NCBI GenBank assembly: GCA_040954595.2
Contig: CM082580.2
Location: 1,416,783 to 1,480,782 of the forward strand
Direction of reading: 5' to 3'
DNA length: 64,000 nucleotides
Source of the DNA: Balanoglossus misakiensis
Lineage: Eukaryota; Animalia; Hemichordata
This document shows, one piece after another, positions 1-64,000 of the stretch. Positions within the stretch are counted from its first letter, which is position 1. The number at the start of each line of letters is the position of its first letter. A model generated the notes under the pieces. The model had not been told where the DNA came from. It saw only the letters and a list, made by a program, of their open reading frames with translations, and did not search any database. The translations under genes were made by a program, and so were the position numbers.

Positions 1-1
1 T

Positions 2-1669
2 CTTGAGCCAATTATATCATCTGAAGGCAAACAAGTCGGCTTAAAAAGAAACCCTGAGGAGTTGCTTATTAAGATTGCCAGTTTATATTTAAATATGGGG
101 GAAACACAGCCTGATATTCTTAACTGGTTCGGTAAACAGGAGGGCTCATTTCAAATCAGTATAGGTGCTGACGGGGCTCCGTTTGGCAAACATGGACAGG
201 CCACTGCATGGCTAGTTAGTTTCTTGAATGTGACCCACCGTGTTGCTAGCCCAGACCACAATTTTCTCCTATTAGGGGCAAACATAAAAGAGGATGACCC
301 CATAATGATTGAATTTGCAATTGCATTGTCAAAAGACCTTGAGTGTATTGAGAAACGTAAATATAAAGTTGGCAGTCTTGATGTAACTTTTCAGGTGTCA
401 CTTTTACCCTTTGATCAGAAGGGATTGGCCAGTGTGTCTGGAGAACTAAGCAATGCAGCAAAGTATTTCAGCTCATTTGCTAACGTTCCAAAAATGATAT
501 TGATTGTATTGGAGCAGAAATTGGCCCAGGTCAGAAGTGGGATGAATGGAAATATCAGAAAAGAATTAAAGATGCAGAAGCTGTTGAAAAGTTGAAGTCA
601 ACTAAGAAAATTAAAACTGGAAAGCCCAAAACAGTGCGACCCAAAATCACACAATTTATAGCCAGTCTGAGGTCAAGACAGGAATTTGTACCACCGTTGG
701 GTAGATTTATTGATTGTGCCAAGGCTGAGCCATTGCATTTAAAGAACAATGCATGGCAATACTACTTCCAACGATTACTGATTGACGCAGTTGCCCACAC
801 TTCGGAAAAGGGTCGTGAAAATGGAGTTAAAATTGAGAATCTACCTAACGAGTCATATCTGTACAAATTCCTGTCTGCCCTAAAATATCAAGTAAAAGCT
901 GGAAAGTTGTATAATAAGATTGTAAAATACTTCAATGAAAATAGTGTCAAGTCAAATGCCAACATTAATGTGGTTTATCGCTTCACTGGTGAGGAGTCTC
1001 GCAAACTTGCTTGGCATTTCATAGGATTGGTATTAGCATTGAGAAGCGATACAGACAGACCAAAGCGTCGGGCTCAATTAGCTCTCTACACATATACTGG
1101 TATCTTGCTTAGAGATATCACTTTGTTATTCTCACGATTCAACATAAATGAGGGAGATTTGCTTGTACTTAGGCATAAGTGTCGGTGGTACTTTAATCTA
1201 CATTCCCTGTTTCTGAATGTCAATAATACTGTGTGGCACATTGGTTATGTAGTCCCAAAACACACCACTAGTATCTATAAGCAATTCAGTCTGGGATTAG
1301 GCCTAAACACAATGGAAGGCAGAGAGGCAAAGCATCTACGCCTGCTAGAATTCAGTGAAAATTCTACACCTCAAAATAGGTGGGCCCTCATATTTCGACA
1401 CGAATATGTGATGCTTTTTTGGCTGAGGAACAAAAGTCCAAAAGCTGACAACTATAGAAATGCAAATGTAGGTCAATTTGAGCTTAAAGAAAAAGAAAAA
1501 TACATTCCCAGTCGATATTATGAGAATGCAGGCTACTGTATGTGTGGCAATTTAAAAAAATGAAACAATGACTGCCTGTGAAATATGTGTTGACCCAATT
1601 ATGGATGACATAAAAAAAGCAGCTGTCACTGGTAAAATATCAAATAAACTCAAGAAACTTATGCTGTGA
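2..1669 (+). pseudogene. RAG1/Transib-like DDE transposase, 5'-partial, with two frameshifts
   Basis: The frame is open from nt 2. Motifs occur in RAG1 order: IGADGAP (D at 170-172), LPFDQKG (D at 413-415), AEPLH, RFTGEESRKL, WHIGYVVPKH and NTMEGREAKH (E at 1324-1326). A frameshift at ~487 joins FANV to KNDIDCIGAEIGPGQKWDEW. A frameshift in the A7 run at 1554-1560 continues YCMCG into TACEICVDPIMDDIKKAAVTGKI, with a stop at 1667-1669. Confidence 0.65.
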
Positions 1670-1792
1670 ACAATGATTGAATTTGAAACAGTGGATTGTG
1701 TCACTGTGTGCTACTTTAGAATTAAAGGATAACTATAGTATTAATTACATTACAGAATTATAAAGACTCATCTGTAGTTGAGAGCTGCATTT

Positions 1793-1798
1793 AATAAA
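1793..1798 (+). terminator. Candidate polyadenylation signal AATAAA of the transposase gene
   Basis: AATAAA lies ~125 nt after the stop. A minus-strand AATAAA at 2388-2393 lies ~130 nt after the convergent ORF's stop. The background is AT-rich, so the evidence is weak. Confidence 0.3.
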
Positions 1799-2521
1799 AA
1801 TGGAGATCACAAATCACATGAATTCACACTTTTTGAACTGGAGATGATATGTTTCTTATGGGATTTTGTATATGTGTGCATGTATGGGGACAGGGAAATT
1901 GAAACTTATCTTACCACTATTAAGTATTGTGAATAAACCCTTAATCGTATAGTGATTGCAGTGCTTTGCAAAATTAAAATGTATGACATACATAAGCTTG
2001 ATAGAAAAGTTTTACATTTTTCTTGAGGAGTTGTTTATTCTGCACCTGCACGAAATTTTAATGAATTTGTGAAAAAATAAAGAATTAAGTCTCATCAAAT
2101 TCTTGATATTTATAAATTTTGTCATGGAATTAATTGTAAATATTAATTAAATTTAGACCAGAAATCCTGGTTAACTGTTAGATGAGCAGTTTTGATTGAC
2201 TTATCAATGTTGATTGTAGGTAACATACATTTTTTTCTGAAACTAATGAAAAATCTATGTTACAATAATGATGGAAAAAAAGAATTTTACAGTTTAGGAA
2301 ATTTTGTAAACATTATCTGTTCATTTGTATTGAATGTAGATAAATAAAGACAAGTGATGAATTTTTGAGTCTTCTAATTTTCCTTTTTTTATTTGAATAT
2401 ATGTCAATTGTGAGAGGACTGTCTTGACAGACTGATACATCTACACTGAACAACATGTGCCACAGATCAGGAAAAAAATGTTCCTCAGATGGGTTGAATC
2501 AGTGTGAAAAATCAATAGGGT

Positions 2522-3172
2522 TCAGTTCTCTGGATGTAATGGAATTCCATGTTTGTTCCAGGCACCAAAGCTGAATCTAACAGCAACAGTCTCCCTGTTG
2601 ATAAAATATTTCACAACACAGGGCTTCTCAGGTGTGAATATAACAGCTACCCTCTTTCCACGGACTTTCTTCTCTAGGATATTCTCTGTATGCTGACCGA
2701 TAGCGCCCTCGTAGCAATAACCTTTCCGTATCACATACAATAGCTTCAAGGAACTTGTGAAGGTCAAGGTTATGATAGCCCTGGAGGTCTTCTCGTCGAT
2801 ACCAAAACCGGTCCGAGTAGCAAACTGATGAAAAACATCAAATACTTCCCTCGGCATTTGTCGTGTAAAGCTGCTTTGCCATGGTGACCTTAACGACGGG
2901 GATGTTGACAGCCGAGCGTAGAAGGTCTTCTGCCAGTAGGTCATATCACGCTGAAACATGGGAAATACGGCGACGTCACGCCAACGAATCTTGTCCTTTG
3001 ACAGCTTGTCGTTTCGAAATATGGCCCTTGTTGTCACATCCTCAAGTTCATCAAAGAGTGGGTGTATATACAGATTGTCCGACACGCATTTTTTACGTTT
3101 AAGCACAGATTTTGCCTCTCGCAATTTGCGTTTTATAACTTTCTCGGCATCGATCAACACGGGCGCCGCCAT
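2522..3172 (-). CDS. Uncharacterised basic 216-aa protein, accessory gene of the RAG1-like transposon
   Basis: Uninterrupted intronless ORF with a good ATG context (AAGATGGCG), starting 86 bp inside the element end. It has a K/R-rich NLS-like N-terminus (KRKLREAKSVLKRKK) and no domain I recognise. Confidence 0.7.
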   Translation of the reverse strand: MAAPVLIDAEKVIKRKLREAKSVLKRKKCVSDNLYIHPLFDELEDVTTRAIFRNDKLSKDKIRWRDVAVFPMFQRDMTYWQKTFYARLSTSPSLRSPWQSSFTRQMPREVFDVFHQFATRTGFGIDEKTSRAIITLTFTSSLKLLYVIRKGYCYEGAIGQHTENILEKKVRGKRVAVIFTPEKPCVVKYFINRETVAVRFSFGAWNKHGIPLHPEN

Positions 3173-3176
3173 CTTG
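3164..3176 (-). promoter_or_regulatory. YY1-type motif CAAGATGGCGGCG overlapping the start codon
   Basis: Matches the YY1 consensus (CAAGATGGCGGC) within a CpG-rich patch at the element terminus. It may partly reflect Kozak context plus Met-Ala-Ala codons. Confidence 0.35.
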
Positions 3177-3258
3177 GCAATGCGTTGCTATGGTGAACAT
3201 GGGAGCTCGCGCTTCGCGGAATACTGCCCAACATAGCTCTAGTATTTCCCGCAGTGTG

Positions 3259-5075
3259 TAACAGCTTTTCACCAAATTGGACCATTGGCGAATTGAACTC
3301 TCTGTACAGGATCCCATCTTTCATGATGAACTTCAACCTACCTCCATTCCTAGTCACTTTCTCGTCACCCAAAATTGCCTTCTCACGTAGTTTGTCAAGA
3401 GTGGAGTCTTCTTCTTGAGCTTGTTGAAGCTTCCCTGGCATCACCACTTCACCAACAGCTTTAGGTACTTTAAGCTCTCTGATTGGTTTTTGGTTGGCTA
3501 TCTTCTGGGCTCTGGTCTCCACAGCATTTGCTAAACCTGGTACCTGTCCAACAGTTGTACACAGTCTACATGTCGGCAATGGTTCCTGCCATGTAGTATC
3601 AGGATTCGAAGGGTCAGATACACCATCAATGTTGCCCAGTATTAAATCATACACATGGTTCATCATGCACAGTGCAGTAACATCACCAACAAAGTAAGGG
3701 GTATCAACTTTTATAGAGGCTACAGGTACTCTTCTAATAGTCCCATCTATCAGAACACACGTCCTGTACTCACCAGTCAGCTGATTACTTGACACCAGAC
3801 TTCTTCGAACTACCACGCTACTACACCCACTATCACGCAAAACGCTAACCAGCTTACCATCGAGCAATCCCTTCATTACCGGCATCTTCTTCACTCCATG
3901 GGCACTACAAGCAGCACTCATCACTGGGAGCTTATGACCACATGGTAACACGAACTCCTTATTCAGTGTTGCATCTGTTTAGCTATTTCCATTGCTACCA
4001 CCATACATGCATAACCAGTGTCTAGTCCCCTGGGCTGTTGACGGTTGCCCCAATGTGTACATTCTTGTTTAGGTGGATAGTTTCTATCTTCTTCAGTTAA
4101 CAATACCGCCGTCTTATGCATCTTTGGCTTACTTCTACAATCTTTGGCCATATGACCACCTTTACCACATACGAAGCACGTACCTTTAAAAACATGGGAA
4201 CCATTGGTTTTGTTATTAAACTTATTTACTTGATTTGGATATACAGCAGGCTTGGTATTTGCTGTCGGCTGGCTCCTTGGATTATTCTTGGCATTACTTG
4301 GCAGTTTCCACCACCCTCGGGCATCTAAGTATTTTGAGGCAGTAGATACCATCTCTTGGACATTCTCTGGCCGTCGCTCTCTAATGAACATTGCCATGTC
4401 TCTGGAACATACTCCAATAAACTGCTCTCGAAGTAACAGATCTGTAAGCCCATTGTACGTCTTTGGAGTACCAGCCAGTTCTACCCATCTGCCCAAATAG
4501 TCACCAATACGGTCCATAAACTTTTGAGCACTTTCATCATAATGTGGCATACACGAACGGAACTTGTCATGAAAACTCTCCTCACTTAACTGGTAAGCCC
4601 TCAATAACTCTGGTTTCAATTCATCATAATTATTTGCAGACGCTGCAGGCATTTGGTTGTATGTGGATACATCCTTACCTTGTAACAATATGCACTGAGA
4701 TTCACCCCCAGTCATCTTTTTCCCACTTCTGAGCAGTGGCGTAGCGCTGAAAACGTTGAAGGTACGCATCCATATCATCAACATCCTCACGAAAACCCTG
4801 TAGTCTCGGAGCACGCGCTTTGGCCAAATTATTTTCAGTAACCTGCTGTTCTGTATTTTCCCCTTTCAATTTTAATTCTTGTAAGTGAATTTGCATTTTC
4901 AGTATCTCTCTCTCATGTTCCTCGCGCCGCCTATTATCTTCTCTCTGCTCCTCTCTCTCAGTAGCCCTAAGATCCCTCTGTCTAATTTGTTCCTCTCTAA
5001 CATAATCTTTTAAAGCAGTCCCTTCCAACCCAAATTTTCTCCCTATCTTAGATATTCTTTCTGCATATATGCTTT
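3259..5075 (-). pseudogene. Frameshifted gag-protease-(integrase linker) polyprotein
   Basis: Three consecutive ORF pieces (5028-4702, 4814-3963, 3951-3259) with frameshifts near 4700 and 3960. Motifs: MDAYLQRFQRYA, CCHC, DSG, AVETRAQ, LQQAQEEDSTL, DGILYR. Confidence 0.85.
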
Positions 5076-5347
5076 GCTGTATCGCGATTTACAACCCCCA
5101 GTTTGACAACCCCTAGCAGTACAGGGCATTCAGCACAAGTCAACACAGCCAAACGCACGACGCAAACCAACACGGCCCATATTATATAGCAGGAAACCAC
5201 AAGCGCACATACAGTAACAGTACTAGCCTACAGACCCAGCACCGTCTTCACAATTTGCAGAATCTCTACCTAGCAAAACCATGGTCTCCACTATATGGCA
5301 ACAATTTATGATAGTATACAAACAAATGCACAACAAAACGATAAAAC

Positions 5348-5364
5348 TCCCGGACGAGCCCCCA
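5348..5364 (-). promoter_or_regulatory. Primer-binding site complementary to tRNA-Pro 3' end
   Basis: Minus strand reads TGACA-TT-TGGGGGCTCGTCCGGGA, the classical tRNA-Pro PBS, 2 nt after the LTR end. Confidence 0.9.
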
Positions 5365-5366
5365 AA

Positions 5367-6663
5367 TGTCAGAGGTGGAGGGCACCCCTCTGATTCCAGG
5401 ATAAATATTGAGCAGCTCTCAGTGCCAAGGAGTAAACATCCGTGGATAAGGTATGGGGAGAAACTACACAAACCAGTGCGGATACAATAATACAGTTGAT
5501 TTAATTTAAATCAATTAAATAATATAAAGATAATACTAGGAATATAATTTTTGTGCACAATATGCACAATATCAAATGTCTCTGTCCTAACCAATTTAGC
5601 AGGTACAGGTATGCTGATACAATTGGTCATACAATACAATGGGTTACTTAATATATTACATAAATGAATATATTCACAATATCACTATAGTTTATTGTCT
5701 ATTGCATATTGTCTAAACAATGGTAAGTGTCACTTAGCTGTATATAACATTCATAGTAAACAATCATGATTCAACCACAATATGGGATGGAGTCCTGTAT
5801 AGATGAACGATGTAGCGACGATCCACATTACACATACAATCTGTGATACACCATGTTTTCTACCACTTGTAGTCCTCCAGTAGTCAAGTAAACACACTGA
5901 AGACTGACTTGTTAGATGCAAGTCTTGGGTTAAATGGCTGAATGAAAAATCAACAAACATTGACTGAAATGTCCACCTTAGCAACTGTTCACAAATGAAT
6001 ACTGACGTTTCTCAATAATAATTATCAGAAATTTGGACTAGTTAAAGCGTCATGATTACATGTGATATCATGGAAAATTATGCTTTAACTATGACCGTCC
6101 TATTACTTACAAATTGTCGAATTTGACATAAATATCCATAAAATATAAATTTAAGTTATAGTAAATAAATAAACAAATACATTACTTACACGAGAATTCT
6201 TCACCACACTTCATGCTCAGCAATACCGGGTCTATAGGATGGTTCCACAGAACTCTGCTTGGAGCAATTTCCAGCCACACCACATACGACCATGCCAGCC
6301 ACGCCAATCGCCCGACCACACCGGTTTGCACTGAATAAGCACAATTCTGCTTTCTAGAAGTACTGAATTTACTTCCACTCGAATTGCAGAAACAGTGGTC
6401 CTGAGAGCACTAATGCGCGCTACAGCATTACATGGACACAGCAAGGTATGGTGCAATATTTCCCCTAGTATTTCTACTCACTGAGCAGGGAGACCCGACT
6501 TGTTGCTCCCTTCAAGACCTAAATTGAAGTGTGCTCTCTTACTACACGAAACTTAGCTAACGAAGCCCTATTCATTAACATGACAATACACGGTGTCACT
6601 ACACCTGAAATTATGCGGGCACCTGGGTTTCCACTGACTCCAGTACTACCTAATTATATGACA
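5367..6663 (-). repeat. 5' LTR (~1.3 kb) of the decayed Gypsy element
   Basis: The inner end TGTCA at 5367 is fixed by the PBS. The outer end is taken as TGACA ending at 6663; TGACA ending at 6938 is an alternative. There is no second LTR to confirm it. Confidence 0.55.
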
Positions 6664-9379
6664 AGTTGGGACCGACAGTCGAGACCCATACAGCATTACA
6701 ATCAACAAATAGTAAAAAAAATAAAAAAGTAAACAAAAAACAGGAAAACATTTTAAAAATACAAATAAAATTATGAAACTACTAAAAAAACAAAACAAAA
6801 ACAAAAACAACACAAAAACACAAAACAACAAGCGAGGTCAATAAAGATTAACGCTTACAAAGATAGAAAAAGTAAGACTGTTGTGATTATTGCTGGAATA
6901 GGCAATGTTTTAATCTACCTGCAAATACTGGTGTGACAAAGATTGTCGGCCAGTCAACATCACCAACGATATTAACAATATAAAAATAAATAAAATTTCA
7001 ACGATTCAACTTCTTTTCTAGCTTCCTATCTGGATAGTTTGTTTTATTTTACTCTAAAGATCACCTTTCTTCTAGGCCACGTGGCAAGAGACGTTTTCAA
7101 CTTCTACTATCATCGATGCGAGAGTACTATAGTATTCTCATATACACAGACAAAGGCCACCAAAATAAGAGAATCATTTGGTCAAATGGTAGAGGGCGCA
7201 AAAACAGATATTTCAAATGACAAAATTTTCCGATAAACGTGTTTAATCAAATCAAACTGTGCTCAATGGTATTCTTGCAAAAATTGAATACACATGAAAC
7301 AAAATACAGCAACTGCCATGAACAACAAGTTTATTCATGACAAAATTCAATTTTTTTAATCAGTGATTTCCATTATCAGCTGAAAACTAAAATTAGATTG
7401 TCATCTTGAACAGTATAAAATCAGCGAGCAATTAGACATTAAGTACCCAGCATACTAAAATAAAACCATGTAAACATGCACAATTAGATAATCAAAGATT
7501 TTTTATTTATTCACCATGATGTTTTTAATTTATGTCAAATCAAAGTACTTGAAGTTATGGAAGATCAATTAAAATAGAAAACTGTAATTTTAATGGCTCG
7601 GTAATGTATCCAATTTCTGCCCAATATATGAAATTTCCGAGTCAGCAACTGAAGAATTCGTGGGGAAAATATTTACGTGATGTGTAACAGAATTCACTTG
7701 GAAGTAAGGAGTTTTTGTAAAATCAACATGCATATTACAATTTATTTGTAAAAACTTGATTGGCAATGGAAAATTGGCGTTTAAATATATAGTACTTCAA
7801 GATGAACAGATAAAATATAAGTTATTACAGATGTCATTTTACGACAACAAGGAATGTTCAATCGTTCTTTAATATCTTTAATGATACCAGGTCAAAGGTC
7901 ACCTTTGCAAATTCAACCACTGGTACCATAGCCATTTCAAATGTAGCCAAAAGTGCGCCACCACTTTCTTCAAACATACTGAAACCATCTACAGGTTACT
8001 GTAGTCCTATATCTCTTGGCATCCATGGCAGTTTAGCTAGACATGAGCTGGCAAGGGGTGACCTGCAAGCTTTGAACTCTGGCTTCGGTAATGTCGACTC
8101 TGGCTCTGGCATATACTTGCAGGTCCATATGACCTTGGGGTGAACATGGTCATGAAGAAATAAATAGAATCTGTTTGGTACATTGTCAACTTCATTTTAA
8201 ACTTTCAAAAAAATAACAATATGGTGAGTAATGTTTTTGTTGTTTTCAAAGAGACTCACCATACACTTTAGTAAATCAAAGACTTGAAAAAGTTTTGAGG
8301 ACTATCATTTGTCTGAATCTCGGACCGCGAGGCACATACTACCTTAAATAGTTTCACTCGCAGCTTCTTGTGGGCAGTTTCTCCTTGCGTACCTGTACAG
8401 ACACACCAGGAGACCGATCCCGATGAACAACGACACCCACATGAAAACATTCAAGCGTCTGGTCACACCCATTTCCGTCAAACAAGAACATGAATGAAAC
8501 TGCGGAGGAAGAGAACGGGAGAGTGCCCATTAACCCTGTAATGGCCAATCATTTACTGGCACAAGGTTCAGGATGTACGATCACTGGAGTTGAAAATAAG
8601 GTCATGGATTTGAAAATCATTTTGAGTTATGAAATTGAAATACATATTTTTCATTGTGGATTCTCCGACATAAATATTATCAAAATCAATAAGGGTTGGC
8701 TTTTTAATTTATGACATATAACGCCATGAATCTAGCCCATTAATACAAAGGCAATACTTAAACACATTTCGGGGTAGCGTTATGACAACTTGAAGAAAGT
8801 ATGAATACAAACTTTCTAAAGTAATATTTTAAAGGTTGGCGTATTGCTTAGCATAATCATTTTTCCGTTTGCTGTGACATTTGTCTCCCTGTGAGAGTTT
8901 AAGTAAATGTAGAGTCACGCAAATTAGGCAACATCAATATCCCATACGTAATTCAGTGTGTTTTGTTCGCATTTTTGGTTTTCATTTTGAAAATGAACAA
9001 AGGACTTTCCTATCATTGACCAACACTCGTATGAATACATCCAAATTACCCAACTTTAATTTCCCTTAAAGAATTGGTCAGCTCTGCGAATATATTTCAC
9101 CTGACCACTTCCTTTGCTAAGGAAGAGTGTTGTTTATGTAATAATATTTTTATAATATTTATAACTTATGTAGCACATTAAATCTCAACGTGCTTTAAGT
9201 TGTCCCATGGTCATTTGAGCTAGGATGTTGGACCTAAATATTCCATTCAACTCCCTGGGGAGCAAACAACATCTCACCATCATTAGAAATGCCAAATTAC
9301 AGTGCTTTTGGCCACGTATTAACCTGGGGATTTACAGTTAACTTTAAATACACACGCATATGCATTTAATCCCCATGTG

Positions 9380-9721
9380 AGGGACAAAGTCTCTCTCTCG
9401 CTGCCCTTTTCCCATATTATATTTGATAAGAGACACCGTTTGTTATTCTACATGTGGATATATAGCGAATGAACGTTCAACCACACACAACTTCCATCCC
9501 TCTTATAGACAGGAGAGTGAAAAACTCGCCAAAATGAATAATCGTTCTTTACCATTTATTCATTTTGGGCGAGTTTTTACTCTCATATCGTACAAACGAG
9601 ACGGAAGTTGTGTGTGGTCGAATGTTGATTCACCATATATCCACATGTAGAATAACATCAATGGCGTCTTGTATCATACATAATTAATTGAAAAAAGGCA
9701 GCGATGAGAGACTTTGCCCCT
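9380..9721. mobile_element. Palindromic TTAA-specific MITE (non-autonomous Kolobok-like)
   Basis: AGGGACAAAGTCTCTC...GAGAGACTTTGCCCCT|TTAA. The element is nearly all inverted repeat and its arms match the Kolobok end at ~25530-25713. The left flank is deleted relative to the 27473 copy. Confidence 0.8.
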
Positions 9722-9804
9722 TTAAACAATTGGTCAGCTCTGCGAATATAGTTCACCTGACCACTTCCTTTGCTAAGTAAGAGTGTTGTTTATGTAATAA
9801 TATC

Positions 9805-10149
9805 AATATAATATTTATTACTTATATAGCACATTATGCAATAAATCTCAATGTGCTGCTTTGAAGTGTTTCCCATGGTAATTTGACCTAGGTCGTTGGA
9901 CCTAAAATATTCCATTCCACTCCATGGGGAGCAAACAACAGCTCACATGTGCAGCTTTTATATCAGCAAAGCAGACCTATACATACACATTACAATATCC
10001 GATCCACCAAATTACCCTTTTCTTATAGGCGGGGAGAGGCAAGGAGATGTAAATTGCCTTGCCAGAGGACACAACACCACAACCATGCCAGGGATCAAAC
10101 TCTTGATTCTTTGATTATGGGTCTGATGCTCTAACCACTGGACTATGAC
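9805..10149 (-). mobile_element. tRNA-derived SINE with a CORE-like segment
   Basis: Minus strand shows A box TAGTCCAGTGG, B-box-like GAGTTTGATCCC, then GTGTCCTCTGGCAAGGCAATTTAC and a GTGCTATATAAG/AT-rich tail. A second copy is at 27890-28217. Confidence 0.75.
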
Positions 10150-10924
10150 ATTAATTTGAGGCCATCGCTTTCGTCAATTTCCCTGCGCTCCCCCTGGTAG
10201 TTTACGTCCAGTCCCTTACTTGTAATTGTCTTTGTTTGGCAACTGCAGGCCAAAAAGTTTTACTACCATGAATAAATCTACCCTAATCGATTATTCATAA
10301 AAGTACAACGTTTTTTTTTTGGAACTACTGTCGACATTGTAAAAACCCCAGGTAGTAACTTGGGGGTGAAACAAGGCAACTCTCAGTAGCTCCTGGGAAC
10401 AGTTCAATTTCATGGTCATATCATTAAATGTGCTGGTCCAGTGAAAAAAAATGGGTCTCATGAACGTTCCCCAATTCATGACTCATCGCCAAGGTCCTTG
10501 GAATGAAGCACATTTTAAAACAGGCAACTGGTCTGGTCTTTTGCTTTGTCAACTTTCGACAAGCTTTAGCCGTGCATGCCCTGTAAGTCACAATGCACAT
10601 TAGACATCAACATTACTTTAGAACATGGTGAATTTCACACAGTGTGTAGGTTATATTATTGACTGCTACAATATTTTCAGTGTTTGGGTGTAAAATGAAC
10701 CCAGGTAGCTGGCAGTTGAAACACTACTGAACAAACAGTTTCATGTCAATGTAATCCAGACATTATCACTGAAGAGGTGTGAACGAGCGAAGACATTCAG
10801 GAGGCTCCTCTGTGCAAACACTGCCCTTGGCTACCAGCTGTGAAGTGATATGATAGAATTGTACCACATCAACTAGCAAGGCCCTGCACTGTAAGATGTT
10901 AAGTGTTATTTTTTGTGTGTTTTA

Positions 10925-11592
10925 TTTGGTCCCATTTGTATAGGTATATACAGTGGGACCTTATGGATTTGGTTGCGTCTGTATGTATGTATGGACATAT
11001 GGACGGATAGATGGATGTATGTCCGTACACATCAAAAACTTGAAAACCGTTGCGCCAATAACCTCGATATTTGGTGTGTAGATGCATGCTAGGCTGTAGA
11101 TGGGAGTTTGTTCAAACGAAGTTGTCATTGCCAAAAATATATACAAATTAGCTTGGAAAACCTTAATTTGGTCAAAACTCAGAAACACGACAAGTCCTGG
11201 TCATGTTGATTTGAAAAAATGGTATGATAGTACCTTATATTAGCCTCACACATTTCTGTATGTTTTAAGCTAATAGTGTGAATTTTCTACTTGTTATGCA
11301 TTTTTTTGTCTTTTTCCACATTTTTGGTAAAAAATCTACTTTTCTGGAATTGATCAGCCGACTTCTGTGAAATTTACTATGGAGCTTCATATAGGTGATC
11401 TGAGTTACATGATGGATACCAACGTAAAACCACATATTGCCACCAGTCAAATATGTTGAAAACAGTGTCATATTTGCTACCGAAACAGATCCTACTGTAT
11501 CCTTTAACACCCCATTAGGGAACATGTATTCAAAGCATAGTAAGTTTCCACAGTGGGAAAAATACATGCAGTAAATGTCACAGTGCATTGTT
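10925..11592 (+). mobile_element. Helentron-associated non-autonomous element (HINE/DINE-1/pearl-like)
   Basis: 5' TTGGTCCCA...TGGGACC stem, followed by a degenerate GTAT/GGAC tetranucleotide microsatellite. The 3' end has a CAGTGGGA subterminal repeat and ATGCA...TGCAT hairpin before TGTT, with a T-rich left flank. Confidence 0.6.
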
Positions 11593-11613
11593 AACAATGC
11601 ATAAATTAGATAA

Positions 11614-13470
11614 TTAAGTCAAAGGCTGACATTTCTCACTGTGTGTGACCAGGGTATCATTTTAAACACAGACTGGACTTTGAGTATTGTGTCCAATGGA
11701 AAAAATACATCAGCATCTACGTCTGCAAAAATGGTGTCAGAACTGACATATCTTATCATGTATGCCATCGAACTCAAATGATAAAATCTTCCTTTCATGT
11801 GACCTGTCTGGTTAAAGTTTACTGCCAACATTTCACCATGCTTTACCCACCCAAGACACAGTGTGTCAAATCCAATATTTGGTTCAATGAATGAACCATG
11901 AAAGTTTCCGAATTGGTACTACCCGAAAACGTCACATCAAGCTAAATTTGGAATTTTGATGGGGTGGGGAGGTAAAGCTTATCTAACATATAGTCGTTTA
12001 GATTTAACACTATGCCTGTGAGTTACATGTTAATATTTTCTGCATGTCTGTCGCGTACAATGCGTCGGTGCGCAAAAATGATCACAGGTACTATTCAGAA
12101 GAATTCCGCTGATTCATGATGACTATGTGCATGGAAAAACCCTGATTATGATCTAACTGATAAACAATAGCATGATATTAATAAAATATACACATTAACC
12201 AATGAATGAACCATCATGAAGATTGTGCCCTAACACTTATTTAAGCTTTTATCACTATTATACCTTTGTCATTACTAAAGATATGAACAGCCCTGTACAC
12301 CAAAGCTATCACCACATTTGTTAACCTTTATTACACCATTCATATGAAACCATTCACCATCATCAACCTCTATTATATTCATTGTTTTGCCCATTATAAT
12401 CTGTGTACCCTCAATTTTACCACAAACCATCACCACATCAGTTAACTGTTTATTAAACACTTCCACATGTGTTGCCCATTATTATACCATTGAAATTTGT
12501 AAATCGATCATTATACCTATCATACAAGCAATTGCTGATTGCTGTTAACCCTTGTGTACCACAAGCCATTATCATGAAATAGGCAACATGAATTTCACAT
12601 AACACAGTTTGTCAGCTCTGAAAATGAAGTTATCATGATCATTATCTATGCTAATTAAAAGTGTACGTGGGAAATTGACCTTAGCAGGCGCTGCCTTATT
12701 AAGCTCAAAGTCAGAGTATAAATAAATGTACAGGCGTATAAATTAGACAACATCAATATAACGCAGATAACACAGTTTGTCAACTCTGAGAATATTGTTC
12801 TCAGGACCATTTCCCATGCTTAATTAAAGTGTTGTGTATGTGGTACAGTTTGGATTCCTTGTCAGATTTCCTATAACACAGGTCGTGAGCCCCGAAAAGT
12901 ACCATAACACAATTCTCATGAACATTTTCCATGATCAATAAAAGTGTTGTGTGTAGCATAGTCATTTTTCCGTTTGCTGTGACATTTGTCTCCCTGTGAG
13001 AGTTTAAGTAAATGTGGAAACACGCAAATTAGGCAACACCAATATCCCGTACATAATTCAGTGTGTTTTGTTCGCATTTTTGGTTGCCATTTTGAAAATG
13101 AACAAAGGACTTTCCATTGACCAACACCCGTATGAATACGTCCAAATTACCCAACTTTAATATTCCTTAAATAATTGGTCAGCTCTGCAAATATTTTTCA
13201 CCTGACCACTTCCTTAGCTAGGTAAGAGTGTTGTTTATGTAATAATATTAATATAATATTTATAACTTATGTAGCACATTAAATCTCAACATGCTTTAAA
13301 GTTGTTCCATGGTCATTTGACCTAGGTCGTTGGACCTAAACATTCCATTCAACTCCCTGGGGAGTACAGCTCACCATCATTAGCAATGTCAAATTACAGT
13401 GCTTTTGGCCACATATCAACCTGGGGATTTACAGACAACTTAAAATCCCCCTCAGCATGCATTTAATCCC
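11614..13470 (+). repeat. ~1.8-kb duplicated segment, copy 1
   Basis: Highly similar to 25714-27410, both starting TTAAGTCAAAGGCTGA. A diverged partial copy lies at ~50556-51260. Confidence 0.9.
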
Positions 13471-14012
13471 CATGTCAAAGTGCAGAGCTTGCATCACCAT
13501 CTACCCCTTACAGTACTTATGGCCATGTATTAACCTAGGGATTTACAGTCAACATTAAATACCCATGCATATATTAACCTGGGAATTTACATTCAACATT
13601 AAATACCCATGCATATATTAACCTGGGAATTTACATTCAACATTAAATACCTATGCACATGCATTAAATACGTATGCCAAAGCGCAGAGCTTGGATCACC
13701 ATCTACACTGATGCATCATTAGGCTTGCTACGCCATTTCCCCTAATGCAAAGAATCACATTCAATGTCACCATTGTATTAGCTATGTCAAATTTCAGTGC
13801 TTTTGGACTTGTATTAACCCAGGGATTTTCAGTCAACTTTTAATCCCCACATGCATTTAATACCCATGTCAAAGTGAAGTGTTTGCATCACTATCTACCG
13901 GGATGCATCATGAAGCTTGCATCGCCATTTACCCTGATGCAAAGAATCAGATTCAGTGTCACCATTTCATTAGCAATGTAAAATAAAATTGCTTTTTGCC
14001 AAGTATTAACCA
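13375..14012 (+). repeat. Short array of the ~193-bp satellite
   Basis: Same monomer (GCATTAGCAATGTCAAATTACAGTGCTTTTGGCC...GATGCATCATCAAGC) as 30-50 kb, with a local 43-bp internal duplication. Confidence 0.9.
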
Positions 14013-14410
14013 GGGGTACCAATTCTCTGCCCTAGCAAGGGCCAGGGGTACTTATTCTCTGCCCTAGTAAAGTTTACAATCCCATAAATCACTATTGCAA
14101 TAACATGAACTATGACATGTTCAATGCACAGCAAAACAGCAGCAACCAATCCAATTGAATGTTAAAACATGTCTCAATATTTATTATCAAATATTAATTT
14201 TTAAGATTACCCTAAGAAGTCTCTATAGTATCACACATTTTAACATCTAGGCTAGCTGATGATAAGTAATACTTACCAGAAACTTGTCCATATCTGATGC
14301 TTTTTGACAACAATACCAAAAGTGGTTCACAATGTGGGTCACCCATTTCAGCAGTGGTTTGCACTCTTTGTTTTGTGCAGCCTTAAAAAAACACAGAATA
14401 CACTCATGAT

Positions 14411-14564
14411 TGTGATGTCCGGGGAGGGGTTATTGACAGTCGACAACGACGGAGTTCCACAGAAGTGATGTTTATTGAATGACAAACACGCGGGAACTAA
14501 CAGTTACAGGAAATCACGTATACAGACCATGTGACAATCACGTGATCATGACAATACTATCACA
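14411..14564 (-). repeat. 3' LTR, 154 bp
   Basis: TGTGATGTCC...CTATCACA. One mismatch versus the 5' LTR seen by eye. The minus-strand purine tract GAGGAGA is adjacent at 14565-14571. Confidence 0.97.
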
Positions 14565-15037
14565 TCTCCTCAACTTTAGAAGAAAACTTGTACTTTAAGT
14601 TTACAACTCGCTTTGGAAAGTATGAAATTTGCCAACACTGTCAAATTGTAATGCTTTGTGAATGATCATGTTCTAACAAACGAAAACAAACAGAACCTTA
14701 ACCTTAACAAGAACTTGAGAACTTCATAACTAGGAAAATACAAATCTCCAAGAGAAAATTTGCTCTACAGAAACTCATTCCATAATGTTTGTGGACAGTC
14801 TTATGTCAATATAATCTATCCTTCTGGCATGCAATAGTCTTTGTGCCAAGGAGGTTTAGATTTTATTCTTGTTGAGCGTCTCACATCAGTACTATTGGGG
14901 TTTACATTTGTCTTAGGTGATATTGTCACTGGCATTGTTGGAGGAACATTTACAATCTTTTCCAACGATGCTGTACCAGTAGGTGAAACAGGACTAGGAC
15001 ATGCTGGTCCAGTTGATTTCTGACTAGAACAGACGGG

Positions 15038-17620
15038 TTATACTGGCAAGTTATCCAGGTTGTTATGTGTAGACAAATCATGGATATGGGGGTTACAGGA
15101 TGGAACACCATTTTGAACCCTTTGAGGTTGTTCATATGTCAAATGTTTGGAGTTCCATTCAGTGCCCTGGAAGGAAAATTCTGGATATTCCTCAACATAT
15201 TTCTTTACATGTCCAGTGGACCTTCTTTTTACACCTTTGGAGTTTTCCAATACTAACGCACCTCCATCTTTCTGGATGACTTTGTATGGTTCTGTCTCGA
15301 AATTGGGAGTGAGTTTGTTTTGCCTAAATGCTTGCTGGAGCAAAACAGTATCACCTTCCCTGATATCTGAGGAAGTGGCATGTCTCCTGTTGTCGGCATA
15401 GAACTTTTGTTTCATTTTCATTCTGTTGTTTCTTTCTCTCATTTTGATTTGCCAATCAGACTCATTGATTGTTTGGGATGGAATTCTCAGTCTAGGAATT
15501 TTGTCCCTAAACTCTCTTCCCATCAGAGCCATAGCAGGAGATATGCCTGTCACAGTATGGGGTGTATTTCTATATTCAAATAGAAAATGTGTCAAATCTT
15601 TGTACCAACTTTTCTTTTGCAATTTAGCAATTCGTACAGACTTCAAAATTATTTCATTCAGCCTCTCAACACTTCCATTGCTCTGAGGCCAGTATGGAAT
15701 GGAATATTCATGATCAATACCTAAGTAATCAAGGAAACCTTCAAACTCGGCTGAGGTAAAAGGTGGACCATTGTCTGATTTGACACAGTAAGGCAACCCA
15801 TGTGTAAGAAACATAGCTTCCATGGCTTTTATGACATGGGCAGCATCTGTTTTCTTTAACAAAACTACTTCAGGCCATCTAGAGTATAAATCAGTTACCA
15901 CTAGTAATTTCTCACCATCACATACATCCAAAAGATCAACTGCTAAATCGAACCATGGTCCTTCAGGTAACTGTGTGGGTAATAATGGCTCTGGGTTTGG
16001 CCTGGCACTGACCAATTGACATGGATGACAGGATCGTATCAGTTTTTCTACATCCCTGTCCATTCCTGGCCACCAAACTCTGTCACGTAAACGAGCCTTT
16101 GTCCTCACAATTCCCTGATGACCCTGGTGTGCAATTTTCAAGATTTTTCTTTGCAAAACTTGAGGAACAACCAATCTGTTACCACGCATGATCAATCTGC
16201 CATACAACCATAATTCGTCTTTCACATGCCAATAGGGTGAAGACTTCAATTTTGACCAATTTGCAGAGGTAATACACTTTTCAACCAATTGCAAGCTCTG
16301 GTCTTTTGCAGATTCTCTCTCAATATCACGTGGGGTGATAGCAGATGGCATAGCCTCTAAAACAACACTACATGCAAAATCTTCAGTCTCTCTACAATAG
16401 TTGTCAGATGGTTCGTCCACGGGCAATCTACTCAACATGTCCGCATAATTATTCTTTCCCTTGATATGGGTGATATGATAATCAAATTGTTGCATATATA
16501 ACAGCCATCTCTCAATTCTAGCTGAAGGGGGCCTGGAGTTAGGGCTGAATACTTTCAATAAAGGCTTATGGTCAGTTCTGACCTCAAAATGACTGCCTAG
16601 CAGAAACTGCTGAAGTTTCTCACATGCCCATTTAACTCCAAGCGCCTCTCGCTCAAACTGAGAGTACCTCGACTCAACATGTGTAAGCTTTCTGCTAACA
16701 TAGTACACTGGTTGATATGAACCATTACTTTGCATTTGTTCAAGGATTGCTCCAACACCAACGGGCGATGCATCAGAAGTGACTCGAGTTTTAGCACCCT
16801 GCTTGAAATAAGCCATGAATGGACTTGTGGTCAATTTATGTTTGATGAGATTGAATACTTTCTCATGCTTGGGAAGCCATTTCCACTTTGCATCTTTGCG
16901 AGTCAAATCCCACAGTGGGCTTGTCACTGTTGCAAATTTATCGACATATTTTGAGCAAAATTGAGCCAGCCCAAAGAAACTTCTCAATTCTGATTTGTCA
17001 GTTGGCGTTCGAGCTTTTACAATAGCTTTGACCTTCTCATCAGTGAGTTTCATACCCTGGGCCGTCATCAAGTGACCCATGAATATCATACTGTCTCCTA
17101 GCTTACATTTTGTAAAGTTCAGCGTTAAACCATGCTCACTAAAACGCTTGATCACTTTCCCAACTCTGGCATGCAGCTGCTCATAATTTTCAGCTACTAC
17201 TCTAATATCATCATGCATGTTGTGGGCACCCTCACAGCCCTTCAAAACCTGGCTAATTAGATTTTGAAACTTTTCAGTCGCCATGTTCACACCAAAAACT
17301 AAACGCTTGTAGCGATACAAAGAGTTGGGCCCTGAAAAGGTTGTAATATCCCTGCTCTTTTCATCGAGCTCAATTTGATGGAAAGCCATATTCATATCAA
17401 GCTTGCAAAATACCTTGGCCCCTGAAATTTCCTCTAGCGTTTCATCCATGGTGGGAACAGGGTGTCTTTCCCTAACAATGGCTTGATTTGCTTTTCTCAT
17501 GTCCAGACATAGTCTGATATCCCCATCAGGCTTTTGTACTGTTACAAGGGGGTTGACCCAAGAGGTCGGACCCGAAACCTTCTCTATTACTCCCAGCTTT
17601 TGAAGCTCGTTGAGTTTTTT
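15038..17620 (-). CDS. pol: Pol: reverse transcriptase, RNase H, integrase
   Basis: RT motifs RLCLDMR, KLDMNMAFHQ, YRYKRLVFG, MHDD. RNase H motifs SDAS, YSQFERE, TDHKPL, NNYADMLSR. Integrase HHCC (HQGH..CHPC) with DLL, SDNG and NGSVER. Confidence 0.95.
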   Translation of the reverse strand, partial: KKLNELQKLGVIEKVSGPTSWVNPLVTVQKPDGDIRLCLDMRKANQAIVRERHPVPTMDETLEEISGAKVFCKLDMNMAFHQIELDEKSRDITTFSGPNSLYRYKRLVFGVNMATEKFQNLISQVLKGCEGAHNMHDDIRVVAENYEQLHARVGKVIKRFSEHGLTLNFTKCKLGDSMIFMGHLMTAQGMKLTDEKVKAIVKARTPTDKSELRSFFGLAQFCSKYVDKFATVTSPLWDLTRKDAKWKWLPKHEKVFNLIKHKLTTSPFMAYFKQGAKTRVTSDASPVGVGAILEQMQSNGSYQPVYYVSRKLTHVESRYSQFEREALGVKWACEKLQQFLLGSHFEVRTDHKPLLKVFSPNSRPPSARIERWLLYMQQFDYHITHIKGKNNYADMLSRLPVDEPSDNYCRETEDFACSVVLEAMPSAITPRDIERESAKDQSLQLVEKCITSANWSKLKSSPYWHVKDELWLYGRLIMRGNRLVVPQVLQRKILKIAHQGHQGIVRTKARLRDRVWWPGMDRDVEKLIRSCHPCQLVSARPNPEPLLPTQLPEGPWFDLAVDLLDVCDGEKLLVVTDLYSRWPEVVLLKKTDAAHVIKAMEAMFLTHGLPYCVKSDNGPPFTSAEFEGFLDYLGIDHEYSIPYWPQSNGSVERLNEIILKSVRIAKLQKKSWYKDLTHFLFEYRNTPHTVTGISPAMALMGREFRDKIPRLRIPSQTINESDWQIKMRERNNRMKMKQKFYADNRRHATSSDIREGDTVLLQQAFRQNKLTPNFETEPYKVIQKDGGALVLENSKGVKRRSTGHVKKYVEEYPEFSFQGTEWNSKHLTYEQPQRVQNGVPSCNPHIHDLSTHNNLDNLPV

Positions 17621-19157
17621 CAACAACTTTAGCACGGCGGTTGAAAGGAATTCGCCGGTACTGGGCTATGGGTTTGACACTCTCATCAATATGCAAATGG
17701 AGCTTGTAGCCCTTTAACTTACCCAACCCATTAAATACCTCAGAATATTTCCTCCGCAATTCTGCAAGAATTGGCGAAGAATTATCAGCAGATATTGAAT
17801 TTATCGTGTACAGATTCACATTTCCAACTCTCAACATATCTAAATTCTCAGAAGTACTCCGACTCAACAAAATCGGTTGATCAGCCTTGATCACTATAAA
17901 ATCAGCAATACATTTCTTTTTAGTAGGCGCTTCAACATGTAAGGCACATTTACCCAATATATCTAAAGGTTTACTAGAACCATAGGTAAACACTTTATTG
18001 TTACAATTTCGAACTTTCACACCACGCTTTTCAGCAAGTCTGCGAAATTGTCTTTCACCAATGAGATTACATGTAGCACCACTGTCGATGATAACCGGCA
18101 CGTGTTGATTCTCGATCTGAATACCTGTATCAGTGAGGTCCTTCCCACTGGAAGCACGGAAAGCAGCATTGAAAGCATAGTACGCTTTCTCCTCGTCAGT
18201 CTCGACGTCTGCATGGCCACCATCGGCGTTTGCATCAGTAGTCGTCTGAGCTACCTTGTGTGTACCGCGACCATCACCACGCGTACGGCCACGTCCACGT
18301 GCGCTGCGGTTACCACCACTGCCTCGACTGTTGCCATTTTCACTGTCTTTAGACGGACAGTCTTCCCACTTAGCACGACAGTCTGCAGCTCTGTGTCCCG
18401 GTTTTTGACATCGGAAACACCGGTCGGACTTTTGTTCGGCATTGCGAGAACTACCACTTGTACTGGCGCGACATTCACGTTGCATGTGACCTTTCCTTCC
18501 ACAACGGAAACAGGCTAAGTCCGCCATTTTGTTTTTGGCGCGCGTACGTTTACCGCCAATATTGACTGCATTTGCACTCACAGCTTGAGTACCAGACACC
18601 AAAACTAGTGCATCTTTGTCGTGATACGACCGTATGATTTGTAGTAGTTTGGTAGTGTCCAAATTCTTTTCACGATACAGCTTGCTTTTTAGCACCTTGT
18701 CGCTGATGTAGAGCAAGACACGATCTCTTATCTGGTTGTCTTTTTCCGTCTCGGGAAAATCACAGTCTTTCAGTAGGTTCTTGAGACGTATTACGTAGCT
18801 GTCGACCGTCTCCCCGGACGTGGGAGTTGCGCTGTAAAACTTCTGTCTCGCCATAGGAACGTTTTTCTGCAGTTGAAAGTGTTTATCCAAACATGCTATC
18901 AACGTTGCGCAGTTTGTGACGTCACCAGTTTCATCTTCAGATTTAGTGCTAACAATGTCTCTGATGCCCGCTCCAGCCATGTGCAAAAGTAAGGCACGCT
19001 TCTGCGCATTATTTGAAGCACCAGAAGCTGCTACGAACAGTTCAAATTCCTGAAGCCAACGCTCCCACCTTTGCTGAAGAGCCTCCGGTTCGCCTTCACA
19101 GTCGAATCCCGCCACTCCTGGCAGTCCGGACAGCGTTACGGGTGTAGACATTTTCAT
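17526..19157 (-). CDS. gag: Gag with two CCHC knuckles plus aspartic protease
   Basis: CFRCGRKGHMQREC, CFRCQKPGHRAADC and IIDSGA. The frame runs into the RT N-terminus, where a +1 offset in an A6 run (17615-17620) separates it from pol. Confidence 0.93.
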   Translation of the reverse strand: MKMSTPVTLSGLPGVAGFDCEGEPEALQQRWERWLQEFELFVAASGASNNAQKRALLLHMAGAGIRDIVSTKSEDETGDVTNCATLIACLDKHFQLQKNVPMARQKFYSATPTSGETVDSYVIRLKNLLKDCDFPETEKDNQIRDRVLLYISDKVLKSKLYREKNLDTTKLLQIIRSYHDKDALVLVSGTQAVSANAVNIGGKRTRAKNKMADLACFRCGRKGHMQRECRASTSGSSRNAEQKSDRCFRCQKPGHRAADCRAKWEDCPSKDSENGNSRGSGGNRSARGRGRTRGDGRGTHKVAQTTTDANADGGHADVETDEEKAYYAFNAAFRASSGKDLTDTGIQIENQHVPVIIDSGATCNLIGERQFRRLAEKRGVKVRNCNNKVFTYGSSKPLDILGKCALHVEAPTKKKCIADFIVIKADQPILLSRSTSENLDMLRVGNVNLYTINSISADNSSPILAELRRKYSEVFNGLGKLKGYKLHLHIDESVKPIAQYRRIPFNRRAKVVEKTQRASKAGSNREGFGSDLLGQPPCNSTKA

Positions 19158-19239
19158 GCACTCAAATCACGGCTAAAAAGTCACCAAATCTCGTAAAGGT
19201 TGCTTGCGTATGTTCTTCGATAGTTAATTTAGACAACTA

Positions 19240-19253
19240 AATCCTCGTCGCCA
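19240..19253 (-). promoter_or_regulatory. Primer-binding site, tRNA-Ser(GCT)-type
   Basis: Minus strand TGGCGACGAGGAT, 4 nt after the 5' LTR. Confidence 0.8.
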
Positions 19254-19257
19254 TTTA

Positions 19258-19411
19258 TGTGATGTCCGGGGAGGGGTTATTGACAGTCGACAACGACGGA
19301 GTTCCACAGAAGTGATGTTTATTGAATGACAACCACGCGGGAACTAACAGTTACAGGAAATCACGTATACAGACCATGTGACAATCACGTGATCATGACA
19401 ATACTATCACA
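19258..19411 (-). repeat. 5' LTR, 154 bp
   Basis: Direct repeat of 14411-14564. Confidence 0.97.
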
Positions 19412-19897
19412 ATGATCTGATATAAACTGATGGTTCATAACTATTCACCATAGACCTGAACTTGTTTGTGACATTTACTGATGCAAATAACAACTGCACA
19501 ATTTGAATATTGCCATAACTATTTTCAAAGGTAGTTTGACACCCACCCCACCCAAAATGATAGAAGGATCAGTTAGTAACATTCTATACCCTTACATTTT
19601 TATGTGTCAGTGTCACACATATTTAGAAGATAAATGAAAACTGAATACAAGAATAAAAGTTTGTCTAACCTTTATGATCTTCTTTGACAAGTTCTTGGCA
19701 GCATGCCAAATGTCATGAGAATGTTTTATGTCTGGGTGATCGTCTCCTATAAGAGTGGGTAAATGTGATTACAAATGGAGCTTCAAAATGACAGTGTTAT
19801 GATTGCCAAATACATTATCTCAGAAAAACAAAATCAACATTGACCTGTATAACAGCTTTGCTTTTGGCATTTCAAAGCAACATATAACCCAAGTTAA

Positions 19898-20692
19898 GAT
19901 GGGTCCCTAGGATCTTTTTGCTCGTTGCTATGGGCCTTTATAGGACACTACGCTCAATTTTGATCGAAACCGTTATGAACGTCCGACAAGGGGCTTGTAA
20001 CTAGTTAAAAATACGCACGATTGTGTGCACACCCCCTGTCCGAGTATGGTTACGGCAGCTACCGCCCGGCCATAGGCCGCCACGCTAATATGGCAAAGCA
20101 GCAGTCACCGATAGCGTGCGCGTCCTGTAACCACAGTAACTAGATCGAACGCTAAATATCCAATGTTTTGTACACAGAGATTTTGTACCGTTCACGAAAA
20201 TCCCTAAGGCTTTTTTCATAGGCGACGTAGGCCAGCCAAATTTGACCTGCTTGTTGAGAACGCACTTCCGCATAGTGTGACGGATCGTTTTTTCGGTTTT
20301 CGTCGTGCTAAGAAGCGATACCGGTGGAAGAGTGCGTCCAAAAACACCCAAAATCGATGACTTTTTCAGGTGTGGTACGGGTATGCTGAAATCGTAGGAT
20401 ACAACGATAATATTCGAAAACAAAATCCGTCACGATCTTCCCTGGTTCAAGCAACTAATGAATACGTATCAAGTTCGTTTTTGAGGTCACGGAATAAAAA
20501 GCCTTAGGCTTTTGAAATTTGACCTAGCTAATTTGCATATCAATGGCGTCAGGGGGCGCGCGCTCACAATCGTGCAGATTTTCAACTAGTTACCAGCCCC
20601 TTGTTAGACTCTGAAAACGGCTTAGTCCAAATCGGGGTGTAATGTCCTATAAAGGCCCATAGCAACGGGCAAAAAGATCCTAGGGACCCATC
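19898..20692. mobile_element. 795-bp non-autonomous TIR element with TTAA TSD (Kolobok-like)
   Basis: TTAA|GATGGGTCCCTAGGATCTTTTTGC...GCAAAAAGATCCTAGGGACCCATC|TTAA. Imperfect TIR extends ~130 bp around a CpG-rich interior. It sits in a transposase intron. Confidence 0.9.
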
Positions 20693-22011
20693 TTAAAATC
20701 ATAAAATTACACTTACTCATCAGAGCTGTAATCTGCATGTGGGCATCTGTTACGACTTCTTTGACATTTACACCTTTCTCCTGAAGCTGGTTTAGACTTT
20801 TAACAAGGCAGGCCTTTTCCATGTTTGTTGACTTCTTCTCTGTTTCTCTTTTGTCCATGGTTATTATCGACAGAATTTTCTTGGTGGTTTCCTCCATCAC
20901 AGTATAGGTGCAATATTGCGCACAAAAACCCGGGGAATCCATTCGCCCATCACCTGAGACATAATCAAGTAAATATGTCAGTCAAATTATACATAAGTAT
21001 GCATAAGTGAGAACATTTCCAATTCAATGATTTTACAATGAGTATGAAATGATGCAAATGAGGAAGTAAATGCCACCAAATAATAACTATTGTATTCTTT
21101 TCTAAATCAGCAGAATAGAGTGTGTAAGTATAAACTTTTAGACATAAATTACAAGTGCATTGGCCGACATGTGATGGATAATCAGTGGGGTGAGCCAATC
21201 AGATTAGGTGCGTGTCATTAACAATGAAGCTAAAAACTTACCCAGTAAAACAAGTTCTTGGCCATCAAATGAATCAATGATGTCTTGTTGTTGTCGTATC
21301 CAAAATTCATCAAGACATGGTATTAGATAAGCTTTCTGAATTCTATTGTAAGTATTCTGGGAGCAAATTCTGAGTGACAGAATGCTTGCCAAAAAATTAA
21401 TTTTGGCATAATTATTACCAGACAATAGAATGGCAGCTGCTGTGAAGAGATCACCACTATGAAGTCTCCTGTTCAAAATTGGTTGTGAACACCATTCGTA
21501 CTCAAGGTGACCAGCTGAGCATTCCTGAAAAAAAAAAGTTTAAAGATTCATGCTTATTTGATCATTTCATGTTGATTTCTCCAAGACACGATAAAACAGA
21601 TGTTAATACCGATAACTTTGTAATTTCAGTTGACTATTGTTTTTTATTATAAACCTAAAGGAACAATGTGCACCCACATAGGATTATAACTAGAGTTTCC
21701 TGTTCATCTAAATAATACTGGCATAGTGATTGTCCATACAATGCACACTACAGTTGGTATAGTTTAACAATAATTGTCAAGAATATACCATATTTAGTTC
21801 ACACTCACCCACTTTAGATATAAAGCTGAGCCAACAAACTTTGAAGTAGAGGATATCAATCCACTGCAAGACTTCAATGCACAGACTTGCCTAATAGATT
21901 TTTTGCCAAGGGCCAGAAGCTGGTTAAAAAAAACAGACATGTTGTAGAGTCACCAAGGAGGCTTTCCCCATCTTCTTCTGTGACAACTCTCTGCAGACCC
22001 GGTGATGGTGT

Positions 22012-22012
<1 letters not shown>

Positions 22013-22048
<36 letters not shown>
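22013..22048. repeat. (CAT)n microsatellite encoding poly-Asp in the transposase exon
   Basis: About 12 TCA/CAT units; the minus strand reads GGDDDDDDDDDDDET. Confidence 0.9.
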
Positions 22049-23218
22049 CCACCGTCACTTTCAATATCGTCGTCACCAATGGCAGGAACCACCTGCACGC
22101 CATTAGTTCTGAGAAATGGACAAAAAATCCTAACAATGCTCATGACTTGTCCATCAGAGTTTGTCAGTCAGCTGTTAGTACAAATGTTGTAAGTTGATGT
22201 TTCATTCATAAAAGAAAATTTATCATATATATGAATTTTAGCGTCCAACACTTAGGCTTTTTTTAACCATGAGGATATTTTGCTTTCCATTTGTTGTGTA
22301 CCCATCCAATAAGGAACTTTGATGATAGTGATAAATGCGCACTTACATTATAGAAATATCAAAGCTGGGCTCATAGTCATAATCATCATCGTCACATAGG
22401 TTCATGTCTTCCTCTTTGTCTTCCTCAGAAATATCAATGCTCAACCTGGTAGTAATAAAACCAAGGAATTAATCTGAATAGTGGGACAATGCTGCTCACT
22501 AAAAATACATATAGTCACTCATAAGCACAAAAAAGAAAGAAAACATTTCCCATGAATTTAAGTACAAGCAAATGTTCTGACACACGTGATGCATGTCATG
22601 AAACTGATTTTCCCAACAAATTTAAATTTAGTGTAACAGGAGAAAAGAAGCAATCGAAAAGGCTTGCTCAAGCAAGGGAAACATGCATGCCGTATATGAC
22701 AATAGAATAAGGAAAACTTACTCAAATGGATTGATGAAAGACTCAGACAAATTTCTTGGAAATCTTACACGGCCGCTGGAGAAAAAAATGACAAAATAGG
22801 CACACATGAGACGGCAATATGTACTGAACTAATTTACAGCTGTGAACTAAATATAACACACATGAAAATTGAACTCTGAAACAAAGTGACAGGGGCACAC
22901 AGGGACAGCAGCATCACTGCTTATTTTTACAGGTTCCTCTCTATCTTGGTTTCACACAAGTAAATTTAGGGTGCTTGGTAAACATTTGCCATTTTGCTTT
23001 CTAAGAAATATTTTCATGTTGATAGCTACACAGAATAACTTATTCACACAAGCATAAGCAAGGGAGTTAGAAATTAGTACATTTACATGTATGTAAAGCA
23101 GTCGCTCCTGCTTTTGTCCTAAAGCAGGAGATTAATGTTTATCACAAAAGGTACAAAAGAGGGGGGAAAGCCACATTTCACTATAAAAGTTTACCTAACT
23201 ACAGTTTATCTTCAGATT

Positions 23219-23637
23219 AATAGAATCTCACACTCCCAAGGACCTGGGATCACATTTCTCACAAGAGTTGGGGATTTTCTGTCCCACACGAGCCGCAGGC
23301 TCGTGTGGGACAGAATATCCCCGACGAGTGTGAGAAATATGATCCCAGGTCCTTGGTGTGTGAGATTCTTTTTCTCACACGGTCACAAATTAGCCAAGTT
23401 CGTTAAAAACATTGAATAAATGACTCTGGAATTGTTGTCTGGGGGCACGTTGTAGTCTCTGTGCCTGTAATACACATCGCGCCATTGGATAACATTTAGT
23501 GCGCGTAGCGACAGAACACTTTGTTAACCAATCAGCACTCACGTCATATACAGCTTTCTATTCAGTGAGATTGTGAGAACAATTTGTTCCCACACTCTGT
23601 TCTCACACTCCCAGCGTACGGGGAGTGTAAGAAAAGA
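23219..23637. mobile_element. Hairpin-terminated non-autonomous element (possibly Crypton-like)
   Basis: ~148-bp palindrome at 23222-23369 with a CC-GCA-GG apex, followed by TTTTCTCACAC, whose inverted partner GTGTAAGAAAA closes the element. Confidence 0.55.
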
Positions 23638-25713
23638 TAGTGTCATACCTTTCACTTTGTACTGGCTGTGATGGGCCTTCTGTAGATTCCATAGGTTTCT
23701 CTTGTGATGATTCTCCTATCTCCTGAACATCTATCTCTGCAATTCCAGAGATGGAAGAAACCCTGTACAAAGAAAAAAAAGACTAAAATTTGATACATGA
23801 CAAACTAGGTCTGCACAAACGTTGTAGGTTCCAGTTCCCCCTAATCCCCCAACCAGTAAGCAGTGAAAAACCTATGTTTGCTGGATTAAAACCATAGACG
23901 TGAATGTCTTGGTCAACACACTGAATAAATTGTATAGGATGATTTTGGTTGTTTATTGGAGGGCAAATGTCAGGTATACTTCGCCATTGTTATGTTGATT
24001 ATTGTCACCTGAGAGTTTGAGCAGAGGCTTTTCCTCATACTACAGATTGTGGCTAGAAGCATTGAAATTATCATGTAATGTAAAAAAACAGTGCTTAAAC
24101 ACCTACCTGACTGATGATATTTCTGATGCAACTAATTCTTCTAAATTTTTTTCGATATCACAAAGATGGCCATTTCCTGGCGTTGATGTCATAGGAAAAG
24201 TTTGGGTGGCTTGTCCTTGATCATCACGTTGCCTATAAATTTTAAGAAACAAATATATACTTTTAGGTATTCCCATCTATCACACAGATAACTATGTGGA
24301 ATGCAACATTTCATTGTTTCATTTCTATAAATTATATTACGGACACAATTACTTTTCATGAGCCATAAAAACATGTCACCTCTTTAAAACAATATACATC
24401 ATGTATACTGCAAGAGCCCCATCAAATATGAAAATCTATTGTGTACTATACAAAGCTCAAAGTATCATGATCAAAATTTATTTGGTACCTAGTTTCCATA
24501 GACGGTGCAAATACTTGCAGTGTTTCTTGGCCACTTGGAGATGATGCAGGCCTGGTAAATTCTGCATCTGTTGTTGCTGTAACTTGATGTTCATAATACC
24601 TGTCCACACAAATAATAAGACACAATGAACCTTTTTTGCCTTTACAATGGCTTGTTTACGTAGCCAATTTCTGTCTTTAGAAGGGATTACACACAGCCAT
24701 AATTTGCCTCAGAGGACAGGTTACAGACACGTAAGGTGAGAATAAGATAACTACGAGAAAATAGCCAAATTTTTCTTCAGTTCATATACAGCTCAAGAAA
24801 TGTACACAACTGGCTATAACAAAACGGAAGTTGTAGCAGAACAAAGAACAACCAAATTCCGCTAAAAGCATATTGTCTCGTATGTTCGATAACAGTAATA
24901 CATGTAGATTGTCCGGAGGAAAAAAAAGAAAAAAAAAAAAATTGCAGTACCGTACAATTTATCTCGCATAGTCATACATTGATACAAACGGTCCAGCGTA
25001 CTACATACAACTGCTGGTCGAGGGCGAGGTATGCGCTGGGCAAAATCACTAAGTGAAATACAACTTGAAACAGCACATTTAGAATTACATTGAGATGATG
25101 CTCGCAGTGATTCTGTGAGACACAGATTCTAAATTCATGTACACAATTCATGCCGTATCTTTGGCTATGGAGTACGTACACAGTGAATGCACGAATATGT
25201 ACTTACCGGTCGATCAGTACCTTTGCGACCTGGCGGTTCGTTTCCAATACCAAGGAGCGTTTGATTTCATTCCAACGATGAATTTCCGAGAAAATGTTTA
25301 TCTGACCTACTTGTTTCAGCAATTGTTTACGTTTTTTTGCCGAAGCAGTGGTTTGTGGGCGGCCACGAGCACGTTTACGTTTACCACTGCTACTGGGAAC
25401 AGACGCCAAAGCATCCGCCATGACTGTCGCTACAGCTATAATTATATGTATGACGTTTCATTTTGTGTATATACCCTTGCACATGCGCACATTGGTAATG
25501 ATCGAAGCCCGGCCCGCGTCCGCGCTCGAATAAATGGTAAAGAACGATTATTCATTTTGGTGATTTTTTTACTCTCGTGTCTACAAGCGGGATGGAACTT
25601 GTGTGTGGTCGAACGTTGATTCACTATATATCAACATTTAAAATAACATACACAGTGTCTTGAATGAATCAAAAGTAATGGAAAAAAGGCAAAAAGAGAG
25701 AGACTTTGTCCCT

Positions 25714-27410
25714 TTAAGTCAAAGGCTGATATTTCTCACTGTGTGTGACCAGGGTATCATTTTAAACACAGACTGGACTTTGACTACTGTGTCCAATGGA
25801 AAAAATACATCAGCATCTATGTCTGCAAAAAGGTGTCAAAACTGACATATCTTATCATGTATGTCATCAAACTCAAAGGATAATATCTTCATTTCATGTG
25901 ACCTGCCTGGTTAAAGTTTACCGCCAACATTTCACCATGCTTTACCCACCCATGGCACAGTGTGTCAAATCCAATATTTGTTCGATGAATGAACCATGAA
26001 AGTTTCCGAATTGGTACTACCCGAAAACTGCATGGCAAGCTAAATTTGGAATTTGGATGGGGTGGGGAGGTAAAGCTAACCTAACGTACAGTCGTTTAGA
26101 TTTAACATTATGCCTGTGAGTTACATGTTAATATTTTCTGCATGTCTGTCGCGTACAATGCGTCGGTGCGGAAAAATGATCACAGGTACTATTCAGAAGA
26201 ATTCCGCTGAATCATGGTGACGATGTGCATGGAAAAATCCTGATTATGATCTAACTGATAAACAATAGCATGATATTAATAAAATATACACATTAACCAA
26301 TGAATGAACCATCGTGAAGATTGTGCCCCAACACTTATTTAAGCTTTTATCATTATTATACCTTTGTCATTACTAAATATATCAACAGCCCTGTACACCA
26401 AAGCTATCACCACATTTGTTAACCTTTATTACACCATTCATATGAAACCCTTCACCATCATCAACCTCTATTATATTCATTGTTTTGGCCCATTATAATC
26501 TGTGTACCCTCAATTTTACCACAAACCATCACCACATTAGTTAACTGTTTATTAAACACTTCCACATGTGTTGCCCATTATTATACCATTGAAATTTATA
26601 AATCGATCATCATACCTATCATACAAGCAATTGCTGATTGCTGTTAACCCTTGTGTACCACAAGCCATTATCATGAAATAGGCAACATGAATTTCACATA
26701 ACACAGTTTGTCAGCTCTGAGAATATTGTTCTCAGGACCATGTCCCACGCTTAATAAAAGTGTTGTGTATGTGGTACAGTTTAGATTCCTTGTCAGATTT
26801 CCCATAACACAGTTCGTGAGCCCCGAAAAGTACCATAACACAATTCTCATGAACATTTCCCATGATCAATAAAAGTGTTGTGTGTAGCATAGTCATTTTT
26901 CCGTTTGCTGTGACATTTGTCTCCGTGTGAGAGTTTAAGTAAATGTGGAAACACGCAAATTAGGCAACATCAATATCCCGTACAGAATTCAGTGTGTTTT
27001 GTTCGCATTTTTGGTTGCCATTTTGAAAATGAACAAAGGACTTTCCATTGACCAACACCCGTATGAATACGTCCAAATTACCCAACTTTAATATTCCTTA
27101 AATAATTGGTCAGCTGTGCAAATATTTTTCACCTGACCACTTCCTTTGCTAAGCAAGAGTGTTTTTTATGTAATAATATTAATATAATATTTATAACGTA
27201 TGTAGCACATTAAATCTCAATGTGCTTTAAAGTTGTCCCATGGTCATTTGATTTAGGTCGTTGGACATAAATATTCCATTCAACTCCCTGGGGAGCAAAC
27301 AACATCTCACCATCTTTAGAAATGTCAAATTACAGTGCTTTTGGCCACGTATTAACCTGGGGATTTACAGTTAACTTTAAATACACATGCATATGCATTT
27401 AATCCCCATG
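25714..27410 (+). repeat. ~1.7-kb duplicated segment, copy 2
   Basis: Matches 11614-13470 but lacks about one internal unit (~12620-12785). Confidence 0.9.
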
Positions 27411-27472
27411 TGACTATAAAACAGTTTGTAAATGTGAATATGTCCACATTACACAACTTGAATTTTACTTAA

Positions 27473-27803
27473 AGGGACAAAGTGTCTCTCTCGCTGCCCT
27501 TTTTACCATTAATTATGTTTGATACAAGACATCGTTTATGTTGGCTGTATAGTGAATCAATGTTCGACCAAACACAACTTCCACCCCACTTGTACACACA
27601 AGAATGAAAAAACTCGCCAAAATGAATAATCGGTGTTTACCATTTATTCATTTTTGCGAGATTTTTACTCTCAGATTCTACAAACGGGATGAAAGTTGTT
27701 GGTTGAATGTTGATTCACTATATAGCCACATGTAGAATAACATAAATGGGTTCATGTATCAAACTTAATTGAACAATGGTGGCGAAAGAGAGACTTTGCC
27801 CCT
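27473..27803. mobile_element. Palindromic TTAA MITE (non-autonomous Kolobok-like)
   Basis: TTAA|AGGGACAAAG...CTTTGCCCCT|TTAA. Empty paralogous sites (CCTTAAAgaattggtcagc-like) occur at ~9065, 13167, 27097 and 29100. Confidence 0.85.
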
Positions 27804-27889
27804 TTAAACAATTGGTCAGCTCTGCGAATATAGTTCACCTGACCACTTCCTTTGCTAAGTAAGAGTGTTGTTTATGTAATGATATCAAT

Positions 27890-28217
27890 ATAATATTTAT
27901 TACTTATATAGCACATTACACAATAAATCTCAATGTGCTGCTTCAAAGTGTTTCCCATGGTAATTTGACCTAGGTCGGTGGACCTAAAATATTCCATCCC
28001 ACTCCATGGGGAGCAAACAACAGCTCACATGTGCAGCTTTTATATCAGCACAGCAGACCTAAACATACTCATTACAATATCGGATCCACCAAATTACCTT
28101 TTCTTATGGGCGGGGAGAGGCAAGGAGATGTAAACACCACAACACCACAACCATGCCAGGGATCAAACCCTTGATTCTTTGATTATGGGTCTGATGCTCT
28201 AACGACTGGACTATGAC
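27890..28217 (-). mobile_element. tRNA-derived SINE, second copy
   Basis: Colinear with 9805-10149, with a small internal deletion. Confidence 0.75.
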
Positions 28218-28299
28218 TTTATGTGGCACAATGACCTTTCCATTTAGTGCCTTGTTCAGCTCTCAGTCAGGGTTTAAGCAAATATGGAAACATGCATAT

Positions 28300-29178
28300 T
28301 AGGCTCTTTGAATTTCCAAAAATTCAGTGTGTCAGCTCCCATTTCCCAAGACCAGTTCCCGTGCTAAATAAAAGTGCTGTGTGTGGCATAATCATTTTTC
28401 CGTCTGCTGTGACATTTGTCTCCCTGTGAGAGTTTAAGTAAATGTGGAGACACGCAAATTAGGCAATCCCATATATCCCATACATAATTCAGTGTGTTTT
28501 GTTCACATTTTTGGTTTTTATTTTGAAAATGAACAAAGGAGTTTCCTATCATTGAGCAACTCACTCCATTAACAGTTGCTCGATATGCAGGCTAACTTGC
28601 TAGATCACTAAAGACTTAAAGCATGTTGAGGTTGGTGCCCCAAACCCTCTTGAAGACAACTGGTTGCTAACGATTGCCAATTAGGCAATTTGGATATTCT
28701 ACACATAACACAGTTTGTCAACTTTGAGAATACTGTTCTCAATACTATTTCCCATGCTTAATAGAAGTGTTGAGTAACAGTATGTGGTAGAATGGCATTC
28801 CTATACGTTGCCTTCTTTTGCTCATTATCACGGTTTCAGTAAATTTAGAGACACGCAAGTTTAGCAGCTTGAATTTTTCATAACACAGTTTTGAGCTCCG
28901 AGAACACAGTTCTCATGAACATTTCCCATGCTCCATAAAAGTGTTGTGTATGTCTTACAATGATCTTTCCATACGCTGCCTTGTATAGCTGCTGTTAATA
29001 ATTCAAGTTAATGTGGAGACGTATTAGGCAACATCAACGTCCCATACATAACACAGTTTGTAGGTATGAATACATCCAAAATACCCAACTTTAATTTTCC
29101 TTAAAGAATTGGTCAGCTCTGCAAATATATTTCACCTGACCACTTCCTTAGCTAAGTAAGAGTGTTGTTTATGTAATA
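28300..29178 (+). repeat. Old diverged tandem repeat (~170-190-bp units)
   Basis: Recurrent CATAACACAGTTTG.CA.CT.TGAGAA...TTTCCCATGCT.AATAAAAGTGTTG motif. Also present at 12580-13100 and 26680-27000. Confidence 0.65.
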
Positions 29179-29815
29179 TTATCATACATGCAACGCCTGT
29201 ATTTAACACTTTCTATTGTTCTCGCCCCGAAGATATTTTACGGTATTTCACAATGTGAAAATATCGCGTCCACGTCTCGGCGTGACAGTTCACTGCGCGC
29301 GCGAGCGACACACGGGGCATAGTGGAGAGGGGTGTTGTAAAATTCGGTTATTAGAAGCTGTAATAAAGTTTTCAAAGCTGGCGGTTTTGTCATGTTGAAT
29401 GCATCATTTTTAGTTCTTCGAAATTCTCAATGCAAAATAATTGTTAACATGATATTTTGAAAGAGAACGTAGACAATTTTATTTAGAATGTGGATGTGCC
29501 CATCGTAATGAAAGCTGCCAACCCCCTTAAAATGATACTACGGCCCACACGTCATACGTCACAACATGGCTACTGCCGTGATCCCAGCGCCCGGTTCAAA
29601 TTTGAAATTATTTTTCTCGGCGCATTTCTGCAAATCGTACTGTTTTATAGGTAGGCATGTATGATAAAGAGGTTATTACACGAATTTTGGTCGATAACGC
29701 GACGCATTCTCGTGATGTCTGTATTTTGACTCGTTGCGAAGCGCAACTCATCAAAATACGGACATCACTCGAATACGACGCGTTATCGACCAAAATTCGT
29801 GTAATAACCCCTAAA
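29179..29815. mobile_element. Hairpin-terminated non-autonomous element (possibly Crypton-like)
   Basis: TTATCATACATGC (29179) is inverted with GCATGTATGATAA (29655), followed by a ~139-bp palindrome at 29671-29809 with a GCGAAGC apex. It is flanked by AATATTA repeats and is absent from the paralogous site at ~13240-13260. Confidence 0.7.
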
Positions 29816-29949
29816 TATTAATATAATATTTATAACTTATGTAGCACATTAAATCTCAACATGCTTTAAAGTTGTCCCATGGTAATTTGACCTAGGTCGT
29901 TGGACCTTACTATTCCATTCAACTCCCTGGGGAGCAAACAACATCTCAC

Positions 29950-31906
29950 CATCATTAGAAATGTCAAATTACAGTGCTTTTGGCCACGTATTAACCTGGG
30001 GATTTACAATCAACTTTAAATCCACATATGCACCATATTCCAATGTCAATGTGAAGGGCTTGAAATACCATTTACCCTGATGCATCATCAAGTTTGTTTC
30101 GACAACTTTAAATCCCCTTCAGCAAGCATTTTATACCCATGTCAAAGTGCAGAGCTTGCATCACCATCTATCCTGATGCATCATCAAGCTGCTTCGCCAT
30201 TTGCCCTGATGCAAAGAATCAGATATAGTGTCACCATTGCATTAGCAATGTCAAATTACAGTGCTTTTGGCCAGGTATTAACCTGGGGATTTACAATCAA
30301 CTTTAAATCCCCATATGCACTATATTCCAATGTCAATGTGAAGGGCTTGAAATACCATCTACCCTGATGCATCATCAAGTTTGTTTCGACAACTTTAAAT
30401 CCCCCTCAGCAAGCATTTTATACCCATGTCAAAGTGCAGAGCTTGCATCACCATCTATCCTGATGCATCATCAAGCTGCTTCGCCATTTGCCCTGATGCA
30501 AAGAATCAGATATAGTGTCACCATTGCATTAGCAATGTCAAATTACACTGCTTTTGGCCATGTATTAACATCGGGATTTATAATCAACTTGAAATCCCCA
30601 TATGCTTTTTATACCCATGTCAAAGCGAAGTGTTTGCATCACTATCTACAGTAATGCATCGTCAAGCATGCTTCGCCATTTGCCGTAATGCAAAGAATCA
30701 GATTCAATGTCACCATTGCATTCGCAATGTCAAATTACTGTGCTTTTGGCCACATATTAACCTGGCGATTTACAGTCAACTTTAAACATCAGTGCATATG
30801 CATTAAATACACATGTCAAAGTGCAGTGTCTCCATCACCATTGATCCTGATGCATCATCAAGCATGCTTCGTTATATGCCCTGGTGCAAAGAATCAGATT
30901 TAGTATCACAGTAGCATTAGCCATGTCAAATTACAGTGCTTTTGGCTATGTATTAACCTAGGGATTTACACTCAACTTTAAATCCCCATATGCATTATAT
31001 GCCAATGTCAATGTGAAGGGCTTGAAATACCATCTACCCTGATGCATCATCAAGTTTGTTTCGCCATTAACCCTGATGCAAATAATCAGTGTCACCATAG
31101 CATTAGCAATGTCAATTTACTGAGCGTTTGGCCATGTATTAACTTGGGGGTTTACAATCAACTTTAAATCCCCATATGCATTATATTGCAATGTTAACTT
31201 GAACGGCTTGAAACACCATCTATACTGATGCATCATCAAGCTTTCTTTACAATTTACCCTGATGCAAAGAATCAGATTTAGTGTCGCCATAGCATTAGCA
31301 ATGGCAAATAAAAGTGTTTTCGGCCACATATTAACCCAGGGATTTAGAATCAACTTGAAATCCCCATATGAATTTTATACCCATGTCAAAGCGAAGTGCT
31401 TGCATCAATATCTACCGTGATGCATCATCGAGCTTGCTTCGCCATTTGCCCTAATGCAAAGAATCAGATTCAATGTCACTGTAGCATTAGCAATGTCAAA
31501 TTACAGTTCGTTTGGCCGTATACTAACCTGGGGATTTACAATCAACTTTAAATCCCCATATGCATTATATTCTAATGTCAATGTGAAGGGCTTGAAACAC
31601 CATCTATCCTGATGCATCATCAAGCTTGCTTCACCATTTTCCCTGATGCAAAGAATCAGATTTAGTGTCACGGTAGCATTAGCAAATCCCCATATGCATT
31701 TAACACCCACGTCAAAGTGAAGTGTTTGCATCCCTATCTACCGTGATGCATCATCAAGCTTGCATCGCCATTTACCCTGATGCAAAGAATCAGATTCAAT
31801 ATCATCGTTGCATTAGCAATGTCAAATTACAGTGCTTATGGCCACGTATTAACCTGGGAATTTACAGACAACTTTAAATACCCATGCATATGCATTAAAT
31901 ACCTAT
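29950..31906 (+). repeat. ~193-bp satellite array, left block
   Basis: Tandem diverged monomers with a 287-bp local duplication (30080/30367). Confidence 0.95.
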
Positions 31907-34900
31907 TAGTCCATGGGCCAGACAGGAATTTGGTATCAGAAAGATGGACAAAGCCTCACATGGTTTTTTGGAAAGGCCTATATCTCTAGATTATAAATTG
32001 GGGTGATAGCCCTGCCTATCGAGTAGCTTTCTGCATTTTTTCCCTCAAAAACTAATGTAAGAACATAAAAATTTCCGACCCAAATTTTGGGGGTAGGGGA
32101 ACTTTAAATTGCTGTATCTCCAGCAAAACTAAAGCCAGAACAGTCATTTACCACTCAAATTGTGTGTTTTTTAGAACTCTACCAATATAATATATTTTGG
32201 TGGTAATTCGTTTTGAATTGAGGTCAATAGAGGTCAAAAGGTCATGAAATTTGGGTCATTCTGAAAATTTGTAGTATGACTATTTCTTGAACGATTTTTT
32301 TGAACTTAAGTCTTCAAATGTCATTTACAAGATAAAATACTCTCCCAGAATCTATTTCAAACCAATAGAAAACCTTATTATTCATTTATGACCAGAAAAA
32401 CACAAATAAAGAGAAACAACAGAAAGACATCCAATTTTCCACTCAGATTTAAGGGTAGGGGAAACTTAAGTTCTTGTAACTCCGGCAAAAATAAACCCAG
32501 AACAGTCATCTACCACTCAAATTGTGTGTTTTTTAGAACTCTGCCAATATAATATATTTTAGTGGTAATTCGTTTTGAATTGAGGTCAATAGAGGTCAAA
32601 AGGTCATGAAATTTGGGTCATTCTGAAAATTTGTAGTATGACTATTTCTTGAACGATTTTTTTGAACTTAAGTCTTCAAATGTCATTTACAAGATAAAAT
32701 ACTCTCCCAGAATCTATTTCAAACCAATAGAAAACCTTATTATTCATTTATGACCAGAAAAACACAAATACAGAGATACGGAAGAATGGCACAAGACTTC
32801 AGACCCTGATATTGGGGTAGGGGAAACTTAAGTAGTTGTAACTCCGGCAAAAATAAAGCCAGAACAGTCATCTACCTCTCAAATTGTGTGGTTTTTTTAG
32901 CACTCTACCGATTGTATATGTATTTGTTGCAATTTTATTTTGAATTTAGGTCAAAGAGGTCAAAAGATCACAAGATTTGGGTAATTTCGAAAAATTATGG
33001 TACGAACATTTCCCGCATTAATTTTTTAAACCCAAGTCTTCAAATAACTTTATGAGATAAAGTACTCTACACGATTTTTTTCAGACCAATTGAAGACCTT
33101 ATTATTCAATTAAAATCAGAAAAAAAAATTAGTAGAGAAACGGGATAATAACAAACAATTCCCACGGATTTTGGGGTAGGTTTGGCCATCTAACAGGTAA
33201 GTATACACCCAACTGATCATGCACATATGGTGTTTAGGAGAACGGATGTGCAGATTTGTGAACCTTTACATGCTGCTCATGTGCACTGTACTTGTATGAT
33301 GATTCCTAACAATACTACGAGAAGGGGCCATTATAGCATTGTAGCTCTGATTGTGTATTATTGTTGGATACCATCCTACAGTGTACAGGCACAGCAGATG
33401 ACAAGCCAAGCAAAGGTTCAAAAATCTGCTTATTTTTTTTTTTCCTCAACACAATATGAGCATGATCTATTTATATTCAGGTCCACTATAATAAATAAAA
33501 ATGGCAAACCCATCTTCTATTCCACACAAGAGGGCTCGACGGGATTGTTTTCTCGACTGTCATGAATCCGACCATAAAGCAAGCCTTGTCACTCTACAAG
33601 ATCACGCCTTCTGGATAACTTTGCTGAATACAGCTAACATACAAAAATACAAACCAATTCAGGACCTCGCCATTGGTTTGGGCGAAGGTGAAATTCCTCA
33701 GGTGCAGTGCCATCGGAAATGCCGAAGTCTCTTTACGATGAAAAAGGCTCTTGAATCTATCCTTTCTAAAGAGCAGTCGTCATCAACTGAGGGAACCAAT
33801 ACACTGGAACGTGAAAAGAGGTCGAGCATACAAGGGTCTCGGGTGTACGATCATATTTGCATATTTTGCTCCACCACCAAGTACATGAAGGGAAGTAGGA
33901 CAAGAGCTCCTTTAGTTCGTTGTCAGCAATTGCGTGCGGACAACACATTAAGGGAGGCAGCAACAAGAAAAAATGACAGTAAAATTCGTGCACTTCTCAG
34001 TCGTGAGTTGGTTGCAACCTCAGTTGATGACGACTGCTCTTTAGAAAGGATAGATTCAAGAGCCTTTTTCATCGTAAAGAGACTTCGGCATTTCCGATGG
34101 TACTGCACCTGAGGAATTTCACCTTCGCCCAAACCAATGGCGAGGTCCTGAATTGGTTTGTATTTTTGTATGTTAGCTGTATTCAGCAAAGTTATCCAGG
34201 AGGCGTGATCTTGTAGAGTAACGAGGCTTGCTTTATGGTCGGATTCATGACAGTCGAGAAAACAATCCCGTCGAGCCCTCTTGTGTGGAATAGAAGATGG
34301 GCTTGCCATTTTATTATTTATTATAGTGGACCTGAATATAAATAGATCATGCTCATATTGTGTTGAGGAAAAAAAATAAGCAGATTTTTGAACCTTTGCT
34401 TGGCTTGTCATCTGCTGTCCCTGTACACTGTAGGATGGTATCCAACAATAATACACAATCAGAGCTACAATGCTATAATGGCCCCTTCTCGTAGTATTGT
34501 TAGGAATCATCATACAAGTACAGTGCACATAAGCAGCATGCAAAGGTTCACAAATCTGCACATCCGTTCTCCTAAACACCATATGTGCATGATCAGTTGG
34601 GTGTATACTTACCTGTTAGATGGCCAAACCTACCCCAAAATCCGTGGGAATTGTTTGTTATTATCCCGTTTCTCTACTAATTTTTTTTCTGATTTTAATT
34701 GAATAATAAGGTCTTCAATTGGTCCGGAAAAAAATGGTATAGAGTATTTTATCTCATAAATGACATTTGAAGACTTGGGTTTAAACAATTAATGCGGGAA
34801 ATGTTCGTACCATAATTTTTCGAAATTACCCAAATCTTGTGATCTTTTGACCTCTTTGACCTAAATTCAGAACAAAATTGCAACAAATACATATACAATC

Positions 34901-35913
34901 CCTAGAGTACTAAAAAAACCACACAATTTGAGAGGTAGATGACTGTTCTGGCCTTATTTTTGCCGGAGTTACAACTACTTAAGTTTCCCCTACCCCAATA
35001 TCAGGGTCTGAAGTCTTGTGCCATTCTTCCGTATCTCTGTATTTGTGTTTTTGTGATCGTAATTGAATAATGGGTTTTTTTTATTGGTTTGAAATAGATT
35101 CTGGGAGAGTATTTTTTCTTCTAAATGACATTTAAAGACTTAAGTTCAAAAAAATCGTTCAAGAAATAGTCATACTACAAATGTTCAGAATGACCCAAAT
35201 TTCATGACCTTTTGACCTCTCTTGGCCTTAATTCAAAACGAATTACCACCAAAATATATTATATTGGTAGAGTTCTAAAAACACACAATTTGAGTGGTAG
35301 ATGACTGTTCTGGGTTTATTTTTGCCGGAGTTACAAGAACTTAAGTTTCCCCTACCCTTAAATCTGAGTGGAAAATTGGATGTCTTTCTGTCGTTTCTCC
35401 TTATTTGTGTTTTTCTGGTCATAAATGAATAATAAGATTTTCTATTGGTTTGAAATACATTCTGGGAGAGTATTTTATCTTGTAAATGACATTTGAAGAC
35501 TTAAGTTCAAAAAAATTGTTCAAGAAATAGTCATACTACAAATTTTCAGAATGACCCAAATTTCATGACCTTTTGACCTCTATTGACCTCAATTCAAAAC
35601 GAATTACCACCAAAATATATTATATTGGTAGAGTTCTAAAAAACACACAATTTGAGTGGTAAATGACTGTTCTGGCTTTAGTTTTGCTGGACATACAGCA
35701 ATTTAAAGTTCCCCTACCCCCAAAATTTGGGTCGGAAATTTTTATGTTCTTACATTAGTTTTTGAAGGAAAAAATGCAGAAAGCTACTCGATAGGCAGGG
35801 CTATCACCCCAATTTATAATCTAGAGATATAGGCCTTTCCAAAAAACCACATGAGGCTTTGTCCATCTTTCTGATACCAATTCATGAAAAATCGGGTCCT
35901 GGCCCATGGACTA
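31907..35913. mobile_element. 4.0-kb foldback element derived from an Academ-type transposon
   Basis: TAT|TAGTCCATGGGCCA...TGGCCCATGGACTA|TAT, a 3-bp TSD relative to the empty monomer AAATACCTATGTCAAAG. Arms are 31907-33792 and 34018-35913, each with three ~361-bp subrepeats. Confidence 0.85.
33501..34017 (+). pseudogene. N-terminal fragment of an Academ-like transposase (inverted partial copy at 34308-34018)
   Basis: Motifs (Y/C)HRKCRSLFT, CIFC and ADNTLREAATRKNDSKIRALLSRELVA. It is cut where the expected AEAxYH motif would follow. Family assignment is from memory plus the TAG termini and 3-bp TSD. Confidence 0.65.
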
Positions 35914-38900
35914 TATGTCAAAGTGCAGAGCTTGCATCACCATCTATCCTGATGCATCATCAAGCTGCTTCGCCATTTGCCCTGATGCAAAGAATCACAT
36001 TCAATGTCACCATTGCATTAGCAATTTTAAATTACAGTGTTTTTGGCCATGTATTAACCTAGGGATTTGCAATTAACTTTAAATCCCCATATGCGTTATA
36101 TTCCAATGTCAAGTGAAGGGCTTGAAACACCATCTATCCTGATGCATCATCAAGCTTGCTTCACAATTTACCCTGATGCAAAAAAATCACATTCAGCGTC
36201 ACCATTTCATTAGCAATGTCAAATTACAGTGATTATGGCCACGTATTAACCTGGGGATTTACAATCAACTTTAAATCCCCATATGCGTTATATTCCAATG
36301 TCAATGTGAAGGGCTTGAAATACCATCTACCCTGATCCATCATCAAGCTGCTTCCCCATTTGCCCTGATGCAAAGAATCAGATATAATGTCAACATGGCA
36401 TTAGCAATGTCAAATTACAGTGCTTTTGGACACGTATTAACACAGGGATTTATAATCTACTTGAAATCCCTATATGCTTTTTATACCCATGTCTAAGCGA
36501 AGTGTTTGCATCACTATCTACTGTGATGCATCATCAAGCATGCTTCGCCATTTACGCTGATGCAAAGAATCAGATTCAATGTCACCATTGCATTAGCAAT
36601 GTCAAATTACAGTGCTTTTGGCCATGTATAAACATCGGGATTTATTATCAACTTGAAATCCCCATATGCTTTTTATACCCATGTCAAAGCGAAGTGTTTG
36701 CATCACTATCTACAGTAATGCATCGTCAAGCATGCTTCGCCATTTGCCCTAATGCAAAGAATCACATTAAATGTCACTGTTGCATTCGCAATGTCAAATT
36801 ACTGTGCTTTTGGCCACGTATTAACCTGGCGATCTACAGTCAACTTTAAATCCCCATATGCATTATATTCCAATGTCAATGTGAAGGGCTTGAAAAACCA
36901 TCTACCCTGATGCATCATCAAGTTTGTTTCGCCATTAACCCTGATGCAAATAATCAGTGTCACCATAGCATTAGCAATGGCAAATAAAAGTGCTTTCGGC
37001 CACATATTAACCCAGGGATTTATAATCAACTTGAAATCCCCATATGAATTTTATACCTATGTCAAAGCGAAGTGCTTGCATCAATATCTACCGTGATGCA
37101 TCATCAAGCTTGCTTCGCCATTTGCCCTAATGCAAAGAATCAGATTCAATGTCACTGTAGCATTAGCAATGTCAAATTACAGTTCGTTTGGCCGTTTACT
37201 AACCTGGGGATTTACAATCAACTTTAAATCCCCATATGCATTATATTCTAATGTCAATGTGAAGGGCTTGAAACACCATCTATCCTGATGCATCATCAAG
37301 CTTGCTTCATCATTTTCCCTGATGCAAAGAATCAGATTAAGTATCACGGTAGCATTAGCAATGTCAAATTACAGTGCCTATGGCCACGTATTAACCTCGG
37401 GATGTACGGACAACTTTAAATACCCTTGCATATACATTTAATACCTATGTCAAAATGCAGAGCTTGCATCACCATCTACTCTGATGCACCATTAGGCTTG
37501 CTACGCCATTTCCCCTAATGCAAAGAATCACATTCAATGTCACCATTGCTTTTGGCCATGTATTAACCTGGGGATTTATAATCAACTTTAAATCCCCGTA
37601 TGCGTTATATTCCAATGTCAATGTGAAGGGCTTGAAACCTGGGGATTTACAGTCAACTTTTAATCCCCCTGTATACATTTTAAACCCCGGTGTCAAAGTT
37701 TAGTGATTGCATCATCATTGACCCTGGTGCATCATCAAGCATTCTTCAGAATTTGCCCTGATGCAAAGAATCAGATTCAATATCACCCTTGCATTAGCAA
37801 TTTTAAATTACAGTGCTTTTGGACATGTATTAACCTGGGGATTTACAGTCAACATTAAATACCCATGCATAGGCATTAAATACCTATGTCACAATGCATA
37901 GCTTGCATCACCATCTACTCTGATGCACCATTATGCTCGCTACGCCATTTCCCCTAATGCAAAGAATGACATTCAATGTCACCATTGCATTTGCAATTGT
38001 AAATTACAGTGCTTTTGGCCATGTATTAACCTAGGGATTTTCAATCAACTTTAAATCCCCATATGCGTTATATTCCATTGTCAATGTGAAGGGCTTGAAA
38101 CACCATCTGTCCTGATGCATCATCAAGCTTGCTTCACAATTTACCCCGATGGAAAGAATCAGATTTAATGTCACGGTAGCATTAGCAATGTCAAACTACA
38201 GTGCTTATGGCCACGTATCAACCTGGGGATTTACAATCAACTTTAAATCCCCATATGCGTTATATTCCAATGTCAATGTGAAGGGCTTGAAATACCATCT
38301 ACCCTGATGCATCATCAAGTTTGTTTTGACAACTTTAAATCCCCCTCAGCATGCATTTAATCCCCATGTCAAAGTGCAGAGCTTGCATCACCATCTATCC
38401 TGATGCATCATCAAGCTGCTTCGCCATTTGCCCTGATGCAAAGAATCAGATATAGTGTCACCATTGCATAAGCAATGTCAAATTACAGTGCTTTTGGACA
38501 CGTATTAACACAGGGATTTATAATCTATTTGAAATCCCTATATGCTTTTTATACCCATGTCTAAGCGAAGTGTTTGCATCACTATCTACTGTGATGCATC
38601 GTCAAGCATGCTTCGCCATTTGCCTTAATGCAAAGAATCAGATTAAATGTCACTGTTGCATTCGCAATGTCAAATTACTGTGCTTTTGGCCACGTATTAA
38701 CCTGGCGATTTACAGTCAACTTTAAACATCTGTGCATATGCATTAAATACGCATGTCAAAGTGCAGTGTCTCCATCACCATTGATCCTGATGCATCACCA
38801 AGCATGCTTCGCTATATGCCCTGATGCAAAGAATCAGATTTAGTATCACAGTAGCATTAGCCATGTCAAATTACAGTGCTTTTGGCTATGTATTAACCTG

Positions 38901-41900
38901 GGGTTTTACAATCAACTTTAAATCCCCATATGCATTATATTCCAATGTCAATGTGAAGGGCTTGAAATACCATCTACCCTGATGCATCATCAAGTTTGTT
39001 TCGCCATTAACCCTGATGCAAATAATCAGTGTCACCATAGCATCAGCTATGTCAAATTACTGAGCATTTGGCCATGTATTAACTTGCGGGTTTACAATCA
39101 ACTTCAAATCCCCATATGCATTATATTGCAATGTTAACTTGAACGGCTTGAAACACCATCTATACTGATGCATCATCAAGCTTTCTTCACAATTTACCCT
39201 GATGCAAAGAATCAGATTTAGTGTCGCCATAGCATTAGCAATGGCAAATAAAAGTGCTTTCGGCCACATATTAACCCAGGGATTTATAATCAACTTGAAA
39301 TCCCTATATGAATTTTATACCTATGTCAAAGCGAAGTGCTTGCATCAATATCTACCGTGATGCATCATCAAGCTTGCTTCGCCATTTGCCCTAATGCAAA
39401 GAATCAGATTCAATGTCACTGTTGCATTAGCAATGTCAAATTATAGTGCGTTTGGCCGTATACTAACCTGGGGATTTACAATCAACTTTAAATCCCCATA
39501 TGCATTATATTCTAATATCAATGTGAAGGGCTTGAAACACCAACTATCATGATGCATCATCAAGCTTGCTTCACCATTTTCCCTGATGCAAAAAATCAGA
39601 TTTAGTGTCATGGTAGCATTAGCAAATCCCCATATGCATTTGATACCCATGTCAAAGTGAAGTGTTTGCATCACTATCTACCGTGATGCATCATCAAGCT
39701 TGCATCGCCATTCACCCTTATGCAAAGAATCAGATTCAATGTCACCGTTGCATTAGCAATGTCAAATTACAGTGCTTATGGCCACGTATTAACCTGAGGA
39801 TTTACAGTCAACATTAAATACCCATGCATATCCATTAAATACCTATGTCAAAGTGCAGAGCTTGCATCACCATTTACTCTGATGCACCATTAGGCTTGCT
39901 ACGCCATTTCCCCTAATGCAAAGAATCACATTCAATGTCACCATTGCATTAGAAATTTTAAATTACAGTGTTTTTGGCCATGTATTAACCTATGGATTTG
40001 CAATTAACTTTAAATCCCCATATGCGTTATATTCCAATGTCAAGTGAAGGGCTTGAAACACCATCTATCCTGATGCATCATCAAGCTTGCTTCACAATTT
40101 ACCCTGATGCAAAAAATCACATTCAGCGTCACCATTTCATTAGCAATGTCAAATTACAGTGCTTATTGCCACGTATTAACCTGGGAATTTACAGACAACT
40201 TTAAATACCCATGCATATACATTAAATACCTATGTCAAAGTGCAGAGCTTGCATCACCATTTACTCTGATGCACCATTAGGCTTGCTACGCCATTTCCCC
40301 TAATGCAAAGAATCACATTCAATGTCACCATTGCATTAGCAATTTTAAATTACAGTGTTTTTGGCCATGTATTAACCTATGGATTTGCAATTAACTTTAA
40401 ATCCCCATATGCGTTATATTCCAATGTCAAGTGAAGGGCTTGAAACACCATCTATCCTGATGCATCATCAAGCTTGCTTCACAATTTACCCTGATGCAAA
40501 AAATCACATTCAGCGTCACCATTTCATTAGCAATGTCAAATTACAGTGCTTATTGCCACGTATTAACCTGGGAATTTACAGACAACTTTAAATACCCATG
40601 CATATACATTAAATACCTATGTCAAAGTGCAGAGCTTGCATCACCATCTACTCTGATGCATCATTAGGTTTGCATCGCCATTCCCCCTAATGCAAAGAAT
40701 CAGATTCAATGTCACCCTTGCATTAGCAATTTTAAATTACAGTGCTTTTGGACATGTATTAACCTAGGGATTTTCAATCAACTTTAAATCCCCATATGCG
40801 TTATATTCCATTGTCAATGTGAAGGGCTTGAAACACCATCTGTCCTGATGCATCATCAAGCTTGCTTCACAATTTACCCCGATGGAAAGAATCAGATTTA
40901 ATGTCACGGTAGCATTAGCAATGTCAAACTACAGTGCTTATGGCCACGTATCAACCTGGGGATTTACAATCAACTTTAAATCCCCATATGCGTTATATTC
41001 CAATGTCAATGTGAAGGGCTTGAAATACCATCTACCCTGATCCATCATCAAGCTGCTTCCCCATTTGCCCTGATGCAAAGAATCAGATATAGTGTCAACA
41101 TTGCATTAGCAATGTCAAATTACAGTGCTTTTGGACACGTATTAACACAGGGATTTATAATCTACTTGAAATCCCTATATGCTTTTTATACCCATGTCTA
41201 AGCGAAGTGTTTGCATCACTATCTACTGTGATGCATCATCAAGCATGCTTCGCCATTTACGCTGATGCAAAGAATCAGATTCAATGTCACCATTGCATTA
41301 GCAATGTCAAATTACTGTGCTTTTGGCCATGTATAAACATCGGGATTTATAATCAACTTGAAATCCCCATATGCTTTTTATACCCATGTCAAAGCGAAGT
41401 GTTTGCATCACTATCTACAGTAATGCATCGTCAAGCATGCTTCGCCATTTGCCCTAATGCAAAGAATCACATTAAATGTCACTGTTGCATTCGCAATGTC
41501 AAATTACTGTGCTTTTGGCCACGTATTAACCTGGCGATTTACAGTCAACTTTAAATCCCCATATGCATTATATTCCAATGTCAATGTGAAGGGCTTGAAA
41601 AACCATCTACCCTGATGCATCATCAAGTTTGTTTCGCCATTAACCCTGATGCAAATAATCAGTGTCACCATAGCATTAGCAATGGCAAATAAAAGTGCTT
41701 TCGGCCACATATTAACCCAGGGATTTATGATCAACTTGAAATCCCCATATGAATTTTATACCTATGTCAAAGCGAAGTGCTTGCATCAATATCTACCGTG
41801 ATGCATCATCAAGCTTGCTTCGCCATTTGCCCTAATGCAAAGAATCAGATTCAATGTCACCCTTGCATTAGCAATGTCAAATTACAGTTCGTTTGGCCAT

Positions 41901-44900
41901 ATACTAACCTGGGGATTTACAATCAACTTTAAATCCCCATATGCATTATATTCTAATGTCAATGTGAAGGGCTTGAAACACCATCTATCCTGATGCATCA
42001 TCAAGCTTGCTTCACCATTTTCCCTGATGCAAAGAATCAGATTTAGTATCACGGTAGCATTAGCAATGTCAAATTACAGTGCCTATGGCCACGTATTAAC
42101 CTCGGGATGTACGGACAACTTTAAATACCCTTGCATATACATTTAATACCTATGTCAAAATGCAGAGCTTGCATCACCATATACTCCAATGCATTATTAA
42201 GCTTGCTTCGCCATTTTCCCTGATGCAAAGAATCAGATTAAATGTCACCGTTGTATTAGCAATGTCAAATTAAAGTGCTTTTGGACTTGTATTAACCCAG
42301 GGATTTACAGTCAACTTTTAATCCCCCTGTATACATTTTAAACCCCGGTGTCAAAGTTTAGTGATTGCATCACCATTGACCCTGGTGCATCATCAAGCAT
42401 TCTTCAGAATTTGCCCTGATGCAAAGAATCAGATTCAATGTCACCCTTGCATTAGCAATTTTAAATTACAGTGCTTTTGGACATGTATTAACCTAGGGAT
42501 TTACAGTCAACATTAAATACCCATGCACATGCATTAAATACCTATGTCAAAATGCATAGCTTGCATCACCATCTACTCCAATGCATCATTAAGCTTGCTT
42601 AGCCATTTCCCCTAATGCAAAGAATTACATTCAATGTCACCATTTCATTAGCAATGTCAAATTACAGTGCTTTTGGATGCGTATTAACCCAAGGATTTGT
42701 AATCAACTTGAAATCCCCATATGCATTTAATACCCATGTCAAAGTGAACTGTTTGCATCACTATCTACCGTGATGCATCATCAAGCCTGCATCGCCATTT
42801 ACCCTTATGCATAGAATCAGATTCAATGTCACCGTTGCATTAGCAATGTCAAATAAAAGTGCTTTTGGCCATTATTAACCTAGGGATTTACAATCAACTT
42901 TAAATCCCCATATGCATTATATTCAAAAGTCAATGTGAAGGGCTTGGAACACCATCTATCCTGATGCATCATCACGTTTGCTTCACCATTTATCCATATT
43001 CAATGTCACCCTTGCATTAGTAATTTTAAATTACAGTGCTTTTGGCCATGTATTAACCTCGGGATTTAGAGTCAACTTTAAATATCAATGCGCATGCATT
43101 AAATACCCATGTCAAAGTGAAGTGTTTGCATCACTATCTACTGAGATGCATCATCAAGCTTGCATCGCCATTTACCCTGATGCAAAGACTCAGATTCAAT
43201 ATCATCGTTGCATTAGCAATGTCAAATTACAGTGCTTATGGCCACGTATTAACCTGAGGATTTACAGTCAACATTAAATCCCCATATGCATTATATTCAA
43301 AAGTCAATGTGAAGGGCTTGGAACACCATCTATCCTGATGCATCATCACGTTTGCTTCACCATTTATCCATATTCAATGTCACCCTTGCATTAGTAATTT
43401 TAAATTACAGTGCTTTTGGCCATGTATTAACCTCGGGATTTAGAGTCAACTTTAAATATCAATGCGCATGCATTAAATACCCATGTCAAAGTGATGTGTT
43501 TGCATCACTATCTACTGAGATGCATCATCAAGCTTGCATCGCCATTTACCCTGATGCAAAGACTCAGATTCAATATCATCGTTGCATTAGCAATGTCAAA
43601 TTACAGTGCTTATGGCCACGTATTAACCTGAGGATTTACAGTCAACATTAAATACCCATGCATATGCATTAAATACCTATGTCAAAGTGCAGAGCTTGCA
43701 TCACCATCTACTCTGATGCACCATTAGGCTTGCTACGCCATTTCCCCTAATGCAAAGAATCACATTCAATGTCACCATTGCATTAGCAATTTTAAATTAC
43801 AGTGCTTTTGGCCATGTATTAACCTGGGGATTTACAATCAACTTTAAATCCCCATATGCGTTATATTCCAATGTCAATGTGAAGGGCTTGAAACACCATC
43901 TATCATGATACATCATCAAGCTTGCTTCACAATTTACCCTGATGCAAAGAATCAGATTTAGTATCACGGTAGCATTAGCAATGTCAAATTACAGTGATTA
44001 TGGCCACGTATTAACCTGGGGATTTACAGACAACTTTAAATACCCATGCATATACATTTAATACCTATGTCAAAATGCAGAGCTTGCATCACCATATACT
44101 CCGATGCATTATTAAGCTTGCTTCACCATTTGCCCTGATGCAAAGAATCAGTTTAAATGTCACCGTTGTATTATCAATGTCAAATTACGGTGCTTTTGGA
44201 CTTGTATTAACCTGGGGATTTACAGTCAACTTTTAATCCCCCTGTATACATTTTAAACCCCGGTGTCAAAGTTTAGTGATTGCATCACCATTGACCCTGG
44301 TGCATCATCAAGCATTCTTCAGAATTTGCCCTGATGCAAAGAATCAGATTCAATATCACCCTTGCATTAGCAATTTTAAATTACAGTGCTTTTGGACATG
44401 TGTTAACCTGGGGATTTACAGTCAACATTAAATACCCATGCATAGGCATTAAATACCTATGTCACAATGCATAGCTTACATCACCATCTACTCTGATGCA
44501 CCATTATGCTCGCTACGCCATTTCCCCTAATGCAAAGAATGACATTCAATGTCACCATTGCATTTGCAATTGTAAATTACAGTGCTTTTGGCCATGTATT
44601 AACCTAGGGATTTTCAATCAACTTTAAATCCCCATATGCGTTATATTCCATTGTCAATGTGAAGGGCTTGAAACACCATCTGTCCTGATGCATCATCAAG
44701 CTTGCTTCACAATTTACCCCGATGGAAAGAATCAGATTTAATGTCATGGTAGCATTAGCAATGTCAAACTACAGTGCTTATGGCCACGTATCAACCTGGG
44801 GATTTACAATCAACTTTAAATCCCCATATGCGTTATATTCCAATGTCAATGTGAAGGGCTTGAAATACCATCTACCCTGATGCATCATCAAGTTTGTTTT

Positions 44901-47900
44901 GACAACTTTAAATCCCCCTCAGCATGCATTTAATCCCCATGTCAAAGTGCAGAGCTTGCATCACCATCTATCCTGATGCATCATCAAGCTGCTTCGCCAT
45001 TTGCCCTGATGCAAAGAATCAGATATAGTGTCACCATTGCATAAGCAATGTCAAATTACAGTGCTTTTGGACACGTATTAACACAGGGATTTATAATCTA
45101 TTTGAAATCCCTATATGCTTTTTATACCCATGTCTAAGCGAAGTGTTTGCATCACTATCTACTGTGATGCATCGTCAAGCATGCTTCGCCATTTGCCTTA
45201 ATGCAAAGAATCAGATTAAATGTCACTGTTGCATTCGCAATGTCAAATTACTGTGCTTTTGGCCACGTATTAACCTGGCGATTTACAGTCAACTTTAAAC
45301 ATCTGTGCATATGCATTAAATACGCATGTCAAAGTGCAGTGTCTCCATCACCATTGATCCTGATGCATCACCAAGCATGCTTCGCTATATGCCCTGATGC
45401 AAAGAATCAGATTTAGTATCACAGTAGCATTAGCCATGTCAAATTACAGTGCTTTTGGCTATGTATTAACCTGGGGATTTACAATCAACTTTAAATCCCC
45501 ATATGCATTATATTCCAATGTCAATGTGAAGGGCTTGAAATACCATCTACCCTGATGCATCATCAAGTTTGTTTCGCCATTAACCCTGATGCAAATAATC
45601 AGTGTCACCATAGCATCAGCAATGTCAAATTACTGAGCATTTGGCCATGTATTAACTTGCGGGTTTACAATCAACTTCAAATCCCCATATGCATTATATT
45701 GCAATGTTAACTTGAACGGCTTGAAACACCATCTATACTGATGCATCATCAAGCTTTCTTCACAATTTACCCTGATGCAAAGAATCAGATTTAGTGTCGC
45801 CATAGCATTAGCAATGGCAAATAAAAGTGCTTTCGGCCACATATTAACCCAGGGATTTATAATCAACTTGAAATCCCTATATGAATTTTATACCTATGTC
45901 AAAGCGAAGTGCTTGCATCAATATCTACCGTGATGCATCATCAAGCTTGCTTCGCCATTTGCCCTAATGCAAAGAATCAGATTCAATGTCACTGTTGCAT
46001 TAGCAATGTCAAATTATAGTGCGTTTGGCCGTATACTAACCTGGGGATTTACAATCAACTTTAAATCCCCATATGCATTATATTCTAATGTCAATGTGAA
46101 GGGCTTGAAACACCATCTATCATGATGCATCATCAAGCTTGCTTCACCATTTTCCCTGATGCAAAAAATCAGATTTAGTGTCATGGTAGCATTAGCAAAT
46201 CCCTATATGCATTTGATACCCATGTCAAAGTGAAGTGTTTGCATCACTATCTACCGTGATGCATCATCAAGCTTGCATCGCCATTCACCCTTATGCAAAG
46301 AATCAGATTCAATGTCACCGTTGCATTAGCAATGTCAAATTACAGTGCTTATGGCCACGTATTAACCTGAGGATTTACAGTCAACATTAAATACCCATGC
46401 ATATCCATTAAATACCTATGTCAAAGTGTAGAGCTTGCATCACCATTTACTCTGATGCACCATTAGGCTTGCTACGCCATTTCCCCTAATGCAAAGAATC
46501 ACATTCAATGTCACCATTGCATTAGCAATTTTAAATTACAGTGTTTTTGGCCATGTATTAACCTATGGATTTGCAATTAACTTTAAATCCCCATATGCGT
46601 TATATTCCAATGTCAAGTGAAGGGCTTGAAACACCATCTATCCTGATGCATCATCAAGCTTGCTTCACAATTTACCCTGATGCAAAAAATCACATTCAGC
46701 GTCACCATTTCATTAGCAATGTCAAATTACAGTGCTTATTGCCACGTATTAACCTGGGAATTTACAGACAACTTTAAATACCCATGCATATACATTAAAT
46801 ACCTATGTCAAAGTGCAGAGCTTGCATCACCATATACTCTGATGCATCATTAGGTTTGCATCGCCATTCCCCATAATGCAAAGAATCAGATTCAATGTCA
46901 CCCTTGCATTAGCAATTTTAAATTACAGTGCTTTTGGACATATATTAACCTGGGGATTTACAGTCGACATTAAATACCCATGCATATGCATTAAATATCT
47001 ATGTCAAAGTGCAGAGCTTGCATCACCATCTACTCTGATGTACCATTATGCTTGCTACGCCATTTCCCCTAATGCAAAGAATGACATTCAATGTCACCAT
47101 TGCATTTGCAATTTTAAATTACAGTGCTTTTGGCCATGTATTAACCTAGGGATTTTCAATCAACTTTAAATCCCCATATGCGTTATATTCCATTGTCAAT
47201 GTGAAGGGCTTGAAACACCATCTGTCCTGATGCATCATCAAGCTTGCTTCACAATTTACCCCGATGGAAAGAATCAGATTTAATGTCACGGTAGCATTAG
47301 CAATGTCAAACTACAGTGCTTATGGCCACGTATCAACCTGGGGATTTACAATCAACTTTAAATCCCCATATGCGTTATATTCCAATGTCAATGTGAAGGG
47401 CTTGAAATACCTTCTACCCTGATGCATCATCAAGTTTGTTTTGACAACTTTAAATCCCCCTCAGCATGCATTTAATCCTCATGTCAAAGTGCAGAGCTTG
47501 CATCACCATCTATCCTGATGCATCATCAAGCTGCTTCGCCATTAACCCTGATGCAAATAATCAGTGTCACCATAGCATTAGCAATGGCAAATAAAAGTGC
47601 TTTCGGCCACATATTAACCCGGGGATTTATAATCAACTTGAAATCCCCATATGAATTTTATACCTATGTCAAAGCGAAGTGCTTGCATCAATATCTACCG
47701 TGATGCATCATCAAGCTTGCTTCGCCATTTGCCCTAATGCAAAGAATCAGATTCAATGTCACTGTAGCATTAGCAATGTCAAATTACAGTGCTTTTGGCC
47801 ATACAATCAACTTTAAATCCCCATGTGCGTTATATTCCAATGTCAATGTGAAGGGCTTGAAACACCATCTATCATGATACATCATCAAGCTTGCTTCACA

Positions 47901-49785
47901 ATTTACCCTGATGCAAAGAATCAGATTTAGTATCACGGTAGCATTAGCAATGTCAAATTACAGTGCCTATGGCCACGTATTAACCTCGGGATTTACGGAC
48001 AACTTTAAATACCCATGCATATACATTTAATACCTATGTCAAAGTGCAGAGCTTGCATCACCATTTACTCCGATGCATTATTAAGCTTGCTTCACCATTT
48101 TCCCTGATGCAAAGAATCAGATTAAAAGTCACCGTTGTATTAGCAATGTCAAATTAAAGTGCTTTTGGACTTGTATTAACCTGGGGATTTACAGTCAACT
48201 TTTAATCCCCCTGTATACATTTTAAACCCCGGTGTAAAAGTTTAGTGATTGCATCACCATTGACCCTGGTGCATCATCAAGCATTCTTCAGAATTTGCCC
48301 TGATGCAAAGAATCAGATTCAATGTCACCCTTGCATTAGCAATTTTAAATTACAGTGCTTTTGGACATGTATTAACCTAGGGATTTACAGTCAACATTAA
48401 ATACCCATGCACATGCATTAAATACCTATGTCAAAATGCATAGCTTGCATCACCATCTACTCCAATGCATCATTAAACTTTTAGCCATTTCCCCTAATGC
48501 AAAGAATTACATTCAATGTCACCATTTCATTAGCAATGTCAAACTACAGTGCTTTTGGGTGCGTATTAACCCAGGGATTTGTAATCAACTTGAAATCCCC
48601 ATATGCATTTAATACCCATGTCAGAGTGAACTGTTTGCATCACTATCTACCGTGATGCATCATCAAGCCTGTATCGCCATTTACCCTGATGCATAGAATC
48701 AGATTCAATGTCACCATTTCATTAGCAATGTCAAACTACAGTGCTTTTGGGTGCGTATTAACCCAGGGATTTGTAATCAACTTGAAATCCCCATATGCAT
48801 TTAATACCCATGTCAGAGTGAACTGTTTGCATCACTATCTACCGTGATGCATCATCAAGCCTGTATCGCCATTTACCCTGATGCATAGAATCAGATTCTA
48901 TGTCACCGTTGCATTAGCAATGTCAAATAAAAGTGCTTTTGGCCATGTATTAACCTAGGGATTTACAATCAACTTTAAATCCCCATATGCATTATATTCA
49001 AAAGTCAATGTGAAGGGCTTCAAACACCATCTATCCTGATGCATCATCACGTTTGCTTCACCATTTATCCATATTCAATGTCACGCTTGCATTAGTAATT
49101 TTAAATTACAGTGCTTTTGGCCATGTATTAACCTCGGGATTTAGAGTCAACTTTAAATATCAATGCGCATGCATTAAATACCCATGTCAAAGTGAAGTGT
49201 TTGCATCACTATCTACCGGGATGCATCATCAAGCTTGCATCGCCATTTACCCTGATGCAAAGAATCAGATTCAATATCATCGTTGCATTAGCAATGTCAA
49301 ATTACAGTGCTTATGGCCACGTATTAACCTGAGGATATACAATCAACTTTAAATCCCCATATGCGTTATATTCCAATGTCAATGTGAAGGGCTTGAAACA
49401 CCATCTATCATGATGCATCATCAAGCTTGCTTCACAATTTACCCTGATGCAAGAATCAGATTTAGTGTCACGGTAGCATTAGCAATGTCAAATTACAGTG
49501 CTTTTGGCCACGTATTAACCTGGGGATTTACAGTCAACATTAAATACCCATGCACATGCATTAAATACCTATGTCAAAGTGAAGTGTTTGCATCAATATC
49601 TACCTGGCTGCATCATCAAGCTTGCATCGCCATTCCCCCTAATGCAAAGAATCAGATTCAATGTCATCGTTGCATTAGCAATGTCAAATAAAATTGCTTT
49701 TGGACACGTATTAACCCAGGGATTTCAGTCAACTTTTAGTATCCCTGTATGCATTTTAAACCCCGGTGTCAACGTTTAGTGATTA
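35914..49785 (+). repeat. ~193-bp satellite array, main block (~70 monomers) with kb-scale internal duplications
   Basis: Monomer spacing is 192 (36409, 36601, 36793). Duplicated blocks are offset by 387, 374, 4705 and 6573 bp, as shown by identical spurious ORFs. Confidence 0.97.
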
Positions 49786-50129
49786 ACTTCTTTGCTATTT
49801 AAACATTACATTTTGAGTAAAAGGGGTGAAATGGGATTAAAGTTTATAGTGACATATCGAAAAGAATCTATTTGAATTCGTTCATTTCTGAAATCATATC
49901 GAAAAGAATCTATTTCAATTCGTTCATATCTGAAATATGATAATACGAATATGCATGTTTTATTCGCCATATATGAACACCAATGAAAAGTTATGTTTCC
50001 AGCTTAGGTATCGGTGGATTTGAACCACCTGACATCAGAAGACGCCTCCAGAATACCTTTAAATTGGTTGCATAATTTTCATGTGAATGTTCATAATATA
50101 GCGAGTGATTAATCCCTAATTTATTGTTT

Positions 50130-50170
50130 TGGGGGGGGGGGGGGGGGGTGGGGGTGGGGGGGGGGGGGAG
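50130..50170 (+). repeat. Poly-G tract with G-quadruplex potential
   Basis: About 40 nt, nearly all G. Confidence 0.85.
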
Positions 50171-51389
50171 TTCAAGTAGCATATCTTGCAGGCCAATTTG
50201 AAACAATGTGTCATGTGGTTAAACTGAAAGAAATTAACCAATATAGTTTCAGCTCTTTTTGAAACAAGGTGTCATTTGGTTGAACAATGGGCCAGTCAAA
50301 ATAGCATCTGCTAATTATGCACACAATAGTGTGATGGGTTAGTGGGTTAAGTTTACTTTTACCTTAGCGTTATATAACACACTATCGTGTACATAATCTC
50401 GCAGAGCTCATTCACAATTGTTTTAAAATAAAGCAAGATAACTACATGTATGATAACACACATCTAATTTACGCGCCTAAAGGGCAGTTAAAAAACCTCA
50501 TACCAATTACAAAAGAGGGAAAAAAAACTGTCCTCTCCTCCTCTCACCCCATGATCTAAGCTAAATTTGGAATTTGGATGGGGTGGGGAGGTTAAGCTAA
50601 CCTAACATTGTGCTAACATTTTCTGCCTGTCTGTCGCGTACAATGTGTCGATGCGCGAATACAATCACGGGTACCGTTGCGAGAAATTCCACCGAATAAC
50701 GATGCTGACGAGTATTATCTATCTGAGAAATAATAGCATGTTATTCATAAAATATACACATTAACCAATGAATGAACCAACATGATTATTAGACCTTGGA
50801 CACTTATTTAACATTTTATCATTATTATACCTCTGTCATCATCATCAATATTAACACCCTTTTTATACTTAATATCACCATAAGCCATCACCACAATTAT
50901 TAATCGTTATTATACCCTTGCACAATTGTTACCCTTATTAAACCCGACACAGTTATTACTATTATTATACCCTTCTCATTCATATACCCATTATAACCTG
51001 TGTACACAAGCCATCATCATATTATAAACCCGTTATACCTTTATACCACATTTGTTACCCTAATATTATTCCCTTCATACAAGCAACCGTTGTTACCCCT
51101 TTATAACCTGTGTACACTCAAATTTTACCATAAAACCATCATCACATTTGTAACCCTTTTATTAAACCAAATTCAAATTTGTTCACCGTTATTATACCAT
51201 ACACATTTCGGAACCTATTATCATACCCTGCACAAAGCCATTGCTGTTAACCTAATTTTAAAACAAGTAATCACTACCAATTATTAACCCGATTTATTGG
51301 ACTATTAAGTTTTATATTACGATCACCTCATTTTGTACGTCTATATTACTCTATCTTATAATTTTGGTCAATAGGATATTATGTTGAAA

Positions 51390-51900
51390 CTCCACTTCTC
51401 CATTCTTCCACTTCTCCATCCTTTAGGTTGACGCTCCATCCATCCATCCATCAAAGTTTATATTAGTAGGTTGACTATGGTTGACTCTCCGCTCCATCCT
51501 CCCATCAAATTTTACGTTAGTTGGTTGATTATGGTGTTACCAGTGTGCCCTACAGGAAAGAAAAAGAGGAAAAAACAGAGAAAAAACTCCACTTCTCCAT
51601 CCTTCCACTTCTCCATCCTTTAAGTTGACGCTCCGCGGCACCATCCATCCATCAAAGTTTATATTTTAGTAAGTTGACTATGGTTGACGCTCCGCTCCAT
51701 CCATCCATCAAAGTTTATATTAGTAGGTTGACTATGGTTGACGCTCCGCTCCATTCATCCATCAAAGTTTATATTAGTAGGTTGACTATGGTTGACGCTC
51801 CCCTCCATCCATCCATCAAAGTTTATATTAGTAGGTTGACTATGGTTGACACTCCGCTCCATCCATCCATCAAATTTTACGTTAGTAGGTTGATTATGGT
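51390..51900 (+). repeat. 54-bp minisatellite followed by an AG-rich tract
   Basis: GTTGACTATGGTTGACGCTCCGCTCCATCCATCCATCAAAGTTTATATTAGTAG at 51673, 51727, 51781 and 51835, plus an earlier partial block. Confidence 0.9.
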
Positions 51901-54710
51901 GTTACCATTGGGGCCTACAGGGAAAAAAAGAAAAAAAAGAGAAAAGAAGAGAAAAAAAGAAAGAAAGAAAGAAAGAGAGAGAGAAGGAGAAGAGTACCGG
52001 TGGGACCTACAAAAAAAAAAGAATGAAAGAATTAAATGCATGAAATCAATGATAATAATAGGATTAATTTGGCAAGCCAGCCCAACCCAACATACTGCGG
52101 GTCAAGGGGTACATATCGTCAATTAATGAAAAAAAAATAAAGTGCAACAAACATTGGCTAGGTCAAAGCAGTTCCTATGGATACCAGAGAGTGCCAATGC
52201 TGTATCTGCTATGTATATAGGAAAGCAGATCAAAGGTCACCAAGAGCTCACCCAAAATTGTCAACAAATGTTTCTTCCAAAATTATCAGTGTAAAATGAA
52301 AAACAAGACTTCTGGCTCTATTGGTTAACCTGGTAATTAGGTGTTCCAGCCCTCAAAATTTGAAGGCGTTATCTGCTGTGCATGCCAAGGCAGGGAAAAT
52401 AGGTTTAAGGTAACCAAAGCTAACAAAAATGTCAGAAAAAAATGTGATCGCATACTGGTGAATGTTCAAGAAAACCCAGACTCAAAGCTTCATTATCTAG
52501 TCTACAATTACGTAAGCACATATTTATAAGGTTATCATTGGTCAAGAAATTCAGCAAAAAAATTAAGTCCAATAGTAGAGCATGTTCATAAAAAATTCAA
52601 CCTGTAACAATATGGGTAAGCTCAGCATTAGATATTCACATATTTAATAAGCTCAACATTGGTCCAGTGGATTCCAAATGTAACAAAAAAAGCTAAGTCC
52701 CATACTTGTCCATATACATCAAAAACCAAACCTCTAGTGCTATTAGTCTAGTCGCCATAAGATATTCAGAAAAGAATACAGGTGCCAAACTTAGGACAAA
52801 GTTCAATGCCAATATTATCAAACAATTTGGGTTATGTCCTGGCAGCAGTACTATTCGTGTGAAAAATAAATCATCACTGTTTTGCTTTTCAACAAGAGGC
52901 ATATCCACGAATAATTAAGTTCTGAAAAAAAAATGGATCAAAGTACATGCGAAAGTTGCCAAAAAATGCAACGTATTCTGGTCATATGGTGACTCGTATC
53001 TATAAAAAGAATTGGTGTGCAATCAAAGTTTTTAATCAGAATTCATAAAATCCAATTTGGCTTCAATAAACTTTAATTAAGTTCTGAAAGATCTGGATCA
53101 AAAGACAAATGAAAGTTGCCTAAAAATTTGTATTATTAAGTGTTGGAAAAACTGGATTAAAGGACATGTGCAATATGCCAAAAATGGTAACATATTCTGG
53201 TCATATAGTGAGTCATATACATATAAATAATGTTTGTGCTATCAATGAGTAGGCCATAAATAGGAAATCTTAGTTTTAAATCGTTGTTCAGAAAATCCAA
53301 TTTGGCTCCAATAAGGTTTAACCAATCACAATTCACTTGAAAACTTGATTAGAAAAAGTGTTTTAATGATATTTTTCAAAAATCTAATAAGGAATTCTAA
53401 GTCACATGACTACTAGCAATATTACAGTCAAACTTTGAACTGCACAGTATATTCGAACTTGATTGTCCCTGTAGTTTTGGAAAAGAACTGTCATCTTTTA
53501 AAGGTTATCAGAAAATCCAATATGGCCACCCTGAAGAAGACAATTAAAGGAACATGCAGCATTACAGGGACCAAAGCAGTTAGCATGGTTCCAACAGAAA
53601 GCAAACTCTGTATCTGTTGTGGATGCTTAGAAATGGTAGGTAAGCCAGAGGTCACGGAAATTTGTGGCAACAAATTTTGACATCAAACTGATCAGTGTTC
53701 AACAAAAAAACAGACTTTTATTCTCAATTGGTTAACTAGAAAAAGCTTATGTACACAACTTTTGTGTTAAAGTTTAATACTTTATTAGGTGTTTAAGGCC
53801 TAAAAATCTGAAGGCTGTATCTGTTGTGCAGGCCAGGTTATGGGAAAGTACATCAAAGGTCATTGCCAAAATTATCAAAATATTTGGGTTATGTCCTGGC
53901 AGCAGTAGTACTCTTTGAACAAAATCATGACTGTTGAGCTTTTTATCAAGAGCCATATCCACATAAAATTAAGTTATGGAATTACTGGATCAAAGGACAT
54001 GCGAGAGTCACCAACAAATTGTTTAATCAAATACTGAAAAAAAACTGGATCAAAGAACATATGAAAGTTGTCAAAAAATGTAACATATTCTAGTCATATG
54101 GTGACTCGTATCCACAGAAAGAATTTGTGTGCTTTCAATGAGTAGGATAAAAAAAGGAATTTTAGCTTTTAATCGGAGTTCAGAAAATCCAATTTGGCTC
54201 TGATAAGGTTAAACCAATCACAATTCACTTGAAAACTTGATTAGAAAAAGATTTTCGTAATTTTTGAATGAGATTTTTAAAAAATCCAATAAGGCACCAA
54301 AAGTCACATGACCACTAATGATATTTTATCAAACTTTCAACCGCACAGTAAATTAGAACTTGATTGGCCCTGTAGTTTATGAAAATGTCAACCTTTAAAG
54401 CTTATTAGAAAATCCAATATGGCCGCCATGAAGAAGACAATTACAACTAAAAGTAGCATTGGAGGGACCAAGGTGTTAAGCATGGTTCAAACAGAAAGCA
54501 GAGGCTGTGTCTGTTGTGGATGCCCAGAAATGGTAAAGTACGCCAGAGGTGAGGCAAAATGTGCCAACAAAATTTGATACCAAACTGATCAGTGTCCAAC
54601 AAAAAGCAGACTTCTACGCTTTATTGGTTAACTTTAAATAGCTCATATACATAATTAGTGTGTTAAAGTTAACACATGCACTTCATTAGGTGTTCCAGTC
54701 CTCTAAATTT

Positions 54711-56370
54711 ACAAGTGACCTATTGGTCAAATGAGCTCTGCTGACCTTAACAGTGTAACCTGGGCGATGATATGAATACCCTAGGTTTTAATTCATAACA
54801 ATTGTATTCTATTGAACAAAACCAAACATAGACATCACAAGTATTTATCCAAATTCAGCTTGATTCATTGCACTAAAGAAAGAAAGAATTGAATTCTAAA
54901 GAACAACATCAAAAGGAAGTACCAATGTTCTAATTTGCATATTCATGACCCCATCAAAATTCCAATAAAACAAAATCAGGTAGGGGCACCATAACACACA
55001 TTCTACCAAATTTCAACTCCATCGTACATGTATTTAGGGAGAAGATTTTTTTACCAAAAATTCTATTTTTAGATCTAATTTGCATATTTATGACCCCATC
55101 TAATCCAAATTAGCAAAATCAGGTAGGGGCACCATAACACACATTCCTACTAAATTTCAGCGCCATCGTACATGTAGTTAGGGAGAAGAAGATTTTTGAC
55201 CAAAAATTCTATTTTTAGATCTAATTTGCATATTTATGACCCAATCAAATCCAAATTAACAAAATCAGGTAGGGACACTATAACACACATTCCTACTAAA
55301 TTTCAGCTCCATCGTACAAATAGTTAGGGAGAAGAAGATTTTTTACCAAAAATTATATTTTTAGATCTAATTTACATATTCATGACCCGATCATATCCAA
55401 ATTTATAAAATCAAGTACGGGCATCATAACACACATTCCTACCATATTTCAGCTCCATCGTACATGTAGTTAGGGAGAAGAAAATTTTTGACCAAAAATT
55501 ATATTTTTAGATCTAATTTGCATATTTATGACCCCATCAAATCCAAATTTACAAAATCAGGTAGGGGCACCATAACACACATTCCTACCAAATTTCAGCT
55601 CCATTGTACATGTAGTTATGGAGAAGAAGATTTTTTACCAAAATTCTATTTTTAGATCTAATTTGCATATTTATGACCCCATCAAATCCAAATTTACAAA
55701 ATCAGGTAGGGGCACCATAACACACATTCCTGCCAAATTTCAGGTCCATTGCACATGTAGTTGTGGAGAAGAAGATTTTTACCAAAAGTTCTATTTTTAG
55801 ATCTAATTTGCATATTCATGACCCCATCAAATCCAAATTAACAAAATCAGTTAAAGGCACCATAACACACATTCCAACCAAATTTCAGCTAAATATGCCC
55901 AGTTGTTTTAAAGAAGAAGATTGAAATACAAAAAGTTGACGGACGACAGACGACTGACGACAGACGACGGACGACGGACGGACACTTATCAACCTACTGC
56001 TACAGCTCGGCTGACACAAGTGACAGCAGAGCTAAAAATCAGGTAGGGACACCATAACACACATTCCTACCAAATTTCAGCTCCATCGTACATGTAGTTA
56101 GGGAGAAGAAGATTTTTTTACCAAAAATTTTATTTTTAGATCTAATTTGCATATTCATGACCCGATCAAATCCAAATTAACAAAATCAGGTAAGGGCACC
56201 ATAACACACATTCTAACCAAATTTCAGCTAAATATGCCAAGTAGTTTTATAGAAGAAGATTGAAATACCAAAAGTTGACGGACGACGGATGACGGACGAC
56301 AGACGACGGACAGACATTTATCAACCTACTGCTACAGCTCGGCTGACACAAGTGACAGCAGAGCTAATAA
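54711..56370 (-). mobile_element. Helentron-associated element (HINE/pearl-like) carrying ~146-bp tandem repeats, with a duplicated 5' module
   Basis: Minus strand starts TTTTAGCTC...GAGCT stem, then a (CGTC/CGT)n microsatellite, about seven 145-146-bp units, and a 3' GAGCTC plus TGACC-AATA-GGTCA hairpin plus CTTGT. The empty site CTCTAAATTTAAAAGCTG is at ~58284. Confidence 0.8.
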
Positions 56371-59229
56371 AAGCTGTATCTGCTGTGCATGCCAAGTTTT
56401 GGAAATGTAGATCAAGGGTCATTGCCAAAATTATCAAAATATTTGGGTTATGTCCTGCCAGAGTAGTACTCATGTGAACAAAATCATGACTGTTGTGCTT
56501 TTTAACAAGAGACATATCAATGTACAATTAAGTTCTGAAAGATCTTGATCAAAGGGAAAATGAAAGTTGCAAAAAATTGTATAATTAAGTGTTAAAAAAA
56601 GGATCAATGGACATGTGAAAGTTGACAAAAAATTTTAACATTCTGGTCTTATGTTGACTCTATCCATAAAAAGGCTTGGTGTGCTATCATTCAGTAGCCT
56701 ACAAATAGGAAATTTTAGTTTTTAATCGGAGTTCAGAAAATCCAATTAGGCTTCAATAAGGTTTAACCAATCACATTTTACGCGAAAGCGTGATTAAAAA
56801 AAGATTTTGGAAATTTTTCATGGGATTTTTCAAAAATCCATAATAAATCCAAATTCACATGAACACTAACAATATTATTTTAAAAAATTGGAACGTACAG
56901 TAAATTAGAACTTGATTGGCCTTGTAATTTTTGAAAAAAAATGTCAACTTTTAAAGGTTATCAGAAAATCCAATATGGCCACCATGAAGAAGACAATTAA
57001 AAGAACATGCAGCATCACAGGGGCCAAAGCAGTTAGCATGGTTCCAACAGAAAGCAAACTCTGTATCTGTTATGGATTCTTAGAATGGTAGGTAAGCCAG
57101 AGGTCACGGAAATTTGTGCCAACAAATTTTGATATCAAACTGATAAGTGTCCAACAAGAACCAAACTTCTAAGCTCAATTGGTTAACTTTAAATAGGATT
57201 TAAGTAGATCATGGCCAAAATTATCAAAATATTTGGGTTATGTCCAGGCAGCAATAGTACTCATGTGTACAAAATCATGACTGTTGTGCTTTTTAACAAG
57301 AGACATATCCAAGTAGATCAAGGGTCATGGCCAAAATTATCAAAATATTTGGGTTATGTCCTGGCAGCAATAAAACTCATGTGAACAAAATCATGACTGT
57401 TGTGCTTTTTAACAAGAGACATATCCAAGTAGATCAATGGTCATTGCCAAAATTATCAAAATATTTGGGTTATGTCCTGGCAGCAGTAGTACTCTATGAA
57501 CAAAATCATGACTGTTGAGCTTTTTATCAAGAGCCATATCCACATAAAATTAAGTTATGGAATTACTGGGTCAAAGGACATGCGAGAGTTGCCAACAAAT
57601 TGTTTAATCAAGTTTTGAAAAAACTGGATCAAAGGACATGTGAAAGTTGCCAAAAAATGTAACGTATTCTAGTCATATGGCGACTCGTATCCATAAAATT
57701 AATTTGTGTGCTTTCAATGAGTAGGCTAGAAATAGGAAATCTTAGTTTTTAATCAGTGTTCAGAAAAATCCAATTTGGCTCCAATAAGGTGACACCAATC
57801 ACAATTCACTTGAAAACTTGATTAGAAAAAGATGTTCTGTAATTTTTTAATGAGATTTTTAAACAATCCAATTAGGCACCCAAAGTCACATGACCACTAA
57901 TGATATTTTTGTCAAACTTTCAACCCTACAGTAAACTAGAATTTGATTTGCCCTGTAGTTTATGAAAATGTCAACTTTTAAAGGTTATTAGAAAATCCAA
58001 TATGGCCACCATGAAGAAGATAATTAGAGCTACAAGCAGCATTGGAGTGGCCAAAGCGGTTAGCATGGTTCCAACAGAAAGCAAAGGCTGTATCTGTTGT
58101 GGATGCCTAGAAATGGTAAAGTATGCCAGAGGTGATGCAAAATGTGCCAACAAAATTTGATACCAAACTGATCAATGTCCAACAAAAAGCAGACTTCTAC
58201 GCTTTATTAGTTAACTTTAAATAGCTTATATACATAATTATTGTGTTAAAGTTAATACATGTACTTCATTAGGTGTTCCAAGCCTCTAAATTTAAAAGCT
58301 GTATCTGCTGTACATGCCAAGTTATGGGAATGTAGATCAAAAGTTACTGCCAAAATTATCAAAATATTTGGGTTATGTCCTGGCAGCAGTAGTACTCATG
58401 TGAACAAAATCACGACTGTTGTGCTTTTTAACAAGAGGCATATCAACGTAGAATTAAGTTCTGAAAGATCTGGATCAAAAGACGAATGAAAGTTGCAAAA
58501 AAATAGTATAATTAAGTGTTGAAAAAATGGATGAAAGGACATGTGAAAGTTGATAAAAATTGTTTAACATATTCTGGACTTATGGTGACTCGTATCCATA
58601 AAAAGGATTGGTGTGCTATCATTCAGTAGCCTTGAAATAGGAAATTTTAGTTTTTAATCGGAGTTCAGACAATCCAATTTGACTTCAATAAGGTTTAACC
58701 AATCACAATTCACTTGAAAGCTTGATTAAAAAAGATTTTGGAAATTTTTCATGAGTTTTTGAAAAAATCCATAATGAATCCAAATTCACATGACCACTAT
58801 TAATATAATTGAAAAAAAAATGGAACGGCCAGTAAATTAGAACTTGATTGGCCCTGCAGTTTAGAAAAAAATGTCCACTTTTAGAGATTATCAGAAAATC
58901 CAATATGGCCGCCATGAAGAAGACCCAACTATAAGCAGCATTGGAGTGACCAAAGTGGTTAGCATGGTTCCAACAGAAAGCAAAGGCTGTATCTGTTATG
59001 GATGCTGAGAAATGGTAAGTAAGCCAGAGGTCAGGCAAATTTGTGCCAACAAATTTTGACATCAAACTGATAAGTGTCCAACAAGAACCAAACTTCTAAG
59101 CTCAATTGGTTAACTTTAAATAGGATAAGTACATAATGATTGTGTTAAAAATTAATACTTCATTAGGTGTTCCAGTCCTCTAAATTTGAAAGCCGTATCT
59201 GCTGTGCATGGCAAGTTATGGGAAAGAAG

Positions 59230-62200
59230 ATCATGGCCAAAATTATCAAAATATTTGGGTTATGTCCTGGCAGCAATAGTACTCATGTGTACAAAATCAT
59301 GACTGTTGTGCTTTTTAACAAGAGACATATCCAAGTAGATCAAGGGTCATGGCCAAAATTATCAAAATATTTGGGTTATGTCCTGGCAACAATAAAACTC
59401 ATGTGAACAAAATCATGACTGTTGTGCTTTTTAACAAGAGACATATCCAAGTAGATCAAGGGTCATGGCCGAAATAATCAAAATATTTGGGTTATGTCCT
59501 GGCAGCAATAAAATTCATATGAACAAAATCATGACTGTTGTGCTTTTTAACAAGAGACATATCCAAGTAGATCAAGGGTCATTGCCAAAATTATCCAAAT
59601 ATTTGGGTTATGTCCTGGCAGCAATAAAACTCATGTGAACAAAATCATGACTATTGTGCTTTTTAACAAGAGACATATCCAAGTAGATCAAGGGTCATTG
59701 CCAAAATGATCAAAATATATGGGTTATGTCCTGGCAGCAATAAAACTCATGTGAACAAAATCATGACTGTTGTGCTTTTTAACAAGAGACATATCCAAGT
59801 AGATCAAGGGTCATTGCCAAAATTATCAAAATATTTGGGTTATGTCCTGGCAGCAATAAAACTCATGTGAACAAAATCATGACTGTTGTGCTTTTTAACA
59901 AGAGACATATCCAAGTAGATCAAGGGTCATTGCCAAAATTATCAAAATATTTGGGTTATGTCCAGGCACCAATAGTACTCATGTGAACAAAATCATGACT
60001 GTTGTGCTTTTTAACAAGAGACATATCCAAGTAGATCAAGGGTCATTGCCAAAATTATCAAAATATTTGGGTTATGTCCAGGCAGCAATAGTACTCATGT
60101 GAACAAAATCATGACTGTTGTGCTTTTTAACAAGAGGCATATCCAAGTAGATCAAGGGTCATTGCCAAAATTATCAAAATATTTGGGTTATGTCCAGGCA
60201 GCAATAGTACTCATGTGAACAAAATCATGACTGTTGTGCTTTTTAACAAGAGACATATCCAAGTAGATCAAGGGTCATTGCCAAAATTATCAAAATATTT
60301 GGGTTATGTCCAGGCAGCAATAGTACTCATGTGAACAAAATCATGACTGTTGTGCTTTTTAACAAGAGACATATCCAAGTAGATCAAGGGTCATTACCAA
60401 GATTATCAAAATATTTGGGTTATGTCCTGGCAGCAATAAAACTCATGTGAACAAAATCATGACTGTTGTGCCTTTTAACAAGAGACATATCCAAGTAGAT
60501 CAAGGGTCATTGCCAAAATTATCAAAATATTTGGGTTATGTCCTGGCAGCAATAAAACTCATGTGAACAAAATCATGACTGTTGTGCTTTTTAACAAGAG
60601 ACATATCCAAGTAGATCAAGGGTCATTGCCATGATTATCAAAATATTTGGGTTATGTCCTGGCAGCAATAAAACTCATGTGAACAAAATCATGACTATTG
60701 TGCTTTTTAACAAGAGACATATCCAAGTAGATCAAGGGTCATTGCCAAAATGATCAAAATATATGGGTTATGTCCTGGCAGCAATAAAACTCATGTGAAC
60801 AAAATCATGACTGTTGTGCTTTTTAACAAGAGACATATCCAAGTAGATCAAGGGTCATTGCCAAAATTATCAAAATATTTGGGTTATGTCCTGGCAGCAA
60901 TAAAACTCATGTGAACAAAATCATGACTGTTGTGCTTTTTAACAAGAGACATATCCAAGTAGATCAAGGGTCATTGCCAAAATTATCAAAATATTTGGGT
61001 TATGTCCAGGCACCAATAGTACTCATGTGAACAAAATCATGACTGTTGTGCTTTTTAACAAGAGACATATCCAAGTAGATCAAGGGTCATTGCCAAAATT
61101 ATCAAAATATTTGGGTTATGTCCAGGCAGCAATAGTACTCATGTGAACAAAATCATGACTGTTGTGCTTTTTAACAAGAGGCATATCCAAGTAGATCAAG
61201 GGTCATTGCCAAAATTATCAAAATATTTGGGTTATGTCCAGGCAGCAATAGTACTCATGTGAACAAAATCATGACTGTTGTGCTTTTTAACAAGAGACAT
61301 ATCCAAGTAGATCAAGGGTCATTGCCAAAATTATCAAAATATTTGGGTTATGTCCAGGCAGCAATAGTACTCATGTGAACAAAATCATGACTGTTGTGCT
61401 TTTTAACAAGAGACATATCCAAGTAGATCAAGGGTCATTACCAAGATTATCAAAATATTTGGGTTATGTCCTGGCAGCAATAAAACTCATGTGAACAAAA
61501 TCATGACTGTTGTGCCTTTTAACAAGAGACATATCCAAGTAGATCAAGGGTCATTGCCAAAATTATCAAAATATTTGGGTTATGTCCTGGCAGCAATAAA
61601 ACTCATGTGAACAAAATCATGACTGTTGTGCTTTTTAACAAGAGACATATCCAAGTAGATCAAGGGTCATTGCCATGATTATCAAAATATTTGGGTTATG
61701 TCCTGGCAGCAATAAAACTCATGTGAACAAAATCATGACTGTTGTGCTTTTAACAAGAGACATATCCAAGTAGATCAAGGGTCATTGCCAAAATTATCAA
61801 AATATTTGGGTTATGTCCAGGCAGCAATAGTACTCATGTGAACAAAATCATGACTGTTGTGCTTTTTAACAAGAGACATATCCAAGTAGATCAAGGGTCA
61901 TTACCAAGATTATCAAAATATTTGGATTATGTCCTGGCAGCAATAAAACTCATGTGAACAAAATCATGACTGTTGTGCCTTTTAACAAGAGACATATCCA
62001 AGTAGATCAAGGGTCATTGCCAAAATTATCAAAATATTTGGGTAATGTCCTGGCAGCAATAAAACTCATGTGAACAAAATCATGACTGTTGTGCTTTTTA
62101 ACAAGAGACATATCCAAGTAGATCAAGGGTCATTGCCAAGATTATCAAAATATTTGGGTTATGTCCTGGCAGCAATAAAACTCATGTGAACAAAATCATG

Positions 62201-63830
62201 ACTGTTGTGCTTTTTAACAAGAGACATATCCAAGTAGATCAAGGGTCATTGCCAAAGTTATCAAAATATTTGGGTTATGTCCTGGCAGCGACAAAACTCA
62301 TGTGAACAAAATCATGACTGTTGTGCTTTTTAACAAGAGGCATATCCAAGTAGATCAAGGGTCATTGCCAAAATTATCAAAATATTTGGGTTATGTCCAG
62401 GCAGCAATAGTACTCATGTGAACAAAATCATGACTGTTGTGCTTTTTAACAAGAGACATATCCAAGTAGATCAAGGGTCATTGCCAAAATTATCAAAATA
62501 TTTGGGTTATGTCCAGGCAGCAATAGTACTCATGTGAACAAAATCATGACTGTTGTGCTTTTTAACAAGAGACATATCCAAGTAGATCAAGGGTCATTAC
62601 CAAGATTATCAAAATATTTGGGTTATGTCCTGGCAGCAATAAAACTCATGTGAACAAAATCATGACTGTTGTGCCTTTTAACAAGAGACATATCCAAGTA
62701 GATCAAGGGTCATTGCCAAAATTATCAAAATATTTGGGTTATGTCCTGGCAGCAATAAAACTCATGTGAACAAAATCATGACTGTTGTGCTTTTTAACAA
62801 GAGACATATCCAAGTAGATCAAGGGTCATTGCCATGATTATCAAAATATTTGGGTTATGTCCTGGCAGCAATAAAACTCATGTGAACAAAATCATGACTG
62901 TTGTGCTTTTAACAAGAGACATATCCAAGTAGATCAAGGGTCATTGCCAAAATTATCAAAATATTTGGGTTATGTCCAGGCAGCAATAGTACTCATGTGA
63001 ACAAAATCATGACTGTTGTGCTTTTTAACAAGAGACATATCCAAGTAGATCAAGGGTCATTACCAAGATTATCAAAATATTTGGATTATGTCCTGGCAGC
63101 AATAAAACTCATGTGAACAAAATCATGACTGTTGTGCCTTTTAACAAGAGACATATCCAAGTAGATCAAGGGTCATTGCCAAAATTATCAAAATATTTGG
63201 GTAATGTCCTGGCAGCAATAAAACTCATGTGAACAAAATCATGACTGTTGTGCTTTTTAACAAGAGACATATCCAAGTAGATCAAGGGTCATTGCCAAGA
63301 TTATCAAAATATTTGGGTTATGTCCTGGCAGCAATAAAACTCATGTGAACAAAATCATGACTGTTGTGCTTTTTAACAAGAGACATATCCAAGTAGATCA
63401 AGGGTCATTGCCAAAATTATCAAAATATTTGGGTTATGTCCTGGCAGCGACAAAACTCATGTGAACAAAATCATGACTGTTGTGCTTTTTAACAAGAGAC
63501 ATATCCAAGTAGATCAAGGGTCATGGCCAAAATTATCAAAATATTTGGGTTATGTCCTGGCAACAATAAAACTCATGTGAACAAAATCATGACTGTTGTG
63601 CTTTTTAACAAGAGACATATCCAAGGGATCAAGGGTCATTACCAAGATTATCAAAATATTTGGGTTATGTCCTGGCAGCAATAAAACTCATGTGAACAAA
63701 ATCATGACTGTTGTGCTTTTTAACAAGAGACATATCCAAGTAGATCAAGGGTCATTGCCAAAATTATCAAAATATTTGGGTTATGTCCTGGCAGCAGTAG
63801 TACTCTTTGAACAAAATCATGACTGTTGAG
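59230..63830 (+). repeat. 116-bp satellite, ~39-40 highly similar copies
   Basis: Period is 116 (59237, 59353, 59469, 59585). The monomer is a sub-segment of the 0.9-kb unit. A 3-copy version lies at 57204-57540. Confidence 0.97.
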
Positions 63831-64000
63831 CTTTTTATCAAGAGCCATATCCACATAAAATTAAGTTATGGAATTACTGGATCAAAGGACATGCGAGAGT
63901 CGCCAACAAATTGTTTAATCAAATACTGAAAAAAAACTGGATCAAAGAACATATGAAAGTTGTCAAAAAATGTAACATATTCTAGTCATATGGTGACTCG

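Follow-up and report, generated by a model that had tools for sequence, protein, structure and literature searches.

An open question in the origin of V(D)J recombination is how a RAG1-type transposase became dependent on a second protein, and why. Among the closest described systems are the RAGL/ProtoRAG elements, which carry a kelch-PHD RAG2L gene, and Transib, whose transposase shares about 26% identity with RAG1L (PMC9435367). The CMCT clade is defined by a DDE core with a long insertion, CA..TG ends and a target-site duplication of 2-5 bp, and a C(2)C zinc pair is said to be common to all its lineages (PMC12730594, in part).

The window, i.e., the whole 64,000-nt stretch of Balanoglossus misakiensis DNA that was analysed, begins with the right-hand portion of a transposon of the cut-and-paste type (1-3258), which is inserted into a Gypsy-type element. 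The first about 124 codons of the transposase gene and the left end of this copy fall left of the window. The following features were identified:

1..1667, plus strand: gene for a predicted RAG1-fold DDE transposase, 3' four-fifths, with two A-run frameshifts (about 489-493 and 1553-1560), located by tblastn of the homologue P0001
167..175, plus strand: first catalytic Asp motif, ADG (D181 in P0001), Asp in 68/68 aligned homologues
410..421, plus strand: second catalytic Asp motif, FDQK (D262 in P0001), Asp in 67/68
1312..1335, plus strand: catalytic Glu motif, MEGREAKH (E566 in P0001), with G-R-E-x-K-H invariant in 68/68
1540..1590, plus strand: C-terminal CxC...CxxC cluster, C637, C639, C650 and C653 present in 63-66/68
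1668..2521, no strand: AT-rich spacer separating the 3' ends of the two genes; AATAAA occurs on each strand
2522..3172, minus strand: intact partner gene ORF2, 216 aa, supported by 81 homologues, a model of pLDDT 92, conservation, charge and linkage
3230..3258, minus strand: right terminal inverted repeat, CACACTGCGGG... inward from 3258, placed by the loose end of a second copy and the family ends, inner limit approximate
3259..3261, plus strand: TAA, which would be the right copy of a 3-bp target-site duplication, by analogy with the duplications in loci L006, L075, L076 and L081
3259..5088, minus strand: host Gypsy-type retroelement, outside the transposon, placed by Pfam domains and the frame across the junction at 3258

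The Gypsy-type host encodes a SCAN and zinc-knuckle gag (Pfam: SCAN 4.5e-8, zf-CCHC 2.6e-5), an aspartyl protease (Asp_protease_2 0.01, below the cut-off) and the start of the next pol domain. In the transposon, the second frameshift splits the CxC...CxxC cluster, which, judged by its conserved cysteines, likely binds zinc. The window element is thus a broken copy, and its two-gene layout is a family trait and no chance neighbourhood. No RNA samples carrying the element were found among the matches listed.

A preliminary description of this DNA had reported transposase motifs in RAG1 order. Indeed, ADGA and FDQK lie in frame 2 (2-595), followed by EPLH, RFTGEESRKL and MEGRE in frame 1 (484-1563). 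Not one frameshift but two are present, both in A-runs, and the source-sample contigs listed across both A-runs are indel-free there. With P0001 as query, tblastn matched residues 125-288 in frame 2 (77%), 289-643 in frame 1 (71% over the HSP) and 643-678 again in frame 2 (58%). The DDE and LH residues are kept in 67-68 of the 68 aligned homologues. The H..H pair of that description lacks the RAG1 spacing here: the window copy reads H-x7-H with a Tyr at the first RAG1-type His position; in the family, H(3-4)H before the Glu is present in 35/82 proteins (second His 66/68, first His 24/68). The C(2)C zinc pair was searched as CxxC within 30 residues of the second Asp and was found in 0/82 family proteins; its expected positions in the window copy, 19 and 22 residues past FDQK in a register borrowed from a Transib/RAG-type sequence, read S..A. 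Ahead of the first Asp, CxxC occurs in only 1/82 (annotated proteins, median of 233 residues examined), and therefore the annotated proteins lack the Chapa zinc finger.

The fold was studied on the model of a homologue 75% identical to the window transposase. In VIA-align this model fits the RAG1 core (4wwx) with Z 21.6, rmsd 4.1 and 10% identity over 468 aligned residues, followed by BbRAG1L (Z 19.9), HzTransib (14.4), the P element (11.3) and a next match at 7.5; the Foldseek match had an E of 6.7e-12. This fit and the conserved residues support the DDE order and a RAG1-like fold, so that the core of the transposase is predicted to fold like that of RAG1. One might go further and regard the family as sister to, or derived from, RAG1L/Transib, with the partner replacing the RAG2L of a ProtoRAG-type ancestor. 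For this, RAG1 outscores Transib and the P element among solved structures, one alignment pairs residues 1-606 of the model with RAG1 401-1006 and so extends into the nonamer-binding region, a feature search with a language model ranks RAG1 clusters above any EnSpm cluster shown, and the gene order is convergent as in RAGL. However, the solved-structure matches include no EnSpm or Chapaev transposase and thus cannot test sistership to RAG1. Among predicted structures the TM was 0.63 for RAG1, 0.62 for an EnSpm-type protein (cnidarian Transposase_21 cluster) and 0.59 for Plavaka, which by modelled structure places the family about as near to EnSpm as to RAG1. Identity between RAG1L and Transib is about 26% (PMC9435367), whereas structural identity of the family transposase to RAG1/Transib-type matches is 8-14%, and neither a single sequence nor two profiles matched RAG1 or Transib in PDB sequences at E 10. 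Neither the 5-bp GC-rich duplication nor the CX2CX3GHX4C tail that mark RAGL is found. This derivation is considered quite improbable.

ORF2 starts with an ATG at 3172, stops at 2522 and converges with the transposase gene, in agreement with the intact tail-to-tail ORF of 216 aa described before. By HMMER 81 partner homologues were found, and by word-based search none. The model (pLDDT 92) consists of six helices and seven strands without a propeller, arranged as an N-terminal helical hairpin followed by a basic alpha/beta core. The core ends in a conserved motif, G-x-W-N-x-x-G-x-P-x-H, and carries a net positive charge in 62/62, which is a weak indicator of DNA binding. No Pfam match to kelch or PHD was obtained, and the protein is unlike a kelch-PHD RAG2, as had been claimed. 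Fold searches, which used the full-length model, gave no fold match in the PDB with Foldseek (best E 0.035), in VIA-align wide (best Z 7.5, every match falling on the N-terminal hairpin) or among viral models (best E 0.0016, TM 0.21), and a second VIA look at the core stayed under Z 5. No conserved acidic catalytic set was found in the partner. A precomputed Pfam label, PF26709, is present on 50/55 partner homologues, and Pfam has therefore already modelled the partner family; no paper on PF26709 was found in the literature searched. Complex prediction with the L075 transposase and partner, run without alignments, gave a score of 0.00 twice with an uncertain partner fold and is neutral on binding. 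A partner-like match upstream in L073-L075 was identified as a 98-nt internal duplicate rather than a gene.

A convergent partner homologue was observed in 35/81 related loci, representing 18/48 sequence clusters. When both ORFs were searched for in genomes, as the preliminary description had proposed, they were linked convergently in 31 of the 33 loci with at least 1.5 kb of downstream DNA; in L018 and L037 the partner is missing despite long downstream DNA. Where found, it always lies downstream of the transposase on the opposite strand, with an intergenic gap of 245-3979 nt across the 35 loci, and position and orientation stay constant while transposase identity falls to 36-40%. Both proteins co-diverge (Spearman 0.66, Mantel p 0.0002, 10 elements from different clusters). 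For one pair the partner dN/dS was about 0.3, and for four pairs synonymous sites were saturated with pN 0.29-0.34, substitution patterns that indicate purifying selection on the partner. Linkage and selection are equally compatible with a partner that is cargo and acts outside the reaction, protecting or regulating the element, for instance by countering small-RNA or chromatin silencing or by repressing transposition, and co-divergence would be expected for any useful cargo gene inherited inside one element. Anti-silencing genes such as TET/JBP are common in CMCT and other transposons, but cargo genes often switch transposon lineages (PMC12730594, in part), whereas this partner is fixed in place and orientation and co-diverges. 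The feature search ranked Argonaute N/L1/PAZ clusters first for the partner (0.93; nine of the ten best matches in one family or clan), but recognition was low (1361 versus a bar of 2300, with 140/256 features shared). There were no Argonaute chains among its VIA matches, and the Argonaute lead stands regardless. A cargo role is rated as rather unlikely. No relatives were found in viral contigs, and a bacterial member is not proposed: the sole match in a prokaryote genome (L081) is located within a satellite array and probably represents binned animal DNA.

The right flank begins TAACA, as reported, and the minus strand from 3258 inward reads CACACTG. Of the claim that this heptamer marks a terminus at the break of a Gypsy frame, the end at 3258 holds: the Gypsy-type frame breaks there, a second copy from the same sample departs from the window exactly after 3258 (one 70-nt contig, 8 loose letters), and the terminus of homologous elements, CAC(G/A)C(C/T)GGG, comes 88-308 nt past the last base matching the partner profile. 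CACACTG alone, however, is at chance level, with 14 occurrences in the window. With CACGCYGGG as the terminus of the family, little more than the clade-wide CAC is left of the 'heptamer'. In pairwise boundaries, related copies are identical right up to CACG/CGTG and divergent beyond, so that the CAC...GTG ends are exact while the flanks change from copy to copy. A 3-bp duplication was observed in 4/10 two-ended loci (L006, L075, L076 and L081; ATT, TAG, ATT and ATA) and one of 4-8 bp in none; mismatched flank pairs, as a control, matched in 12/90 cases. At L081 the empty site is present twice in the flanking satellite. The other 6/10 lack a 3-bp duplication, likely because multicopy elements were collapsed in the assembly. 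A TIR-like repeat further inside L048-L052 was rejected as left end, as pairwise boundaries put the true end about 850 nt outward, and because of this an apparent TTA duplication in L049 was discarded.

In 19/25 family ends an A-tract, a pattern defined after inspecting these ends, starts at positions 20-23 (shuffle mean 0.7, maximum 4); it is absent from the window's own end. It lies where the A-run of the 12-RSS nonamer sits, which speaks for sistership with RAG1L/Transib, but both element ends share one spacing without 12/23 asymmetry, which speaks against it. Because the duplications are of 3 and not 5 bp, C(2)C is absent and the terminus is CACGCYGGG, the family is probably outside RAGL and Transib. 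Together with the profiles that miss RAG1 and Transib, this leaves the proposed heptamer-based kinship with ProtoRAG/Transib unsupported.

An alternative is that the family, second ORF included, is already in Repbase/Dfam as a CMCT type (EnSpm, Chapaev, Chapaev3 or Transib). CAC...GTG ends with a 3-bp duplication are marks of EnSpm (PMC12730594, in part) and of Chapaev, duplication length is labile in Transib (bioRxiv 10.64898/2026.08.26.747230, in part), the window flank TAA fits the Chapaev3 TWA, and the TM to the cnidarian Transposase_21 cluster and the PF26709 label point the same way. Against this, 0/68 members match the Pfam families Transposase_21 (PF02992), Plavaka or RAG1 at E 0.1, the cysteine pairs are lacking both after the second Asp (82/82) and, in all but one protein, ahead of the first, and the four duplications differ from TWA. 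Moreover, the family motifs are missing from the supplements of four surveys, and all named homologues are 'uncharacterized' or 'hypothetical'. That the family is catalogued is therefore judged unlikely. In the literature searched, with Repbase Reports and bioRxiv supplements outside its scope, no description of the family was found, nor was the pairing of a RAG1-fold transposase with a small non-RAG2 partner.

The element is probably a two-gene DNA transposon of marine invertebrates with a RAG1-fold transposase and a RAG2-unrelated helper of transposition. It apparently represents a lineage within the CMCT clade that recruited its helper gene independently and that, judged on the literature without Repbase/Dfam, is undescribed. 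The preliminary idea of a ProtoRAG-like lineage with a different cofactor thus keeps its RAG1-like fold, convergent two-gene layout and non-RAG2 partner, but not its heptamer kinship; the partner is likely a DNA-binding helper, and 'cofactor' is a role we infer. A stronger version is possible, if tentative: an undescribed superfamily-level branch of the RAG1 fold that lost the central zinc site, acquired a new-fold partner and symmetric 12-RSS-like ends, and works as a two-subunit enzyme, a second independent RAG1/RAG2-like machine.

In the proposed mechanism, the transposase would cut the element out at its CAC ends and paste it into a new site, which then carries a 3-bp duplication. By analogy with RAG/Transib, a transposase dimer would pair both ends, reading the terminal 9-mer and the A-tract about two helical turns inward, cut them via nick and hairpin, and join them, staggered by 3 nt, to AT-rich targets. 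In the least certain step, the basic partner may bind DNA or the transpososome and aid end pairing or target capture, a role proposed by analogy with RAG2L in RAGL elements. The second proteins of EnSpm and Harbinger elements play such a helper role.

A RAG1-like fold, a convergent partner and a CAC end are together insufficient to name an element ProtoRAG. A separate lineage of the same predicted fold, with an obligate-looking different partner, strand transfer staggered by 3 nt and the central zinc pair missing, would offer a comparison for ancestral versus repeated features of RAG. Intact copies in marine animals are apparently young, and compact elements with both genes intact exist (for example L006, L075 and L081), which are therefore testable in a standard transposition assay.

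Plant CACTA elements encode a second protein, TnpA, and the family likewise has a second protein. EnSpm/CACTA elements also share CAC...GTG ends, a 3-bp duplication (PMC12730594, in part) and the TM of 0.62 for the cnidarian Transposase_21 cluster, whereas the family has no Transposase_21 match and its second gene, convergently placed, belongs to a different family. Compared with the CMCT clade as a whole, the family has the DDE core with long insertion, CA..TG ends and a duplication within 2-5 bp, but C(2)C is absent in 82/82 proteins; H(3-4)H is kept in part of them (35/82). Chapaev3 (PMC4079192, PMC4411706, in part) is alike in CAC...GTG ends, 3-bp duplication, LH motif and animal hosts; it is set apart by description, as the annotated family proteins have neither Chapa zinc finger nor C(2)C and the family carries a conserved second gene, and its TWA consensus is missed by 4/4 family duplications, although TAA, the one flank of the window copy, would agree with it.

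Transib (HzTransib, PDB 6pqn; PMC1131882, in part) resembles the family in predicted fold (Z 14.4), in its CAC start, in two-part ends whose inner block is A-rich and in a transposase that is mostly a single long ORF. Unlike Transib, the family has a conserved second gene, no C(2)C, the 9-mer CACGCYGGG instead of CACAATG, an A-tract at a 12-RSS-like instead of a mostly 23-RSS-like distance, and a duplication of 3 bp instead of the canonical, but labile, 5 bp. With RAGL/ProtoRAG (PDB 6b40, 4wwx; PMC9435367; PMC10629977, in part) the family shares the predicted RAG1 core fold, DDE triad, LH motif, long helical insertion, a second gene convergent within the TIRs, CAC ends and a Cys-rich C-terminal tail. 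It differs in its partner, an alpha/beta protein of about 210 aa here and a kelch-PHD RAG2L with a six-bladed kelch there, in its 3-bp AT-rich duplications (the window copy's own being unread) versus 5-bp GC-rich ones, in its CxC...CxxC versus CX2CX3GHX4C tail, and in having no C(2)C, symmetric ends and no profile-level similarity.

The window opens inside the transposase gene, and alignment to P0001, the 679-aa Ptychodera flava protein that is its closest homologue (75% identity across the C-terminal piece), showed that residues 125-678 of this protein are present. The transposase-like motifs listed in the preliminary description could be identified in frames 2-595 and 484-1563, and the tail-to-tail ORF of 216 aa was confirmed at 2522-3172, facing these frames. 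The same alignment revealed two frameshifts in the transposase gene, each in an A-run. At these sites, no indel was observed among the listed contigs from the probable source sample of the window, which are not independent of it. Because of the two frameshifts and the absence of an indel there in these contigs, the window copy is read, from its sequence, as dead.

Inward from position 3258, the minus strand reads CACACTGCGGG. The element had been proposed to terminate with CACACTG where a Gypsy frame is cut. The frame from the right side indeed runs into element sequence at 3258, and to the right of the element a Pfam search identified gag frames of SCAN and zinc-knuckle type, together with a weak match to aspartyl protease. 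The end at 3258 is supported by a second copy (one contig, run X2), which agrees with the window over 3197-3258 and departs from it in the 8 letters that follow. The 7-mer itself occurs 14 times in the window and therefore proves nothing about the end. Within window 1-5600, contigs spanning the element-Gypsy junction had a far higher word depth (6701 in X2) than the second-copy contig (135); amplification may extend over the entire nested block, but depth is not a copy number here. Over window 3123-3231, a second, ∼80%-identical family was found in the same sample, and its loose end (minus strand) holds CACTACGGGCCAG, which is similar to the family terminus. Elsewhere, the window contains the following features:

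15038-19166, minus strand: second LTR retroelement, largely open, in which inspection by eye found frames for gag (zinc knuckles), protease, RT, RNase H and an integrase-like protein
29946-49736 and 59231-63853: long arrays of satellite DNA, 192/196 bp and 116 bp (40 copies, 96% matches)
31930-35880: near-perfect palindromic (foldback) insertion of 4 kb within a 192-bp satellite array; it has internal repeats of 362 bp and, at the centre, inverted fragments of ORFs

In several clusters, pairwise comparison of near-identical copies showed that homology ends exactly at CACG.../...CGTG and that the flanks differ, which establishes mobility without reliance on any pattern. The 25 ends compared, one per family and side, gave the consensus CAC(G)C(C/T)GGG, of which the first bases are selected, as the ends were located partly by a CAC pattern. 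An A-tract, defined as a pattern after inspection of the ends, starts at positions 20-23 in 19/25 ends versus at most 3 in other windows (shuffle control: mean 0.7, maximum 4 across 2000 shuffles); the window's own end has no A-tract. The A-run of the 12-RSS nonamer lies where the family A-tract lies, according to the RSS layout in PMC1131882. Both element ends have equal spacing.

Target-site duplications were counted at ten loci with both outer ends; locus L068, whose left flank is a single base, and loci in which an end is damaged are not in this set. Four carried a 3-bp duplication (ATT, TAG, ATT and ATA), six had none and no duplication of 4-8 bp was found at any of the ten; mismatched flank pairs match in 12/90. 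At locus L081, the empty satellite site was found twice, each time with a single ATA, and no empty site had a second ATA; this settles the duplication length of 3 bp for one case. Elements are 4.2-8.5 kb long. The one at L081 (6241-14782), of 8.5 kb, is complete: its two genes are intact, it carries the ATA duplication and it lies within a 134/160-bp satellite. Its contig was filed in a bacterial genome bin and is likely animal DNA; contamination of this kind could be mistaken for bacterial members of families with the RAG1 fold. In the L048-L052 family, two TIR-like sequences lie ∼850 nt apart at the left end, which suggests that this end is nested or extended.

Of 3152 candidates in a search of proteins of 630-2000 residues, 76 were transposase homologues; those with names come from an acorn worm, corals, a sea anemone, a ribbon worm and an annelid, and all of these are uncharacterized. 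The transposase pieces of the window matched no Pfam family, the 68 aligned members of the 76 gave no match to transposase/RAG1 Pfam families at E 0.1, and RAG1 or Transib was not found in PDB sequences at E 10 by single-sequence or profile search. The suspected RAG1 likeness was recovered at the level of fold, using the AlphaFold2 model of P0001 (pLDDT 91) and not the window copy. Foldseek identified RAG1 first (E 6.7e-12), followed by HzTransib, BbRAG1L and P element. With VIA-align, mouse RAG1 reached Z 21.6 (rmsd 4.1, 468 aligned, 10% identity), BbRAG1L 19.9, HzTransib 14.4, P element 11.3 and the next match 7.5; these solved-structure matches include no EnSpm or Chapaev enzyme. D181, D262, E566 and L369-H370 (P0001 numbering) are kept in 67-68 of the 68 aligned members, and the C-terminal CxC...CxxC in 63-66. 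The C(2)C pair lies 19 and 22 residues past the second Asp in a RAG/Transib-type sequence (PMC9435367 supplement); the expected positions are Ser and Ala in the element transposase, and CxxC within 30 residues past the second Asp was found in 0/82 proteins. H(3-4)H is retained in 35/82.

Predicted structures gave TM values of 0.63 to RAG1, 0.62 to a cnidarian EnSpm-type cluster, 0.59 to Plavaka and 0.58 (0.70 by target) to a Mucoromycota cluster, and by these values the transposase is about equally close to all four. Given this near-equal closeness, the RAG1 match does not make the transposase a RAG sister, and places it, on predicted models, within the CMCT clade under the definition given in PMC12730594. 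In the ESM Atlas, the nearest outside cluster of P0001 is rich in Mucoromycota and 560 aa long (features 0.97, TM 0.58/0.70, DUF1280 in 16%); it is a candidate sister lineage.

For the partner, HMMER identified 81 homologues (20-39% identity). A profile was built from the window ORF together with the 80 homologues below 300 aa and used to search, in six-frame translation, the best 80 of the 212 metagenome loci that the transposase had retrieved; L081, from the genome collection, was included as well. The two ORFs also co-occur elsewhere: a convergent downstream partner was present in 35/81 loci and 18/48 clusters, and among the 33 loci that extend 1.5 kb or more downstream it was present in 31. 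It was absent from L018 and L037 despite at least 1.5 kb downstream, and the other partner-negative loci are short contigs. Barring antisense frames and host repeats, no further protein family was common to the clusters. In 10 elements that come from different clusters and have neither gene broken, the pairwise identities of transposase and partner correlate with each other (Spearman 0.66, Mantel p 0.0002); the two gene trees recovered the same two groups. Partner pairs had dS 0.33 versus dN 0.10 and dS 0.04 versus dN 0.02, and synonymous sites were saturated in four pairs.

In the partner model (pLDDT 92), a helical hairpin at the N-terminus precedes an alpha/beta core; the model contains no propeller and is, as had been proposed, unlike a kelch-PHD RAG2. 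The core carries a net positive charge in 62/62 sequences and is most strongly conserved at aromatic, Gly, Pro, Arg, Asn and His residues. The precomputed Pfam label PF26709 is carried by 50/55 homologues, and a feature search pointed to Argonaute N/L1/PAZ (score 0.93, low recognition), a weak lead. In P0141 (cluster 8), a predicted 613-aa ribbon-worm protein, the partner-family domain forms the C-terminus; the part before it resembles tau/MAP repeats, and the protein is either an exon capture or a gene-model chimera.

The mobile unit comprises TIR, transposase, convergent partner and TIR, with AT-rich 3-bp duplications. By analogy with RAG and Transib, a transposase dimer would pair both ends, nick-and-hairpin cleavage would cut them and strand transfer would occur with a 3-nt stagger. 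As the central zinc pair has been lost, something else would have to keep the insertion domain in place. The partner may act as a DNA-binding helper, the best fit because of its fixed place, co-divergence and basic core; its main rival, a silencing-related or regulatory cargo, is considered rather unlikely. The element as a whole is probably a cut-and-paste two-gene element with the partner as putative DNA-binding helper.

Literature searches found no description of this transposon family. Its motifs are not in the supplement text of PMC9435367, PMC7204232, PMC10629977 and PMC12730594, which holds only representative sequences, long runs in part; control terms for RAG or Transib did occur in that text. 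An existing Repbase or Dfam entry is improbable without being negligible. The element is a genuine variant of a known clade and apparently has not been described before. ProtoRAG-type membership did not hold: judged by the marks in PMC10629977 and PMC9435367, the element differs from RAGL transposons in partner, target-site duplication and C-terminal tail. Chapaev3 is set apart by description, as the family lacks the Chapa finger and its four duplications do not fit TWA, the marks given in PMC4079192 and PMC4411706, and the Transposase_21 domain of EnSpm was not found in the element transposases. Judging from bioRxiv 10.64898/2026.08.26.747230, duplication length by itself does not separate the element from Transib. 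It is concluded that the transposase probably works like a RAG1/Transib enzyme but belongs to neither RAGL, Chapaev3 nor EnSpm.
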